The position numbers and the translations under genes were made by a program. Positions 1 to 64,000 of a stretch of DNA of 64,000 nucleotides are shown in pieces; the first letter of the stretch is position 1; the number at the start of each line of letters is the position of its first letter. The notes below the pieces were generated by a model. It worked only from the letters and a program-made list of their open reading frames with translations. It was not told where the DNA came from and did not search any database. The stretch is from Hormiphora californensis (taxonomy: Eukaryota; Animalia; Ctenophora), in the NCBI GenBank assembly GCA_020137815.1, contig CM035355.1, positions 8,246,001-8,310,000 on the forward strand. Reading direction: 5' to 3'.

Positions 1-1985
1 TTTAGTGATGAACACACAAGAAGAACTAGAAACATTACTTATTTAATTACTAATTAGTCAAGAATGATAAATAACCATGGTCATAGTACGCTATTATAAT
101 TACAATTGCTATATATTCATTCCGTTTACCAGGATCCTCATATTCTGTTTACTATAGTTAATTGGAGCAGCTTCCGGTTACTGATCTGTTTACGCGAGAC
201 TATGTTCCTACCTGTTTCTATACACATTATAATCACTATTCACTGTATAATACTGCAGTATATACAGTGCAATTATTCCATTTGACACGCGTTCTCACAT
301 TACACATGTACCGCTTTGATTAATTTGTGTTTCATATTTTACACGTGTTACATTTTTTGAATTCTTGCTATAGAATTAGAGTTAAACTTCTTGCTAGGTA
401 GACATAGTATTAGCATTTTCACTTGGCAGTTGGCATACATACAGGGGCAGAGAGAGAGGGGAGGGGGCACACACACATATGGGCAGGGGGGGGGGTATGA
501 TAATTTCATGGCTTGATTAATGTTTCAGAAGTGCTAATAATTGGCTAATTAGCAGTAGCTGTATTTCCCTTTGGCCCATTACCTAAACACACATACCTTC
601 ACACACAGATCACCTTGGGCCTATATCTGTTAATCTGATATCGTAGTGTACGAATTCAGTTAAATCATGTGCTTGTCGTTTAAATTTAGCACTTTTCAAT
701 TCAACTGCACTATATCTGGGGCCAAATTCCATAGTACGGTGTATTCTTAATTAGGAAGATAATTAGTTAATTACCTTCGCAATTAACTCTTTCCCCACAT
801 GAGACAAATTCCTGAGACATTTTCCCACATTTCGCGTCATTTCTCTAGTAGTAAATGCTTAGTTGCAGTACTTTTAGTAGTAAATGACTTGGAACTTCTA
901 TAAGAATTCACCTCTGGGGGAGAACGGGAGAGAGATCGTAGAGAGAGGAGAGATGGAGAGAGAGAGAGAGAGAGAGACGACAGATCGTAGCATCCCCGAC
1001 GAGAGATATACTCGACTAGATAGAGAGATAGAGCGATATAGAGTAGAGTGCGAGAGATAGAGGGGATGATCTCATAGAGAGATATATCGCCAGAGCGCGT
1101 CTTCTCTCCGCTGATTGTTGTGGATCGGTCTTATGGCGCCATACCCCATTTGATTCTCACACACACAGTGCGCTCAGATGGGTCGCGGCGCCAGACAGGA
1201 ATCGATAGGGTCTACTGGAGCACTTGCTCGCGATTGCGTCTAGCGCGCGGTGAAAGTGAAAATTGTTAGCATTTAGCACGCGCGTGCACTTTTGAGCCGA
1301 TTTTCGGTTCACGTGGTGCACGCGAAATTTCAAAAAAACGAATTTTTTTCTTTTTTTTTCAGTTTTTCTTTTTTTTCTTTTTCATTTTTTCTTTTTTTTC
1401 AATTTTTCTTTATTTTCTTTTTCATTTTTTCTTTTTTTGTTAAAAAATTCATCGTGCACTCATGCACCGCCATACAGGTGACTTGTTATAGACACTGGGC
1501 GATAGTTCACAGGTTTCGATTTAGCCCCCTTCTTGAATAATGGTGTTATGAACTGTTGCTTTAAGCAACTAGGGACAGATCCGTCTTCAAATGACCTGTT
1601 CCACAACATCCAAATCGGGTATGCCAGGCTACTGCTGCACTGTTTCAGAACAAAAGAAGGAATGCAGTCAGGAGGGGATGCTGAGTGTGTCCAAACTACA
1701 AAACAGAAAGTTCTAATTTTTTGAACATACCGAGGAAATTGTCTGAGCTACCATTACATACCGGAATTTTTCGATATTTTGGCCATTAACACTGTTTTTG
1801 TTTTTGGAAAACTATGAAGATGCTGGAATTTGGCTACAAAAACCTTCAGAAATGTGCAAAATGCCATTCCAAAGGTATTAGAGGTGGATTCATTGATAAC
1901 TAAGCTATAGTCGAGTCAGAAAAAATTCCACAAGATTGGAATTTTATGCCCATATATACCCTGCTAACTTAAATAACCCGCCAGC

Positions 1986-3428
1986 GGCAATTTCTGATTT
2001 GCCGCATACGGCGTCTAGACGGCGTCGCAACGCCGTCTAGACGGCGTCTAGACGGTATACCGTCTGGACGGGTTTCGGTGAAATCAGCTAAAAACGGTAC
2101 CGAAATTGCTTGAGACGGGTTATAGACGGTATCAGACGGTCTCTAGACGGGTTATAGACGGTATCAGACGGTGTTGCGACGGTATCAGACGGTCTCTAGA
2201 CGGTGTCTAGACGGTACCGTCCCGGTGTCTAGACGGTGTCTGGACGGTGTCTAGACGGTATCCGTCCGAAGTTGAGACGGCACGTCTGAAAATTGTACCA
2301 GACGCTGAGACGGACTTTTAGAACTCCGTCTGTATTTCAGACGGAGTTTTAAAAGTACGTCTCAACGCAGTCTAAAGGAAAATCAATGAAAGTACCGTCT
2401 AGACAACGTCTCAACTGAAACCGGTCAACATACCGTCTAAACAACGTCTAGACAACGTCTAAACAGAATCTCGCGATTCAGTTTCAAATACCGTCTAGAC
2501 AACTTCTCCAGCAATTTCGATAAGAATACCGTCTAAACAACGTCTAGACAACGTCTCAAATAATGATGTCTAGACTCGACCGTTTTCGAAGACCATTCTG
2601 GGTTACCCATGCCAGTTGGAATTAGTGGTAGATGTGTGCCTATTGAATGAAAATTACACATGTGTTTAACCAGCACAGTCGTACCGCGATGCTCGGGGAC
2701 GGGAAAGGGGTTATATCCTCCCGGTAATTTTCGTACCCAACTTCTTACATTCAACCAAACTGTTTTGGTATCTCCACATTCACTCTTACATCCAGCTATC
2801 GCGTTGTAATACAACTGTGAGATACTGTCTATGGCTGATACTATCAGTGATAGATAGTGTCGGTTATGAGACGTTGTTTAGACGGTATTCGTATCGAAAT
2901 TGCTGGAGAAGTTGTCTAGACGGTATTTGAAACTGAATCGTGAGATTCTGTTTAGACGTTGTCTAGACGTTGTTTAGACGGTATGTTGACCGGTTTCAGT
3001 TGAGACGTTGTCTAGACGGTACTTTCATCGATTTTCCTTTAGACTGCGTTGAGACGTACTTTTAAAACTCCGTCTGAAATACAGACGGAGTTCTAAAAGT
3101 CCGTCTCAACGTCTGGTACAATTTTCAGACGTGCCGTCTCAACTTCGGACGGATACCGTCTAGACACCGTCCAGACGCCGTCCAGACGCCGGGACGGTAC
3201 CGTCTAGACACCGTCTAGAGACCGTCTGATACCGTCGCAACACCGTCTGATACCGTCTATAACCCGTCTAGAGACCGTCTGATACCGTCTATAACCCGTC
3301 TCAAGCAATTTCGGTACCGTTTTTAGCTGATTTCACCGAAACCCGTCCAGACGGTATACCGTCCAGACGCCGTCTAGACGGCGTTGCGACGCCGTCTAGA
3401 CGCCGTATGCGGCAAATCAGAAATTGCC
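1986..3428. mobile_element. Foldback-type element with ~570-bp inverted arms
   Basis: 1986-~2557 is the reverse complement of ~2867-3428 (GGCAATTTCTGATTTGCCGCATACGG...CCGTATGCGGCAAATCAGAAATTGCC). The arms are built from GTCTAGAC/AGACGG subrepeats around a ~300-bp spacer. No transposase. Confidence 0.8.
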
Positions 3429-3858
3429 CCACTAGCGCGCTCTCGATAACCAGCCAGTCCAGCGGCAGATTATTTCCCACTGGCAGGTTATTTATTTTTA
3501 ACTCCTATGTTACATTCAAAGTGTGTGTAAATGATCAGTTCTTACTGAAATACAGAGGGAACATTGTTTGGAAGAGTTACACACTAAATTGGAGAGAAAG
3601 AAACAACACATTCCGCCAATTACTCTCTCTTTATCTTCCCTTTTGTTTCACTATCTCAATTCCTCTGTGTTATGTCTGGCATGCCCCATATCTTGTTATT
3701 TCTTTCTCTCTCTCCTTAGTAACTGTTACCAAACAATGTACACTCAATTGAGAGATGTTTTTGACTGTTTCTCAGTTCTCTTTGTGTGTTTTGATTAGTG
3801 TTCTCTCTCTTGTTAGTGTGTAATACTTGTAACAAACAACTAAAGCAGGGTATATAAC

Positions 3859-4047
3859 CTATAAACTCTTGCCACAGACGCGTTATAGGTTTAAACCCCT
3901 CCGCCTCTCCCTCGGCTACGCCTCGGGATCGTCGTCGTGATTTAAACCAGTTTATCCGCCAGTGGCGGATAAACTACAGCTACCTTCTCCCAGCGGCGCG
4001 CTGGGAGAAAGGTATCTGAAATAACGCGCCACTGGCAAGAGTTTATA
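3859..4047. mobile_element. Small MITE-like element
   Basis: Inverted ends TATAAACTCTTGCCA / TGGCAAGAGTTTATA and an internal hairpin AGTTTATCCGCCAGTGGCGGATAAACT. Confidence 0.55.
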
Positions 4048-4113
4048 CCTCATATAACCATCCCTGTCATTATTTCAATCTCTCTCTCTCTCTCTCTCTC
4101 TCTGATCCCTCAG

Positions 4114-7100
4114 GGGTTGATAAACAGGGGAGCGTGTGGAGACGTAGCTAATAATGCGGGGGTACCTGCTGTGACGGTGGTAGCTCAGTGCTACGATTCT
4201 CTTGGGGAACTAATACTAGACAAGTGAGTTGATCATTGCAAAGAGCGAATATCTATTATAAGCCAGCTACCGATATTAATTTGAGACGTTTTGGCCAAAA
4301 CCCCGAGACAAACACCAAAAGTGGTGTTGCCATTTCCCCACTCCCGACAATTACAATTACATTCGTAATACTTATAGGAAACTCTCTGTCCTTTCTGAAT
4401 AGATCATGTGAATTTTACCCATCATATTTCCACTTAACTTCATTGTGCATAACATTTTAATGGCCCTACTGTACAATAATTCCTGGTGTAATTATAATAT
4501 AGGACTCTTATTGGGCAGCCTCAACCACATACGGAAGCTGGTGCACTGTGTTAAATGTCTCGTACGGATGTGTATTTGTCACCATAGAGACACGTATATA
4601 TAGGAAACGGAGATAATTCGTCAGATTTGAGCAACTTTTGATGGTGCACAGTGAAGCGATGTGGGTTCAGGGTAACTTCAGGGGGACAGAGTTTTAAATT
4701 AGCACCATGCGGGGACAGTTCTATAATAACTCTACAAAAATAGGTTCAACTTCCTCTACCTTCATGAATACACATGAATATCCATAATACAGTGATTTAC
4801 CGACCTCCTCGGAGGAGGAAATTACTTTATGTTACTCAATTAATTAATTAACTAATTAACATTACAGGTATAAAAAGTACGACGAGTATGAGAACTCTAT
4901 CACCTGTAATTTGGAGCCACTGGTTAAAAGGGACATTGGTAAAACTGATATGGAGAACGCAAAGGGAAACTATTCTTTTTACCAGGTAAAATTGTTATGT
5001 TCTAACCCTTCCTCCTCGCGAAAAGAAGGTCGAGCTAGGCAACTTTAAAAGAGTTGGACTCACGGCCGTCACTATAATAGAGCGTTCCCGAAAGGGGTTC
5101 ACGCCCATGGCAACTGCCCTTATGCCAAATCAAATCACCACCTATACAAAATTCACAATGTCAGGTGTTAGTGTAACTAGTCACCCCTCCCTCCTAATCT
5201 AGGTGTTAGTTAGTACTGCTACGGGGGTAACTAATCACCCAGTTATTAAAGAGCTAACGGATAAGAAGTGGGATCTTTACGCTCAGAAACGCTTCATTTG
5301 CATTCTAGCTTGTAAGTATATTCATGAATTCTTACAAGACTGGTTGTAGTGAGAACAAACAACTTCTTCTTGACGCTTTAGTTCTGCAGCAGTAGTGGTG
5401 TAATTGTACAAATGTCGACGGAGCTACCACATTTGTGGTAACCACAAATGTGGTCATCGCTGTCAGACCAATGCTCTGACAGGGTCATCGCGAATCCATA
5501 CTGAAACTTGCTTTTTCTCTTTGTTACTGACACTAACCAATGGTATACATTGGCAGGTTTGGCGTTTTTCAACATATTCTGGACAGCTATCTACATCTGG
5601 CCCCACGCCCATGGGTCCAATCAATCTGTCATGATCCTGGGAGTGTGTGTTATGTTCCTAGGGGGATCTGGGATACTAATGCATATGTTTACTAACGCAT
5701 ACGTTATCTTGTGAGTACCTGCACAGCTGTTGTACTAATTTAATAGTACATATCGTGACTTTGTGGGCTTCGGGCTTCCAAAAGGGCAAAAGACCTAGAA
5801 GCACTGAAGCAGATCTATATAACCCATTTCGGTAATATTCCTACACAATTCATACCCCTACAACTGACAACAGTTAATTAATAACCCCTAATCCTCCTTC
5901 CCCCATGATGCAGTCGAAAAAGAAAGTTTGCAAACTACGTTGGCAATATGTATGACGAGGCTTATGAGTTTGAGAAAACATCAAAACACCCACTGACTGA
6001 GAACCAGTTCAAACACGTGAAGAACGAGTACAAGAAGAGCAGTAAAATCAGAAGTTTTGCCCCCATGATGGTTGTATTTTTCTGGAAATGTATTGTGGAC
6101 TGTCTGTGGTTGACATTCCTGGGTCTGAGGGTGCAGGCCTTTATAGCAGGGGACGAGCACCATGTGGATGAGATGGAGGGAGGTAATGGGACGGAGGAGG
6201 TCAGCGAGTACGCAGAGGGCGCCTCACTTTACCTAATTGGTGAGTACAGAGGGAGCCTCACTTTACCTAATTGGTAAGTACGCAGAGGGCGCCTCACTTT
6301 ACCTAATTGGTGAGTAGTACTGCAGGCCAGGGTCTAATTCAAAGAAAAATGTTACATATTTCCCTCCCTACACAACACCTCCCTCATGATAGTGAGTGAT
6401 ATCGTGATATCCCTCCTACTGATAATGACCCCTCCCTAGTGAGTGATATCGTGATATCCCTCCTACTGATAATGACCCCTCCCCCTCCCTAGTGAGTGAT
6501 ATCGTGATATCCCTTCTACTGATAATGATTTGGATCCAGCTGTTTGTGGCGTTTGCTATCTCCAAGACTGTGGGACGATTTGTGGTCTTCACCCGTGAGG
6601 TGGTTAGAGCTGTTCTGATCTGCTGAGCTGTATCGCATGCTCTGTGCTACATGATCTGCTGCTGAGTATCGCATATCGTGTTATGTGTCAAGCTGTTATA
6701 TCATGTATATGTTATGAGCTGCTAAGATATCAACACAAACCAAACTAGAATCCTAGCTTTGATAAAACTCTGAGCACCACAAGATAGTAAAATGTAACAC
6801 AGTGTTGTACTCTTGCTTCTGTACTTCAGCACTAAATTGATAAAGAAGGGTGTTTGGAAAATGTTTCCTCCAAGACCCCTATCATTAATTTTAGTAACTA
6901 ACTGGGTTACTATTTAGTAACTATAAACTGGGTGTAATACAGAATGTTTGGTTTGCGTTGGTGACATTGCAGCAGCAGTAGCAGTGACCCGCCCATTTAA
7001 TAACCCCCTGTGTACTAACCTGCAGGTAGTGAAGGACGTGGGACAAGTGTTCTCTGTGTACGTGGTGCTGTTCATTCCCATGACGGCCATCTTCTGGAAG

Positions 7101-10100
7101 ACTATCTACTCTCATTCTGATGTGGAGAGGTGGCATGTTAAGTGGTAGGTGAACACAGAACAATTATATAGGGTCCTGATCTCAATTATATACCCCCTAC
7201 TGAATTAGTCATTACCCTCTTTTCCAGCTCTGAATATGATCCATGATCTGCATCACCAGCACCTCAAATAGTATCTCTCAAATCAAATCTCTCCCCTATT
7301 ATAGTATCCCCGCCTTCCTGCATGTCCCCTTGTAATTAAATAAATCTTATGGAATGTGGTATGAATCTACCCATGGGGGAAATAGCCGTGTTTTGAACCT
7401 GAGGTTCAGGCACGACTGTTTTCCCCATGGGTATTCCATTACATTTAGCTATATGTTCTAATTTTACAGGTACGACGTACCCTTTGTTGTTCTTCGAATG
7501 CTGGTTGTCGACTATGACTACGCATTGGGAAAGGAGAGCGCAGAAAGCATAGGTATGTTATAACGCCCCCCTGGTTACCATGGTGTCGCCATGGTGACGT
7601 CATGGTGACGATCTCCCCTCTAACAAATTAACCCCCCTACACAGGTATTGGGCCGTGGTGGGACATCATTTCTATTGCATGGCTCCTTCTTTCAGCAATG
7701 ATCATGTTGAATCTCTTTATCGCACTCATGACCGACAGGTTAGCATTTTGTTTTGGTAACTACCCGGCTCAGAATTGTCACGCTACTAATTAATAATTAA
7801 GTGTTGTCAGATTCCACAACATGATATGCCACTTGTCTCACTGTTTCCCCGTCTTTTACCACCATCTCTTTCCTGTGCGTCCCTTATATTAAATACCGTG
7901 TTTCACTGATACCGTGTTTCACTGATACCGTGTTTCACTGATACCGTGTTTCACTGATACCGTGTTTCACTGATACCGTGTTTCACTGATACCGTGTTTC
8001 ACTGATACCGTGTTTCACTGATACCGTGTTTCACTGATACCGTGTTTCACTGATACCGTGTTTCACTGATACCGTGTTTCACTGATACCGTGTTTCACTG
8101 ATACCGTGTTTCACTGATACCGTGTTTCACTGATACCGTGTTTCACTGATACCGTGTTTCACTGATACCGTGTTTCACTGATACCGTGTTTCACTGATAC
8201 CGTGTTTCACTGATACCGTGTTTCACTGATACCGTGTTTCACTGATACCGTGTTTCACTGATACCGTGTTTCACTGATACCGTGTTTCACTGATACCGTG
8301 TTTCACTGATACCGTGTTTCACTGATACCGTGTTTCACTGATACCGTGTTTCACTGATACCGTGTTTCACTGATACCGTGTTTCACTGATACCGTGTTTC
8401 ACTGATACCGTGTTTCACTGATACCGTGTTTCACTGATACCGTGTTTCACTGATACCGTGTTTCACTGATACCGTGTTTCACTGATACCGTGTTTCACTG
8501 ATACCGTGTTTCACTGATACCGTGTTTCACTGATACCGTGTTTCACTGATACCGTGTTTCACTGATACCGTGTTTCACTGATACCGTGTTTCACTGATAC
8601 CGTGTTTCACTGATACCGTGTTTCACTGATACCGTGTTTCACTGATACCGTGTTTCACTGATACCGTGTTTCACTGATACCGTGTTTCACTGATACCGTG
8701 TTTCACTGATACCGTGTTTCACTGATACCGTGTTTCACTGATACCGTGTTTCACTGATACCGTGTTTCACTCATACCGTGTTTCACTCATACCGTGTTTC
8801 ACTCATACCGTGTTTCACTGATACCGTGTTTCACTGATACCGTGTTTCACTGATACCGTGTTTCACTGATACCGTGTTTCACTGATACCGTGTTTCACTG
8901 ATACCGTGTTTCACTGATACCGTGTTTCACTCATACCGTGTTTCACTGATACCGTGTTTCACTGATACCGTGTTTCACTGATACCGTGTTTCACTGATAC
9001 CGTGTTTCACTGATACCGTGTTTCACTGATACCGTGTTTCACTGATACCGTGTTTCACTCATACCGTGTTTCACTCATACCGTGTTTCACTGATACCGTG
9101 TTTCACTGATACCGTGTTTCACTGATACCGTGTTTCACTGATACCGTGTTTCACTGATACCGTGTTTCACTGATACCGTGTTTTTCTGATACCGTGTTTC
9201 ACTGATACCGTGTTTCACTCATACCGTGTTTCACTCATACCGTGTTTCACTGATACCGTGTTTCACTGATACCGTGTTTCACTGATACCGTGTTTCACTG
9301 ATACCGTGTTTTTCTGATACCGTGTTTCACTGATACCGTGTTTCACTGATACCGTGTTTCACTGATACCGTGTTTCACTGATACCGTGTTTCACTCATAC
9401 CGTGTTTCACTCATACCGTGTTTCACTCATACCGTGTTTCACTGATACCGTGTTTCACTGATACCTTATTCTCACTACAAGAACAGCAGTGATATTAAAT
9501 CTCTCCCCCCACCTGCAGATACACTCGGCTGGGTGACAGTGCCACCGCGCTGTGTAGCCTGCAAAGGGCCCAGTTTGTAGCCTCCTGTGAGTTGATTATG
9601 GGCAGGAAGCAGGTCCAGGAGTATTCGAACCAGATCATACAGAACCATCCCACTGTGACATTCGTCTGTGATGAACAGGATCACCAACAGTAAGTAGTGA
9701 TCTCCATGATATTGCCGGAGATTAGCGTATAATGGGATACCATTATATTTTTGACTACACCTCATACGTTATTACACTCATCCCTTCTAATTAACAACCC
9801 AGGATGCTGTTTTGCCCCAATATATATCCCCAATATGATTTTATGTGCCCAATATGCTCTGATGCGTGAATATCGTGATATCCCATTTGGGGTGCAAATT
9901 TTACAGCCGAAATAAAATGTGGTAAAATGGGATAGTACTTTTTGGTAATATGGGATATCCCATTTGGGCCAAAAAATGGTATCCCATTTGACCTAAATGA
10001 AGTTTTACACTACTACGACAGATGCTAATCATCATAAACAGACATTAGAGATGTCAGAGAGAAATACAAGGGGATACGTTATGATTCGTATCTATACATA

Positions 10101-11851
10101 GAGTCTGGCAGACATTAGAAGCTACTAGCTAGTAAATCGGCTGGAAAGATTGGAGCCGCGGGTCTTCAAACAGTAGCTGAGACGACAACCGCTTGCTAGT
10201 CTTGGGGGCCACAGCTGGTTTTCCCAACACTAGAACGACGTCATCGAGGTCAACCACTTTCACTTGTGCTTGATATTATGTCGCTCTGCGAGCTCGTAGG
10301 CCAGTGGACGGATGTCCGTTATCTTCAAACCAAATAAATGCGCCTCCAGTAGCAGGATCCTGTGTGATCAGTGATCACACAACTGCTGTTCCAGATCTGC
10401 AGACAAAATGGTAGTTCCGCTCCCCAGAATCTTCATGGCGCCCTCTGCAAACTTATTCTTCCCTTTCACTCTCCGTTCGAGGGTGCTCTTGGGCACGTTG
10501 AACAATTTCGAGGCCATGAGGTACCCACATTCCCCTGTCTTGACAGCTTTGATGGCCTTCCTCATACTGACAGTGTCCCAGCTTTGTCTAGTGGTTTTCC
10601 GAGTTTTTTGAGACGTGAAATCGCTGCCATTACGAATCTAATTAAAGAAAAGTAAATTTTTGGTCAAATGAGATACCAAAAATTTGGTAAAATGAGATAC
10701 CCCATTTGGCCAAACAGCAAACCATCCCATTAAACAAAAACAAGGCATGAAGTAAAATCAAGTTATCAAGTCATGAGATAGTTATTTATCACTAAATTCA
10801 TAGCAGGAGTGGAATGAAAATTGTTTAAACTAACCTATTGATCGGTCAAATCTAGCATACAAGTCACAACAAAGATAAGAAAGCGAGCTGAGCTCGATTG
10901 AACTTTCTAGTTGCGTTTTTTTCAAAGGGGACCCCTGTGTTATTTGCACTGTAATTCTCAGATGAGTTGTTGAATGTTATAAGAATGGTGTAAGATTATA
11001 TCAGAACAGCATCCTGTGTCAGAAAATCACGCACATCCCACAGTAATCCCTGGAGCCCAATATCCCATTTGACCAAGTATCCCATTTGAGGCGAATCTCC
11101 CTACAAACAAAATACCACAACTATAATGATACAGGGCTCTGGGAGAAAACAGTTGTGACTGGACCTCAGATTCAGGCACGACTGTTTTCCCCCTCTTATT
11201 TCTAGGGAAAGAGCTTAACTTCTTTTGGACCAGCGCGAATATGTTCCATGTTCCATTCCTGTATTCCAGCTAACAAATTCCTTCTTTTCTCCCCTCTACA
11301 GAGATCACCAGCTAACAAATTCCTTCTTTTCTCCCCTCTACAGAGATCACCAGCTAACACCCCTTTCTCCTCCCTCTACAGAGATCACCAGCTAACACTC
11401 CTCCCCCCTCCCTCTACAGAGATCACCAGCTAACAAATTCCCCTCCCTCTACAGAGATCACCAGAACATACTAACGGAGATGAAGGGAATATCTTCAAAA
11501 CTAGAGGAAATCACCAGGAGACTGGACCAAGTACCAGGATGTTCTAGTGGCAAGAACAGACCCAACACTGCCCTCTCAACAACATCTAGACCGGGGATGT
11601 CTCGGCAACTTTCAGCCGCTGCTGACCTCTCCTCCAACAGATCTCACTCCGCAGACAATTTCAATATTACAGTACCACCTCCACCCAGATCAAATTATCG
11701 GTCACCCAACTTCTCTCTGCCAATCAGGCAACCCAGTGAAACAGGGGAGGAGTTATCTAACCCATCTGTGAACAAGTTTAGGAATCTGCTGATGAAAAAC
11801 ACACCAGGCGATGGGGGAGGACCCTCGCCGACTGGGGATGAACGATGTTAA
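4114..11851 (+). CDS. Ankyrin-repeat TRP cation channel (TRPA/TRPV-like, possibly TRPVL-type), 5'-partial, 11 exons
   Basis: GT-AG exons with consistent phases: 4114-4223, 4868-4985, 5203-5311, 5557-5710, 5914-6239, 6493-6599, 7026-7144, 7470-7552, 7645-7738, 9519-9689, 11455-11851. Motifs: last ankyrin-like segment (LINRGACGDVANNAG), HPVIKELTDKKWDLYA (pre-S1), hydrophobic S1-S5, pore FVVLRMLVVDYDY, S6 MIMLNLFIALMTD, TRP-box-like LQRAQFVASCE, coiled-coil-like tail. Upstream ankyrin exons not found in the window. Confidence 0.88.
6206..6530 (+). repeat. Donor-echo (x3, 6206-6316) and acceptor-echo (x3, 6391-6530) repeats in one intron
   Basis: GAGGGCGCCTCACTTTACCTAATTG|GT(G/A)AGT occurs three times; TAG|TGAGTGATATCGTGATATCCC..CTACTGATAATGA occurs three times. 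Confidence 0.9.
7370..7431. mobile_element. Tiny palindromic element (also ~11141-11193, ~37471-37507)
   Basis: GGGG(A)AAACAG..GTG..TGAACCTGAGGTTCAGGCACGACTGTTTTCCCC hairpin family. Confidence 0.65.
7892..9464. repeat. 16-bp intronic minisatellite (ATACCGTGTTTCACTG)n, ~98 copies
   Basis: Near-perfect tandem array; G>C and TT variants are clustered in the 3' half. Confidence 0.97.
9714..11102 (-). mobile_element. Deleted pogo/Tigger-like DNA transposon in TRP intron
   Basis: Imperfect TIRs (GGAGATTAGCGTATAATGGGATAC versus the reverse complement of GTATCCCATTTGAGGCGAATCTCC). Minus-strand remnant RKTTRQSWDTVSMRKAIKAVKTG..ASKLFNVPKSTLERRV (HTH-psq) is followed by a CENP-B-type HTH (LEQQLCDH..FGLKITDIRPLAYELAE) with frameshift/stop. 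No DDE domain seen. Confidence 0.75.
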
Positions 11852-11985
11852 AACAATTAAACAATTAAACATTTATTTAATACATATATATATATTGACG
11901 ATATATTAAGGGTTGGGTACATACTAACATTATTCTCTTTTTAGTTTGTTGTTTTTTGATATTTTTTGTTGTCCACCACCGAACC

Positions 11986-12078
11986 AGGAAATACTGGTCC
12001 CTGATTGGCTGATAACCAGTCACGTGACCTAAATAACGAGTTCTGATTGGTTGTTTACTTGGTTCGGTCGGTTCCTGT
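11986..12078. repeat. Dispersed ~75-90-bp repeat (also ~14838-14930, 40466-40545, 58008-58080)
   Basis: GGAAATACTGGTCCCTGATTGGCTGATAACCAGTCACGTGACCTAAATAACGAGTTCTGATTGGTTGTTTAC at four loci. Confidence 0.9.
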
Positions 12079-12303
12079 TCACCACATGGTGGCCGCGCGG
12101 GAATTTCTCGCAAAACTGTGTGAAATATGATGTTGTTTTCTCTATTGTGCTCTTATTAAAAACCAAAACTTGCTAGGTTAATGAAATGTTATATTTTAGT
12201 TAACAAAAGATAAATGATTTATTTAATGGAGAGTGAAATTCACCAAAATAAAAGAAAATTGTGTAATATGTAGATAGACATTACATTTAAATTGATTTTA
12301 ATA

Positions 12304-13585
12304 CAGTCGGACCCCGATTTAGTGGCATCCTCGGGGGAAAAAAATCCTGCCACTAAATCGGGGTGCCACTAAATCGGGGAGATCCATATTTGGCCCATAA
12401 AAACCTATTTTATGCCCAAAATGCTATACTAAGACTAAAGACACCTCTAACTGTTATATGCAATATTCATGTATTGATGACATGATTATTTTTGATTAGA
12501 AAAAGAAAGCTATAAAATATTTTTTTCAAAACAAGAATTATTGCATTATGTATTCATAATGCGGTGTTTCCCTGCCCTCCGTCGACAGGATCAGTATCAC
12601 ACTATCAGTATCACAATATCAAGGCTTGGTCACAATGTGAGATGCATGCGTCCTGTATGTATGCAGTTACACAGCTGTTTTACTCTACCCTCACCCCTTC
12701 AGCAACAGTGTTGTGAGCGCTGGCCGCTGCGCACAGAAAAATAAGCGTCCTGACATCATATTTCATCAAAACAGTTATTTGATTTTATGAAGGAGCAGTT
12801 ACTATGCTGCTACCGTGACACACGCGATTTTGACCACGCTCGAGTTACTATTTCAAATCCGAGATTTCTAAACCCTTTATGATCTTTTTAGCACACGTGC
12901 TAAAACGATCATCCGGGTGGATGCCCTTCGGGCATCCACCCGGGCAGGGAAAAAATTGTGAAAAATTTTCTAAGTTATACCAGCCCGTCCGATTTGTGTT
13001 TCGAATCGGTGCAGCTTACTGAATGTCCTGTCTAATTAGACAGTTCGAAACGAACTGATACGTGATACCATGCCGAATCGGGGCACCCTAAGCGGGTGAG
13101 GAAGTATCAACATTTCAAAATAACTTTTTCTCTCAAAATTTATGGGGAGCACCGATCAAAGCATTGACAATCGTACTGTAAAATTTTGCAAAAAAAAGTT
13201 TTAAAATTTTTTAAAGGTATACCAGCCACGTCCGAATCGTGTTTCGAATCGGTGCATCTTATCGCAATATGTCCTGCTGCTAATTAGACGGTTCGAACGA
13301 ATCGAAACGTGATCCCCATCGAATCGAAATTTTGACGCTGGTGAACTTGTGATTCAATGGCCCCATGGGGATCACGTATCGGTTCGTTCCGAACCGTCTA
13401 ATTAGCAGCAGGACATGCGATAAGATTCACTGATTCGAAACACGATTCGGACGTGGCTAATATTCCTTTGAAAAATTTTCAAAAAAATTTCACAAAAAAA
13501 TTCAAAAAAATTTTTGGGGGAAAAAAATCGTGCCACTAAATCGGGGTGCCACTAAATCGGGGGCCACTAAATCGGGGTCCGACTG
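12304..13585. mobile_element. Non-autonomous Tc1/mariner/pogo-type TIR element
   Basis: TA|CAGTCGGACCCCGATTTAGTGGC ... GCCACTAAATCGGGGTCCGACTG|TA, with repeated subterminal GCCACTAAATCGGGG motifs. Confidence 0.88.
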
Positions 13586-13781
13586 TAATATAGATAGCAA
13601 AAACATTGATTTTTCAATTTTTTAACCAACCAAGCTCGCTACCCCTTCCCCTCTCTATTTCTTTCTTCCCCTCTCTCTATTTCTTTCTCCCTCTCTCTCT
13701 ATTCTTTCTTCCCCTCTCTCTCTATTCTTTCATCCCTCGATTTCGATCTCACTAAAACTAAAACATAAAGCATATTTTTTC

Positions 13782-14320
13782 AGCTACACTCCTTTCCCCT
13801 CCCTCTACAGAGATCACCAGCTAACACTCCTTTCTCCCCTCCCTCTACAGAGATCACCAGCTAACACTCCTTCTCCCCTCCCTCTACAGAGATCACCAGC
13901 TAACACTCCTTTCCCCTCCCTCTACAGAGATCACCAGCTAACACTCCTTCCCCCTCCCTCTACAGAGATCACCAGCTAACACTCCTTTCCCCCTCCCTCT
14001 ACAGAGATCACCAGCTAACACTCCTTTCCCCTCCCTCTACAGAGATCACCAGCTAACACTCCTTTCTCCCCTCCCTCTACAGAGATCACCAGCTAACACT
14101 CCTTTCCCCCTCCCCTCTACAGAGATCACCAGCTAACACTCCTTTCCCCCTCCCTCTACAGAGATCACCAGCTAACACTCCTTCTCCCCTCCCTCTACAG
14201 AGATCACCAGCTAACACTCCTTTCTCCTCCCTCTACAGAGATCACCAGCTAACACTCCCCCTCCCTCTACAGAGATCACCAGCTAACATCCCTTTCCCCT
14301 CCCCCTACAGAGATCACCAG
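13782..14320 (+). repeat. Acceptor-echo array, ~39-bp unit x ~14 (5 copies in the sister array at 11267-11464)
   Basis: Unit CTAAC + pyrimidine tract + CTACAG|AGATCACCAG; only the last copy continues into the exon. Confidence 0.93.
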
Positions 14321-14707
14321 AACATACTGACAGAGATGAAGGGAATATCTTCGAAACTAGAGGAAATCACCAGGAGACTAGACCAAGTACCAGGATGTTC
14401 TAGTGGCAAGAACCGACCCAACACCGCCCTCTCAACCACATCTAGACCGGGGATGTCTAGACAGCTGTCAGCCGCTGCTGACCTCTCCTCCAACAGATCT
14501 CACTCCGCAGACAATTTCAATATTACAGTACCACCTCCACCCAGATCAAATTATCGATCTCCCAACTTCTCTCTGCCGATCAGGCAACCCAGTGAGACAG
14601 AGGATCAGTTATCTAACCCCTCTGTGAACAAGTTTAGGAATCTGCTGATGAAAAACACACCAGGCGATGGGGGAGGGCCCTCGCCGACTGGGGATGAACG
14701 ATGTTAA
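14311..14707 (+). CDS. Second copy of the TRP gene terminal exon (alternative last exon or uncollapsed haplotype)
   Basis: Intact CTACAG acceptor and same reading frame as 11455-11851. About 20 nt differ, and only ETGEEL->ETEDQL changes the protein. Confidence 0.6.
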
Positions 14708-15159
14708 AACAATTAAACAATTAAACATTTATTTAATACATATATATTGACGATATATTAAGGGTTGGGTACATACTAACATTATTCTCTTTTTAGTTTG
14801 TTGTTTTTTGATATTTTTTGTTGTCCACCACCGAACCAGGAAATACTGGTCCCTGATTGGCTGATAACCAGTCACGTGACCTAAATAACGAGTTCTGATT
14901 GGTTGTTTACTTGGTTCGGTCGGTTCCTGTTCACCACATGGTGGCCGCGCGGGAATTTCTCGCAAAACTGTGTGAAATGTATGATGTTGTTTTCTCTGTT
15001 GTGCTCAAATTAAAAAACCAAAACTTGCTAGGTTAATGAAATGTTATATTTTAGTTAACTAAAGATAAATGACTTATTTAATGGAGAGTGAAATTCACCA
15101 AAAATAAAAGAAAATTGTGTAATATGTAGATAGACATTACATTTAAATTGATTTTAATA

Positions 15160-16442
15160 CAGTCGGACCCCGATTTAGTGGCATCCTCGGGGGAAAAAAA
15201 TCCTGCCACTAAATCGGGGTGCCACTAAATCGGGGAGATCCATATTTGGCCCATAAAAACCTATTTTATGCCCAAAATGCTATACTAAGACTAAAGACAC
15301 CTCTAACTGTTATATGCAATATTCATGTATTGATGACATGATTATTTTTGATTAGAAAAAGAAAGCTATAAAATATTTTTTTTCAAAACAAGAATTATTG
15401 CATTATGTATTCATAATGCGGTGTTTCCCTGCCCTCCGTCGACAGGATCAGTATCACACTATCAGTATCACAATATCAAGGCTTGGTCACAATGTGAGAT
15501 GCATGCGTCCTGTATGTATGCAGTTACACAGCTGTTTTACTCTACCCTCACCCCTTCAGCAACAGTGTTGTGAGCGCTGGCCGCTGCGCACAGAAAAATA
15601 AGCGTCCTGACATCATATTTCATCAAAACAGTTATTTGATTTTATGAAGGAGCAGTTACTATGCTGCTACCGTGACACACGCGATTTTGACCACGCTCGA
15701 GTTACTATTTCAAATCCGAGATTTCTAAACCCTTTATGATCTTTTTAGCACACGTGCTAAAACGATCATCCGGGTGGATGCCCTTCGGGCATCCACCCGG
15801 GCAGGGAAAAAATTGTGAAAAATTTTCTAAGTTATACCAGCCCGTCCGATTTGTGTTTCGAATCGGTGCAGCTTACTGAATGTCCTGTCTAATTAGACAG
15901 TTCGAAACGAACTGATACGTGATACCATGCCGAATCGGGGCACCCTAAGCGGGTGAGGAAGTATCAACATTTCAAAATAACTTTTTCTCTCAAAATTTAT
16001 GGGGAGCACCGATCAAAGCATTGACAATCGTACTGTAAAATTTTGCAAAAAAAAGTTTTAAAATTTTTTAAAGGTATACCAGCCACGTCCGAATCGTGTT
16101 TCGAATCGGTGCATCTTATCGCAATATGTCCTGCTGCTAATTAGACGGTTCGAACGAATCGAAACGTGATCCCCATCGAATCGAAATTTTGACGCTGGTG
16201 AACTTGTGATTCAATGGCCCCATGGGGATCACGTATCGGTTCGTTCCGAACCGTCTAATTAGCAGCAGGACATGCGATAAGATTCACTGATTCGAAACAC
16301 GATTCGGACGTGGCTAATATTCCTTTGAAAAATTTTCAAAAAAATTTCACAAAAAAATTCAAAAAAATTTTTGGGGGAAAAAAATCGTGCCACTAAATCG
16401 GGGTGCCACTAAATCGGGGGCCACTAAATCGGGGTCCGACTG
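15160..16442. mobile_element. Second copy of the same TIR element (part of the segmental duplication)
   Basis: Almost identical to 12304-13585, with the same flanks. Confidence 0.88.
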
Positions 16443-16649
16443 TAATATAGATAGCAAAAACATTGATTTTTCAATTTTTTAACCAACCAAGCTCGCTACC
16501 CCTTCCCCCTCTCTATTTCTTTCTTCCCCTCTCTCTATTTCTTTCTTCCCCTCTCTCTCTATTTCTTTCTTCCCCTCTCTCTCTATTTCTTTCTATCTCC
16601 CCCGTCGATTACTCTCTGATCTCACTAAAACACTAAAACACTAAAGCTA

Positions 16650-18130
16650 TCATTTTCGTTCCATACTGTCAATTCTCTTCATGAGAGTCTCAATTAGCTC
16701 CGTCTGTGACTTGATTTTAGTTTTCAAAAACTCATTCAAATCATCATCTGTTGATTCCTGTTTCTCTTTCAACAGTCTTCGCAGCGTTATGTTAGTTGCT
16801 TGGACCTGAAACAACACGTATTTTGTACATTTTGTACATTATATCGTATGTGTAGTGTGTACATTGTGTACATTTTGTACATTTTGTACATTATGTACAT
16901 TGTGTACATTGTGTACATTGTACATTGTGTACATTGTGTACATTGTGTACATTGTGTACATTGTGCACTGTGTGTATATTGTTTGTACTTACATCGCTCT
17001 CAAATGTGGTTTGTTCATCATCTCTCAGCTCATCGTCATCATAAAATGCTGATGCAGGAGCGTAGTTGTATGCAATGTCCAGAAGATGGAACTTCCTCCA
17101 ATATTGAGGTAGTTTGTTTTCTATGGATACTATCATGGCAGCCTTCTCAAACTGTGAAACCACTAGAGCGTTCTCATACACTTTGGAAAACGTATCTGAA
17201 ACAAGGGATATGCATCATAAGATCATGGACACCATGTGATTGAAACTGTTACATAGCTAGTCTATACTGGTATAGTAGTCACATGGTCACCACGTGATTG
17301 AAACTGTTATATAGCTAGTCTAGACCGGTAGTAGTGGTATCCAGTAGTTTAGTTAGAATTGAGTTATATAGGATATAATTGAGTTGAGGGTCTACCCGAT
17401 ACCAGTCCGCCCACCTACCAGATAAGAGGGCGATAAGGAGGTTGAGGAGAATTACAGAGGATGCTATCAACCAATAAGAAATAAGAATCCTGGTAAAGGA
17501 AACGTATATTCCTCTGTTCTCAGCCAATAGAATTAGAGTATCATAACCATAATCATCCACCAGTGTGTATCTGAATACTGGAGGGGGGTGGTGGGTGGGG
17601 TGGGGGGTGGGGTGGGGGGAGGGGTTAGTTTACACTGCATAGTACCCCGGCAGCCAATAGAATTAGTGTATCATAACCATAATCATCCACCAGTGTGTAT
17701 CTGAATACTGGAGAGGGGGGGGGGGGGTGGGGTGGGGTGGGGTGGTGGGGTGGGGCGGGGGGAGGGGTTAGTTTACACTGCATAGTACCCCGGCAGCCAA
17801 TAGAATTAGTGTATCATAACCATAATCATCCACCAGTGTGTATCTGAATACTGGAGAGGGGGGGGGTGGGGGGTGGGGGGGGGGTGGGGCGGGGTGGGGG
17901 GAGGGGTTAGTTTACACTGCATAGTACCCCGGCAGCCAATAGAATTAGAGTATCATAACCATAATCATCCACCAGTGTGTATCTGAATACTGGAGAGGGG
18001 GGGGGGGGGGTGGTGGGGGGTGGGGTGGGGTGGGGGGAGGGGTTAGTTTACACTGCATAGTACCCCGGCAGCCAATAGAATTAGTGTATCATAACCATAG
18101 TCATCCACCAGTGTGTATCTGAATACTGGA

Positions 18131-18176
<46 letters not shown>

Positions 18177-21100
18177 GGGGTTAGTTTACACTGCATAGTA
18201 CCCCGGCAGCCAATAGAATTAGTGTATCATAACCATAATCATCCACCAGTGTGTATCTGAATACTGGAGAGGGGGGGTGGTGGGGTGGGGTGGGGCGGGG
18301 TGGGGCGGGGGGAGGGGTTAGTTTACACTGCATAGTACCCCGGCAGCCAATAGAATTAGTGTATCATAACCATAATCATCCACCAGTGTGTATCTGAATA
18401 CTGGAGAGGGGGGGGGGGTGGTGGGGGTGGGGACTGGGGGTGGGGTGGGGCGGGGGGGGGGGTGGGGCGGGGGGAGGGGTTAGTTTACACTGCATAGTAC
18501 CCCGGCAGCCAATAGAATTAGAGTATCATAACCATAATCATCCACCAGTGTGTATCTGAATACTGGAGAGGGGGGGGGGGTGGTGGGGGTGGGGGTGGGG
18601 TTAGTTTACACTGCATAGTACCCCGGCAGCCAATAGAATTAGAGTATCATAACCATAATCATCCACCAGTGTGTATCTGAATACTGGAGAGGGGGGGGGG
18701 GGTGGGGTGGTGGGGGTGGGGTGGGGGGTGGGGTGGGGGGAGGGGTTAGTTTACACTGCATAGTACCCCGGCAGCCAATAGAATTAGAGTATCATAACCA
18801 TAATCATCCACCAGTGTGTATCTGAATACTGGAGAGGGGGGGGGGGGTGGGGTGGGGTGGGGCGGGGGGAGGGGTTAGTTTACACTGCATAGTACCCCGG
18901 CAGCCAATAGAATTAGAGTATCATAACCATAATCATCCACCAGTGTGTATCTGAATACTGGAGAGGGGGGGGGGGGGGGGGGGGGGGGGGGGTGGGGCGG
19001 GGGGAGGGGTTAGTTTACACTGCATAGTACCCCGGCATACTGGAGAGAAATAGAGATTGGGGGAAGTCGGGATTAAATAATCTAGCCCCAATCTAGCGGT
19101 GACAACTGTATTAGTATACAGAATCAGTAAAGTGTTAGTAACTTAAGTAACAACTGTATAATCACCTGTAAAGCAGCATTGTTTGAGGTCTCCATACTTG
19201 TAGTCACTAAAATCATCGTTACTGGTTAGGGTGGAATTGTAAGTACCGTCCTTACCGGCCGAGTACAGGTGGTAAAATGAACACACCTGTGTAAAGACAC
19301 ATGGGAATGGGTGAGACGGAATGTAAAGGGGATATACAACAATTATATACTAGCTATAGGGTTTTATGGGCAGGAAATAGAACGAGTCAATTTCTGAGCA
19401 CATGAATAGCGAATTATGTTCATCATGAATGGTATGCCTATAGCATTTAAAATTAAACTCATTAATATTTTCGTACCATGGGAATGTATAGGATAATGTA
19501 AACGATGGCAGTCTTGGCGATATCTTTTGGCAGCGATGATATGATCACACAAAATGGTCCTGTGGAAAGAATTGTGATTTGGGCTGGTGTCATCTGAATC
19601 TCTAAGGCAATATTTGAATGTTTGTCTACCAATTCAATGGTTGCCATGGTAACTAAATCGGTAACTAAATCGGTAAGTATGAATTGTCAAGTAAAACAAC
19701 GTGAGTAGAGCACTCTCCGGGACAAGGACTATCAACAATAACTATGAATTGCTAAATTATGTTCAGAAATGATCACTAACTGCCAACAGAGTAAAAACAA
19801 CTGCTCCCAAAAAGACAGACTGGTATTTAAAGCATTTCATCAATCCGATTTGAGTTTGCCATCGGCACTCCCATAACAATGGGTAACGGAATCCATGCTA
19901 ACATGGTAACCATGGTAACTCCCATAACAATGGGTGGGAGTCTAAGCCTAACGGAATCCATGCTAAAGGCGGAGTCTAAGCCTAACGGAATCCATGCTAA
20001 AGGCGGTGTCTAAGCCTAACGGAATCCATGCTAAAGCCATAGTCTAAGCCTAACGGAATCCATGCTAAAGGCGGTGTCTAAGCCTAACGGAATCCATGCT
20101 AAAGGCGGAGTCTAAGCCTAACGGAATCCATGCTAAAGGCGGAGTCTAAGCCTAACGGAATCCATGCTAAAGGCGGAGTCTAAGCCTAACGGAATCCATG
20201 CTAAAGGCGGTGTCTAAGCCTAACGGAATCCATGCTAAAGGCGGAGTCTAAGCCTAACGGAATCCATGCTAAAGGCGGAGTCTAAGCCTAACGGAATCCA
20301 TGCTAAAGGCGGAGTCTAAGCCTAACGGAATCCATGCTAAAGGCGGAGTCTAAGCCTAACGGAATCCATGCTAAAGGCGGAGTCTAAGCCTAACGGAATC
20401 CATGGTAAAGGCGGAGTCTAAGCCTAACGGAATCCATGCTAAAGGCGGAGTCTAAGCCTAACGGAATCCATGCTAAAGGCGGAGTCTAAGCCTAACAGAA
20501 TCCATGCTAAAGGCGGAGTCTAAGCCTAACGGAATCCATGCTAAAGGCGGAGTCTAAGCCTAACGGAATCCATGCTAAAGGCGGAGTCTAAGTCTAACGG
20601 AATCCATGCTAAAGGCAGAGTCTAAGCCTAACGGAATCCATGCTAAAGGCGGAGTCTAAGCCTAAAACGAACTCTAAAGTCTAACTCTAAGTCTAACTTT
20701 AGACTTTAGACATAGAGTCCGGATTTTTTAGACTTAGCACAATTTTTTAGACATAGCTATTATAGAGTCCCCTGTGTTAGACTTGGTAGACATAGAGTCT
20801 CCCATACTCAGGCGTTAGATAAAGAGTCTCCGGACTCTAGGTCTAAAACCTAATCCCAACCCTAAACCTAAGCCTAACAGAACCCCTAACCCAAACAACA
20901 ATCGTAACCATTGTGGACCAGTTAGAAAGCACAGCGATCTCTCGCAATCTACGATTTTAGACTTATAGCTGAGCTGATACTTTTTAGCGTTCCCTTGTTT
21001 TAGAATTATTAGACATAGAGCCCTCCCTGTATTTTGAGCAAAAAGTGGACTCTAAGTATTGTAATATTGTATTTAGAGTCCGTTAGGCGTTAGACCTAGC

Positions 21101-24100
21101 GTCCGTCTCCCGTGTAAACGTCGATAAGCTCTCATTATCTTAATGAGCTTAATGACGGGTTGTGAACCATTTTGGACCGTCAATTCCTAGCCCCTGCAGA
21201 CAACCAGTGAATATTGTGAATGTGAAGGTGTGCTATTTTTCATCGTTTAGTTGCTAACAAGAAAACAAATTACATTTCTAATGGTAAACTTTTTATGAGT
21301 ATCAAACAGCATGTCGGTATTTTGTTTAGCCCAAGGGAGCTTCACAGATCCAGGTTATATCTTCGTCGTGCCCATGGCGATTGGCCCACTTACGTCCATT
21401 TTCTTTGCTTTTACGGAAAGAAGCTGTTGGCATATTGTATTCGCTAATTTCACCGGTCATTTTGATGAACTGCTGCAACTTAGGTCCAATAATACGCATG
21501 AGTGCCAAACAAACGGGTTCATATTCTGATTACCAACTACCAGCTACCATGACACTGCAGGTAATCAGAAAATGATCCCACCTGTTTTCACATTTTGGGC
21601 GAGACTGCAACCGCTAATTGGTAGTTGTCCCAAAACTGTGAAATACAGCTTTGGACACATAAAGTGTTTTATGAAGGAGCACCGTCGCGTAACAACGCAC
21701 TGAACGAACGACCATCACTTCGACGCGACATCTTTTATTTGTATAAAACATGCACAATTTTTAATACTCACCCAGTTTTTCAAGAACTCGACAGTATTTG
21801 AATAGTTTAGCCCACACCACAACCAGGGTAACTGATATTAACTGTCCTCTCTGCACTTTATAGGTACTGGCATCCAGGTATTTTATCAAGAAATGTACTA
21901 ACAACGTCACTATGTAGGAATTCAGGGTTAAAAATTTGAAACGTCGGGAATTTGATATGATTCAACTAGTTGTCTTCTTACCAAACATTAAAACAATGGA
22001 AGCCCAGTCAAACACATTCCAAGAATCCTTTGAGTAAAAACTGCTGGACTTTCTAACTTGATCCTAAACAGTGAGTTAGCTGAGTTTCTAACTTGATCCT
22101 AAACAGGGAGTTAGCTGAGTTTCTAACTAGATCCTAAACAGGGAGTTAGCTGAGTTTCTAACTTGATCCTAAACAGGGAGTTAGCTGAGTTTCTAACTTG
22201 ATCCTAAACAGGGAGTTAGCTGAGTTTCTAACTTGATCCTAAACAGGGAGTTAGCTGAGTTTCTAACTTGATCCTAAACAGGGAGTTAGCTGAGTTTCTA
22301 ACTTGATCCTAAACAGGGAGTTAGCTGAGTTTCTAACTTGATCCTAAACAGTGAGTTAGCTGAGTTTCTAACTTGATCCTAAACAGGGAGTTAGCTGAGT
22401 TTCTAACTTGATCCTAAACAGGGAGTTAGCTGAGTTTCTAACTTGATCCTAAACAGGGAGTTAGCTGAGTTTCCATGGTAACAAAACCGAGTTTCCATGG
22501 TAACAAAACCGAGTTCGATCAGTTCCCATGCAGATAATATGCAGATAATAATGAACAACTCTATTTTCTAGACGCTGGTAATGAAGTAGTAACTGTGTTA
22601 TGTTCTACCTGTTCCTTCCGGAGGTACTGTTTTTCTTCCTCAGATAGTAATTCCAAGTACTTGAATTCCATTTCCAACTGTTTTAACCGCTGAGTCACAA
22701 ACCTCTGGTGACGGCGTCTGTTTAACCGCAGCTCTCTTATCTCATCAAACACCTGCAGCAGTAATGTTTGAAAACACCTAGTTGGAGATCAGTGCAGTAT
22801 TTTGTAAAACACCTGCAGGAGAGTGCTCAGTGCAGTCTTTTGTAAAACACCTGTACAGGGATGTTTTAGCTTTGAAAACACCTAGTGGGATAATCTTGAA
22901 ATAACTTGGAGGCAACTATGAACCATAGAAACGAAAACTTCTCTATCAGTTTGAAATTTTGTAAACATCTTGACCCGAAGCATTTATGATTATTTCAAGA
23001 ATCTTGTCTACTGACCTGGTAGATAAAGAACAGGACAGTAAGCACTTCATTGGCAATAGCTACTTTGTTAGTAAGGGTATCTGAACTCTCTGTGCTGTCT
23101 GTGCTCTCAATCGGGTTGAACAGGCACAACAGACTCCAGTTCAACAAGACTATCAGATACGCAGCTACTTCTTTCCTATACCCTGAGAAATAGTTGAGTT
23201 GTTGTACTGTACCCTGGAATATTTTGGAATGTTAATGGAATGACTTGTTTTGCTGTTCATAGAGCGGAGACTGAGGCATATGGAGTTGTTACACGGAGAC
23301 TGGCATTGCGGACACAATCAGCTTGTAGTTATGATGTAAATGATTAATAATGCTTACCTCTTCTTCCGAATTGGTACCATTTGATTTCAATAAGTTTCTG
23401 GATGATTGGGTGTCTAATTATCTCCAATTCGCTATTCCCCGCCCTCACAGTTTCCTCTAAAACTGTAAATGTTGTTCTTGCACACTGAAATCAGATGTGT
23501 TTATGTTGATGGTAACAATATCTATGGAACATCAAGATATCCATTTTGTGAAATCCGTTATGTGCGGTAAATAAAACTAAACAAACGTTCACTTTTAATA
23601 GTCTCGGGACTATACCTCATCGTTGCAAAGAGTAATGGGTTCCAGAAACTGAAGGCTAAAGTACTCCCGCCTGTTCCGCAGATCTTTTTCTATGCACGTA
23701 TCTAAGGCCTGCAGGAGGTTTCTAATTACACATGGGAGGATACAGCCGGGTGGTACTAGACCTATTAGCCTCGTCCAATCTCAAGAAGGGAAAGTCAGAA
23801 GACTCGATAGTGGTTCTCTCCATCCTACCTGTCTAAGCTATGATCTGCACATAGGAGAGAAAATATAGAGTGCACTTACCTTTAGGGCGAGTGGAGGGCA
23901 CTTGTTCACCATAGCACTGATACCATACATGCCAGTAAAGTCAATAGCGTACACTTTAGCTCCACAGTCAAGTAACATGGCTCCAGCTGACATCCTCCCC
24001 AACTCTGCTGCAAGTAATAGCGGCGTTCTACCCCGGTAGTCCCTGTAATCAGTAATCAGTTAGGGGTGGTGTGGTGGGTGGGGTGGAGGGGTGGGGTGGA

Positions 24101-27100
24101 GGGGTGGAGGGATGGGGTGGGGTGGGGTGGAGGGGTGGAGGGGTGGGGACATCCTCCCCAACTCTGCTGCGAGTAGTAGCGGCGTTCTACCCCGGTAGTC
24201 CCTGTAATCAGTAATCAGTTAGGGGTGGTGTGGGGTGGGGTGGAGGGTGGGGTGGGTGGGGTAGGGTGGAGGGGTGGGGTGGAGGGATGGGGACATCCTC
24301 CCCAACTCTGCTGCAAGTAATAGCGGCGTTCTACCCCGGTAGTCCCTGTAATCAGTAATCAGTAAGGGGTGGGGTGGGGTGGTGGAGGGGTGGGGTGGAG
24401 GGGTGGTGGAGGGGTGGGGTGGAGGGGTGGGGTGGCGGGATGGGGACATCCTCCCCAACTCTGCTGCAAGTAGTAGCGGCGTTCTACCCCGGTAGTCCCT
24501 GTAATCAGTAATCAGTTAGGGGTGGTGTGGGGTGGGGTGGGGTGGAGGGGTGGGGTGGAGGGGTGGGGTGGAGGGATGGGGACATCCTCCCCAACTCTGC
24601 TGCAAGTAGTAGCGGCGTTCTACCCCGGTAGTCCCTGTAATCAGTAATCAGTTAGGGGTGGGGTGGTGGGTGGTGTGGGGTGGGGTGGAGGGGTGGGGTG
24701 GAAGGATGCGGTGGGGTGGAGGGATGGGGACATCCTCCCCAACTCTGCTGCAAGTAGTAACGGCGTTCTACCCCGGTAGTCCCTGTTGTAATTAAAAGTA
24801 GTTAAAATTAAAGTTTCACCTCTCCGATCTGAGAAACACTGTGAGATCAGTGATCTCGCAGTGTTTCAACTGGACTCATATTCAGCCGCCAATTATCATG
24901 AAACTCTCTCTCTACCTCCGGAGACATCACTCAATGATGTACATTGTACACACATGGAGGTGAAAAATAAAGTGGGGTCGTTGCTGGGACTGTAAATATG
25001 TAAATATGTCATTATCATGTGAATATGTCATGATCAAGGAAAGAAAGTGGGGAAGAAGTTAACTTGTTCGGCTCCCCCCAATTACAATTAAAAAGTAAAT
25101 TAACCAATAAGTTTTACCTTGCCTCAATCTCAGCTCCCATCTCGACAAGTTTCTTGACTGAGCTCGGTGAGTCATATCTCGCAGCGTAATGTAGTGAGGT
25201 CTGTAGCATATAGAACGTAGTGGATTCCAAGTCTCCTCCGTTACTGGCCAATATCTCGACTATAGCTGAGTTGTTGTAAGCAGCAGCAACGTGCAGTGGG
25301 GTACAACTGTAATCGTCCTCTGGAAATACAATAGAGATTAAAAGGGGTGCTCATAAGGCATAAGCTTTTGCAGTCTCTATTTCATTAGGGGGTAGAGCAA
25401 TGACCGTGGTAAATTTCACAAAACCCAAGTGAGATTATCTTTAGTTTGGCCTTGGGGCTTGGGTTTTACTTTTTTACTTACCAAGATTTATGTTAACTGA
25501 GTAGTTGAGGAAGAAGAAGCACACATCAGCATTATGGTATCGTGCTATCTCATGCATTAGGTTCTGTCCCACATCGTCACAGGCGTGTACATCTGCACCC
25601 TCTGATATCAACTGACGTACTGTATCCAGATCTACTTTTACCTGGTGTGGAGGGGTGGGGCGGGGTGGAGGGGGTGGGTGGGGCGGTGGGGTGGGGTGGT
25701 GGAGGGGGTGGTTGGGGCGGTTGGGGGAGGGGGGCTGACGTACTGTATCCAGATCTAATTTTACCTGGTGTGGAGGGGTGGGGTGGGGCGGAGAGGATGG
25801 GTGGGGAGGTGGGGGGGGGGGGCTGATGTACTGTATCCAGATCTACTTTTACCTGGTGTGGAGGGGTGGGGTGGAGGGGTGGATGGGTCGGTTAGGGGGG
25901 GGGGTGGTGAAAAGGGTGGGTGGGGCGGAGAGGGCGGGTGGGGCGGTGGGGTGGGTGGAAAGGGTGGGTTGGGCGGAGAAGGCGCCTGGGGAGGTGGGGG
26001 TGGGGTGGTGGAGAGAGTGGGTCGGGTGGAGAGGGCGGGTGGGGCGGTGGGATGGGCTAGTGGAGAGGGTGGTTGGGTGGTGGAGAGGGCGGGTGGGGCG
26101 GAGAGGGCAGGTGGGGTGGTGGGGTGGTGGAGAGGGTGGGTGGGGTGGAGGGGCGGGGTAGGCCGGAGTTGTGGGATGGTGGGGGTAGATAAACTTTTAC
26201 CTGCTTTTGGGGGTGGGGTTGGACTTATACTGGGGGTTAGTGAAATCTGTAGATTCAGATCTACAGGGCTGGCTATGTGGAAGGTTGGAATGAGATTTAT
26301 TCTATAACTAGTATACCGTTTCTTCAGGACTGGTTTTGGTAGCGATGTCGTTGAAATAGTAAAGGAGTCCCAGAGTTTTATTTCCCCGGTACTTCTCGTG
26401 GAGTTTCAGGGTTACTCTAACTCGGTTCATCGCCTGGAAAAAGTAGAGTCTGCTGACTGGGAATGTTACATTGATCTTACTGGACGGACAAATTTCCTCG
26501 AACGGATAAATAGTCAGATCAAGAAAAAAATAATTAAAATCTTGAACACTTTACCTTTGATTCCAAAAGACGTGATATACACCACCACTCAAGACGTCTG
26601 TATAATCTTGCTGGACCAGTTAGGAATATCCAAAGGTATTTCAGTTTGGTGGGCGGAACGTTCCTTGGTATCTGCAGCGCAGGGAGGTACAACCAATAAA
26701 TCATATAATAGTGAGCGATCACAAAAGTGAAAATACCAACTAAAATATTAAAATATTGCAGATTTTCTAATGCTTCTTCAAGATGCTTGTCCAAGGGGTG
26801 TATTTTTTTAATAGACTGAGCTGATGACTATAATAATGCAGACCTAATATAGCCTACCTTATCAGGGAGTGAACTTGATTCGAACATCATGATGAAAAGA
26901 AGCTCACAAACAAACTGCTCAGTCTGACATTATCTAGCTCCACCATTTACTTTTCTCAACGCTTCTATCTCTTTGTTTCTCACATTCTTGGTCTCTAAGT
27001 GAAGATAGTCTTCTTCTGCTCCTACTGCTATCGATGAGCGAGAGAGCGGGAGCGAGAGAGAGAGAGGAGAGCTAGAGCCGAAGAGAGAGCTGAGAGCGCC

Positions 27101-27368
27101 TGAAAGAGGAGAAGAGCGGAGCACAAGACGCGCAGCGGAAGAGGAGATAAGCGAGAACGCGCGAGAGCGCGTCAGCGCAGGACTATCGTCCTCTGCACAG
27201 CGCTCTCTCTCATGATCCAGCGCTCTCCGATCTCCTCAGCGCGCTATCTCATCTGATCTCTACGAGCTCCTCCCTGATATGCCTCGAGACTATCCGACAC
27301 GTCGTACTCATCTCTCTCTCACTCTCTCTCTCTCTCCATCTCTTCTTGTCCATACTCTCTCATCTCTC

Positions 27369-27439
<71 letters not shown>

Positions 27440-28293
27440 ACCTCACTCTTATTTCTTTGACTAGGCCTCATGGGAACCCCGCAAAACAGCTCCTTTTGCC
27501 CAACTCCATCTCTCCCCCTCTATCTTCACATCTACATCTCTCGGCTCCAACCGTTCTCGGTATTATTATTCCCTCTCTCTGTTTCTTCACTTCTCCACAA
27601 CTTGAAATCAATTTAAATGTGATTAAACATTTTATAAATTGTAACATTCTTACAAAGAACACAGCCTGTGGATTGAGAAGTGAGGATCAAATGGGGTTTT
27701 GACCAGACAGAAAATAATTAGTTAGACAGCCATACCCATGAACTCATTGATTGTTGGAAGAACTAGGAAGAGCTAAGAACTTACCTTTCCAGTGGCAGCT
27801 ATGTTGCTTGGGTCAGCCCTCTAAAACCTACCTTTCCTGTAGCAGCTATGTTGCTGGGGTCAGCTCTCTAAGAACTACCTTTCCAGTGGCAGCTATATTG
27901 CTGGGATCAGTCCTCTAAGAACCTACCTTTCCAGTGGCAGCTATTTTGCTTGGGTCAGCCTTCTAAAACTTACCTTTCCAGTGGCAGCTATGTTGCTGGG
28001 ATCAGCCCTCTAAAACCTACCTTTCCTGTAGCAGCTATGTTGCTGGGATCAGCCCTCTAAAACCTACCTTTCCAGTGGCAGCTATGTTGCTGGGGTCAGC
28101 TCTCTAAAACCTACCTTTCCAGTGGCAGCTATGTTGCTGGGGTCAGCTCTCTAAAACCTACCTTTCCAGTGGCAGCTATGTTGCTGGGGTCAGCTCTTTG
28201 TTCGGGAGAGGAGCCTGTGAAGGTCGTGCCAGTAATCGTCCCTGATTCATGATCCCCATCCGAATCACTGTTATCATTGTCACCGAAATTCAT
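16650..28293 (-). CDS. Ankyrin-repeat TRP cation channel (TRPA/TRPV-like, possibly TRPVL-type), ~15-16 exons
   Basis: Exons (plus coordinates): 28162-28293 (ATG), possibly ~26951-27030, 26317-26433, 25482-25641, 25118-25319, 23880-24042, 23616-23708, 23358-23484, 23016-23182, 22609-22752, 21982-22063, 21772-21909, 19477-19559, 19166-19286, 17419-17577, 16993-17195, 16650-16805 (TGA). Ankyrins: GADVHACDDVGQNLMHEIARY, TPLHVAAAYN, TSLHYAARYD, GRTPLLLAAELG. Channel motifs: HPIIQKLIEIKWYQFG, DSWNVFDW, KLGPFCVII, pore VFRYTLVDDYGYD, S6 ILLNLLIALLSDTFSKVYENA. Confidence 0.92.
17521..19045 (-). repeat. Acceptor-echo array, ~130-150-bp unit x 11
   Basis: Each unit is CTAAC + C-tract + CCAG| + first ~56 nt of the pore-helix exon (FRYTLVDDYGYDTLILLA). 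Confidence 0.93.
19935..21111. mobile_element. MITE-like element whose left end is amplified into a 34-bp minisatellite (~21 copies, 19935-20665)
   Basis: Unit GGAGTCTAAGCCTAACGGAATCCATGCTAAAGGC; the right end TCCGTTAGGCGTTAGAC..CTCCC is inverted to the unit; internal CCTAAC-like tract at 20845-20890. Confidence 0.55.
22050..22473 (-). repeat. Acceptor-echo array, 35-bp unit x ~12
   Basis: Minus-strand unit CTCAGCTAACTCCCTGTTTAG|GATCAAGTTAGAAA; the exon begins at 22063. Confidence 0.93.
23990..24785 (-). repeat. Acceptor-echo array, ~130-145-bp unit x 6
   Basis: Unit is C-rich tract + CTAACTGATTACTGATTACAG| + DYRGRTPLLLAAELGRM codons. Confidence 0.93.
25612..26205 (-). repeat. Acceptor-echo (x3 plus a distal remnant) with long G/C-rich tract
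   Basis: CAG|GTAAAAGTAGATCTGGATACAGTAC at ~25641, ~25764 and ~25852; partial copy at ~26200. Confidence 0.8.
27781..28198 (-). repeat. Donor-echo array, ~47-bp unit x 9
   Basis: Minus-strand unit: last 36 nt of exon 1 (RADPSNIAATGK) + |GTAGGTTTTAG. Confidence 0.93.
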
Positions 28294-28641
28294 CTAGAAC
28301 TAGACACACAATATTGTTGTATTTCACCCACAATTACGTTACGTCTTAAAGGCTTCTTAAGTTACATGTCCTGTGCGTCTGATACGCCTGAATCAGCCAT
28401 GTTGTAGTGCGTCTGGGACAAGCGTCTAGACTGAATTACCTGTAGTACGTCGCTGGTACGTCTTTTTAGTCTCTTAAGCAAATCTGTCTAGGAGTTTTAT
28501 GACTTTATGTAGTACGACTAAGTCTGGACTACGTCGCGACTACCGCGGTTCGACGTAGTGACGTAGTATTTCACACTATATTTTGCCTGGGATTTGGCCA
28601 GGTACTGTATGAGTTGCATGAACTCAGAACTGTGAGTGATA

Positions 28642-30827
28642 CACACCACTCTGAATATGTGAATGCTCTGAATTGAGTGTCAGTGTCACATCACTCTGAA
28701 TGTGTGAATGCTCTGAATTGAGTGTCAGTGTCACTGTCACACCACTCTGAATGTGTGAATGCTCTGAATTGAGTGTCACAGTGTCACACCACTCTGAACG
28801 TGTGAATGCTCTGAATTGAGTGTCAGTGTCACATCACTCTGAATGTGTGAATGCTCTGAATTGAGTGTCAGTGTCACATCACTCTGAATGTGTGAATGCT
28901 CTGAATTGAGTGTCAGTGTCACAGTGTCACATCACTCTGAATGTGTGAATGCTCTGAATTGAGTGTCAGTGTCAGTGTCACATCACTCTGAATGTGTGAA
29001 TGCTCTGAATTGAGTGTCAGTGTCACAGTGTCACATCACTCTGAATGTGTGAATGCTCTGAATTGAGTGTCAGTGTCAGTGTCACATCACTCTGAATGTG
29101 TGAATGCTCTGAATTGAGTGTCAGTGTCACAGTGTCACATCACTCTGAATGTGTGAATGCTCTGAATTGAGTGTCAGTGTCAGTGTCACATCACTCTGAA
29201 TGTGTGAATGCTCTGAATTCAGTGTCAGTGTCACACCACTCTGAATGTGTGAATGCTCTGAATTGAGTGTCACAGTGTCACAGTGTCAGTGTCACACCAC
29301 TCTGAATGTGTGAATGCTCTGAATTGAGTGTCAGTGTCAGTGTCACATCACTCTGAATGTGTGAATGCTCTGAATTGAGTGTCAGTGTCAGTGTCACACC
29401 ACTCTGAATGTGTGAATGCTCTGAATTGAGTGTCAGTGTCAGTGTCACATCACTCTGAATGTGTGAATGCTCTGAATTGAGTGTCAGTGTCAGTGTCACA
29501 CCACTCTGAATGTGTGAATGCTCTGAATTGAGTGTCAGTGTCACATCACTCTGCATGTGTGAATGCTCTGAATTCAGTGTCAGTGTCACACCACTCTGAA
29601 TGTGTGAATGCTCTGAATTGAGTGTCAGTGTCAGTGTCACAGTGTCACACCACTCTGAATGTGTGAATGCTCTGAATTGAGTGTCAGTGTAACACCACTC
29701 TGAATGTGTGAATGCTCTGAATTGAGTGTCAGTGTCAGTGTCACATCACTCTGAATGTGTGAATGCTCTGAATTGAGTGTCAGTGTCAGTGTAACACCAC
29801 TCTGAATGTGTGAATGCTCTGAATTCAGTGTCAGTGTCACAGTGTCACACCACTCTGAATGTGTGAATGCTCTGAATTGAGTGTCAGTGTCAGTGTCACA
29901 CCACTCTGAATGTGTGAATGCTCTGAATTGAGTGTCAGTGTCACAGTGTCACACCACTCTGAATGTGTGAATGCTCTGAATTGAGTGTCAGTGTCACATC
30001 ACTCTGCATGTGTGAATGCTCTGAATTGAGTGTCACAGTGTCACACCACTCTGAATGTGTGAATGCTCTGAATTGAGTGTCAGTGTCAGTGTCACAGTGT
30101 CACACCACTCTGAATGTGTGAATGCTCTGAATTGAGTGTCAGTGTAACACCACTCTGAATGTGTGAATGCTCTGAATTGAGTGTCAGTGTCAGTGTCACA
30201 TCACTCTGAATGTGTGAATGCTCTGAATTGAGTGTCAGTGTCAGTGTAACACCACTCTGAATGTGTGAATGCTCTGAATTCAGTGTCAGTGTCACAGTGT
30301 CACACCACTCTGAATGTGTGAATGCTCTGAATTGAGTGTCAGTGTCAGTGTCACATCACTCTGAATGTGTGAATGCTCTGAATTGAGTGTCAGTGTCAGT
30401 GTCACACCACTCTGAATGTGTGAATGCTCTGAATTGAGTGTCAGTGTCACAGTGTCACACCACTCTGAATGTGTGAATGCTCTGAATTGAGTGTCACAGT
30501 GTCAGTGTCACACACCACTCTGAATGTGTGAATGCTCTGAATTGAGTGTCAGTGTCAGTGTGGCACCACTCTGAATGTGTGAATGCTCTGAATTGAGTGT
30601 CACAGTGTCAGTGTCACACACCACTCTGAATGTGTGAATGCTCTGAATTGAGTGTCAGTGTCAGTGTCACATCACTCTGAATGTGTGAATGCTCTGAATT
30701 GAGTGTCATTGTCACATCACTCTGAATGTGTGAATGCTCTGAATTCAGTGTCACAGTGTCACACCACTCTGAATGTGTGAATGCTCTGAATTGAGTGTCA
30801 GTGTCAGTGTCACACCACTCTGAATTT
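28642..30827. repeat. ~45-58-bp minisatellite, ~2.2 kb
   Basis: CACTCTGAATGTGTGAATGCTCTGAATTGAGTGT(CAGTGT)nCACA; length varies in the hexamer subunit. Confidence 0.95.
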
Positions 30828-31675
30828 AGCACGTGCAGGGGACGCGTCACAGTCCCACGTCCCACGTCAACTATTATTCATAGGTACACATGTGATTCAG
30901 TACACATGTGCAGTAATAGGGACCCGTTAATCATATTAAAGCGGCAACACCCTCACACAACATACATTAACACAGCTATATTCAACACCGAACAGAGTGC
31001 AATTGGAAAAAGGAATGTATTTAGCCACGATAGAAACAAAAACGAACAAATTGCTCCTTCATAAAATCAAATATGCCTCAAAAGATTTCACACAGGGAAA
31101 GGTGGATGAATGGCGAGAAAGGTCGTCGCGTGTGGTGCACCAGATGCTATGTGGTAATACGTGCAATACAAGACGGAGTGTGGGCAGGTACAAATGAATC
31201 GTGAAAAAGAGTTTATACAATATGTGCATATTATACTATACTGATATTGTATAAACAGTTATGGCGTATAATATCATAACATAGTTAGTGGTCCATTCAG
31301 TCAACCAGGGAGTGTGTGTGTTAAATTAATACTGCCTCAACCTGATGAGGGTACTGGAGAGTCCCACACCCAACAAGTTGAGTTGTTGAGTTGTTGAGTA
31401 ATGGGTGAGTGGTGAGGGGGACTCCATGGGCGGGGGGGGGGGGGGCTGAGGGGGACTCCTAGAATAGAAACTTGAAAGTGCCCCTCCACTCGACAACTCG
31501 GACTTCCATAAGTGACGAGTGAATTGCGGTGCGAGTTAGGAAGTAGCAGTTTCGCTGACGTTGAGAATCATCCGCTATGTTATGTAATTGTTAACACAGA
31601 AAAAGCTACTAAATGTAAAGCTGATAAAATGGTAAAAACAGACTGCATAACTAAACACTGATCGTATCACAGCTA

Positions 31676-31766
<91 letters not shown>

Positions 31767-31928
31767 CTATCCGTTTCTCTCTCTACACTCAAAGTGTGTA
31801 TTGTCTCTCCGCACACACCATGTCCATCCTATAAAACAGGACGATGTGTTCCTGCTACTGCATTCCCTGCATGTTTCTGTGCAGCTACTGCATTCCCTGG
31901 ATGTTCCTGTGCAGCTACTGCATTCCCT

Positions 31929-32746
31929 GAGCTTCACATGAAATGATGAACTCCACATGATTGCAGAGCTTCACATGATGAACTCCACATGATTGCAGAG
32001 CTTCACATGAAATGATGAACTCCACATGATTGCAGAGCTTCACATGAAATGATGAACTCCACATGATTGCAGAGCTTCACATGATGAACTCCACATAATT
32101 GCAGAGCTTCACATGATGAACTCCACATGATTGCAGAGCTTCACATGAAATGATGAACTCCACATGATTGCAGAGCTTCACATGAAATGATGAACTCCAC
32201 ATGATTGCAGAGCTTCACATGAAATGATGAACTCCACATGATTGCAGAGCTTCACATGATGAACTCCACATAATTGCAGAGCTTCACATGATGAACTCCA
32301 CATGATTGCAGAGCTTCACATGAAATGATGAACTCCACATGATTGCAGAGCTTCACATGAAATGATGAACTCCACATGATTGCAGAGCTTCACATGATGA
32401 ACTCCACATGATTGCAGAGCTTCACATGAAATGATGAACTCCACATGATTGCAGAGCTTCACATGAAATGATGAACTCCACATGATTGCAGAGCTTCACA
32501 TGAAATGATGAACTCCACATGATTGCAGAGCTTCACATGTAATGATGAACTCCACATGATTGCAGAGCTTCACATGATGAACTCCACATGATTGCAGAGC
32601 TTCACATGAAATGATGAACTCCACATGATTGCAGAGCTTCACATGAAATGATGAACTCCACATGATTGCAGAGCTTCACATGAAATGATGAACTCCACAT
32701 GATTGCAGAGCTTCACATGAAATGATGAACTCCACATGATTGCAGA
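31929..32746. repeat. 37/32-bp minisatellite, ~23 copies, downstream of Kv stop (probable 3'UTR)
   Basis: Unit GAGCTTCACATG(AAATG)ATGAACTCCACATGATTGCA; a single unit occupies the homologous position ~37929-37966. Confidence 0.95.
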
Positions 32747-32913
32747 TCACTGATCTTGGTACACTTCATGATCTTGGTACACTTCATGTATTGGGCACAT
32801 ATTGCATTCTATCTCTCTCGTGATACTACAAGCGTTACATGATCTTGTCCCCTCTTCAAGCTGAGTTCACGTGATCATTAGATCTTGTTCCCTCTTCATT
32901 TGAAGCTGATAGT

Positions 32914-33090
32914 TCACTTCTCATCCTCCTCCATGATAGAGTCCTGCCTCCCCATCCCGCCACCTCCCCCTGGGTGATGATGGTGGTCTGGTGTCTCACC
33001 CTCTTCCTCATCTAGCATCTCACTGTCTTCATAGCTTCCATCGTTAGCAGGTCCGTACTCCCCAGTGTTTTGCATAAATGTACACGTGAA
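32914..33090 (-). CDS. Duplicate of Kv terminal exon (probably alternate haplotype)
   Basis: Encodes FTCTFMQNTGEYG...DHHHHPGGGGGMGRQDSIMEEDEK*, nearly identical to 38147-38326. It lies in block 31340-33382, which matches 37255-38625 and ends at the 100-N gap. Confidence 0.55.
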   Translation of the reverse strand, partial: FTCTFMQNTGEYGPANDGSYEDSEMLDEEEGETPDHHHHPGGGGGMGRQDSIMEEDEK

Positions 33091-33382
33091 CTAGAGGGAG
33101 GGAGAGGAGGGGGGTTATAATAATAACAACAACAATGTGATACTGCTGTGTGTGCCATGTGTATTTTCATGAGATTTCAGGGTGTGGCAGCATGTGGAAT
33201 TCGGGCAGCGATATGTTATATGGAATCAGCAGAATAAAGCCCAAAAAGGAACAAAACCCGCGAAGTAAAAGATTTAAGTAGGTAGCATTTCTAGATTTAA
33301 GGTAGCATTCTTGGGGCGAGTATTATAGGTGTACCAAGTAGCATTCGAGATTTATTGCGAGTATAAAGTCAAGGTATAATTA

Positions 33383-33482
33383 NNNNNNNNNNNNNNNNNN
33401 NNNNNNNNNNNNNNNNNNNNNNNNNNNNNNNNNNNNNNNNNNNNNNNNNNNNNNNNNNNNNNNNNNNNNNNNNNNNNNNNNN
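33383..33482. other. Scaffold gap (100 N); 5-N gap also at 50817-50821
   Basis: Runs of N. Confidence 0.99.
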
Positions 33483-34503
33483 TAAAATAAAAAATTTTAA
33501 TTTTAATTTTAAATTTTTGTGTGTGTTTACCCCCGACTTTTTTTTTTTTTTTTTTTTTTTTTCCTCATCGTTCCCCATATTTCACCCCCCCCCACAAACA
33601 TGTGAAACCCGGGCAGGCCCAAATTTCTGACCCATTTTCTTTTAATCACGAAGGCAGGTCGGGGGCTAAGTCTGACACGCCTATACAACCTACATTGAGG
33701 GTTTGGGGTTTTTTAAAAGTATCATCTCGCAGCCTTTAATTACCTGACTTCCCTTCTCCAAAAAAACACCCAATCTCTGGGGGTCTATGTTTTTTTTTTT
33801 GACCAAAACACGGAAAAATTTTTAAAAGCCCGTATATGTCAATTAAAAATTCTTTGGGGTTTGATATGACACACCCTGAGACTAGTTTTTAAAAAACAGG
33901 GGGGGTGGGAAGGGGGGGGGGGGGTCAAATGTTCGTGAGAAGCATGTATTGTTTTGGGTGTAGACGGGAATGAACGCCGTGTGGCCCGATTCTGGGGAAA
34001 TTAATAGTGTTTTTGAAAAAAATTTTTTAAATCAAGGGGGTAAAGATATATAGAAAAGGGAAAGGGGGGGGAGAAAGATAATAAAAATAAAAAATAGAGA
34101 AAAGGGGTCATTGATATTAAAAACCAAAAAGGGAAAAAAAAAAAATAATCCCGGCTGGCCCCCCAAAACGGGGGGGCCCTCCCCCCCAAGCGAGAAAAGA
34201 TTTTATTTAGGGGAAAAGGGGTTAAAAAAGGGGGAGAGGGAGTGGAAGGGTCCCCCCCGCGCCCAAAAAAAGCTAAGGGGGAGCGGGGAAAATAAAAAAA
34301 GGGGAAAAGGCGAGGAGGAACACAAAAAGGCGGGGGGAGGGTCATCCCAAAAAAAAAAAAAAGAGGGGGGGGAAAAAGGGGGGGAAAGGGCAAAAAAACC
34401 CCCCCGGGATTTCCCCTTTTTCCGGGGGGGAAAAGAAATACCAAACACCCAAAACCCCGGCCTAAGCTAAGACCCCAAAACCCGCCCAGTCGGGGAATTT
34501 TAC

Positions 34504-34534
<31 letters not shown>

Positions 34535-36430
34535 CCCCAGGGGGCAAATGTGGGTTTGGTACTTCCCCCTCCCGGGTAATGGTGACCGGAAGGAAAAGGC
34601 CGGGTTTGGGGACGGGGGGTTTGTTTGGTTGTGATGTACGAATTTTTGGCGGAAAGGTTTTTCCCCGCTGAGTTGACTTTCGTGGGTTTTTTTCCAAACT
34701 TTTTGTAGATGGTCAGTACCAAACCTGTGGGACTGACCCCAGGCCCTTTTGGGACTTTCCACCAGGGAAGGAACCCTAAAACCCCCAACCCTAACTCTAC
34801 CCCCTTTGGAAAAAAGTTTAGAAAATTGGGAGAGAAAAAGTTAGAGAAAAGGGGAAAAAAGGGGAGAAAAAAGAATGGGTTGATTACCCCCCCGCCGAGG
34901 CAGAGATAGCGGCCCCCCAGGGGGCCCCCCTGGGGGGTTCCTCACCAAAAACTCTCCTTCTCCGCGCGCCCCCAGTTATGGGGGGTGCTTCCCTCCCTCT
35001 TTCTCCCTCCTAACTTTGGGGCCCCTCCGGTTCCCGCCTTTCTTTCCCTTTTTTTCCCCTCCCCCCCCTTCGGACGGGGGGGTTTCCCCTCCCCCCCCGG
35101 CCGGTTTTAACCGGGGGGCAAGGGCCGGAGGAACACCCTCGCCCCGGGACCCCTACAACCCGCCCCCAAAAATCTGGTGGGTTTTTTTCCCCCCCCCTAT
35201 TTAAAGTTTTGGGCCCTTGGGGTTAATTTGGAAACCCGAGAGGGGGACCCAAAACCCGAAAAAGGAGGGGAAAAAGGGGGGAGAAAAAACCCCCGGGCGG
35301 AAAAGGGACAGACGAAGCGGAGAGACCAAAAGGGAGGGGGGGAAAACCCCCGGGGGAAATGGGAGGGGGGGAAAAGCAGGCAAAGGGGGAAGGGGGGGGA
35401 AAGAGGGGGGAAACCCCCCCAAAAGGAAAAGGAAAAAGAGACGCCGAGGAAAAAACCGGAGAAAAAAGAAAACCCCCAAGCGAGGAGAAGGAGAGATGGG
35501 AGAAGGGGAGAGGAGGGAAAACGGAAGAAGGGGGCCCAAGAGAGAGGAGGGAGGGGAGGAAAAGGATAGAGTAGGGGGAAGTAAAGGCCCCAGAGGAGCC
35601 CCCCCGGGGGGGGCCCGAGCCGGGGGGAGAGTTTGGGCGGTAACGAACCAAAAGGAAGGGCGGACGGTGAGCGGGGGAATAAGGGGAAAAGGGGAAGGGG
35701 GTTTTCCCGGGGGGGGGAAAGGAGGGGAAAGGGAGAGAGAAAGAGAGGGGGAGAGGAGGGGAGAGAGGAGGAAGAGAAGAGGGGGGAGGGAAAAGAGGAG
35801 CGGCGCGCCCGCGGAAGAGGACGGGAGAGGGAAAAACCCAGGAAAAACCCGGAAGAGAGAGAGGAGAGAAAAGGGAGGAGGAGGGGGGGAGGGAAAATTT
35901 GGGGAAACGGAACGGGAAAAAGGGGAGGGATTACAAAGAAGAATGGGAAAAAGTTTAGAAAGGGAGGGGAAGGGGAAGAAACAATCGATTCCGGAACCCA
36001 AAAAAAAATGATGGTGGTTTTTTAGTCTATCCGCCTATAGACAGTTGTCCTGGGGAATGTATTGAGGTTGGGTGCTTGATTACCCCTTTCTATATATGTG
36101 AGAGATGCCCTGCGAATGCCAGAAATCAGGGCCTAGGTTAGTAATGCGTAACACATAAAAACATAATTTAATAGAATGGCAATGAATGGTTTTCTCAGGG
36201 GTTCCCGTCTATTTTACCCACCCTATGAAGGTGGACAACCTGCTTTCCGAATAATTTAAGTGGGGTAGAATAATATGTTTGATGGAAGGGTTATTTCAGC
36301 CTCATTTAAACGTAATATGCAAAACCTATTAAAACCCTCGACTACCTACTCTATGAAAAAGGCACCTCCCTTTCCCACGCTCACCCATGAATGTTTATAA
36401 ACAAAACCCTCTCTATAAATTAAACACCGA
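33483..36430. other. Low-quality, homopolymer-inflated sequence (raw long-read-like)
   Basis: Extreme A/G/C homopolymer runs next to the gap and low-complexity ORFs in all frames. Similar texture at ~900-1460, 27030-27300, 45115-46300, 50821-52560 and 54850-56160. Confidence 0.75.
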
Positions 36431-37649
36431 AGGTCACGTGCCAATCTTGCAGTCTAGCAGGCACCTAGGGGGCGAACACCGGAAAGGAATAATGGCGGGA
36501 AGGAGAGATGAGGAATAAGCAACCAATGACCCGATCCATGATTGAAGCGGAAGGAAACATGCCTGGCGGAAGGAAACATGCCTGGCGCCTGCTATGAAAG
36601 TAGGGAATGAGGCAGAGGGAACTGAGGAGAGGTCTAGCCTAGAAATAAAAACAATAATATCAGTGGCCGTGGCGAGGGGAAGCATATAGCACGCACCTCT
36701 CAGAAACTGATAAAAAGATCGATGAAGCCGGGGTGAAACGGGGAAGCTAACTAGGAAAGAGTACTATAGGGATGAAAACCTAAGTGCCTAATGACACTAA
36801 ACAGAAGAAATAGAAATGAAGAGATCATAATCATAATACACTGCGTGACTGAGTGATTGTCTGAGTGATATACTGACTGCAACTGACTGACTGACTGACT
36901 GACTGACTGACTGACTGACTGACTGACTCAAAATTGAGTTAACTGACTAACTCGCGACAGACATACAATCTAGAAAATCAACGGGATAGTAACTGACAAT
37001 AAAACGACAAGTTTATCTGTTTTGTTGCGAGGGTTGATTGCTGAGAAGGTGTTTCCATCCATTTAGCAGTGATTGAACAGGTAGCCGGAAGCAGGTTTAG
37101 GTCCATCAGGTCAAAATACACACACACACTTTTCTCTCATACTAGTTTTCATGCGATTCTCACCAAGGTATCAAATATTACAAGAGGGGTAGCGAGAGCC
37201 CCCCTTTCCGTTGCAAACAAAAATTATTCCCCACACTCATATCACTGCCTCCCCTTGATGAGGGTACTGGAGAGTCACACCCACAACAAGTTGAGTTGTT
37301 GAGTAATGGGTGAGTGGTGAGGGGGACTCCATGGGGGGGGGGGGCTGAGGGGGACTCCTAGAATTGAAAGTGCCCCTCCACTCGACAACTCGGACTTCCA
37401 TAAGTGACGAGTGAATTGCGGTGCGAGTTAGGAAGTAGCAGTTTCGTTGACGTTGAGAATCATCCGCTATGGGGAAAAACAGTACTCGTGCACGACTGTT
37501 TTCCCCCTAGCTAACACAGAAAAAGCTACTAAATGTAAAGCTGATAAAATGGTAAAAACAGACTGCATAACTAAACACTGATCGTATCACAGCTATCATT
37601 CTCTCTCTCTCTCTCTGTCTCTCTCTCTGTCTCTCTCTCTCTCTCTCTG

Positions 37650-37730
<81 letters not shown>

Positions 37731-38146
37731 CTATCCGTTTCTCTCTCTACACTCAAAGTGTGTAATGTGTATTGTCTCTCCGCACACACCATGTCCATCC
37801 TATAGAACAGGATAATGCTAGCCCTGGATCAGAGGTGACTGCGCCACCAACAGGACGATGTGTTCCTGCTACTGCTGCATTCCTGCTATATACATGACGC
37901 ATGTTTCTGTGCAGCTACTGCATTCCCCGAGCTTCACATGTGATGATGAACTCCATATGATTGCAGATCACTGATCTTGGTACACTTCATGATCTTGGTA
38001 CACCTCATGTATCGGGCACATATTGCTTTCTATCATTCGTGATACTATATAGTACAAGCGTTTCATTGATCTTGTTCCCTCTTCAAGCTGAGTTTACTTG
38101 ATCTTAGATCATTGATCTTGTTCCCTCTACATTTGAAGCTGATAGT

Positions 38147-41100
38147 TCACTTCTCGTCCTCCTCCATGATAGAGTCCTGCCTCCCCACCCCACCACCTCC
38201 CCCTGGATGGTGATGATGATGATCTGGTGTTTCACCCTCTTCCTCATCTAGCATCTCACTGTCTTCATAGCTTCCATCATTAGCAGGTCCGTACTCGCCA
38301 GTGTTTTGCATAAATGTACACGTGAACTAGAGGGAGGGAGAGGAGGGGGGTTATAATAATAACAACAACAATGTGGAGATACTGCTGTGTGTGCCATGTA
38401 TTTTCATGAGATTTCAGGGTGTGGCAGCACATGGAATTCGGGCAGCGATATATTATATGGAATCAGCAGAACAAAGCCCAAAAAGGAACAAAACCCGCGA
38501 AGTAAAAGAAGTATTAAGTAGGTAGCATTCTTGGTGCGAGAATATAGGTGGCAATGGTACCAAGTAGCATTCGAGATTTATTGCGAGTATAAAGTTAAGG
38601 TATAATAAGGTATAATTAAGGTATAATAGGATAATTTCGATGTTCCACACTGTATATTGCTTACACGTGCCTAGCTAAGCTCTTGCATTATCTTGCCCAT
38701 CTGTTTTGTGAACTGGGTAAAAAGGTTTTTCATTACTGGCATTAACACAAGTAAAAATGTTTGTTTGGTAGCCTCGTGTCAGAGATATGTGAGGGATGTT
38801 TTGTAATAGGGCCTACAATTTTGGACGTTGCAACGCGAGAACTGTTCGAACAGTATAGTAAAATTCAGAAAAGAGAGAGACATTTCGCAGCATTGAATGA
38901 GTTGCGATTGAAGATCAGAGTGCAGCTGCCAAGCTAGGTAGGGGTATAGCAAGATCAGCGTACTATAACATATATATCACCATATATGGACATGTATATC
39001 AATACCACACCATATTTGGACATGTATAAAGAGATTACAAAGCTTCTTTTACTCACTTTGGCTACCATGATAGGCATTTGGAAAGCTATCACCAAGATTC
39101 CGCTAAAGACACACAGCGTCCCCAACACTTTACCCACTGCAGAATAATTGGGGAAATTGTCATCATCATCATCAAAGGGAGATGAATTGGGAGAGCTCTC
39201 TCGAGAGTTGGGGGTTATCATATGGGGGGAAATGAATTATAGTTGAAATTATTAATAACAGACAACTACTACAATTCACTCACGTGTGGTAAATGGTACC
39301 ATGTCCCCATAACCCAGAGTGGTTACCGTGACAACCGCCCACCAACATGCTGATAAGATGCTGTCAAACTTAGTTCCCTCTACATCCATCTCACAGTAAT
39401 ACAACGCACTGAAATAAGGGGATAAAGTCACCCGTTAGGTACAGCGAGTTACAGATAACACGTTACAGATAACGGACACGTTATTCATATCACGCGTTAT
39501 TCATATCACGCGTTATTCATATCACGTTACAGATAACACGTTACAGATAAAACGTTATTCGTATCACGCGACACGCGTAATTCATACCACGCGTTATTCA
39601 TATTACGCGTTATTCATATCACGCGTTACTTACTGTACCTTGCAAACACGATGATATCAATGAGAATAAAAAGTGCCAGCGACAGAAGCTCTGCTACACT
39701 GGCTCTCAGTGCTATCCCAAACGCGACCATGTTCTTACTATGGCGGGACAGTTTGAACACTCGGAGGACCCGAAATAGCCGCAGGACTCGAAGGATAACC
39801 AAACCTCCAAAGTTCTCCAGGTTCTGAAAAGTCAATAAGTTAATTTTTCACGATCATGGATTCACTAAAACTTTTAGGAGTTGTGCTACAGAAGGAATGC
39901 TTGTTATTGCCCTATAGTTAGTAAAATTCACGCAAGGGAAAAGTGCAGGTAAAGCGTTTAAGGTTCAATGAAAAGGAGGCAAAATCCCAATATGTAGGGG
40001 GGAGGGGAACTTACGCCATTGGAGTCTTTGTTCTGAGAAAAGAGAGATAAGAACAATATGTCAACTAAAGATAAATCAAAGATGTTTAAACTAAAAGTAC
40101 ATACATTGTACAGTCGGACCCATCAAAGATGTTTACAATCAAAGAAGACCAATGATAAGGATAATCACTGACACATATGCTTTCGTGAATTACGACAAGG
40201 GAAGAAAGTTACCAAACCTTCCCAACACAATAAACCAAATAATAAACCACTATTAATCAACAAATACCATGTTATACCTTTGGAATTAGTAGTTCCATGT
40301 AATAGGGCATGATAGAGATCAGGTCAATGATGTTCAGTTTCCCTTTTACAAACGCTTTCTGAAGATCAAATGGGGGTGAGAACAAATTAGAAAATGACTG
40401 CATATAGATGATTTTCAATCACTAGCACGTCATGTAAAGATGTAGGTCTATCATGGTGATTTACTGGAAATACTGGTCCCTGATTGGCTGATAACCAGTC
40501 ACGTGACCTAAATAACGAGTTCTGATTGGTTGTTTACTTGGTCCTGTGATTTGCTAACCTTGTTCGGGCAGGTAAGGAACCTTCCAACGAGTTCCCCTGA
40601 AAAGAAAACGATGCACCCTGTTTCAATTCCAAAGAAAAACCGCCCCGTGTTTGTTAACCACCACTCCTGGAAACAATTTGTAGATAATTAGTAAACAATT
40701 GGTGAATATAGGTTGTAGAGTCGCTATACTAAAGTTAGTATAATGTGTTAGTCACTATATTTAAACTTTGTTAAATCAACAAGAAAATAGTTGTTCAAAC
40801 CTTGGCCATATCTTCTTTATAGTCAGGTAGAGTTTCACCAATAAATATTGCTATCGATAAAATAATAACAAACATACTCAGCCAACTAAATAGCTTGGCC
40901 CACTGAAAATAGAGGTTTAAATTTCAAAACTTTATTATAAATATAATAATCCTAAGAAGTCAGAAAAAAGATAACATAATTAATGATTGAACATTGATTA
41001 TAAAATAATAAGAGAAGATACCACATTATTTGAACATTACCGTGCTAGTTTCGGGATTCTCGAGGAGATTATAAATTTTCTCTTTTAATCTCTGCTTGTA

Positions 41101-44100
41101 GACATTGTGTTCTGAACTGCTGTCCAGGTGTCGGTATTCTGGTGATGTCACTGTGCATTCTTTCGTGCCTGATGTCATACTCGATTCCACTTCGTGATCA
41201 CTGAAATGGGGGGAGGGGTTGTAGGATTGTAGGATCACTGAAATAGTTGTTGGAGTTGGGGTTGGTGTCGTACTCGACATGAGGGGGTTGTGGGGTTGTC
41301 TAGGATCACTATGACATCGGGGGGGGGGGGGGATGGATTTGTGCAGATGTAGTCATTATGGGTTTACCATATAGGTTGTTGACATCAAGGTAGTTGTACA
41401 AACATTGACATCGATGTACATTATTTACGAACATTGACATCGATGTACATTTACAAACATTTGCATCGATGTACATGAATGATGAACATACGAATGGTTT
41501 CTAATAACTATTGCTGTAAACCGGCCTATGATTAATGATTATAACTATACTGCTGAATATTACCTGGAGGGTCTAATATGTTACTAAGTAGCAATGATTA
41601 CTAATATTATAGTACCTGGAGGGTCTAATATGTTACTAAGTAGCAATGATTACTAATATTAGTATACCTGGAAGGTCTAATATGTTACTAAGTAGCAATG
41701 ATTACTAATATTAGTATACCTGGAGGGTCTAATATGTTACTAAGTAGCAATGATTACTAATATTAGTATACCTGGAAGGTCTAATATGTTACTAAGTAGC
41801 AATGATTACTAATATTAGTATACCTGGAGGGTCTAATATGTTACTAAGTAGCAATGATTACTAATATTAGTATACCTGGAAGGTCTAATATGTTACTAAG
41901 TAGCAATGATTACTAATATTAGTATACCTGGAGGGTCTAATATGTTACTAATTAGCAATGATTAAACCTAATATTACCTGGAGGGTCTAATATGTTACTA
42001 ATTAGCAATGATTACTAATATTAGTACATACCTGGAAGGTCGGAGGGGTTCGCATTCTGATGATGGGTTAGAGTTATTAAGGTGGGTGTTACTGTTACTT
42101 TTATTGTTGTTACATTGATCCTTCGTTAACAACTGGGAGTTACTGTTTTGCGTTTGCAACGCGGGAGCGGTGGATTCTGAAATTGGAATTACAATGTTAC
42201 ACAGAGTCACATGACACACAGAGTCACCATGGTGATAGGGGTGTTACCATGGCGATAGGTTTCTACAGAATCACCATGGTGATAAGATACTGGTGATTCA
42301 GTGTCTGATTCAGACTGAACACATTGCAAGAATTTGAAGATTTCAAAAGCCACTTTACTTAATGTTACATTTACTAGTATACTACATTCATTAGGTGTTA
42401 GAATTAGCAATATTTAAAAGATCACATAACGTCCAGCTCGGTCGGCATGCACAGATTAGGGTCTGAGTGCGGTAACATATTTCACTGAACAAGAGTTTCA
42501 TGAAGCTAGATAATATAACATCACGTATACTGCTGGTATAACTTCATGAAACTATCACATATAGAGTTCTGCTAGATTAGAGTTAGCCGACACACGAAAG
42601 GAGCGGTTACCGGGGGACGACTCGGTTCTGTCTTTCACACCACTAAGACCCTTCTTGAGCCCCTTGGCGGCGGCTAACGCCCATAACCGATTACGGGAGG
42701 GTGTTTCACTAGGATTCTCAGGATCACTCAGTTCTAGGGGGCGGTCAATAACATCTTAAACTGTCGGCATTATTCAATGAACATTAGCCAAACAAATGAT
42801 TATTGTTTAACGTACCTCTTCTTAGGGTGGGTTTATTTTTAATGCTTCCTGCTCTTGCTACGTACTGATAACTGAAACAAAATGAATCATTATTGTGATG
42901 ATTAAATGTTGGCTCAAAACCAATAATATATGAAACAAGCTGCACTTGTTTTTTATTATTTTTATCTTTTAAAAGTCTTAAACTGTACGCAGCCCTTAGT
43001 TGCTCTGTCTGGAGTACTCCAGTCAGTGTGGGATGCGTGGAACTGTGTTTTGAGTGATTTTGAAAATCCATTACTGTTTGATAGTTCCAAAATAGTTCTG
43101 AAAAAAAAAAAAATAAAAAACTATTCGCGTGCTATAAAATATGCTTTTTCAGCTGCTACAAAGACACAATATGGATAGCATTTGATAGCATTATTGTTTT
43201 CTTAACTTGATTGATCTCTTCTAGATTACCTCGGAACGCTTGAATCAAGTTTCGCCACCGAAGCCCTCTTGAGCATAAATCTTTTTCTGGAAAACGGAGC
43301 ATTGCCACAACAAGAAAGAGAAAAGTAAAACCCCACACAAAGCTGAAAATCACACACACACGCTGCTTGTTACTCACACACATGTTGCAACTCACGCTGG
43401 GTTAGTGTTGATAGGATCCACGTGTGATGAGTGATCCAACCGGTCCACCTTCTTATCTTCCACAAAGTCACATTTTATCTTAAAAAACTGAATCTCCTGA
43501 ATAAACATGGCTATTAAACTAAGTTACTATGTACCACTTATTCCAGGGTTATATATACCCGATATGTTGTTGTATTCCATCATATTCACTAAAATCATCT
43601 CACTAAATACCTCTCGAAATATTGATAAGTTGACAGCCGGTGGTCTGAGAAGCTGCCCATTGCTCTGATAGTAATACAGGATTGAGTGGAAGGTCGGGGA
43701 GTGCCGATCAAAAAACAGCTCCCCACTTCTGTCATCCAAATACTTGCACCTTTCCTTCGCGTTACCTGACAGTGGGTCATGGGTTTTCTGAGGAGCTACA
43801 AACAGCTAAACAGCAAAGAATTAGATTAACATGACAATATACAAGCAGTGTTGACTTGTTGATACTCTCAGGCAAAGCAAAACCGAACAGTGTAACAATA
43901 AAATAGTGTTCAAGAAATCTCTGAGTCAACATACCTGAATCCAGGATTTCTCAATTTCGCTTACCTAACCCTAGCTACTACTATAACATAACAACACATG
44001 TAATGTAGGTACCTAGTAAAGTCTCTGGAAATCGTGCGAGAGTGTCTATCTTAGTTTTAAAAACAGATCCACTGACATTGATAACAATGTAGCCGTGCTG

Positions 44101-47100
44101 GTGGTCTTCCTTATGGTGATCCTTCTTGTGGTGATGCTTCTCCTTTGTGTTGAGGTGTCGTTTCCTGGGTAACGGGGGGAGAATGTTAGTGGTGGTGCTT
44201 CTCCTTTGTGTTGAGGTGTCGTTTCCTGGGTAACGGGGGGAGAATGTTAGTGGTGGTGCTTCTCCTTTGTGTTGAGGTGTCGTTTCCTGGGTAACGGGGG
44301 GAGAATGTTAGTGATGATGCTTCTCCTTTGTGTTGAGGTGTCGTTTCCTGGGTAACGGGGGGAGAATGTTAGTGGTGATGCTTCTCCTTTGTGTTGAGGT
44401 GTCGTTTCCTGGGTAACGGGGGGAGAATGTTAGTGGTGGTGCTTCTCCTTTGTGTTGAGGTGTCGTTTCCTGGGTAACGGGTGGAGAATGTTAGTTATGA
44501 TGCTTCTCCTTTGTGTTGAGGTGTCGTTTCCTGGGTAACGGGGGGAGAATGTTAGTGGTGGTGCTTCTCCTTTGTGTTGAGGTGTCGTTTCCTGGGTAAC
44601 GGGGGGAGAATGTTAGTGGTGGTGCTTCTCCTTTGTGTTGAGGTGTCGTTTCCTGGGTAACGGGGGGAGAATGTTAGTGGTGGTGCTTCTCCTTTGTGTT
44701 GAGGTGTCGTTTCCTGGGTAACGGGGGGAGAATGTTAGTGGTGGTGCTTCTCCTTTGTGTTGAGGTGTCGTTTCCTGGGTAACGGGGGGAGAATGTTAGT
44801 GGTGGTGCTTCTCCTTTGTGTTGAGGTGTCGTTTCCTGGGTAACGGGGGGAGAATGTTAGTGGTGATGCTTCTCCTTTGTGTTGAGGTGTCGTTTCCTGG
44901 GTAACGGGGGGAGAATGTTAGTGGTGGTGCTTCTCCTTTGTGTTGAGGTGCCGTTTCCTGGGTAACGGGGGGAGAATGTTAGTTATGATGCTTCTCCTTT
45001 GTGTTGAGGTGTCGTTTCCTGGGTAACAGGGGGAGAATGTTAGTTATGATGCTTCTCCTTTGTGTTGAGGTGTCGTTTCCTGGGTAACGGGGGGAGAATG
45101 TTAGTGGTGGTGTTTTTCCTTAGGGGTTGAGTTTGTTTCCCTTTGTGTTATGCCCTTTCCGGGAACGGGGAATGTTTGGGATGGCCCCTTTGTTTGGGTT
45201 GTTCGGGAAGAGAATTTTCTCTTTTGTTATTTGTCTGTTACGGGGAAAACCCTTTTGGGTGTCATGTTGGGTATGCCTGGGAATTATGGTCCCTGTTTCC
45301 TGTAGGTTTTTCCGGGTAACAACCTGTTGGGGTTTGATGCCTCCGTGTTAAGTGTGTTCCTACCTGTATGGATTATCCCTGTGTTGAGTTAGTTCGGGTC
45401 CAATTTAGTGACCCCTTTTGGAATTTTTTAAAATTATCATTAAATAAAGGATTTGTACTGGGAAGGGCACATTACATTGGGGACACGTTGTTGATATAGA
45501 AAGTTTATAGGTCATTGTTCCCTGTAAATTGTCTTTCACGGGCAATACAACACCACCTTTCATATTTTTAAGTTGGAAATACTGATATTAATAATTTACA
45601 TGTTATAATTTTAAATTCATGGTACACCACATACCCAAACAGCCCCGTATAATAATAACACACGTGATAATAATGGTTCATCCCTGGTAGATTTCCTGTT
45701 TTTTTTGAATTTTAGGTTGACAAGGCGATAAACTACATAGATCCCTTATATTAATAATTAATACAGAATATATTCGATTGATTTAAACTAAAATTTAAAC
45801 AATAGGAAAAGGAGAATAACTAATTAGATTAAAGATTTGACATAGAGCAGAAGGGGAGCGTGAGTTAAATATCAAAGAATAAAATCATTATAGATATGAA
45901 TTTTAGTATATTAGGAAAAAATTTAAATTTTAAAGACAGAGCACCCAGATAAATGAAAAGAAAATTTAGATGGCTCTGTAAAAAATTTCAAGAAAAGAGA
46001 GAAAATAAAGAGCGCAGGATTGGAGAAAAGTTTAACAAAGAAAAGAGAGAGAGAAGAAAAGAAGAATAGGGAGAAGAGAAGATGAGAAAGAGGAGAGAGA
46101 GAGAAAGAGATAGAGAGAGAAACAAGAGAAGAACGAAAGAAAAGAGAAGAGAGAAAAGAGAGAGAGAAGAACTAACTGACTGAAGAGACAATGGGAAAAA
46201 TAGGAAGATACTTGCAGATACATAAAAAACGGTTAACGGGAGATCACGCCAAAATGGAGTAGAGAGCACGAGTTAAATGCTGAAGTGAAACACTTTCGAT
46301 ATTATGAGAACGATAAAAGAAGACCCATTTAGTGACTACCTAAGTGACACCCTGATCAGTCCCAGAACTATCCCAAAGATGTCTTTTTAATTGAGAAGAG
46401 AAAATTATGGGATCAGAAGTAGCTCTCAGGGAAAGCGGAAGAAGGTTCCAGAGCTTATGGGCACGGTAGAAGAAGGAATTTCAAATATGTTAACTCTAGG
46501 AACCTCGGACGTCATCAGGTGGAGTGAATCCATATTGGATTGGGCCCTAGTGTTTATTACTATCTGGGACGGGGGTAAAGAACGAGAGATAAGGAGGGAG
46601 ATCGATTGGGGAGGTACCATATATTATTTTGTGCAGAAGCATTAAATCATTAAGCTCGAATTTATTACGAATAGGAGGTATGTTGAGGTTGGCAAGCTTG
46701 GAAAAATATTCTACCTCAGAGTAGCTAGAATTTTCTTCATCTAGTATCCATTTTATCGCTCGCTTCTGGAGTTTTTTCTAGCTTTTCAATCCCAGCTTGT
46801 ACTAGTTGGTCTCCAGATTTGTGAGCAATGTTCTAGTAAGGACCGCACAAGAGACAAGTATAAGGGTCTTCCGTTCAGGTGGTGTTCTAGCTAATTTACT
46901 GTGCCTCTTTAATAACCCTAACTTTTGCCTCTGGGAAGCAAGAATAGAATTTCTGTGCTCCTCATAACTCAAACGGTTACTAATAAGAATGCCGAGGTCT
47001 TTCTCAGAGGAAATTGAAACAATTAATTCCCCTGCAAGAGTGTAAGAATGAGCTATTTCACGTCTATTAGATTAAGCCTTATTAATTTACATTTAGCTGG

Positions 47101-50100
47101 GTGGAAGGAGATGCGGTTTTCTATAGACCATTTGTGAAGGGTTGTCGATATCAGGTTGTAGGCTATCTGAGGAGAGTGTACCTTTTCCTATTTTGAGATC
47201 ATCAGCATATAGCCTACATTGGTACCCTGATTGATTACACTATGATATCATTAATAAATAAGAAAAAAAGGGGAGTGGTCCTAAAATGGATCCTTTGAGG
47301 CACCCCAAAATGTACTGGTCCCATTCAGGATATATATCTAAAACAAACCCGCTGTTTTCTATCCCTAAGATATTCATAAGGGAAATTTAAACCCATTTTC
47401 CCATTAATATTGTAATGATCTCGGAGTTTATCTATAATTACATCATGATTAACACTATCAAAGGGCCCTTAGCAAAATCAAAATATACGATATCAGTCTG
47501 AAATGGTTATTTATATTGTAGGCGAGGCTGTCAGTAAATTCAACCCAATCTGGTACGCATGATTTATTAGGTACGAAGCCATGTTGAGAGGAAGATTTTA
47601 TCTTGGCAAATAAAAAAAGAGTTTGTCCCAAATGATCTTTTCAATCCCCTTCATTACTAGGCGGGTTTAGAGATATAGGCCGATAATTTTTAACTAGAGA
47701 CTTGTCCCTTTCTTGTGGACTGGCACTCCCTTTGCCTCTTTCCCATTCTGATGGCAAATAACTGAATGGGATGAGAGATATAGATGTATGGGAAGAGGGC
47801 GAGCTAGGACTGAAGAACATTTTTTAAGAACAATACCGTCTATATTGTCAGGACCATTGCTTTGGAGGGGGTTTTATCCTTGAGGATTTTTTGAACATCC
47901 TCCTCTCTAAATAGAAGATTATTACAGTCATTTACGTTGGTTTCCTGTTAGGATCGATTACTGTATTGTAACTACTAATATCAGAAAATTGAGCACAGAA
48001 AAGTTGTTGAACATGTTACATTTTTCAGAAGTTCTACAGGAAGAGTTGTTATTGTCACTAACAGAATCGGGAATTCTAGTGCTCCCTACTAAAGATTTAA
48101 GATACTTGTAGAACTTTTTAGTTATAGTATTACTGTCGTTCATTTCCTCGTCTGTATATGTAACTAGCTCTTTTGTCTTCTACAGAGAGTTTGTAATTGT
48201 CAGCCAGGGATACGTATTCGTCGTTTTAAAGGGGATATTTGTCAGGGTTCTTAAGATGAAGCTTGCGGCTCTTTCTACAGATTTTCGGAGAGCTTTTAGG
48301 TCTTCATCGAAACCCGGGTGGACGAGAGGGGGGTTTTAACAGTGACCATAGGAACGTAAACCTTTTTTTGGATAATGTCTAGTTTGATTTGAGACAAGAG
48401 ACACTTCTCGAGCATTAAGGCCCACAAAAGAGCATTCCAATTGCATGAGTTCAGATCTTGGTTTCCGATCCCAGTTTGCTTTCTTATATAAAATTTTCTA
48501 AACTTGGCATATTTTTCAAAGGAGACTCCTAAATTGATCGTACATTTAATTGTGCTATGACAGATTTAACTAATAGATTTCCCGTTCAACTTTAACTTGA
48601 TTATATAGCTAGGTCTATTTGTAAGAATGAGGTCTGGATATTTTCCTGAACGATGCGTAGGAAGTTTATCAGGGATACCCATACCAAGGTTACTTACGAT
48701 TTTAAGGGAAAATAGATTGCTCCCAACATTGGATGAAGGCAAATCCCAGTTTTTTTAGAGCTAAAATTGAGGGCGCCTATTTTGTAAGGGAATTATATCG
48801 CTTCGAGAGAACTTTATAATACGTTTCAGCTTGACTGTTGGGAAATTTACAGTCGGAATAGTCGTATCTGTAATAGGGCGAGATGCATAACTTAGTCCTT
48901 TCTTAGGCTTAACTAGAATACTAACTATTGGTAGGTCAGTTTGCTCCATAAAAGCAGAGTACTGTATTCACTATGGTTTTTACATAATATCATTTACTCC
49001 ACCGCCCCTTTTTTACCATACTTATTTTTGTCGATTTCACTTCTATCTTTTAAAAATGGTGTAGAGAGAGTCCGATATAATTCATTATTGCCTACATAGG
49101 AGTTGAGCCAGTTTTCATTTACTATAACATGTCAGGTTCATTGTTTTACAATATGCCTGGAGATCAAGGAGTTTTTTTAGTTTGGAAATAGGGCAGTCGC
49201 CACCAATGCTATTCATGTGTATGAGGCCCTGTGCATTACCATATACTATTTTAATTCTATCGGGGCCCGGTTTTTAATACCTGGGTTACATTGAACGAGG
49301 AGAAGGAGAGCCGACCAGCAAAAAATAAGACCACGGTTGTTGACTAAAGTATTTTTTGGGTAATGAGGCACTGTATGTTTTTTAATAGGTTTTTAGGGAA
49401 GAGCGTACTTAGTATTTTTGGGGGGACAGATTTTAATGACGGGAGGATGAGCAAAATTGAATAAGACTGTAGGTGGTAAACAACAGAGAGTTTAATAGAT
49501 ACAGAGAAGACAGTACTGGGTTTGAAGATTATAGTTTTAGACATGAACAGTGGTTTGTGGGGGTGTGGTTGTGGATCATCCGTGCGGCTACTCATTTCCT
49601 CAATAGAGTGAGGAAATGGTTGAGTTCGGTGCTTCTTCGAGAGAGAGTGTACTTTGATAGATTGGAAGCATCCGACTCTGAATCTAAAGAGTTGTAGATC
49701 GATCATTATCGATTTTAAGTAAGCTTAACTAAACTTGTCGGTATGACTGGGGAGATTTCACTAGACTCCCTATTGAACTATAATATGCGGATTAAGAACT
49801 AGCTGGCTCTATTATACGGACTCAAAAGATACTTAAAAATATTGACTAAATGCCTCTTTCCAAGAGCACTGGGGTGGAGCATACCTCGTCCAAACAATGA
49901 ACGATTAACACAGCACCCACAGTGCTCCAAGAAATCGTCAAAGCAATCAAGCCAGCCAACACCCATTTCACCATTACTCCCGAAATAGTCATCAATGACT
50001 CCCCTCATTGTTTGGTTAAATCTGATAATACGGGGGGCTAACTCAGGACGGTCCAGTCTCGGTAGAACGCTTAATTAAGTAACTTATATTAATTAGGTAA

Positions 50101-53100
50101 ATTACATTGATTAAATTATTTAGTTATTCAGTATATAGCTACACAAATTGTATAAATTAAGTTAAAAACTTCACTTATTGAATGAACCAACTGGTGCCCA
50201 TATAAAATACAGGCGGATAGACAAGGCGTTATGAGTAATGTTTTAGAGCATTGTGTAGCGTCACAATATTGGACAATATATATGTGCTGCTGTACCAATT
50301 CAAATGCAATTAATAGGAATGGGGCTGTCGAACAACGCTATTCCATTTGTGACAGCTATAATTCTTGACCCGCCCGAGATACGTGACCTATAATTCTTGA
50401 CCCGAGATACGTGACCAATTAACAGGTTTAATTAGATAATGCTGCCAGATGGAATTAAGGAAATGCAGCTCACGTTGGATCAAAATTAAATAATTGCCAT
50501 ACAGAATGGTTTTGGTCGACCACGGAAATTTTGTCGGCTATTCGGTGGTAATTTTGTAATTTAAATCATCGCCCTAGTACTAATTAACGTTCAGGAGAGA
50601 TTCACAAAATCCTCAGACCACAAAATTTGCACAAAATTTGTGACAAAAAACCACTAATTAATCTCAGCAATAATTGGAAATGGTAATTTACAAAGGCGTT
50701 GTGCGTCTGTAATTTTGGAAAGGCAATTCTCTGCAACCGAATTATTTCGCTTTTGTGCTACCCACATTGTTTGCTTGGGAAATCTCTCTCTCTCTCTCTC
50801 TCTCAGGTCTCTCTTCNNNNNGCAGTTTAAAAAAAATTTTTTGTTTTTCCGCGTTTTTTTTTAAATGACAATTTAAAGGTTCTCGCCCCCACAAAACGGT
50901 AGTGTGAGCAGTTCCCCTAAATTAACCAATGAAACCCCCCGCTAAAATAAGGGCCCCGTTTTAGCAACGAGGGTGGGGGGTAAAACATTTCCCCCGGGGA
51001 CGCTTTTGGGGAAGGGTGAGGGGGTGGGTTTGGTGAACTTTATAAGCAAGTTTGTAATTTAGAAAAAAAAGAGGGAAAATCGAAAAACCCTCCTTTTTAA
51101 CCCACCGGGGCTATTTCTTTTTTTATTTTAAAATTATTTTTAAATTAGTTCGGCCTTTCAGTTGCTGTTCACTTGAGATAAAACAAATTTTCCCCTCAGA
51201 AGAACAAGTGGGTTCCAAAGGGTATAAGTTGCCATAAAGTGGCGATGAATTCCAAAGAAAAAACCCTTGCTTGGGCGGGCAAAAACAAGAAAAAAGGGAA
51301 TAAAAGAGAAGGAATAGAAGGGGAAAAAAAGGGGGGGGTGGTAAAAAATGCCTTGTAAAACCCCTGAAACCCAAAACCAAAAACCTACAAAAGCAGGCAA
51401 GAAATTACCCCCCCCCCCCCCCCCCCCCCGAAAATTTAAATTGGGTTTAATTTTACCAAAATTCAAGTACCAAATTTAAAGGGTCTTCTATTCACTCTTT
51501 CCCCCCCCTCCCCCCGCCCCTCTCCCATTCTCCCCCTTCCCTTCCTTATCCAGATTGTGAATTTTAAAACAATTACCCCCGGGGTACCAAAAATTTCAAG
51601 TTATTTTAGCACAGTTATAACCGTTCTAAGACGGGGGCGGTTTAATTTTTATGAGATGGTTCACTTAAGCAGCTGAAACTGTGAAACTCTCTTGCAACTT
51701 TTTTAAGCCCCGGGGGGTAACCCGCAAAGGGCCCGCGGCCAATACTGCAGCTCGAATAAAATGTTATGCCGTTAGAGGTTTTTCTTGGCCCCTACAAAAA
51801 TGAAAATTTTAAAAATTAAATGGAATAAAAATTTTAATTTCCCCAAAATCTTGAGCTAGGGATAGAGGATAAAGCCTTTTGGTGTTTTCCGAGGGGGGAT
51901 TTAAACCCGAATTCATGCATTTTTTTGAAAGACAAGCAATATGGAGAAAACTAGATGTCATATTAGGGGGTTGAAATGACAGTTTTTCAAAGGACCCTCT
52001 GCACCAGACTCGCAGCACTACTTGTCAGTAAGGGGGGATCCATGTTTGGGACAGTATTACAGTATTTTATCCTGGGGTATTTTGTATCTGCAGAGGGTTT
52101 TAGAGCATAACCATATTTTAGAAGCTGTCATTTTGTAGAAATAAAATGTGCAAAAATTTTTTCCACCACACAGAGCCACAAACAAAGATGCAGCCGAGTC
52201 CCCCCCCCCTCCCTCCCCTGGAAGTGCTAAAACCCGGGGGGGGGGGGGGTGTATAATTATACAGCTCCTCAGAGTAAAACCCAGAGACTCCTCTTACTTT
52301 TAAATTTTCCAAAGGTCTATCGGGGAATCAGAAAATCATGGGCTTTAGAAAGGCCCGGGAGCTTTAGACCCGATTTTCAGTGTATAATTACTGGATACAC
52401 TGTAATTTGTCAATTATTAATATAATTTACAGGGCACTAGGAGGCTAGGGGCCTTCCTTTGGGAGCCCCAAGCAAGGAAATTCCCCTTCAAAGGCTAAAC
52501 AACACCAAACTGGGAAAGGAATGATTGGCGATTAAGCAATGCCAAAGGGTTTAAAGGAGAGTCAAACGAAATGCAGGGGGTTAATCGAAGCAATCATTCG
52601 AATTAGTTCCACATTAGTTCCACATTCGAATTAGTTCCACATTAGTTCCACAATTCACATATTGATTGAAACAACTATATCATGTGATAATTCACACAGA
52701 TCTTCCATTCCACATAGCAGATAGCTCTCAATTCAATTCAAAGCTGCGGCTGTGTTATTTCTGAAATAGTCAAAATGCCATTCAATTTCCTAATTATAAA
52801 ATCTCAATTACATGTGCAACTGTTACAATGTGCATGAAAAGAGAACATGGATTCGACAGAATGTCGATATTATGTCTCATATTGACTTATCATGTATTAT
52901 CTGATCTTTACAAATTCTAGTAGAAAGATCTAGATCATGTCATCAGAATCGTGTCTGTCAGTTTGTCGTGTATGTGTGTGTGTGTGTGTGTGTGCTCTTA
53001 ATGATAATTGTATGGAATAATGATGGGTAATAATGCAATAATACGAGTACAATGACCTTTGGTCATTTACTTGTTCATTATTTACCTGTCTGGCGCCGCA

Positions 53101-53470
53101 GACCCCATCTGAGCGCACTGTCAAATCGGGGTCTGGCGCCGCAGACAGTCACTTACTTACATAGCACCTCTGACAGTCACTTACTTACATAGCACCTCTG
53201 AAAACCGGGGGTATCGAACTCCAAACTATACTAATTTAGTAGTATAATTGGTAGTGTACTTATAGTTTCGAACTAGTACTCTAATAATTATACTAATTAC
53301 TTTTAATTACTATTTACATTATTACTAATGATAATGTAATTAGTAGTAATAATAATGTAATTACTTTTAATTACTAATTACATTATTACTAATGATAATG
53401 TAATTAGTAGTAATAATATTACTAACCTGTCATTCTCGAAGTTTATCATTTGAAACCCGACATTCGCCAT
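38147..53470 (-). CDS. Shaker-family (Kv1-like) voltage-gated K+ channel subunit
   Basis: Exons: 53427-53470 (putative ATG exon; phase fits but less certain), 44013-44164, 43611-43765, 43396-43496, 42816-42871, 42032-42176, 41041-41200, 40801-40902, ~40559-40666, ~40278-40358, 40015-40032, ~39639-39823, ~39284-39408, ~39057-39136, 38147-38326. T1 domain IVINVSG..TLARFPETLLG..FFDRH..ILYYYQS; S4 ILRVLRLFRVLRVFKLSRHSK; pore WWAVVTVTTLGYGDMVP; S6 GILVIAFQMPIMVAKF. Confidence 0.93.
41560..42040 (-). repeat. Donor-echo array, ~52-bp unit x ~10
   Basis: Minus-strand unit GACC(C/T)TCCAG|GTA...; the true donor is at 42031. Confidence 0.92.
44130..45112 (-). repeat. Acceptor-echo array, 61-bp unit x ~16
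   Basis: Minus-strand unit CTAACATTCTCCCCCCGTTACCCAG|GAAACGACACCTCAACACAAAGGAGAAGCAYCAY. Confidence 0.93.
46630..50075 (-). mobile_element. Degenerate CR1/L2-type LINE (APE + RT, preceded by SGNH-esterase-like ORF1 end) in Kv intron
   Basis: Broken minus-strand motifs: ENWLN and DLILTN (APE); GPDNI, NYRPISL, DIVYFDFAK, SILGPL, LYADDLKI (RT); EKDLGI and YLSLVRSLLEHCSQIWRP. Upstream WLDCFDDFL..GMLHPSALG resembles the esterase HP motif. Confidence 0.85.
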
Positions 53471-56400
53471 CTTCTATCTTGCAATATCTTCTCCTCACAT
53501 CACTACTATATCATAACATAACATCCGCCATATAACTGCTATAGTAAAACCTGTAATTATTTGTTTAGTTGTTACTTTTGTAACTCCATGGTGCTTTACA
53601 GATTCAATATTATACAAGCTGGACAACTTAATCCACTTATAATCTCTAAGCTGACATTTCTAAAAATTTATGCTGCTGCTGCTAAGTGGGCCAAGTTCCA
53701 AGTTCCAGAAGGCTAAGTGTGAAGGAGGTGTGAAGCGGGTGTGAAAGAGCCGTGTGAACTCTTTCCAACCGTTTAACTGAAAAGTTGCCACAATAACAAA
53801 ATATTATTTAAACAGCTGATTAGTCGACTTATTAGTTCAGAATGGTTGTCAATTGTCATGACAACATAACATGTTGATTCAGATTTCTGCAGAATGGATA
53901 ATAGTTGTTAACCGGGCAAGAACTGCTGCAGAAAAACTAACAAAAAACTGTCAATTTTAGACCCTCAATTAACCGCGTGGTAGATAAACCATGGAAAGAA
54001 TTACAACTGCGGTTTTTTACTTTTGGCCGCGGGCTATACCTATAATACGTCATTACGAGTTATCAGAACGTGTGTCCCATATTGTGAGATACACACAATA
54101 ATTATAAGGGTTTGATAATTACCCACAACCCCACAGAGAGAGAGAGGGAGAGAGAGGGCTGGGGGTGCTAAAAGACAGCAGACGTATTGAAGGGGGCCCG
54201 GGGGAGACTTGGTGAATTGGTGGGGCTGAGAGAGAGGGACTCTCTCTCATCAGGTCACAGACATAACACAGATCAGAGCGGGAGAGCAGAGAAGTGAGGG
54301 GCGTGTGAGAGAAAGAGTGGGTAGCAATTGGTCAGAGTGATAGATAGACCGCAGATATGCATGTGTTCAATTGTCTGATAATAAGATGCAAATATATTAT
54401 GATGCAAATTGGAACAAATTCAAGTTGCTGCCATGGCATGGGCAGATGGAGATGTTAATATCATACTGTTGTTATGGTTTCATAAATTCCAATTGGTAGA
54501 TTCAAGATTTCAAGATTCAATCGCTGACCGAGGTTCGCCCTAAAAGTAAATGAAAATGTGAATACTGTTCATATGGCATATGCCCACATGGTGTATAGCA
54601 GAAAAAAGACCCGGTTAGATAGCCTAGCGGTAGCTAGGGTTCATATCCAAGTCCACATCCCACACATATAGTAGGATAGTTTAGGAGAATTATGAATAGG
54701 AGGATGAAGAATAGGAGGGAGATATGGAAATAATAGGAGACTAGGAGAATGAATAGTAGGAGAGTTTTTTAGCGTTTTGGCATGAACTGTAAACGTTTAA
54801 GAACAAACATAGCGGTTTGGTGGACAGAACAGATATAGCCGCCCCCCCGGAGCGCAGCGCGTAGCTCGCTCGCTCGTCTCTCTCTCTCCGAATATCGCTC
54901 GCTCTATCTCTCGATAGCTCTCTATATGTCTCTATATATATCTCTCCTACAGACTCTCTGCTCCTCTCGCGCTCTCTCCTCTCTCTCTCTCCCCCCCCCT
55001 CCTTCTCTTCTCATACTCTCTCGGGAAATGGAATCATTCAAATGAAGTTTCAGTTCGACCCGCAGATCAGCGGGCCTCCTTAGTACGGGCGGCAAGATGA
55101 CGAAAAGAGAGAGAGAAGAGGGAGCAAGGGAAAAAAGCAAGGCATTACTATTATACAGAATCAGGAATCTTTATTCATTGAAAAGATGATCGAGCAGCAT
55201 CAGAAATATAAAAAGAGAATAAATGACTTCAGAAGACTTTATTGTCCCAGATATCCAAAGAATTAATAAGCGAAAGTAATAAGGGAAAAATATTAACAAA
55301 AGAATCACGTGTATTGGTAGAGAAGAGATGAGCAAAGGGCTGTCGGAAAATATATGTAGGGCCAAATATCAAAGAATTTCTTTGGAAGGACGAAAGCAAA
55401 GGTGCGATGCAAGGAAAGAGAGAACGCCGCCAGGAATGACCAGGATCTCCCTCACCATACGACCCACCTCCACTCACCCCTCCATACCACAAATACCCAA
55501 GCTTCCTTCTCTCCCCTCCCTACCCAATTTTCGGAAACCGAGACAAGAATCGATTTAAATTTTGTAAAATAAGAAAAATATTATAAAATTAAAATATATT
55601 AAAGAGAAGATAAGAAAGAAACAAATTTCTAAAAAACTACAACAAAAGGGCCCCACCGTTTCCCGCTTTTTTTCTCTTTACACAAAATTTCCAAAAGGCC
55701 ACAAAAAAAAAAGTCCAATGTTATTGCAACAATTCGCCCCACATGTTATTATAAATTGATCCATCTAATATAAACGTATGCCTAACAATTTACAGACACA
55801 AGTTGGAGAAAAAGAGGGGAGGAGGGAGAGAGAGAAGACGAGAGGAGAGAGAGAGAAAGAGCAGCAGGGAAAGAGAGAGGAGAATAGACGGACTAGAGAG
55901 AAGATAGAGAGAGAAGCGAGAGAGGAGAGAGAGAGCAGAGAGAGGAGACGAGAGAGAGAGAATATATAGAGGAAAAGAGCATGCGGAAGAGCAGAGATAG
56001 AGATACGAGAAGAAGAGAGATAGTAGATCGTAGCGAGCGAGCAGAGCGAGAGAGAGAGTGAGAGCGATGAGAGAGAAGCGAGAGAGAGCGAGACACTTCT
56101 CACTCCTAATCGACTCTCTCATTATTCTCTAATAACTCTCTCTATCGTCTCTCTCGCTCACTTTCTCAGGGAAAGTGCCGAAACCTAGGCACCATTTGTA
56201 ACTATGCTAAAAGAGCTGACCCAAAAGAGCGTGAACAGACTCATACTACATCTCTCGATCTTAAATCACAATTCAGAAGGTCTGTGTTTAAATGATCTAC
56301 TAGTTGGGGCTACAACAGTAGCTGCTTTTCAGTTTACTGATTCACTGTGTTGAAGTGAACTGGGTAAATTGTTACTAAATACAGTGTTATCGAGAGGAGA

Positions 56401-56743
56401 GTGTTATAGAGGAGATATAAATTTATAATTAGAAGCACATATGAAAAACAAGGATTAGGTATAGCGTAAATATTGTAAAAAGAAAATCCACATCTGGCGG
56501 ACGGCCTGCTCGATCAATAATAACAGGTCACGTACACGGCAATGATATGAGGAAGTATATCAGTTCAGAACTGGGAGAGTGAATATTGATGAAAAATGAA
56601 AATAGTGATCAGCGTGACACCAAATTTCGAAATTGTGCCCAACTTATTCGGGTCGAGAGCGAGCAAAACTTTGAAACAAGAGGTTTTGTTCAAACTAAAG
56701 TTTTGTCAACAAAGTCAATGATTCTTCAGTGAAATAGTGAATA

Positions 56744-56922
56744 CAGTCGGACCCCGATTTAGTGGCCCCGGGGCCCCCGATTTATTGGCACCCCGATTTA
56801 GTGGCAGGATAATCTTCCCCCGATATAGGAAATTAACAGTATTTGACCCCGATTTAGTGGACACCCCGATTTAGTGGACAAAACCCTTTCCCCGAAGATG
56901 CCACTAAATCGGGGTCCGACTG
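56744..56922. mobile_element. 179-bp MITE of the CAGTCGGACCCCG family
   Basis: Same TIRs as 12304-13585, flanked by TA. Confidence 0.88.
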
Positions 56923-59747
56923 TAGTTGAATCGGTTGTAATCTCCAGAAAAATTTTAAACAGGTTTTAGCCAGAATAAGTAGATATTTTGACTAAACAAC
57001 ACGAAGGTTCAATAAGTTAAACTAAATTGTGCATCTCTCTAGCAACATTTTGCATGATAATCGGAATTGAAGCAGTGTCAGCTTGTACAAAAACACACAT
57101 GTGACTAATGACATGGCCACATGTCCCTAATTGTTGTACCTTGGACATGGGTCAATCTCAACAATCTTGGACAGGACCTAATCTTGGCATTATGATAAAC
57201 TTAGCCTGGACTGGTATTAAGCTATATGTGTATTATTATATAAGCAGAGAAAGTAAATAGAAAGGGGGAAAGGGGGGGGGGGGGGGGGGGGGGCAAGGTT
57301 AGCCGGAATAACGTCTGTTAAAGTTTTTAACAAATGAAGCACGGGGGGAGGGATTAAAAAAGGGATAAGGGTAGATCTCATTCCTCGTTATATCTATCCC
57401 TTCTAGCTTTCTTCTCTCTATCTCTCCTCTAACTCATCTCCCGCCCTATCAATGGCATTAGTGCGTCTGTGGAGTGTGTGTATTATACTGCTGTGCTGAT
57501 CTTTGGGAGTGTGTGGGATAGCTGGATAAATGGAAAAAGATAGAAAGACAGTGTTAGAGAGCAATACAAGGAAGATCCCAGCTGGGAAGACATGCACAGC
57601 TCGATAGTTTTCACACAACATCAAACATGATGGCAGATATGTTAAAACTTCAATTTACCCCCCTCCCTCGAAGAATATCAAAATATAGAAGCCAAGCCCC
57701 TCTGTTACTGCAGAATTAACAATGGTATTGAACAAATTGGGTAACATTGTTACTTATAAAACAAGATAGATCAACTGCAAATTGGATCAGCTGAAAAACA
57801 ATTTGATATTTTCTACTACATTACCAACAATGCAAATAGTTCCAAGTATATTTATAAGTGAAGCTACTGTACTGTTACTATAAGCTGTGGAAAAGAGGAG
57901 CATTTCAGATTGTGTTATACAAGAGCTCAGCTGTCATTCTTCTGAATAGAAGAGAGAAATAGGAGGAAAGATGTTAAATAGGTCATTCATGTTCTTTCTG
58001 TCCCCTCAGGAAATACTGGTCCCTGATTGGCTGATAACCAGTCACGTGACCTAAATAACGAGCTCTGATTGGTTGTTTACCAACTTTCTGATTCTCTCTC
58101 TATTCCTTCGAATAGTTAATTGAAATCTCTTAATCACTACTCGTGATATAACGTGTGTTACACATTATAGTAGTGATTGTGTATTGCATTACTCATTGCG
58201 GTTAACTTAATACAGTTATAGTACTGGAACTAGTCACGATATATAGTACTGGAACTAGTCACGATATAGTGCTGAAACTAGTCACGATATAGTGCTGAAA
58301 CTAGTCACCATAAGTCACATGTCCGGTGTCAGACACAAACCATGATCAGTCCACTTTCGATCGTTGACATGGTTTGGCAATTTCAGAGTCCTCGTCCTTT
58401 CTATTACTATTTCTATTTCTCTGTCTATTTCTCTTCTCGCTCACTCTCTTCTCGCTCCATGACATGCTGCACACAGGCAATAGTTCAACTTCAAGGAAAC
58501 ACTAAAACAGTTCACGTTATAATGCTAGCCTCTATGACATATATTGAACATGGATATAAAACTAAAAGCAAGAAAGTAGTATAACGCAAACGTCTACTTT
58601 GTCTACAGCAGCTGTAGCATAGCTTTACAGTAGATTCCGTTTCCAACAGTTTCCAGCAGCTTTCAAAATCTTCCTAAGGCTTCACTTTGTTAACTAGACT
58701 AACTAAACTAGACTAGCTGACTAAAAGCCATGCATGAATACACACAGGGAAAATAATGTTACATTCCTTCACTCTTAAACTCAGATTGTGAAGGTGTGAG
58801 GATTGGTAACACCCCCACTCCTCCTACGTGGACTGATTCGTGATTTCAGGTTTCAGGAAAAATGGCGGGCCGCCCGAGGTATAAGGGCAAACTGTTTCTC
58901 CCAAACTATTTAGGACCGACTCAGGTCAGACCTATCCCTGACTTTAAGGAATAAACAGTCACAAAACCGTCGACCAAATGTGACAGGAAACGGAGATCGG
59001 GTCCAGTGGAAAAACCTGGCCTGACCAGGTTAGGCAACGAAAGTTTCCCCAAACTTTATAGCCGTCTGGCGGCGCCAACCCCATTTTCACTTTTCAGCCT
59101 TCAGATACATTCACAAAAGACGTCCAAATGTGAGGAGGAGAGGGGGGGGGTGTCTCAACAATTTGGATACATGGGAGCACAAAGAACAAGGATTACTATG
59201 GAAGGGAAACATTGTACAGGGAAGGATGAGGAGGAGAAGAAGAAAGGGAAGGGAGTAGGAGGGAGAGAAGAATGGAGATGAGAGGAGAGAGGAGACTGAA
59301 GAGAGGGATAGGGAGCATGAGACCAGGAGGGGAGAATTTAGGGACATAATGGGAAGAGGGAAAATGTGATCGAAGACACAAGAGGGATGGGGGCATCGGA
59401 ATGATTAGGATTATATGAAGAGCAAATATGTGGAGGCGTAGGCGTGAGGTGTACAAATATGATAACAGAAAAACCACTAGAGAAGATAAGAAAGTAGATG
59501 GAGGGATTTAAACGAGGGACTATAATATATATAATGTGTGACAAGTCCAGTTCACGTAAAACAGTTGCGTACATGTTAATTAATGAGAGGGACTAGACAA
59601 GTTATACACGCAAACCAGGTGAAAAGAGGGTGGGAACTAGGAAAGAGAGAGCAGCTGTAGCTGTACCTACAACGCTTTAAAAAATCAATGGTATCCATTT
59701 GGTGAAACGAGCTCCACCAGTCCTGGTGTGTATAAGGAGCGCTCTCC

Positions 59748-59849
<102 letters not shown>

Positions 59850-60530
59850 CCCTCCCTCGCTCTCTCTTTTTTGCTCTCTAGTCTCTCTATCTCAGTCTCT
59901 CTCTATAAACGTCCATCCCCCACTATGACTGTATTGCTCTCCCTCTCACACACACAAGACTTCAAAGACTAGAATGCTCTGTCTCTCTCTCTCTCTCCCA
60001 CTATTTCTAGCCGATCTCTCCATCTCCTGCCCGTCTCCTTCTCTGATTCTCTAGGTTGTTTCTGAGTAAGATTCTGAATGAAACTGAAAACTTTCCGTGA
60101 TTGAAGCTCCCTTTTTGTGAGAGAGGCTCTCTTTTTCGAGAATATGCTTTTTCTTAGTAAAGACGTACCAAAGACGTATCAAACGCACAAGAGAACTTTT
60201 TATAAACGATGTAGGTACCTATTACGTTTATAATAATCCGTAGTCACTTCCGTCTTGGTACCATACCGATACGAGTCGGTAAGAAACATTCACTGCCTAT
60301 TCAAAATAGTATAATGGACAGAAGATTGATCCTTAGTGCCTCGCAAACGATAAGTGTTGTTTCTCATCAATTATCAAATATTCCCCCATGTCAAACACAG
60401 CACAACTGTGGACCACTCGAAAGGATGGTATCCGAATTTCCAAACACCTCGCGTAAGCTCAAACCGGGCCTTCGGCCCAGTGCTGAGAGCCTAGAGACTG
60501 GGAACATGTCAACAGAACACCCCATGTCAT

Positions 60531-60565
<35 letters not shown>

Positions 60566-60867
60566 GTTTATCTGGTTTTATTCGTGCTCTCTTCAGTCCG
60601 ATACAGATGACCGCTCGAAACAATCTGAACACGTTAGGAGGATCCACGGCCGGAACTGAACAAGAGATCGGATTGATTCGCCTGACACCGTGTCGAATAT
60701 GAATGAACAATTCGGATCTGGGAAAAATTCCTGTTGCAAGTCCAAGTGTTTTGTTCCCAAAACTTTCCCACGCTCCCTGCGCGCGTTAATTTCGCGCAGA
60801 GATCCTACCAAGTGAGTACTCGCGCGCTCCGACTAACCAAGATTTCATTTAGAAAAAGTACATAAAG

Positions 60868-61013
60868 TCCATTTTTTTTCAACTGTTCACCCAAAATTGA
60901 AATTTCAGTGAAATTTAGAATTTTCGTGGCGCGCGCTATACGTTAACATGTGATAGACGCGCAAAACAATTCCGCGCACGACTTTGGGGGGTGAACAGTT
61001 GAAAAAAAATGGA
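60868..61013. mobile_element. ~145-bp MITE-like element
   Basis: Inverted ends TCCATTTTTTTTCAACTGTTCACCC / GGGTGAACAGTTGAAAAAAAATGGA. Confidence 0.6.
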
Positions 61014-61441
61014 GTATAAAACAACAAGATTCGACCGAGATTTTGGTGCTGTACGTGACGTCAGGGAACAAAGGGTAAAACTCGTGTTTTACAACAATTC
61101 AAAATTAAACATTATTAAACAATCGTTCACAATAATAAACACAAACATTGTAAGCCGGTATAGGCTTCTTATCAAAATAATCAAATGTTCTAATTTCTGC
61201 AATTAATTTACATATCTGGAGTGGGATTCGTTGAATCATGTAAATGAAGGGGTGTATAATATTAAAGAAAATATATATGTGATTCATTGTTCATTTATCT
61301 AGTTCACTCCTTTAAGTCTTCTTCATATTCTTCTTTCTCTTCTACTTCTATTTTTCTGCTCCGTCCCCGTCCCAGCTTTGCCACTGAACCCAACCCCAAT
61401 TCTGCACCTCTCTATCACCAATGTGAGCGTGTCTTTTCTCC

Positions 61442-61540
61442 TCAGCTTTCGTATGAGACACAGAAAGCTTTTTGCATCTGTAATGCCAGTCCAGTAACAT
61501 GCAGTATTCCGTTCTAAGAAAGAGAGAGGGGTTAGAAAGT

Positions 61541-61580
<40 letters not shown>

Positions 61581-61701
61581 GAGAGAGAGATGAGAGAGAG
61601 AGATGAGACGAAGGAGATGAGAGAGAGACGATGAGAGAGAAGAGAGGAGGAGAGAGAGAGAGAGAGAGGAGAATATGAGAGAGAGAGACGAGAGAGGAGA
61701 G

Positions 61702-61769
<68 letters not shown>

Positions 61770-63852
61770 GAGAATTAGTACAATACGGAAATTAAGATTA
61801 CTCTGTTTAATTACCTTGTAAGTGTAATTCGTCCAATCATCTCTGCTCTCGTTGATTTTAACTGTCCTGGGCGCTTTCTCTAACCCACTGAGAGAGAGAG
61901 AGAGACATGTTGTGAGGACAGGGGAGAGAGTAAAGACAGAGAGAGAGTAGAGACAGAGAGAGAGAGTAAAGACAGAGAGAGAGTAAAGACATGTTGAAAT
62001 GTTTACAAAGAACATTGTACAAATGTTCCTGAACGTTTTGAAAGAAACATGACAGTACTGGCTAATGAGTTTTCTAATGGTCGACTTTACTAGAATGAAG
62101 AATCGTGGTAAGAGTTGTCGAGTAAGCAGTGGACAACTACAAGAGACATGACATACAAGAGACATGATCGGACATGATCGGACAGGATTCACCCCCCACA
62201 ATCACACCCATGACAATAGGAGTGTATAATACCTGATAACTATTTCTTGGAGGGTGTTGGTATTATTGTATCCTGGGTAGAGGAGTTTAACTTCACTCGT
62301 TACACGAGTACCGGAGGCGTTGAAGTGAACTGTCTGATACATGTCCTGGGGTAATGTACATGTGAGTGGAGTGTGGATTAGTACATGTCCTGGGGTAATG
62401 TACATGTGAGTGGAGTGTGGATTAGTCTGGTACATGTCCTGGGGTAATGTACATGTGAGTGGAGTGTGGATTAGTCTGGTACATGTCCTGGGTAATGTAC
62501 ATGTGAGTGGAGTGTGGATTAGTCTGGTACATGTCCTGGGGTAATGTACATGTGAGTGGAGTGTGGATTAGTCTGGTACATGTCCTGGGGTAATGTACAT
62601 GTGAGTGGAGTGTGGATTAGTCTGGTACATGTCCTGGGGTAATGTACATGTGAGTGGAGTGTGGATTAGTCTGGTACATGTCCTGGATAGGGGGGGGGGG
62701 GGTAATGTACATGTGATGTACAATGTACATGGGGGTAATATAGTTTACCTTTCGAAGGAAAAGGTTTGGGAATATCAACTTTAAATTCTTCTTCTTTAGT
62801 CTGATTGATAATTTCAACTAACTAATCAATACCTTTGATATCGTGTCTTCAGAAACACCATCATCCACAAACAGGAAGCCTGAAGCTGACTTATCAGCTG
62901 CTAGATATACCTCCACTATGTAGTCCCCTGACTTCAGCCTGGGAGACAGAGAGGGGAGTTAGAGACAGAGAGGAGTTAGAGAAGGGGAGAGAGGGGAGTT
63001 AGAGAGGGGAGTTAGAGAAGGGGAGAGGGATTATAGACAGAGAACTACAAAGCATATTTAAACCAAGAAGCGGAACCCCAAAGGTTTCTCTAATAGTTTC
63101 TATGACTCACATTTCAGAGGTTGAGTTAGCGGTATTTAGATGCCTAACCACCACAGAACCGCCCCTTATAAAGGTAGGAATTGTCTCCATTGTTACCGAG
63201 ATATCCTTCTTCCCATTTCCAGATGTGCTCACTACAGCTCTTGTCTCACCGTCATACCAGAGGTTATCCACCCCACCAGGGAAGTACACCTCCCTCTTTG
63301 TAACTCCCTGAAATTGAATAGCAGTTGTTTGTAACTCCTTGGGGGAGGGTGAGTTTGTTACGGAGGAGAGGAAGGGGAGACCCCACCGGGGAAATACACC
63401 TCCCTCTTTGTAACTCCCTGGGAGGGGGGGGGGGGGATTTTGTTGTTACTAAACCATGTCACAATGGAGGGCATTCAAAATGAAACTGTAACTGTATGAA
63501 CTCAAGGATTTGTAAATGACATTCTACAGCTTGGAACAAGTGACTAAAGTAATTCCCTAACATGTCCCAAGATCACCCGCACCGGGGGAGGGAGAGAGCC
63601 GAGAGGTGTGTTTACCTTTATTGTTACAGGTGTCACCATGATAGCATCTCCCAACATAAACTGACTGACAATGTCCAGTGTTGAATTATCATCTAGATAA
63701 TCAAAGAAGAGTGGTTTAACAACCATAGCTCCAACAGTGTGAGCTAGATAGAACTGGGAGTAGAGGTAGGGGAGGAGCTTGTAACGAGTCTCAATTGATG
63801 TCTTGATACGGGCTGTTGCTTCAGCTGAGAATTCTGTATCCGGTGAGGTACC
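61442..63852 (-). CDS. Glycoside hydrolase family 31 alpha-glucosidase, 3' part (continues beyond window)
   Basis: Exons ~63616-63852, 63111-63307, 62833-62937, 62233-62345, 61817-61887, 61442-61513. Motifs RYKLLPYLYSQFYLAH..G..VVKPLFFDYLDD..QFMLGDAIMVTPV, VYFPG..WYD, IPTFIRGG and SGFLFVDDGVS are typical of the GH31 C-terminal region. Confidence 0.9.
62335..62690 (-). repeat. Acceptor-echo array, ~49-bp unit x 7-8
   Basis: Minus-strand unit CTAATCCACACTCCACTCACATGTACATTACCCCAG|GACATGTAYCAGA. Confidence 0.92.
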
Positions 63853-64000
63853 CTGGAAGGAATGGAGATTGGAGATATTGGAAAGGAATGGAGGTTATAT
63901 AAACAGTAGGGGGTGGTAGATTGGCTGGCTAGTGGACCTCAATTCATGAGAAAACTCAAAACTCCGTTTATAAAACTAACTTTACAATTAGAACTACATA

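Follow-up and report, generated by a model that had tools for sequence, protein, structure and literature searches.

A repeated exon head in a ctenophore TRPA1-like gene: a likely mirage variant with two unrelated acceptor contexts

The question raised by an intron of a TRPA1-like ion-channel gene of Hormiphora californensis is whether a whole 3' splice signal can be exchanged for another, and if so, which of the two signals now present is the older one. Splice sites are usually assumed to be inherited by descent and altered by point mutation or sliding. In this gene, which lies on the minus strand of a 64,000-nt stretch of DNA (the window, meaning the whole stretch that was analysed), the 54-nt head of an exon occurs six times between 24782 and 24042, with five extra copies in the preceding intron.

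Layout of the array

The head copies start (minus strand) at 24782, 24634, 24498, 24345, 24201 and 24042. The parts of the locus, in the direction of transcription, are as follows.

25118..25319, minus strand: upstream exon, 202 nt
24820..25117, minus strand: unique 5' part of the intron, with the donor GT at 25117-25116
24783..24819, minus strand: distal acceptor context (context A), 37 nt, AT-rich, no G at -30..-4; candidate stranded original acceptor
24729..24782, minus strand: distal copy of the head, in which position 23 carries a private substitution
24635..24728, minus strand: spacer I1, 94 nt, 60% C, with a G4-type G-tract on the plus strand
24148..24634, minus strand: four internal 54-nt head copies with C-rich spacers of 82-99 nt, each AG leading to a premature stop
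24043..24147, minus strand: spacer I5, 105 nt, 64% C, with a branch-point-like CTAAC and CTGATTACAG at its end; putative functional-acceptor context
24044-24043, minus strand: putative acceptor of the functional exon, the sole frame-keeping acceptor
23880..24042, minus strand: TRPA1-like exon, 163 nt, ankyrin repeat, DYRGRTPLLLAAELGRMSAGAMLL..., 94.5% identical to P0003 over 55 aa

CAG precedes all six heads, so that cryptic splice signals are present on the copies, and five units, each made of a 54-nt head and a spacer ending in AG and each spanning the exon-intron boundary, stand in tandem before the exon. The first 22 nt are identical in all six heads. Only the head at 24042 is in frame; reading from any of the five upstream AGs to the end of the exon runs into a premature stop. 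A contig about 80% identical (from a relative, its RNA origin being a guess) joins the upstream exon to the head: it departs from the genome at 25117 and then encodes DYRGRTPLLL. Neither of the two contigs of a further run (X7) covers 25118-24782, which speaks neither for nor against use of the distal AG. The homologues P0002 and P0003 each contain the head peptide once.

These observations bear on the idea that the upstream copies are functional, as alternative acceptors, as microexons or as a step to a new intron. The AG is kept by all six copies, frame-keeping microexons of 39 or 51 nt could be formed with the GTs at head positions 40 and 52, and Ebner et al. suggested that introns may be gained from mirages (PMC3087553). 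However, premature stops follow from all five upstream AGs, the peptide is single in both homologues, and with scores of -2.2 and -3.7 both GTs fall short of every one of the 42 real donors (3.0 to 12.3), while AGGT is absent from the unit. We hold a function of the copies to be very improbable, and the route to intron gain that an earlier note on this DNA had proposed is not supported, on the same donor evidence. The array is probably neutral clutter.

That the array or its distal junction is an artefact of the assembly is scarcely credible. The window does have gaps, stretches of low quality and duplicate blocks that were left uncollapsed (97% identity over 2.5 kb), but every unit has its own distinct spacer. 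In a second sample and study (S2, P2), one contig has context A joined to the head (24761-24844, no differences) and others show the head-spacer joint and a spacer-end variant before the head; these pieces are suggestive only, with a short side of just 22-27 nt, below the 31-nt bridging rule. No array-free haplotype is present among the contig matches listed for S2.

The distal and the functional acceptor contexts

The proximal five heads stand behind C-rich spacers, varying from 82 to 105 nt in length and ending in CTGATTACAG, whereas the distal AG at 24784-24783 is preceded by the AT-rich TTTTAATTACAACAG; on this difference the earlier note was right. The distal (24782) and functional (24042) contexts have an exact match of only 4 nt, ACAG, and an equally good alignment is obtained with 22 of 33 unrelated acceptors (local shuffle p 0.52).

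One explanation is a plain tandem duplication that included about 20-30 nt of the old acceptor, as in amphioxus, after which the contexts diverged by slippage, so that the working acceptor descends from the old one. It draws on the occurrence of TAACT and ATTAC, in the same order, in both contexts, on the arrays at 62682 and probably 6393, which show homologous context with an indel at the AG, and on the amphioxus outermost unit, which escapes homogenisation according to the discussion of the units in PMC3087553. Yet only 1 of 54 nt separates the distal head from its neighbour, which leaves too little time for the flank to decay by point mutation, 22 of the 33 unrelated acceptors align just as well, and the outermost unit in amphioxus is still alignable over about 55 intron nt in the comparison given by the same report. 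This explanation appears unlikely to us.

The next question is whether the distal site looks like an acceptor at all. With our acceptor model the site at 24782 scores -1.1, a value reached by 19% of 300 decoys, near the bottom of the 33 true acceptors (range -1.5 to 10.5) and fifth among 19 when all AGs of that intron's unique part are ranked; the functional acceptor at 24042 scores 5.2, as high as which only 1.3% of decoys come. As a group, the six distal sites of the window that share just 2-4 nt with their functional counterparts (see below) do score as acceptors in comparison with 300 YAG decoys from introns (p 5e-6, combined by Fisher's method). The stretch -30..-4 (27 nt) contains no more than one G at 6 of 7 distal sites; the same is true of 9 of 300 decoys and of 10 of the 33 true acceptors. 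The site at 24782 has no G there, equalled by 3 of 300 decoys; this test was picked after the acceptor scores had been seen. When the arrays are cut away, the distance from donor to distal AG is 116-335 nt, the median of 32 echo-free introns being 195 nt. The claim of the earlier note that an old acceptor was left stranded is favoured for the group, with acceptor-like distal sites, AG-anchored echoes and ordinary residual intron sizes, while 24782 taken alone is a weak case.

Context A begins with a donor-like AG/GT and bears a weak likeness to the 5' end of its own intron (p 0.001-0.036, depending on scoring and search space), which ranks fifth of 41 introns, after four known arrays, and which links context A with older intron sequence; elsewhere in the window, AT-rich places match the donor end equally well (scores of 25-29, against 26 for context A). 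The intron implied by this likeness would measure 37 nt, the shortest of the 41 modelled ones being 72 nt. The intron was also checked for a degenerate copy of the entire upstream exon, an idea that was dropped (p 0.29).

Echoes at other acceptors of the window

Of the 41 acceptors modelled, 9 are preceded by an echo of the exon head of at least 8 nt, always behind an AG, compared with 0 of 77 controls (Fisher p 4e-5), where the exon models are our own and the window was selected for containing echoes. The long exon-intron matches of the 41 exons are all AG-anchored except for one AG-less internal copy at 63338, and the remaining unanchored matches are short and of chance size (a length of 8 nt is attained from 3 of 659 interior starts). 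Distal and functional copies share just 2-4 nt upstream in six of the nine arrays, the AG always among them; one of the six, 62682, is homologous farther upstream. Three of the nine (22063, 11455, 62345) are plain duplications without replacement. The further arrays to be compared are the following.

25641..26200, minus strand: second acceptor array of the TRPA1-like gene; 30-nt heads at 25852 and 25764, a 14-nt remnant at 26200, C-rich spacers
17577..19047, minus strand: third acceptor array; ten 57-nt heads in units of about 137 nt, a distal remnant at 19039 (8 shared intron nt and 3 head nt)
22063..22473, minus strand: fourth acceptor array; 35-nt unit, plain tandem type, distal context homologous
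62345..62700, minus strand: GH31 acceptor array; 49-nt unit, distal context the same sequence with an indel
63307..63440, minus strand: GH31 acceptor echo; C-rich distal acceptor and 38-nt head at 63417, AT-rich functional acceptor at 63307

Three of these had been put forward as parallels to 24782, and they are weaker than claimed. The pair 62682 and 62345 has one and the same context with an indel at the AG, including an identical upstream block of 17-18 nt (p 0.001). For 63417 and 63307 the contexts differ as claimed, but the composition is reversed (distal C-rich, functional AT-rich), which contradicts an AT-rich context as a general mark of the old acceptor. The pair 26200 and 25641 has an exact head match of 8 nt only (12/14) and C-rich contexts on both sides.

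Two observations concern the growth of such arrays. In the series 6393-6440-6493 an 11-nt filler has a 9-nt match just upstream and the next unit contains a longer version of the filler, which fits the expectation for a templated, growing filler. Another exon is present in two near-identical copies, in blocks 97% identical over 2.5 kb, with 5 units in one and 14 in the other, which indicates that such arrays are unstable; the blocks may be haplotypes or a duplication.

Echo acceptors are more C-rich than the 33 others (p 4e-4), and G4-type tracts are found at three of four TRPA arrays and at no echo-free acceptor. Both facts could equally be expected if the C-rich acceptor were ancestral, its G4-type tract having driven the duplications, and the distal copy had lost its spacer (through an ACAG microhomology deletion) or a head copy had been dropped upstream of the spacer and so joined to ordinary AT-rich intron; the C-richness may be cause as well as effect. 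Polymerase theta deletions triggered by G4 are known in C. elegans. Such a history predicts the same end structure, and it has the better acceptor as the functional one (5.2 vs -1.1). However, no selection would keep the AG in a dead copy, yet the distal AG with 2-4 shared nt is there in six of nine arrays; the flanks are G-poor at 6 of 7 distal sites; and long displaced copies of exon interiors are absent from the 41 introns. An ancestral C-rich acceptor seems doubtful to us.

Acceptor replacement, known systems and significance

We lean towards a different history, which we consider probable but far from certain: the mirage-type minisatellite would have its origin in a renewed copying of the exon head after a short C-rich insert with AG at its end. 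This would have stranded the old AT-rich acceptor at 24783 and made the AG of the insert the working one. Replacement of the acceptor is the better supported explanation. The structure A/H-I/H-rest (context A, head H, insert I) is derivable equally from an ancestral A/H-rest or A-I/H-rest, and we infer the polarity of the replacement. A metagenome scan with P0003 for orthologous loci gave 61 pattern matches, none of them confirmed, and the 41 metagenome loci with the exon peptide were all generic at the ankyrin level (38-78% over 18-45 aa) and were set aside.

The replacement may be pictured in three steps. A template switch during repair or replication, 54 nt into the exon, would have added a short filler and rejoined the old acceptor via 2-4 nt of microhomology (ACAG). 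The allele would have survived, the filler providing a branch-point-like CTAAC and an AG adjoining the intact exon while the upstream AGs lead to a premature stop. The filler would then have expanded by slippage of CCCCA/CCCCT units, and unequal exchange would have multiplied the unit of head and filler, a process by which the outermost flank cannot be homogenised. With the position of the intron in the mRNA unchanged, this is acceptor turnover, neither intron gain nor sliding.

The repair pathway for the C-rich insert is a proposal of this analysis, for a filler with no match of at least 7 nt within 150 nt upstream. In templated insertion of the polymerase-theta type the insert has its template in nearby flanks and the joints show microhomology; a check for it gave the 4-nt overlap at the AG and the 9-nt local match at 6393, the target itself being without a local template. 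Two other origins were dropped, namely that the spacer arose by fold-back from the end of the head (p 0.48) and an mRNA-templated re-copy (by eye, functional contexts match the tail of the previous exon at the last 1-3 nt at most).

The array belongs to a class already described, the mirages, which the earlier note had overlooked. Mirages are tandem repeats with a unit across an exon-intron boundary; their copies bear cryptic splice signals, splicing as such goes on normally, and haplotypes differ in copy number. Amphioxus mirages are reported for the globins BflGb6 and BflGb9 (PMC3087553), for PGBD5 (PMC3902484) and, as cited in both papers, for Adh3 and troponin C. As in these, head-to-tail copies of the intron 3' end and exon start carry decoy AGs in 3-6 copies, the unit is about 140-160 nt long (150-160 nt in BflGb6), the outermost unit escapes homogenisation, and only the authentic copy is in frame. 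All BflGb6 units, including the outermost, have about 55 nt of alignable intron, whereas here the outermost shares 4 nt and its flank is unrelated; the 24782 array is without this all-unit alignability, which is a trait seen in BflGb6 and not stated in the definition of mirages as the excerpted text words it (PMC3087553). Here, unlike in amphioxus, the intronic part of the unit is a low-complexity C-rich spacer, and the host is a ctenophore, a group for which our literature searches gave no report of mirages. Judged from its sequence, the array is likely a mirage variant in which the distal and proximal flanks are unrelated.

Intron gain by tandem genomic duplication at AGGT proto-splice sites, as outlined in a review (PMC3443670) and in a Drosophila study (PMC2891723), is similar in that a local exon duplication becomes intron with the coding sequence intact. 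Here, however, the unit contains no AGGT and no new donor, the duplicate is absorbed into an existing intron, and intron number and position stay constant. Known repair-product inserts are likewise flanked by a direct repeat, but of a few bases as against 54-58 nt here, where the insert brings an acceptor only.

If the polarity is reversed, the array is an ordinary mirage, with a value limited to extending mirages to a ctenophore; in practice, such arrays can cause errors in spliced read alignment and in gene models. Should the distal AG be the old acceptor, the entire 3' signal was exchanged in one step, with the mRNA unchanged and both versions still readable. It is a tentative thought that in this ctenophore lineage 3' splice sites are often replaced wholesale, the head being re-copied behind C-rich filler with a new AG and the old acceptor left upstream as a fossil. 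About 5 of the 41 acceptors in the window would then bear such a fossil, and acceptor turnover without sliding would contribute in a major way both to the growth of introns and to the stock of C-rich acceptors; the old site and the new one could be compared directly, side by side. Many such pairs in the genome would make it possible to measure how easily acceptors are born from filler DNA and how the spliceosome chooses the exon-proximal AG among identical heads.

The exon-head array at 24042-24782

The intron considered here (donor 25117) belongs to a gene on the minus strand that encodes a TRPA1-like ankyrin/ion channel; its 15 exons, read by coordinates, give one open frame along which two protein homologues match, P0002 (annotated as TRPA1-like, Bolinopsis) and P0003. 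P0001 ('sb/3467035') shows 97-100% identity where the C-terminal exons are concerned, and one GH31 exon has a 94% match in P0004 ('sb/3464051'); the 'sb' prefix presumably marks Pleurobrachia bachei gene models. The source is therefore probably a pleurobrachiid ctenophore, near to but distinct from the one behind those models. The TRP-family channel genes at 4090-11850 (+) and 16650-28400 (-) are arranged tail to tail, and a Shaker-type Kv gene (38300-44200) adjoins the pair, together forming an ion-channel cluster. The first 54 nt (the head) of the 163-nt exon that follows the intron occur six times.

Copies of the 54-nt head, each with 0-2 differences from the last
24782, minus: distal copy, preceded by TTTTAATTACAACAG
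24634, minus: copy behind a C-rich spacer
24498, minus: copy behind a C-rich spacer
24345, minus: copy behind a C-rich spacer
24201, minus: copy behind a C-rich spacer
24042, minus: functional copy behind a C-rich spacer

The spacers before five of the six heads are 82-105 nt long, 60-64% C, and end 3' in CTGATTACAG. The earlier note had remarked that the distal copy stands behind a different context from the other five, the functional one included, and this is borne out: the distal and functional contexts have 4 nt in common and no detectable homology (p 0.52; 22 of 33 unrelated acceptors align equally well). The six-copy array with its odd distal acceptor context is real. A transcript spliced from donor 25117 to one of the five upstream AGs runs into a premature stop, and only 24042 allows in-frame continuation. 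The proximal AG may be picked through exon definition (an exon of 163 nt versus 322-903 nt from the upstream AGs), and mis-spliced products would be cleared by nonsense-mediated decay.

Eight sequencing runs are listed across three studies, seven containing part of the stretch, and four were compared over 24680-25640. In a contig piece from a second sample of a separate study, the distal context is joined to the head with 0 differences across 24761-24844, and other pieces carry the head-spacer joint and a spacer-end variant preceding the head; these joints are suggestive, since their short side is 22-27 nt, below the 31-nt bridging threshold. Run X8 (RNA, by our guess) follows the genome as far as 25117, after which its letters encode DYRGRTPLLL. 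It differs from the window at 40 of 204 exon nt, mostly third positions, and is probably from a related species under the species label of X1; as evidence from a relative it backs the exon junction, and it is silent on which head copy is used. In X7 a neighbouring intron is spliced, and its contigs end short of the focal intron. The short intronic piece at 25373-25438 is a high-copy dispersed repeat: its contig depths in X5 and X6 add up to more than 100,000, and its loose ends are numerous and varied.

Echoes in the window

The census of echoes (exon-head copies in the preceding intron) covers four genes (TRPA-like, second TRP-like, Kv in two parts, GH31), all modelled as open frames, and the 41 of their introns for which both ends are modelled; acceptors 44164 and 42176, donor 43229 and the array 27773-28194 are excluded because the other end is missing. 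Heads recur over at least 8 nt in 9 of the 41 upstream introns, every one behind an AG, versus 0/36 downstream introns and 0/41 reverse complements (p 4e-5); interior exon starts do so in 3/659 cases. These are not genome rates, the window having been selected for containing echoes, and for the same reason the 9-to-3 excess over donor-tail echoes (3/41, one without a following GT) is unproven.

The three parallels proposed earlier hold in part. At 63417 the contexts do differ, but with reversed composition (distal C-rich, functional AT-rich); at 62682 an identical 17-18-nt block shared with the proximal copies makes a plain duplication with an indel instead of two contexts; at 26200 the exact head match is just 8 bases. 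At 22752-22890 and 41200-41330 (minus) lie short acceptor echoes that have decayed below the 8-nt threshold, in 3-4 copies keeping 5-8 head nt; they suggest that older mirages, minisatellites whose unit spans an exon-intron boundary, erode. Donor-side arrays repeat an exon tail with GT at 41561-42041 (52-nt unit), 6206-6316 (36-nt) and 27773-28194 (47-nt). The Kv gene has an acceptor array at 44128-45121 (minus; 16 units of 61 nt) whose distal end passes into low-quality sequence, and 1980-3430 is, by eye, a MITE- or foldback-like long inverted repeat of 11-nt units.

Which acceptor is older

Writing A for the distal acceptor context, H for the head and I for the spacer, the arrangement A|H-I|H-rest can be derived from A|H-rest by a new acceptor, from A-I|H-rest by a displaced copy or outer-unit deletion, or through a plain duplication that later decayed. 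We lean slightly towards the first, in which the distal acceptor is the original and was replaced by the spacer's new one. It is favoured by distal and functional copies that share just 2-4 nt, AG included, in 6 of 9 arrays; by six distal sites whose acceptor scores, from a model built on 33 echo-free acceptors, stand out from those of 300 decoy YAGs (combined p 5e-6); by at most one G at -30..-4 in 6/7 distal sites versus 9/300 decoys, a test picked after the acceptor scores; by the absence of long displaced copies of exon interiors in the 41 introns; and by donor-to-distal-AG distances within ordinary intron sizes. Against it, 24782 scores -1.1 (19% of decoys equal or higher; rank 5 of 19 AGs in its intron), versus 5.2 for the functional acceptor; no template turned up for the focal spacer; and three of the nine arrays are plain duplications. 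A further point for replacement is that the distal head and the one next to it differ at 1/54 nt, leaving little time for flank decay. An ancestral C-rich acceptor seems rather unlikely, and so does a plain duplication with later decay. A resembles the donor end of its own intron, from AG|GT at 24819 (p 0.001-0.036), a likeness equalled by other AT-rich places and implying an intron of 37 nt versus an observed minimum of 72 nt.

Under replacement, a template switch would have placed a new copy of the head after a short filler, with joints through 2-4 nt of microhomology. The allele could have persisted as the filler supplied CTAAC and AG next to an intact exon. Slippage would then lengthen the filler (at 6393-6493 it is 11 nt and longer in the next unit), and unequal exchange would multiply the head-filler unit. 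In line with such exchange, two 97%-identical 2.5-kb blocks, 11292-13778 and 14152-16656, have 5 and 14 acceptor-echo units respectively; the plus-strand TRP-like gene has its last exon in both, and they are probably uncollapsed haplotypes. A similar pair, 32708-33380 and 37929-38606 (89% identical), contains the Kv 3' end. A fold-back origin of the spacer failed its test and was dropped. G4-type tracts, at 3/4 TRPA arrays and 0 echo-free acceptors, could be cause or effect of the arrays.

Intron gain and known mirages

Intron gain by tandem duplication requires a duplicated AGGT (PMC3443670, PMC2891723). The focal unit (head plus spacer) has no AGGT, and its frame-keeping GTs score lower than all 42 real donors; the suggested route to intron gain thus finds no support at this site. 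The exon at 25641 starts with GT, so its echoes at 26200, 25852, 25764 and 25641 (minus) are all AG|GT, with a donor score of 9.3 (real donors 3.0-12.3). The one at 26200 lies 116 nt from the real donor and has CTAAC at -37; by its sequence it could serve for recursive splicing with a zero-length exon, leaving the mRNA unchanged.

Amphioxus mirages are tandem duplications of intron end and exon start (PMC3087553, PMC3902484); that of BflGb6 has 150-160 bp units, of which one haplotype carries 6 and another 3, cryptic AGs with undisturbed splicing, and outermost units kept out of homogenisation (PMC3087553). Its outermost unit still aligns across about 55 intron bases (PMC3087553 Additional file 4), whereas here 4 are shared. 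The Hormiphora genome paper, in the portions of its main text available, puts tandem-repeat content at 13%, describes indel heterozygosity as raised in introns, and makes no mention of acceptor-echo arrays (PMC8527503). The literature searched, which covers few subscription journals, reports neither ctenophore mirages nor any whose outer acceptor is non-homologous; the latter variant may already be described in subscription journals or in the Adh3 mirage paper. The focal array is a mirage-type repeat, a known class, and what seems new in it is an outer acceptor that is non-homologous.
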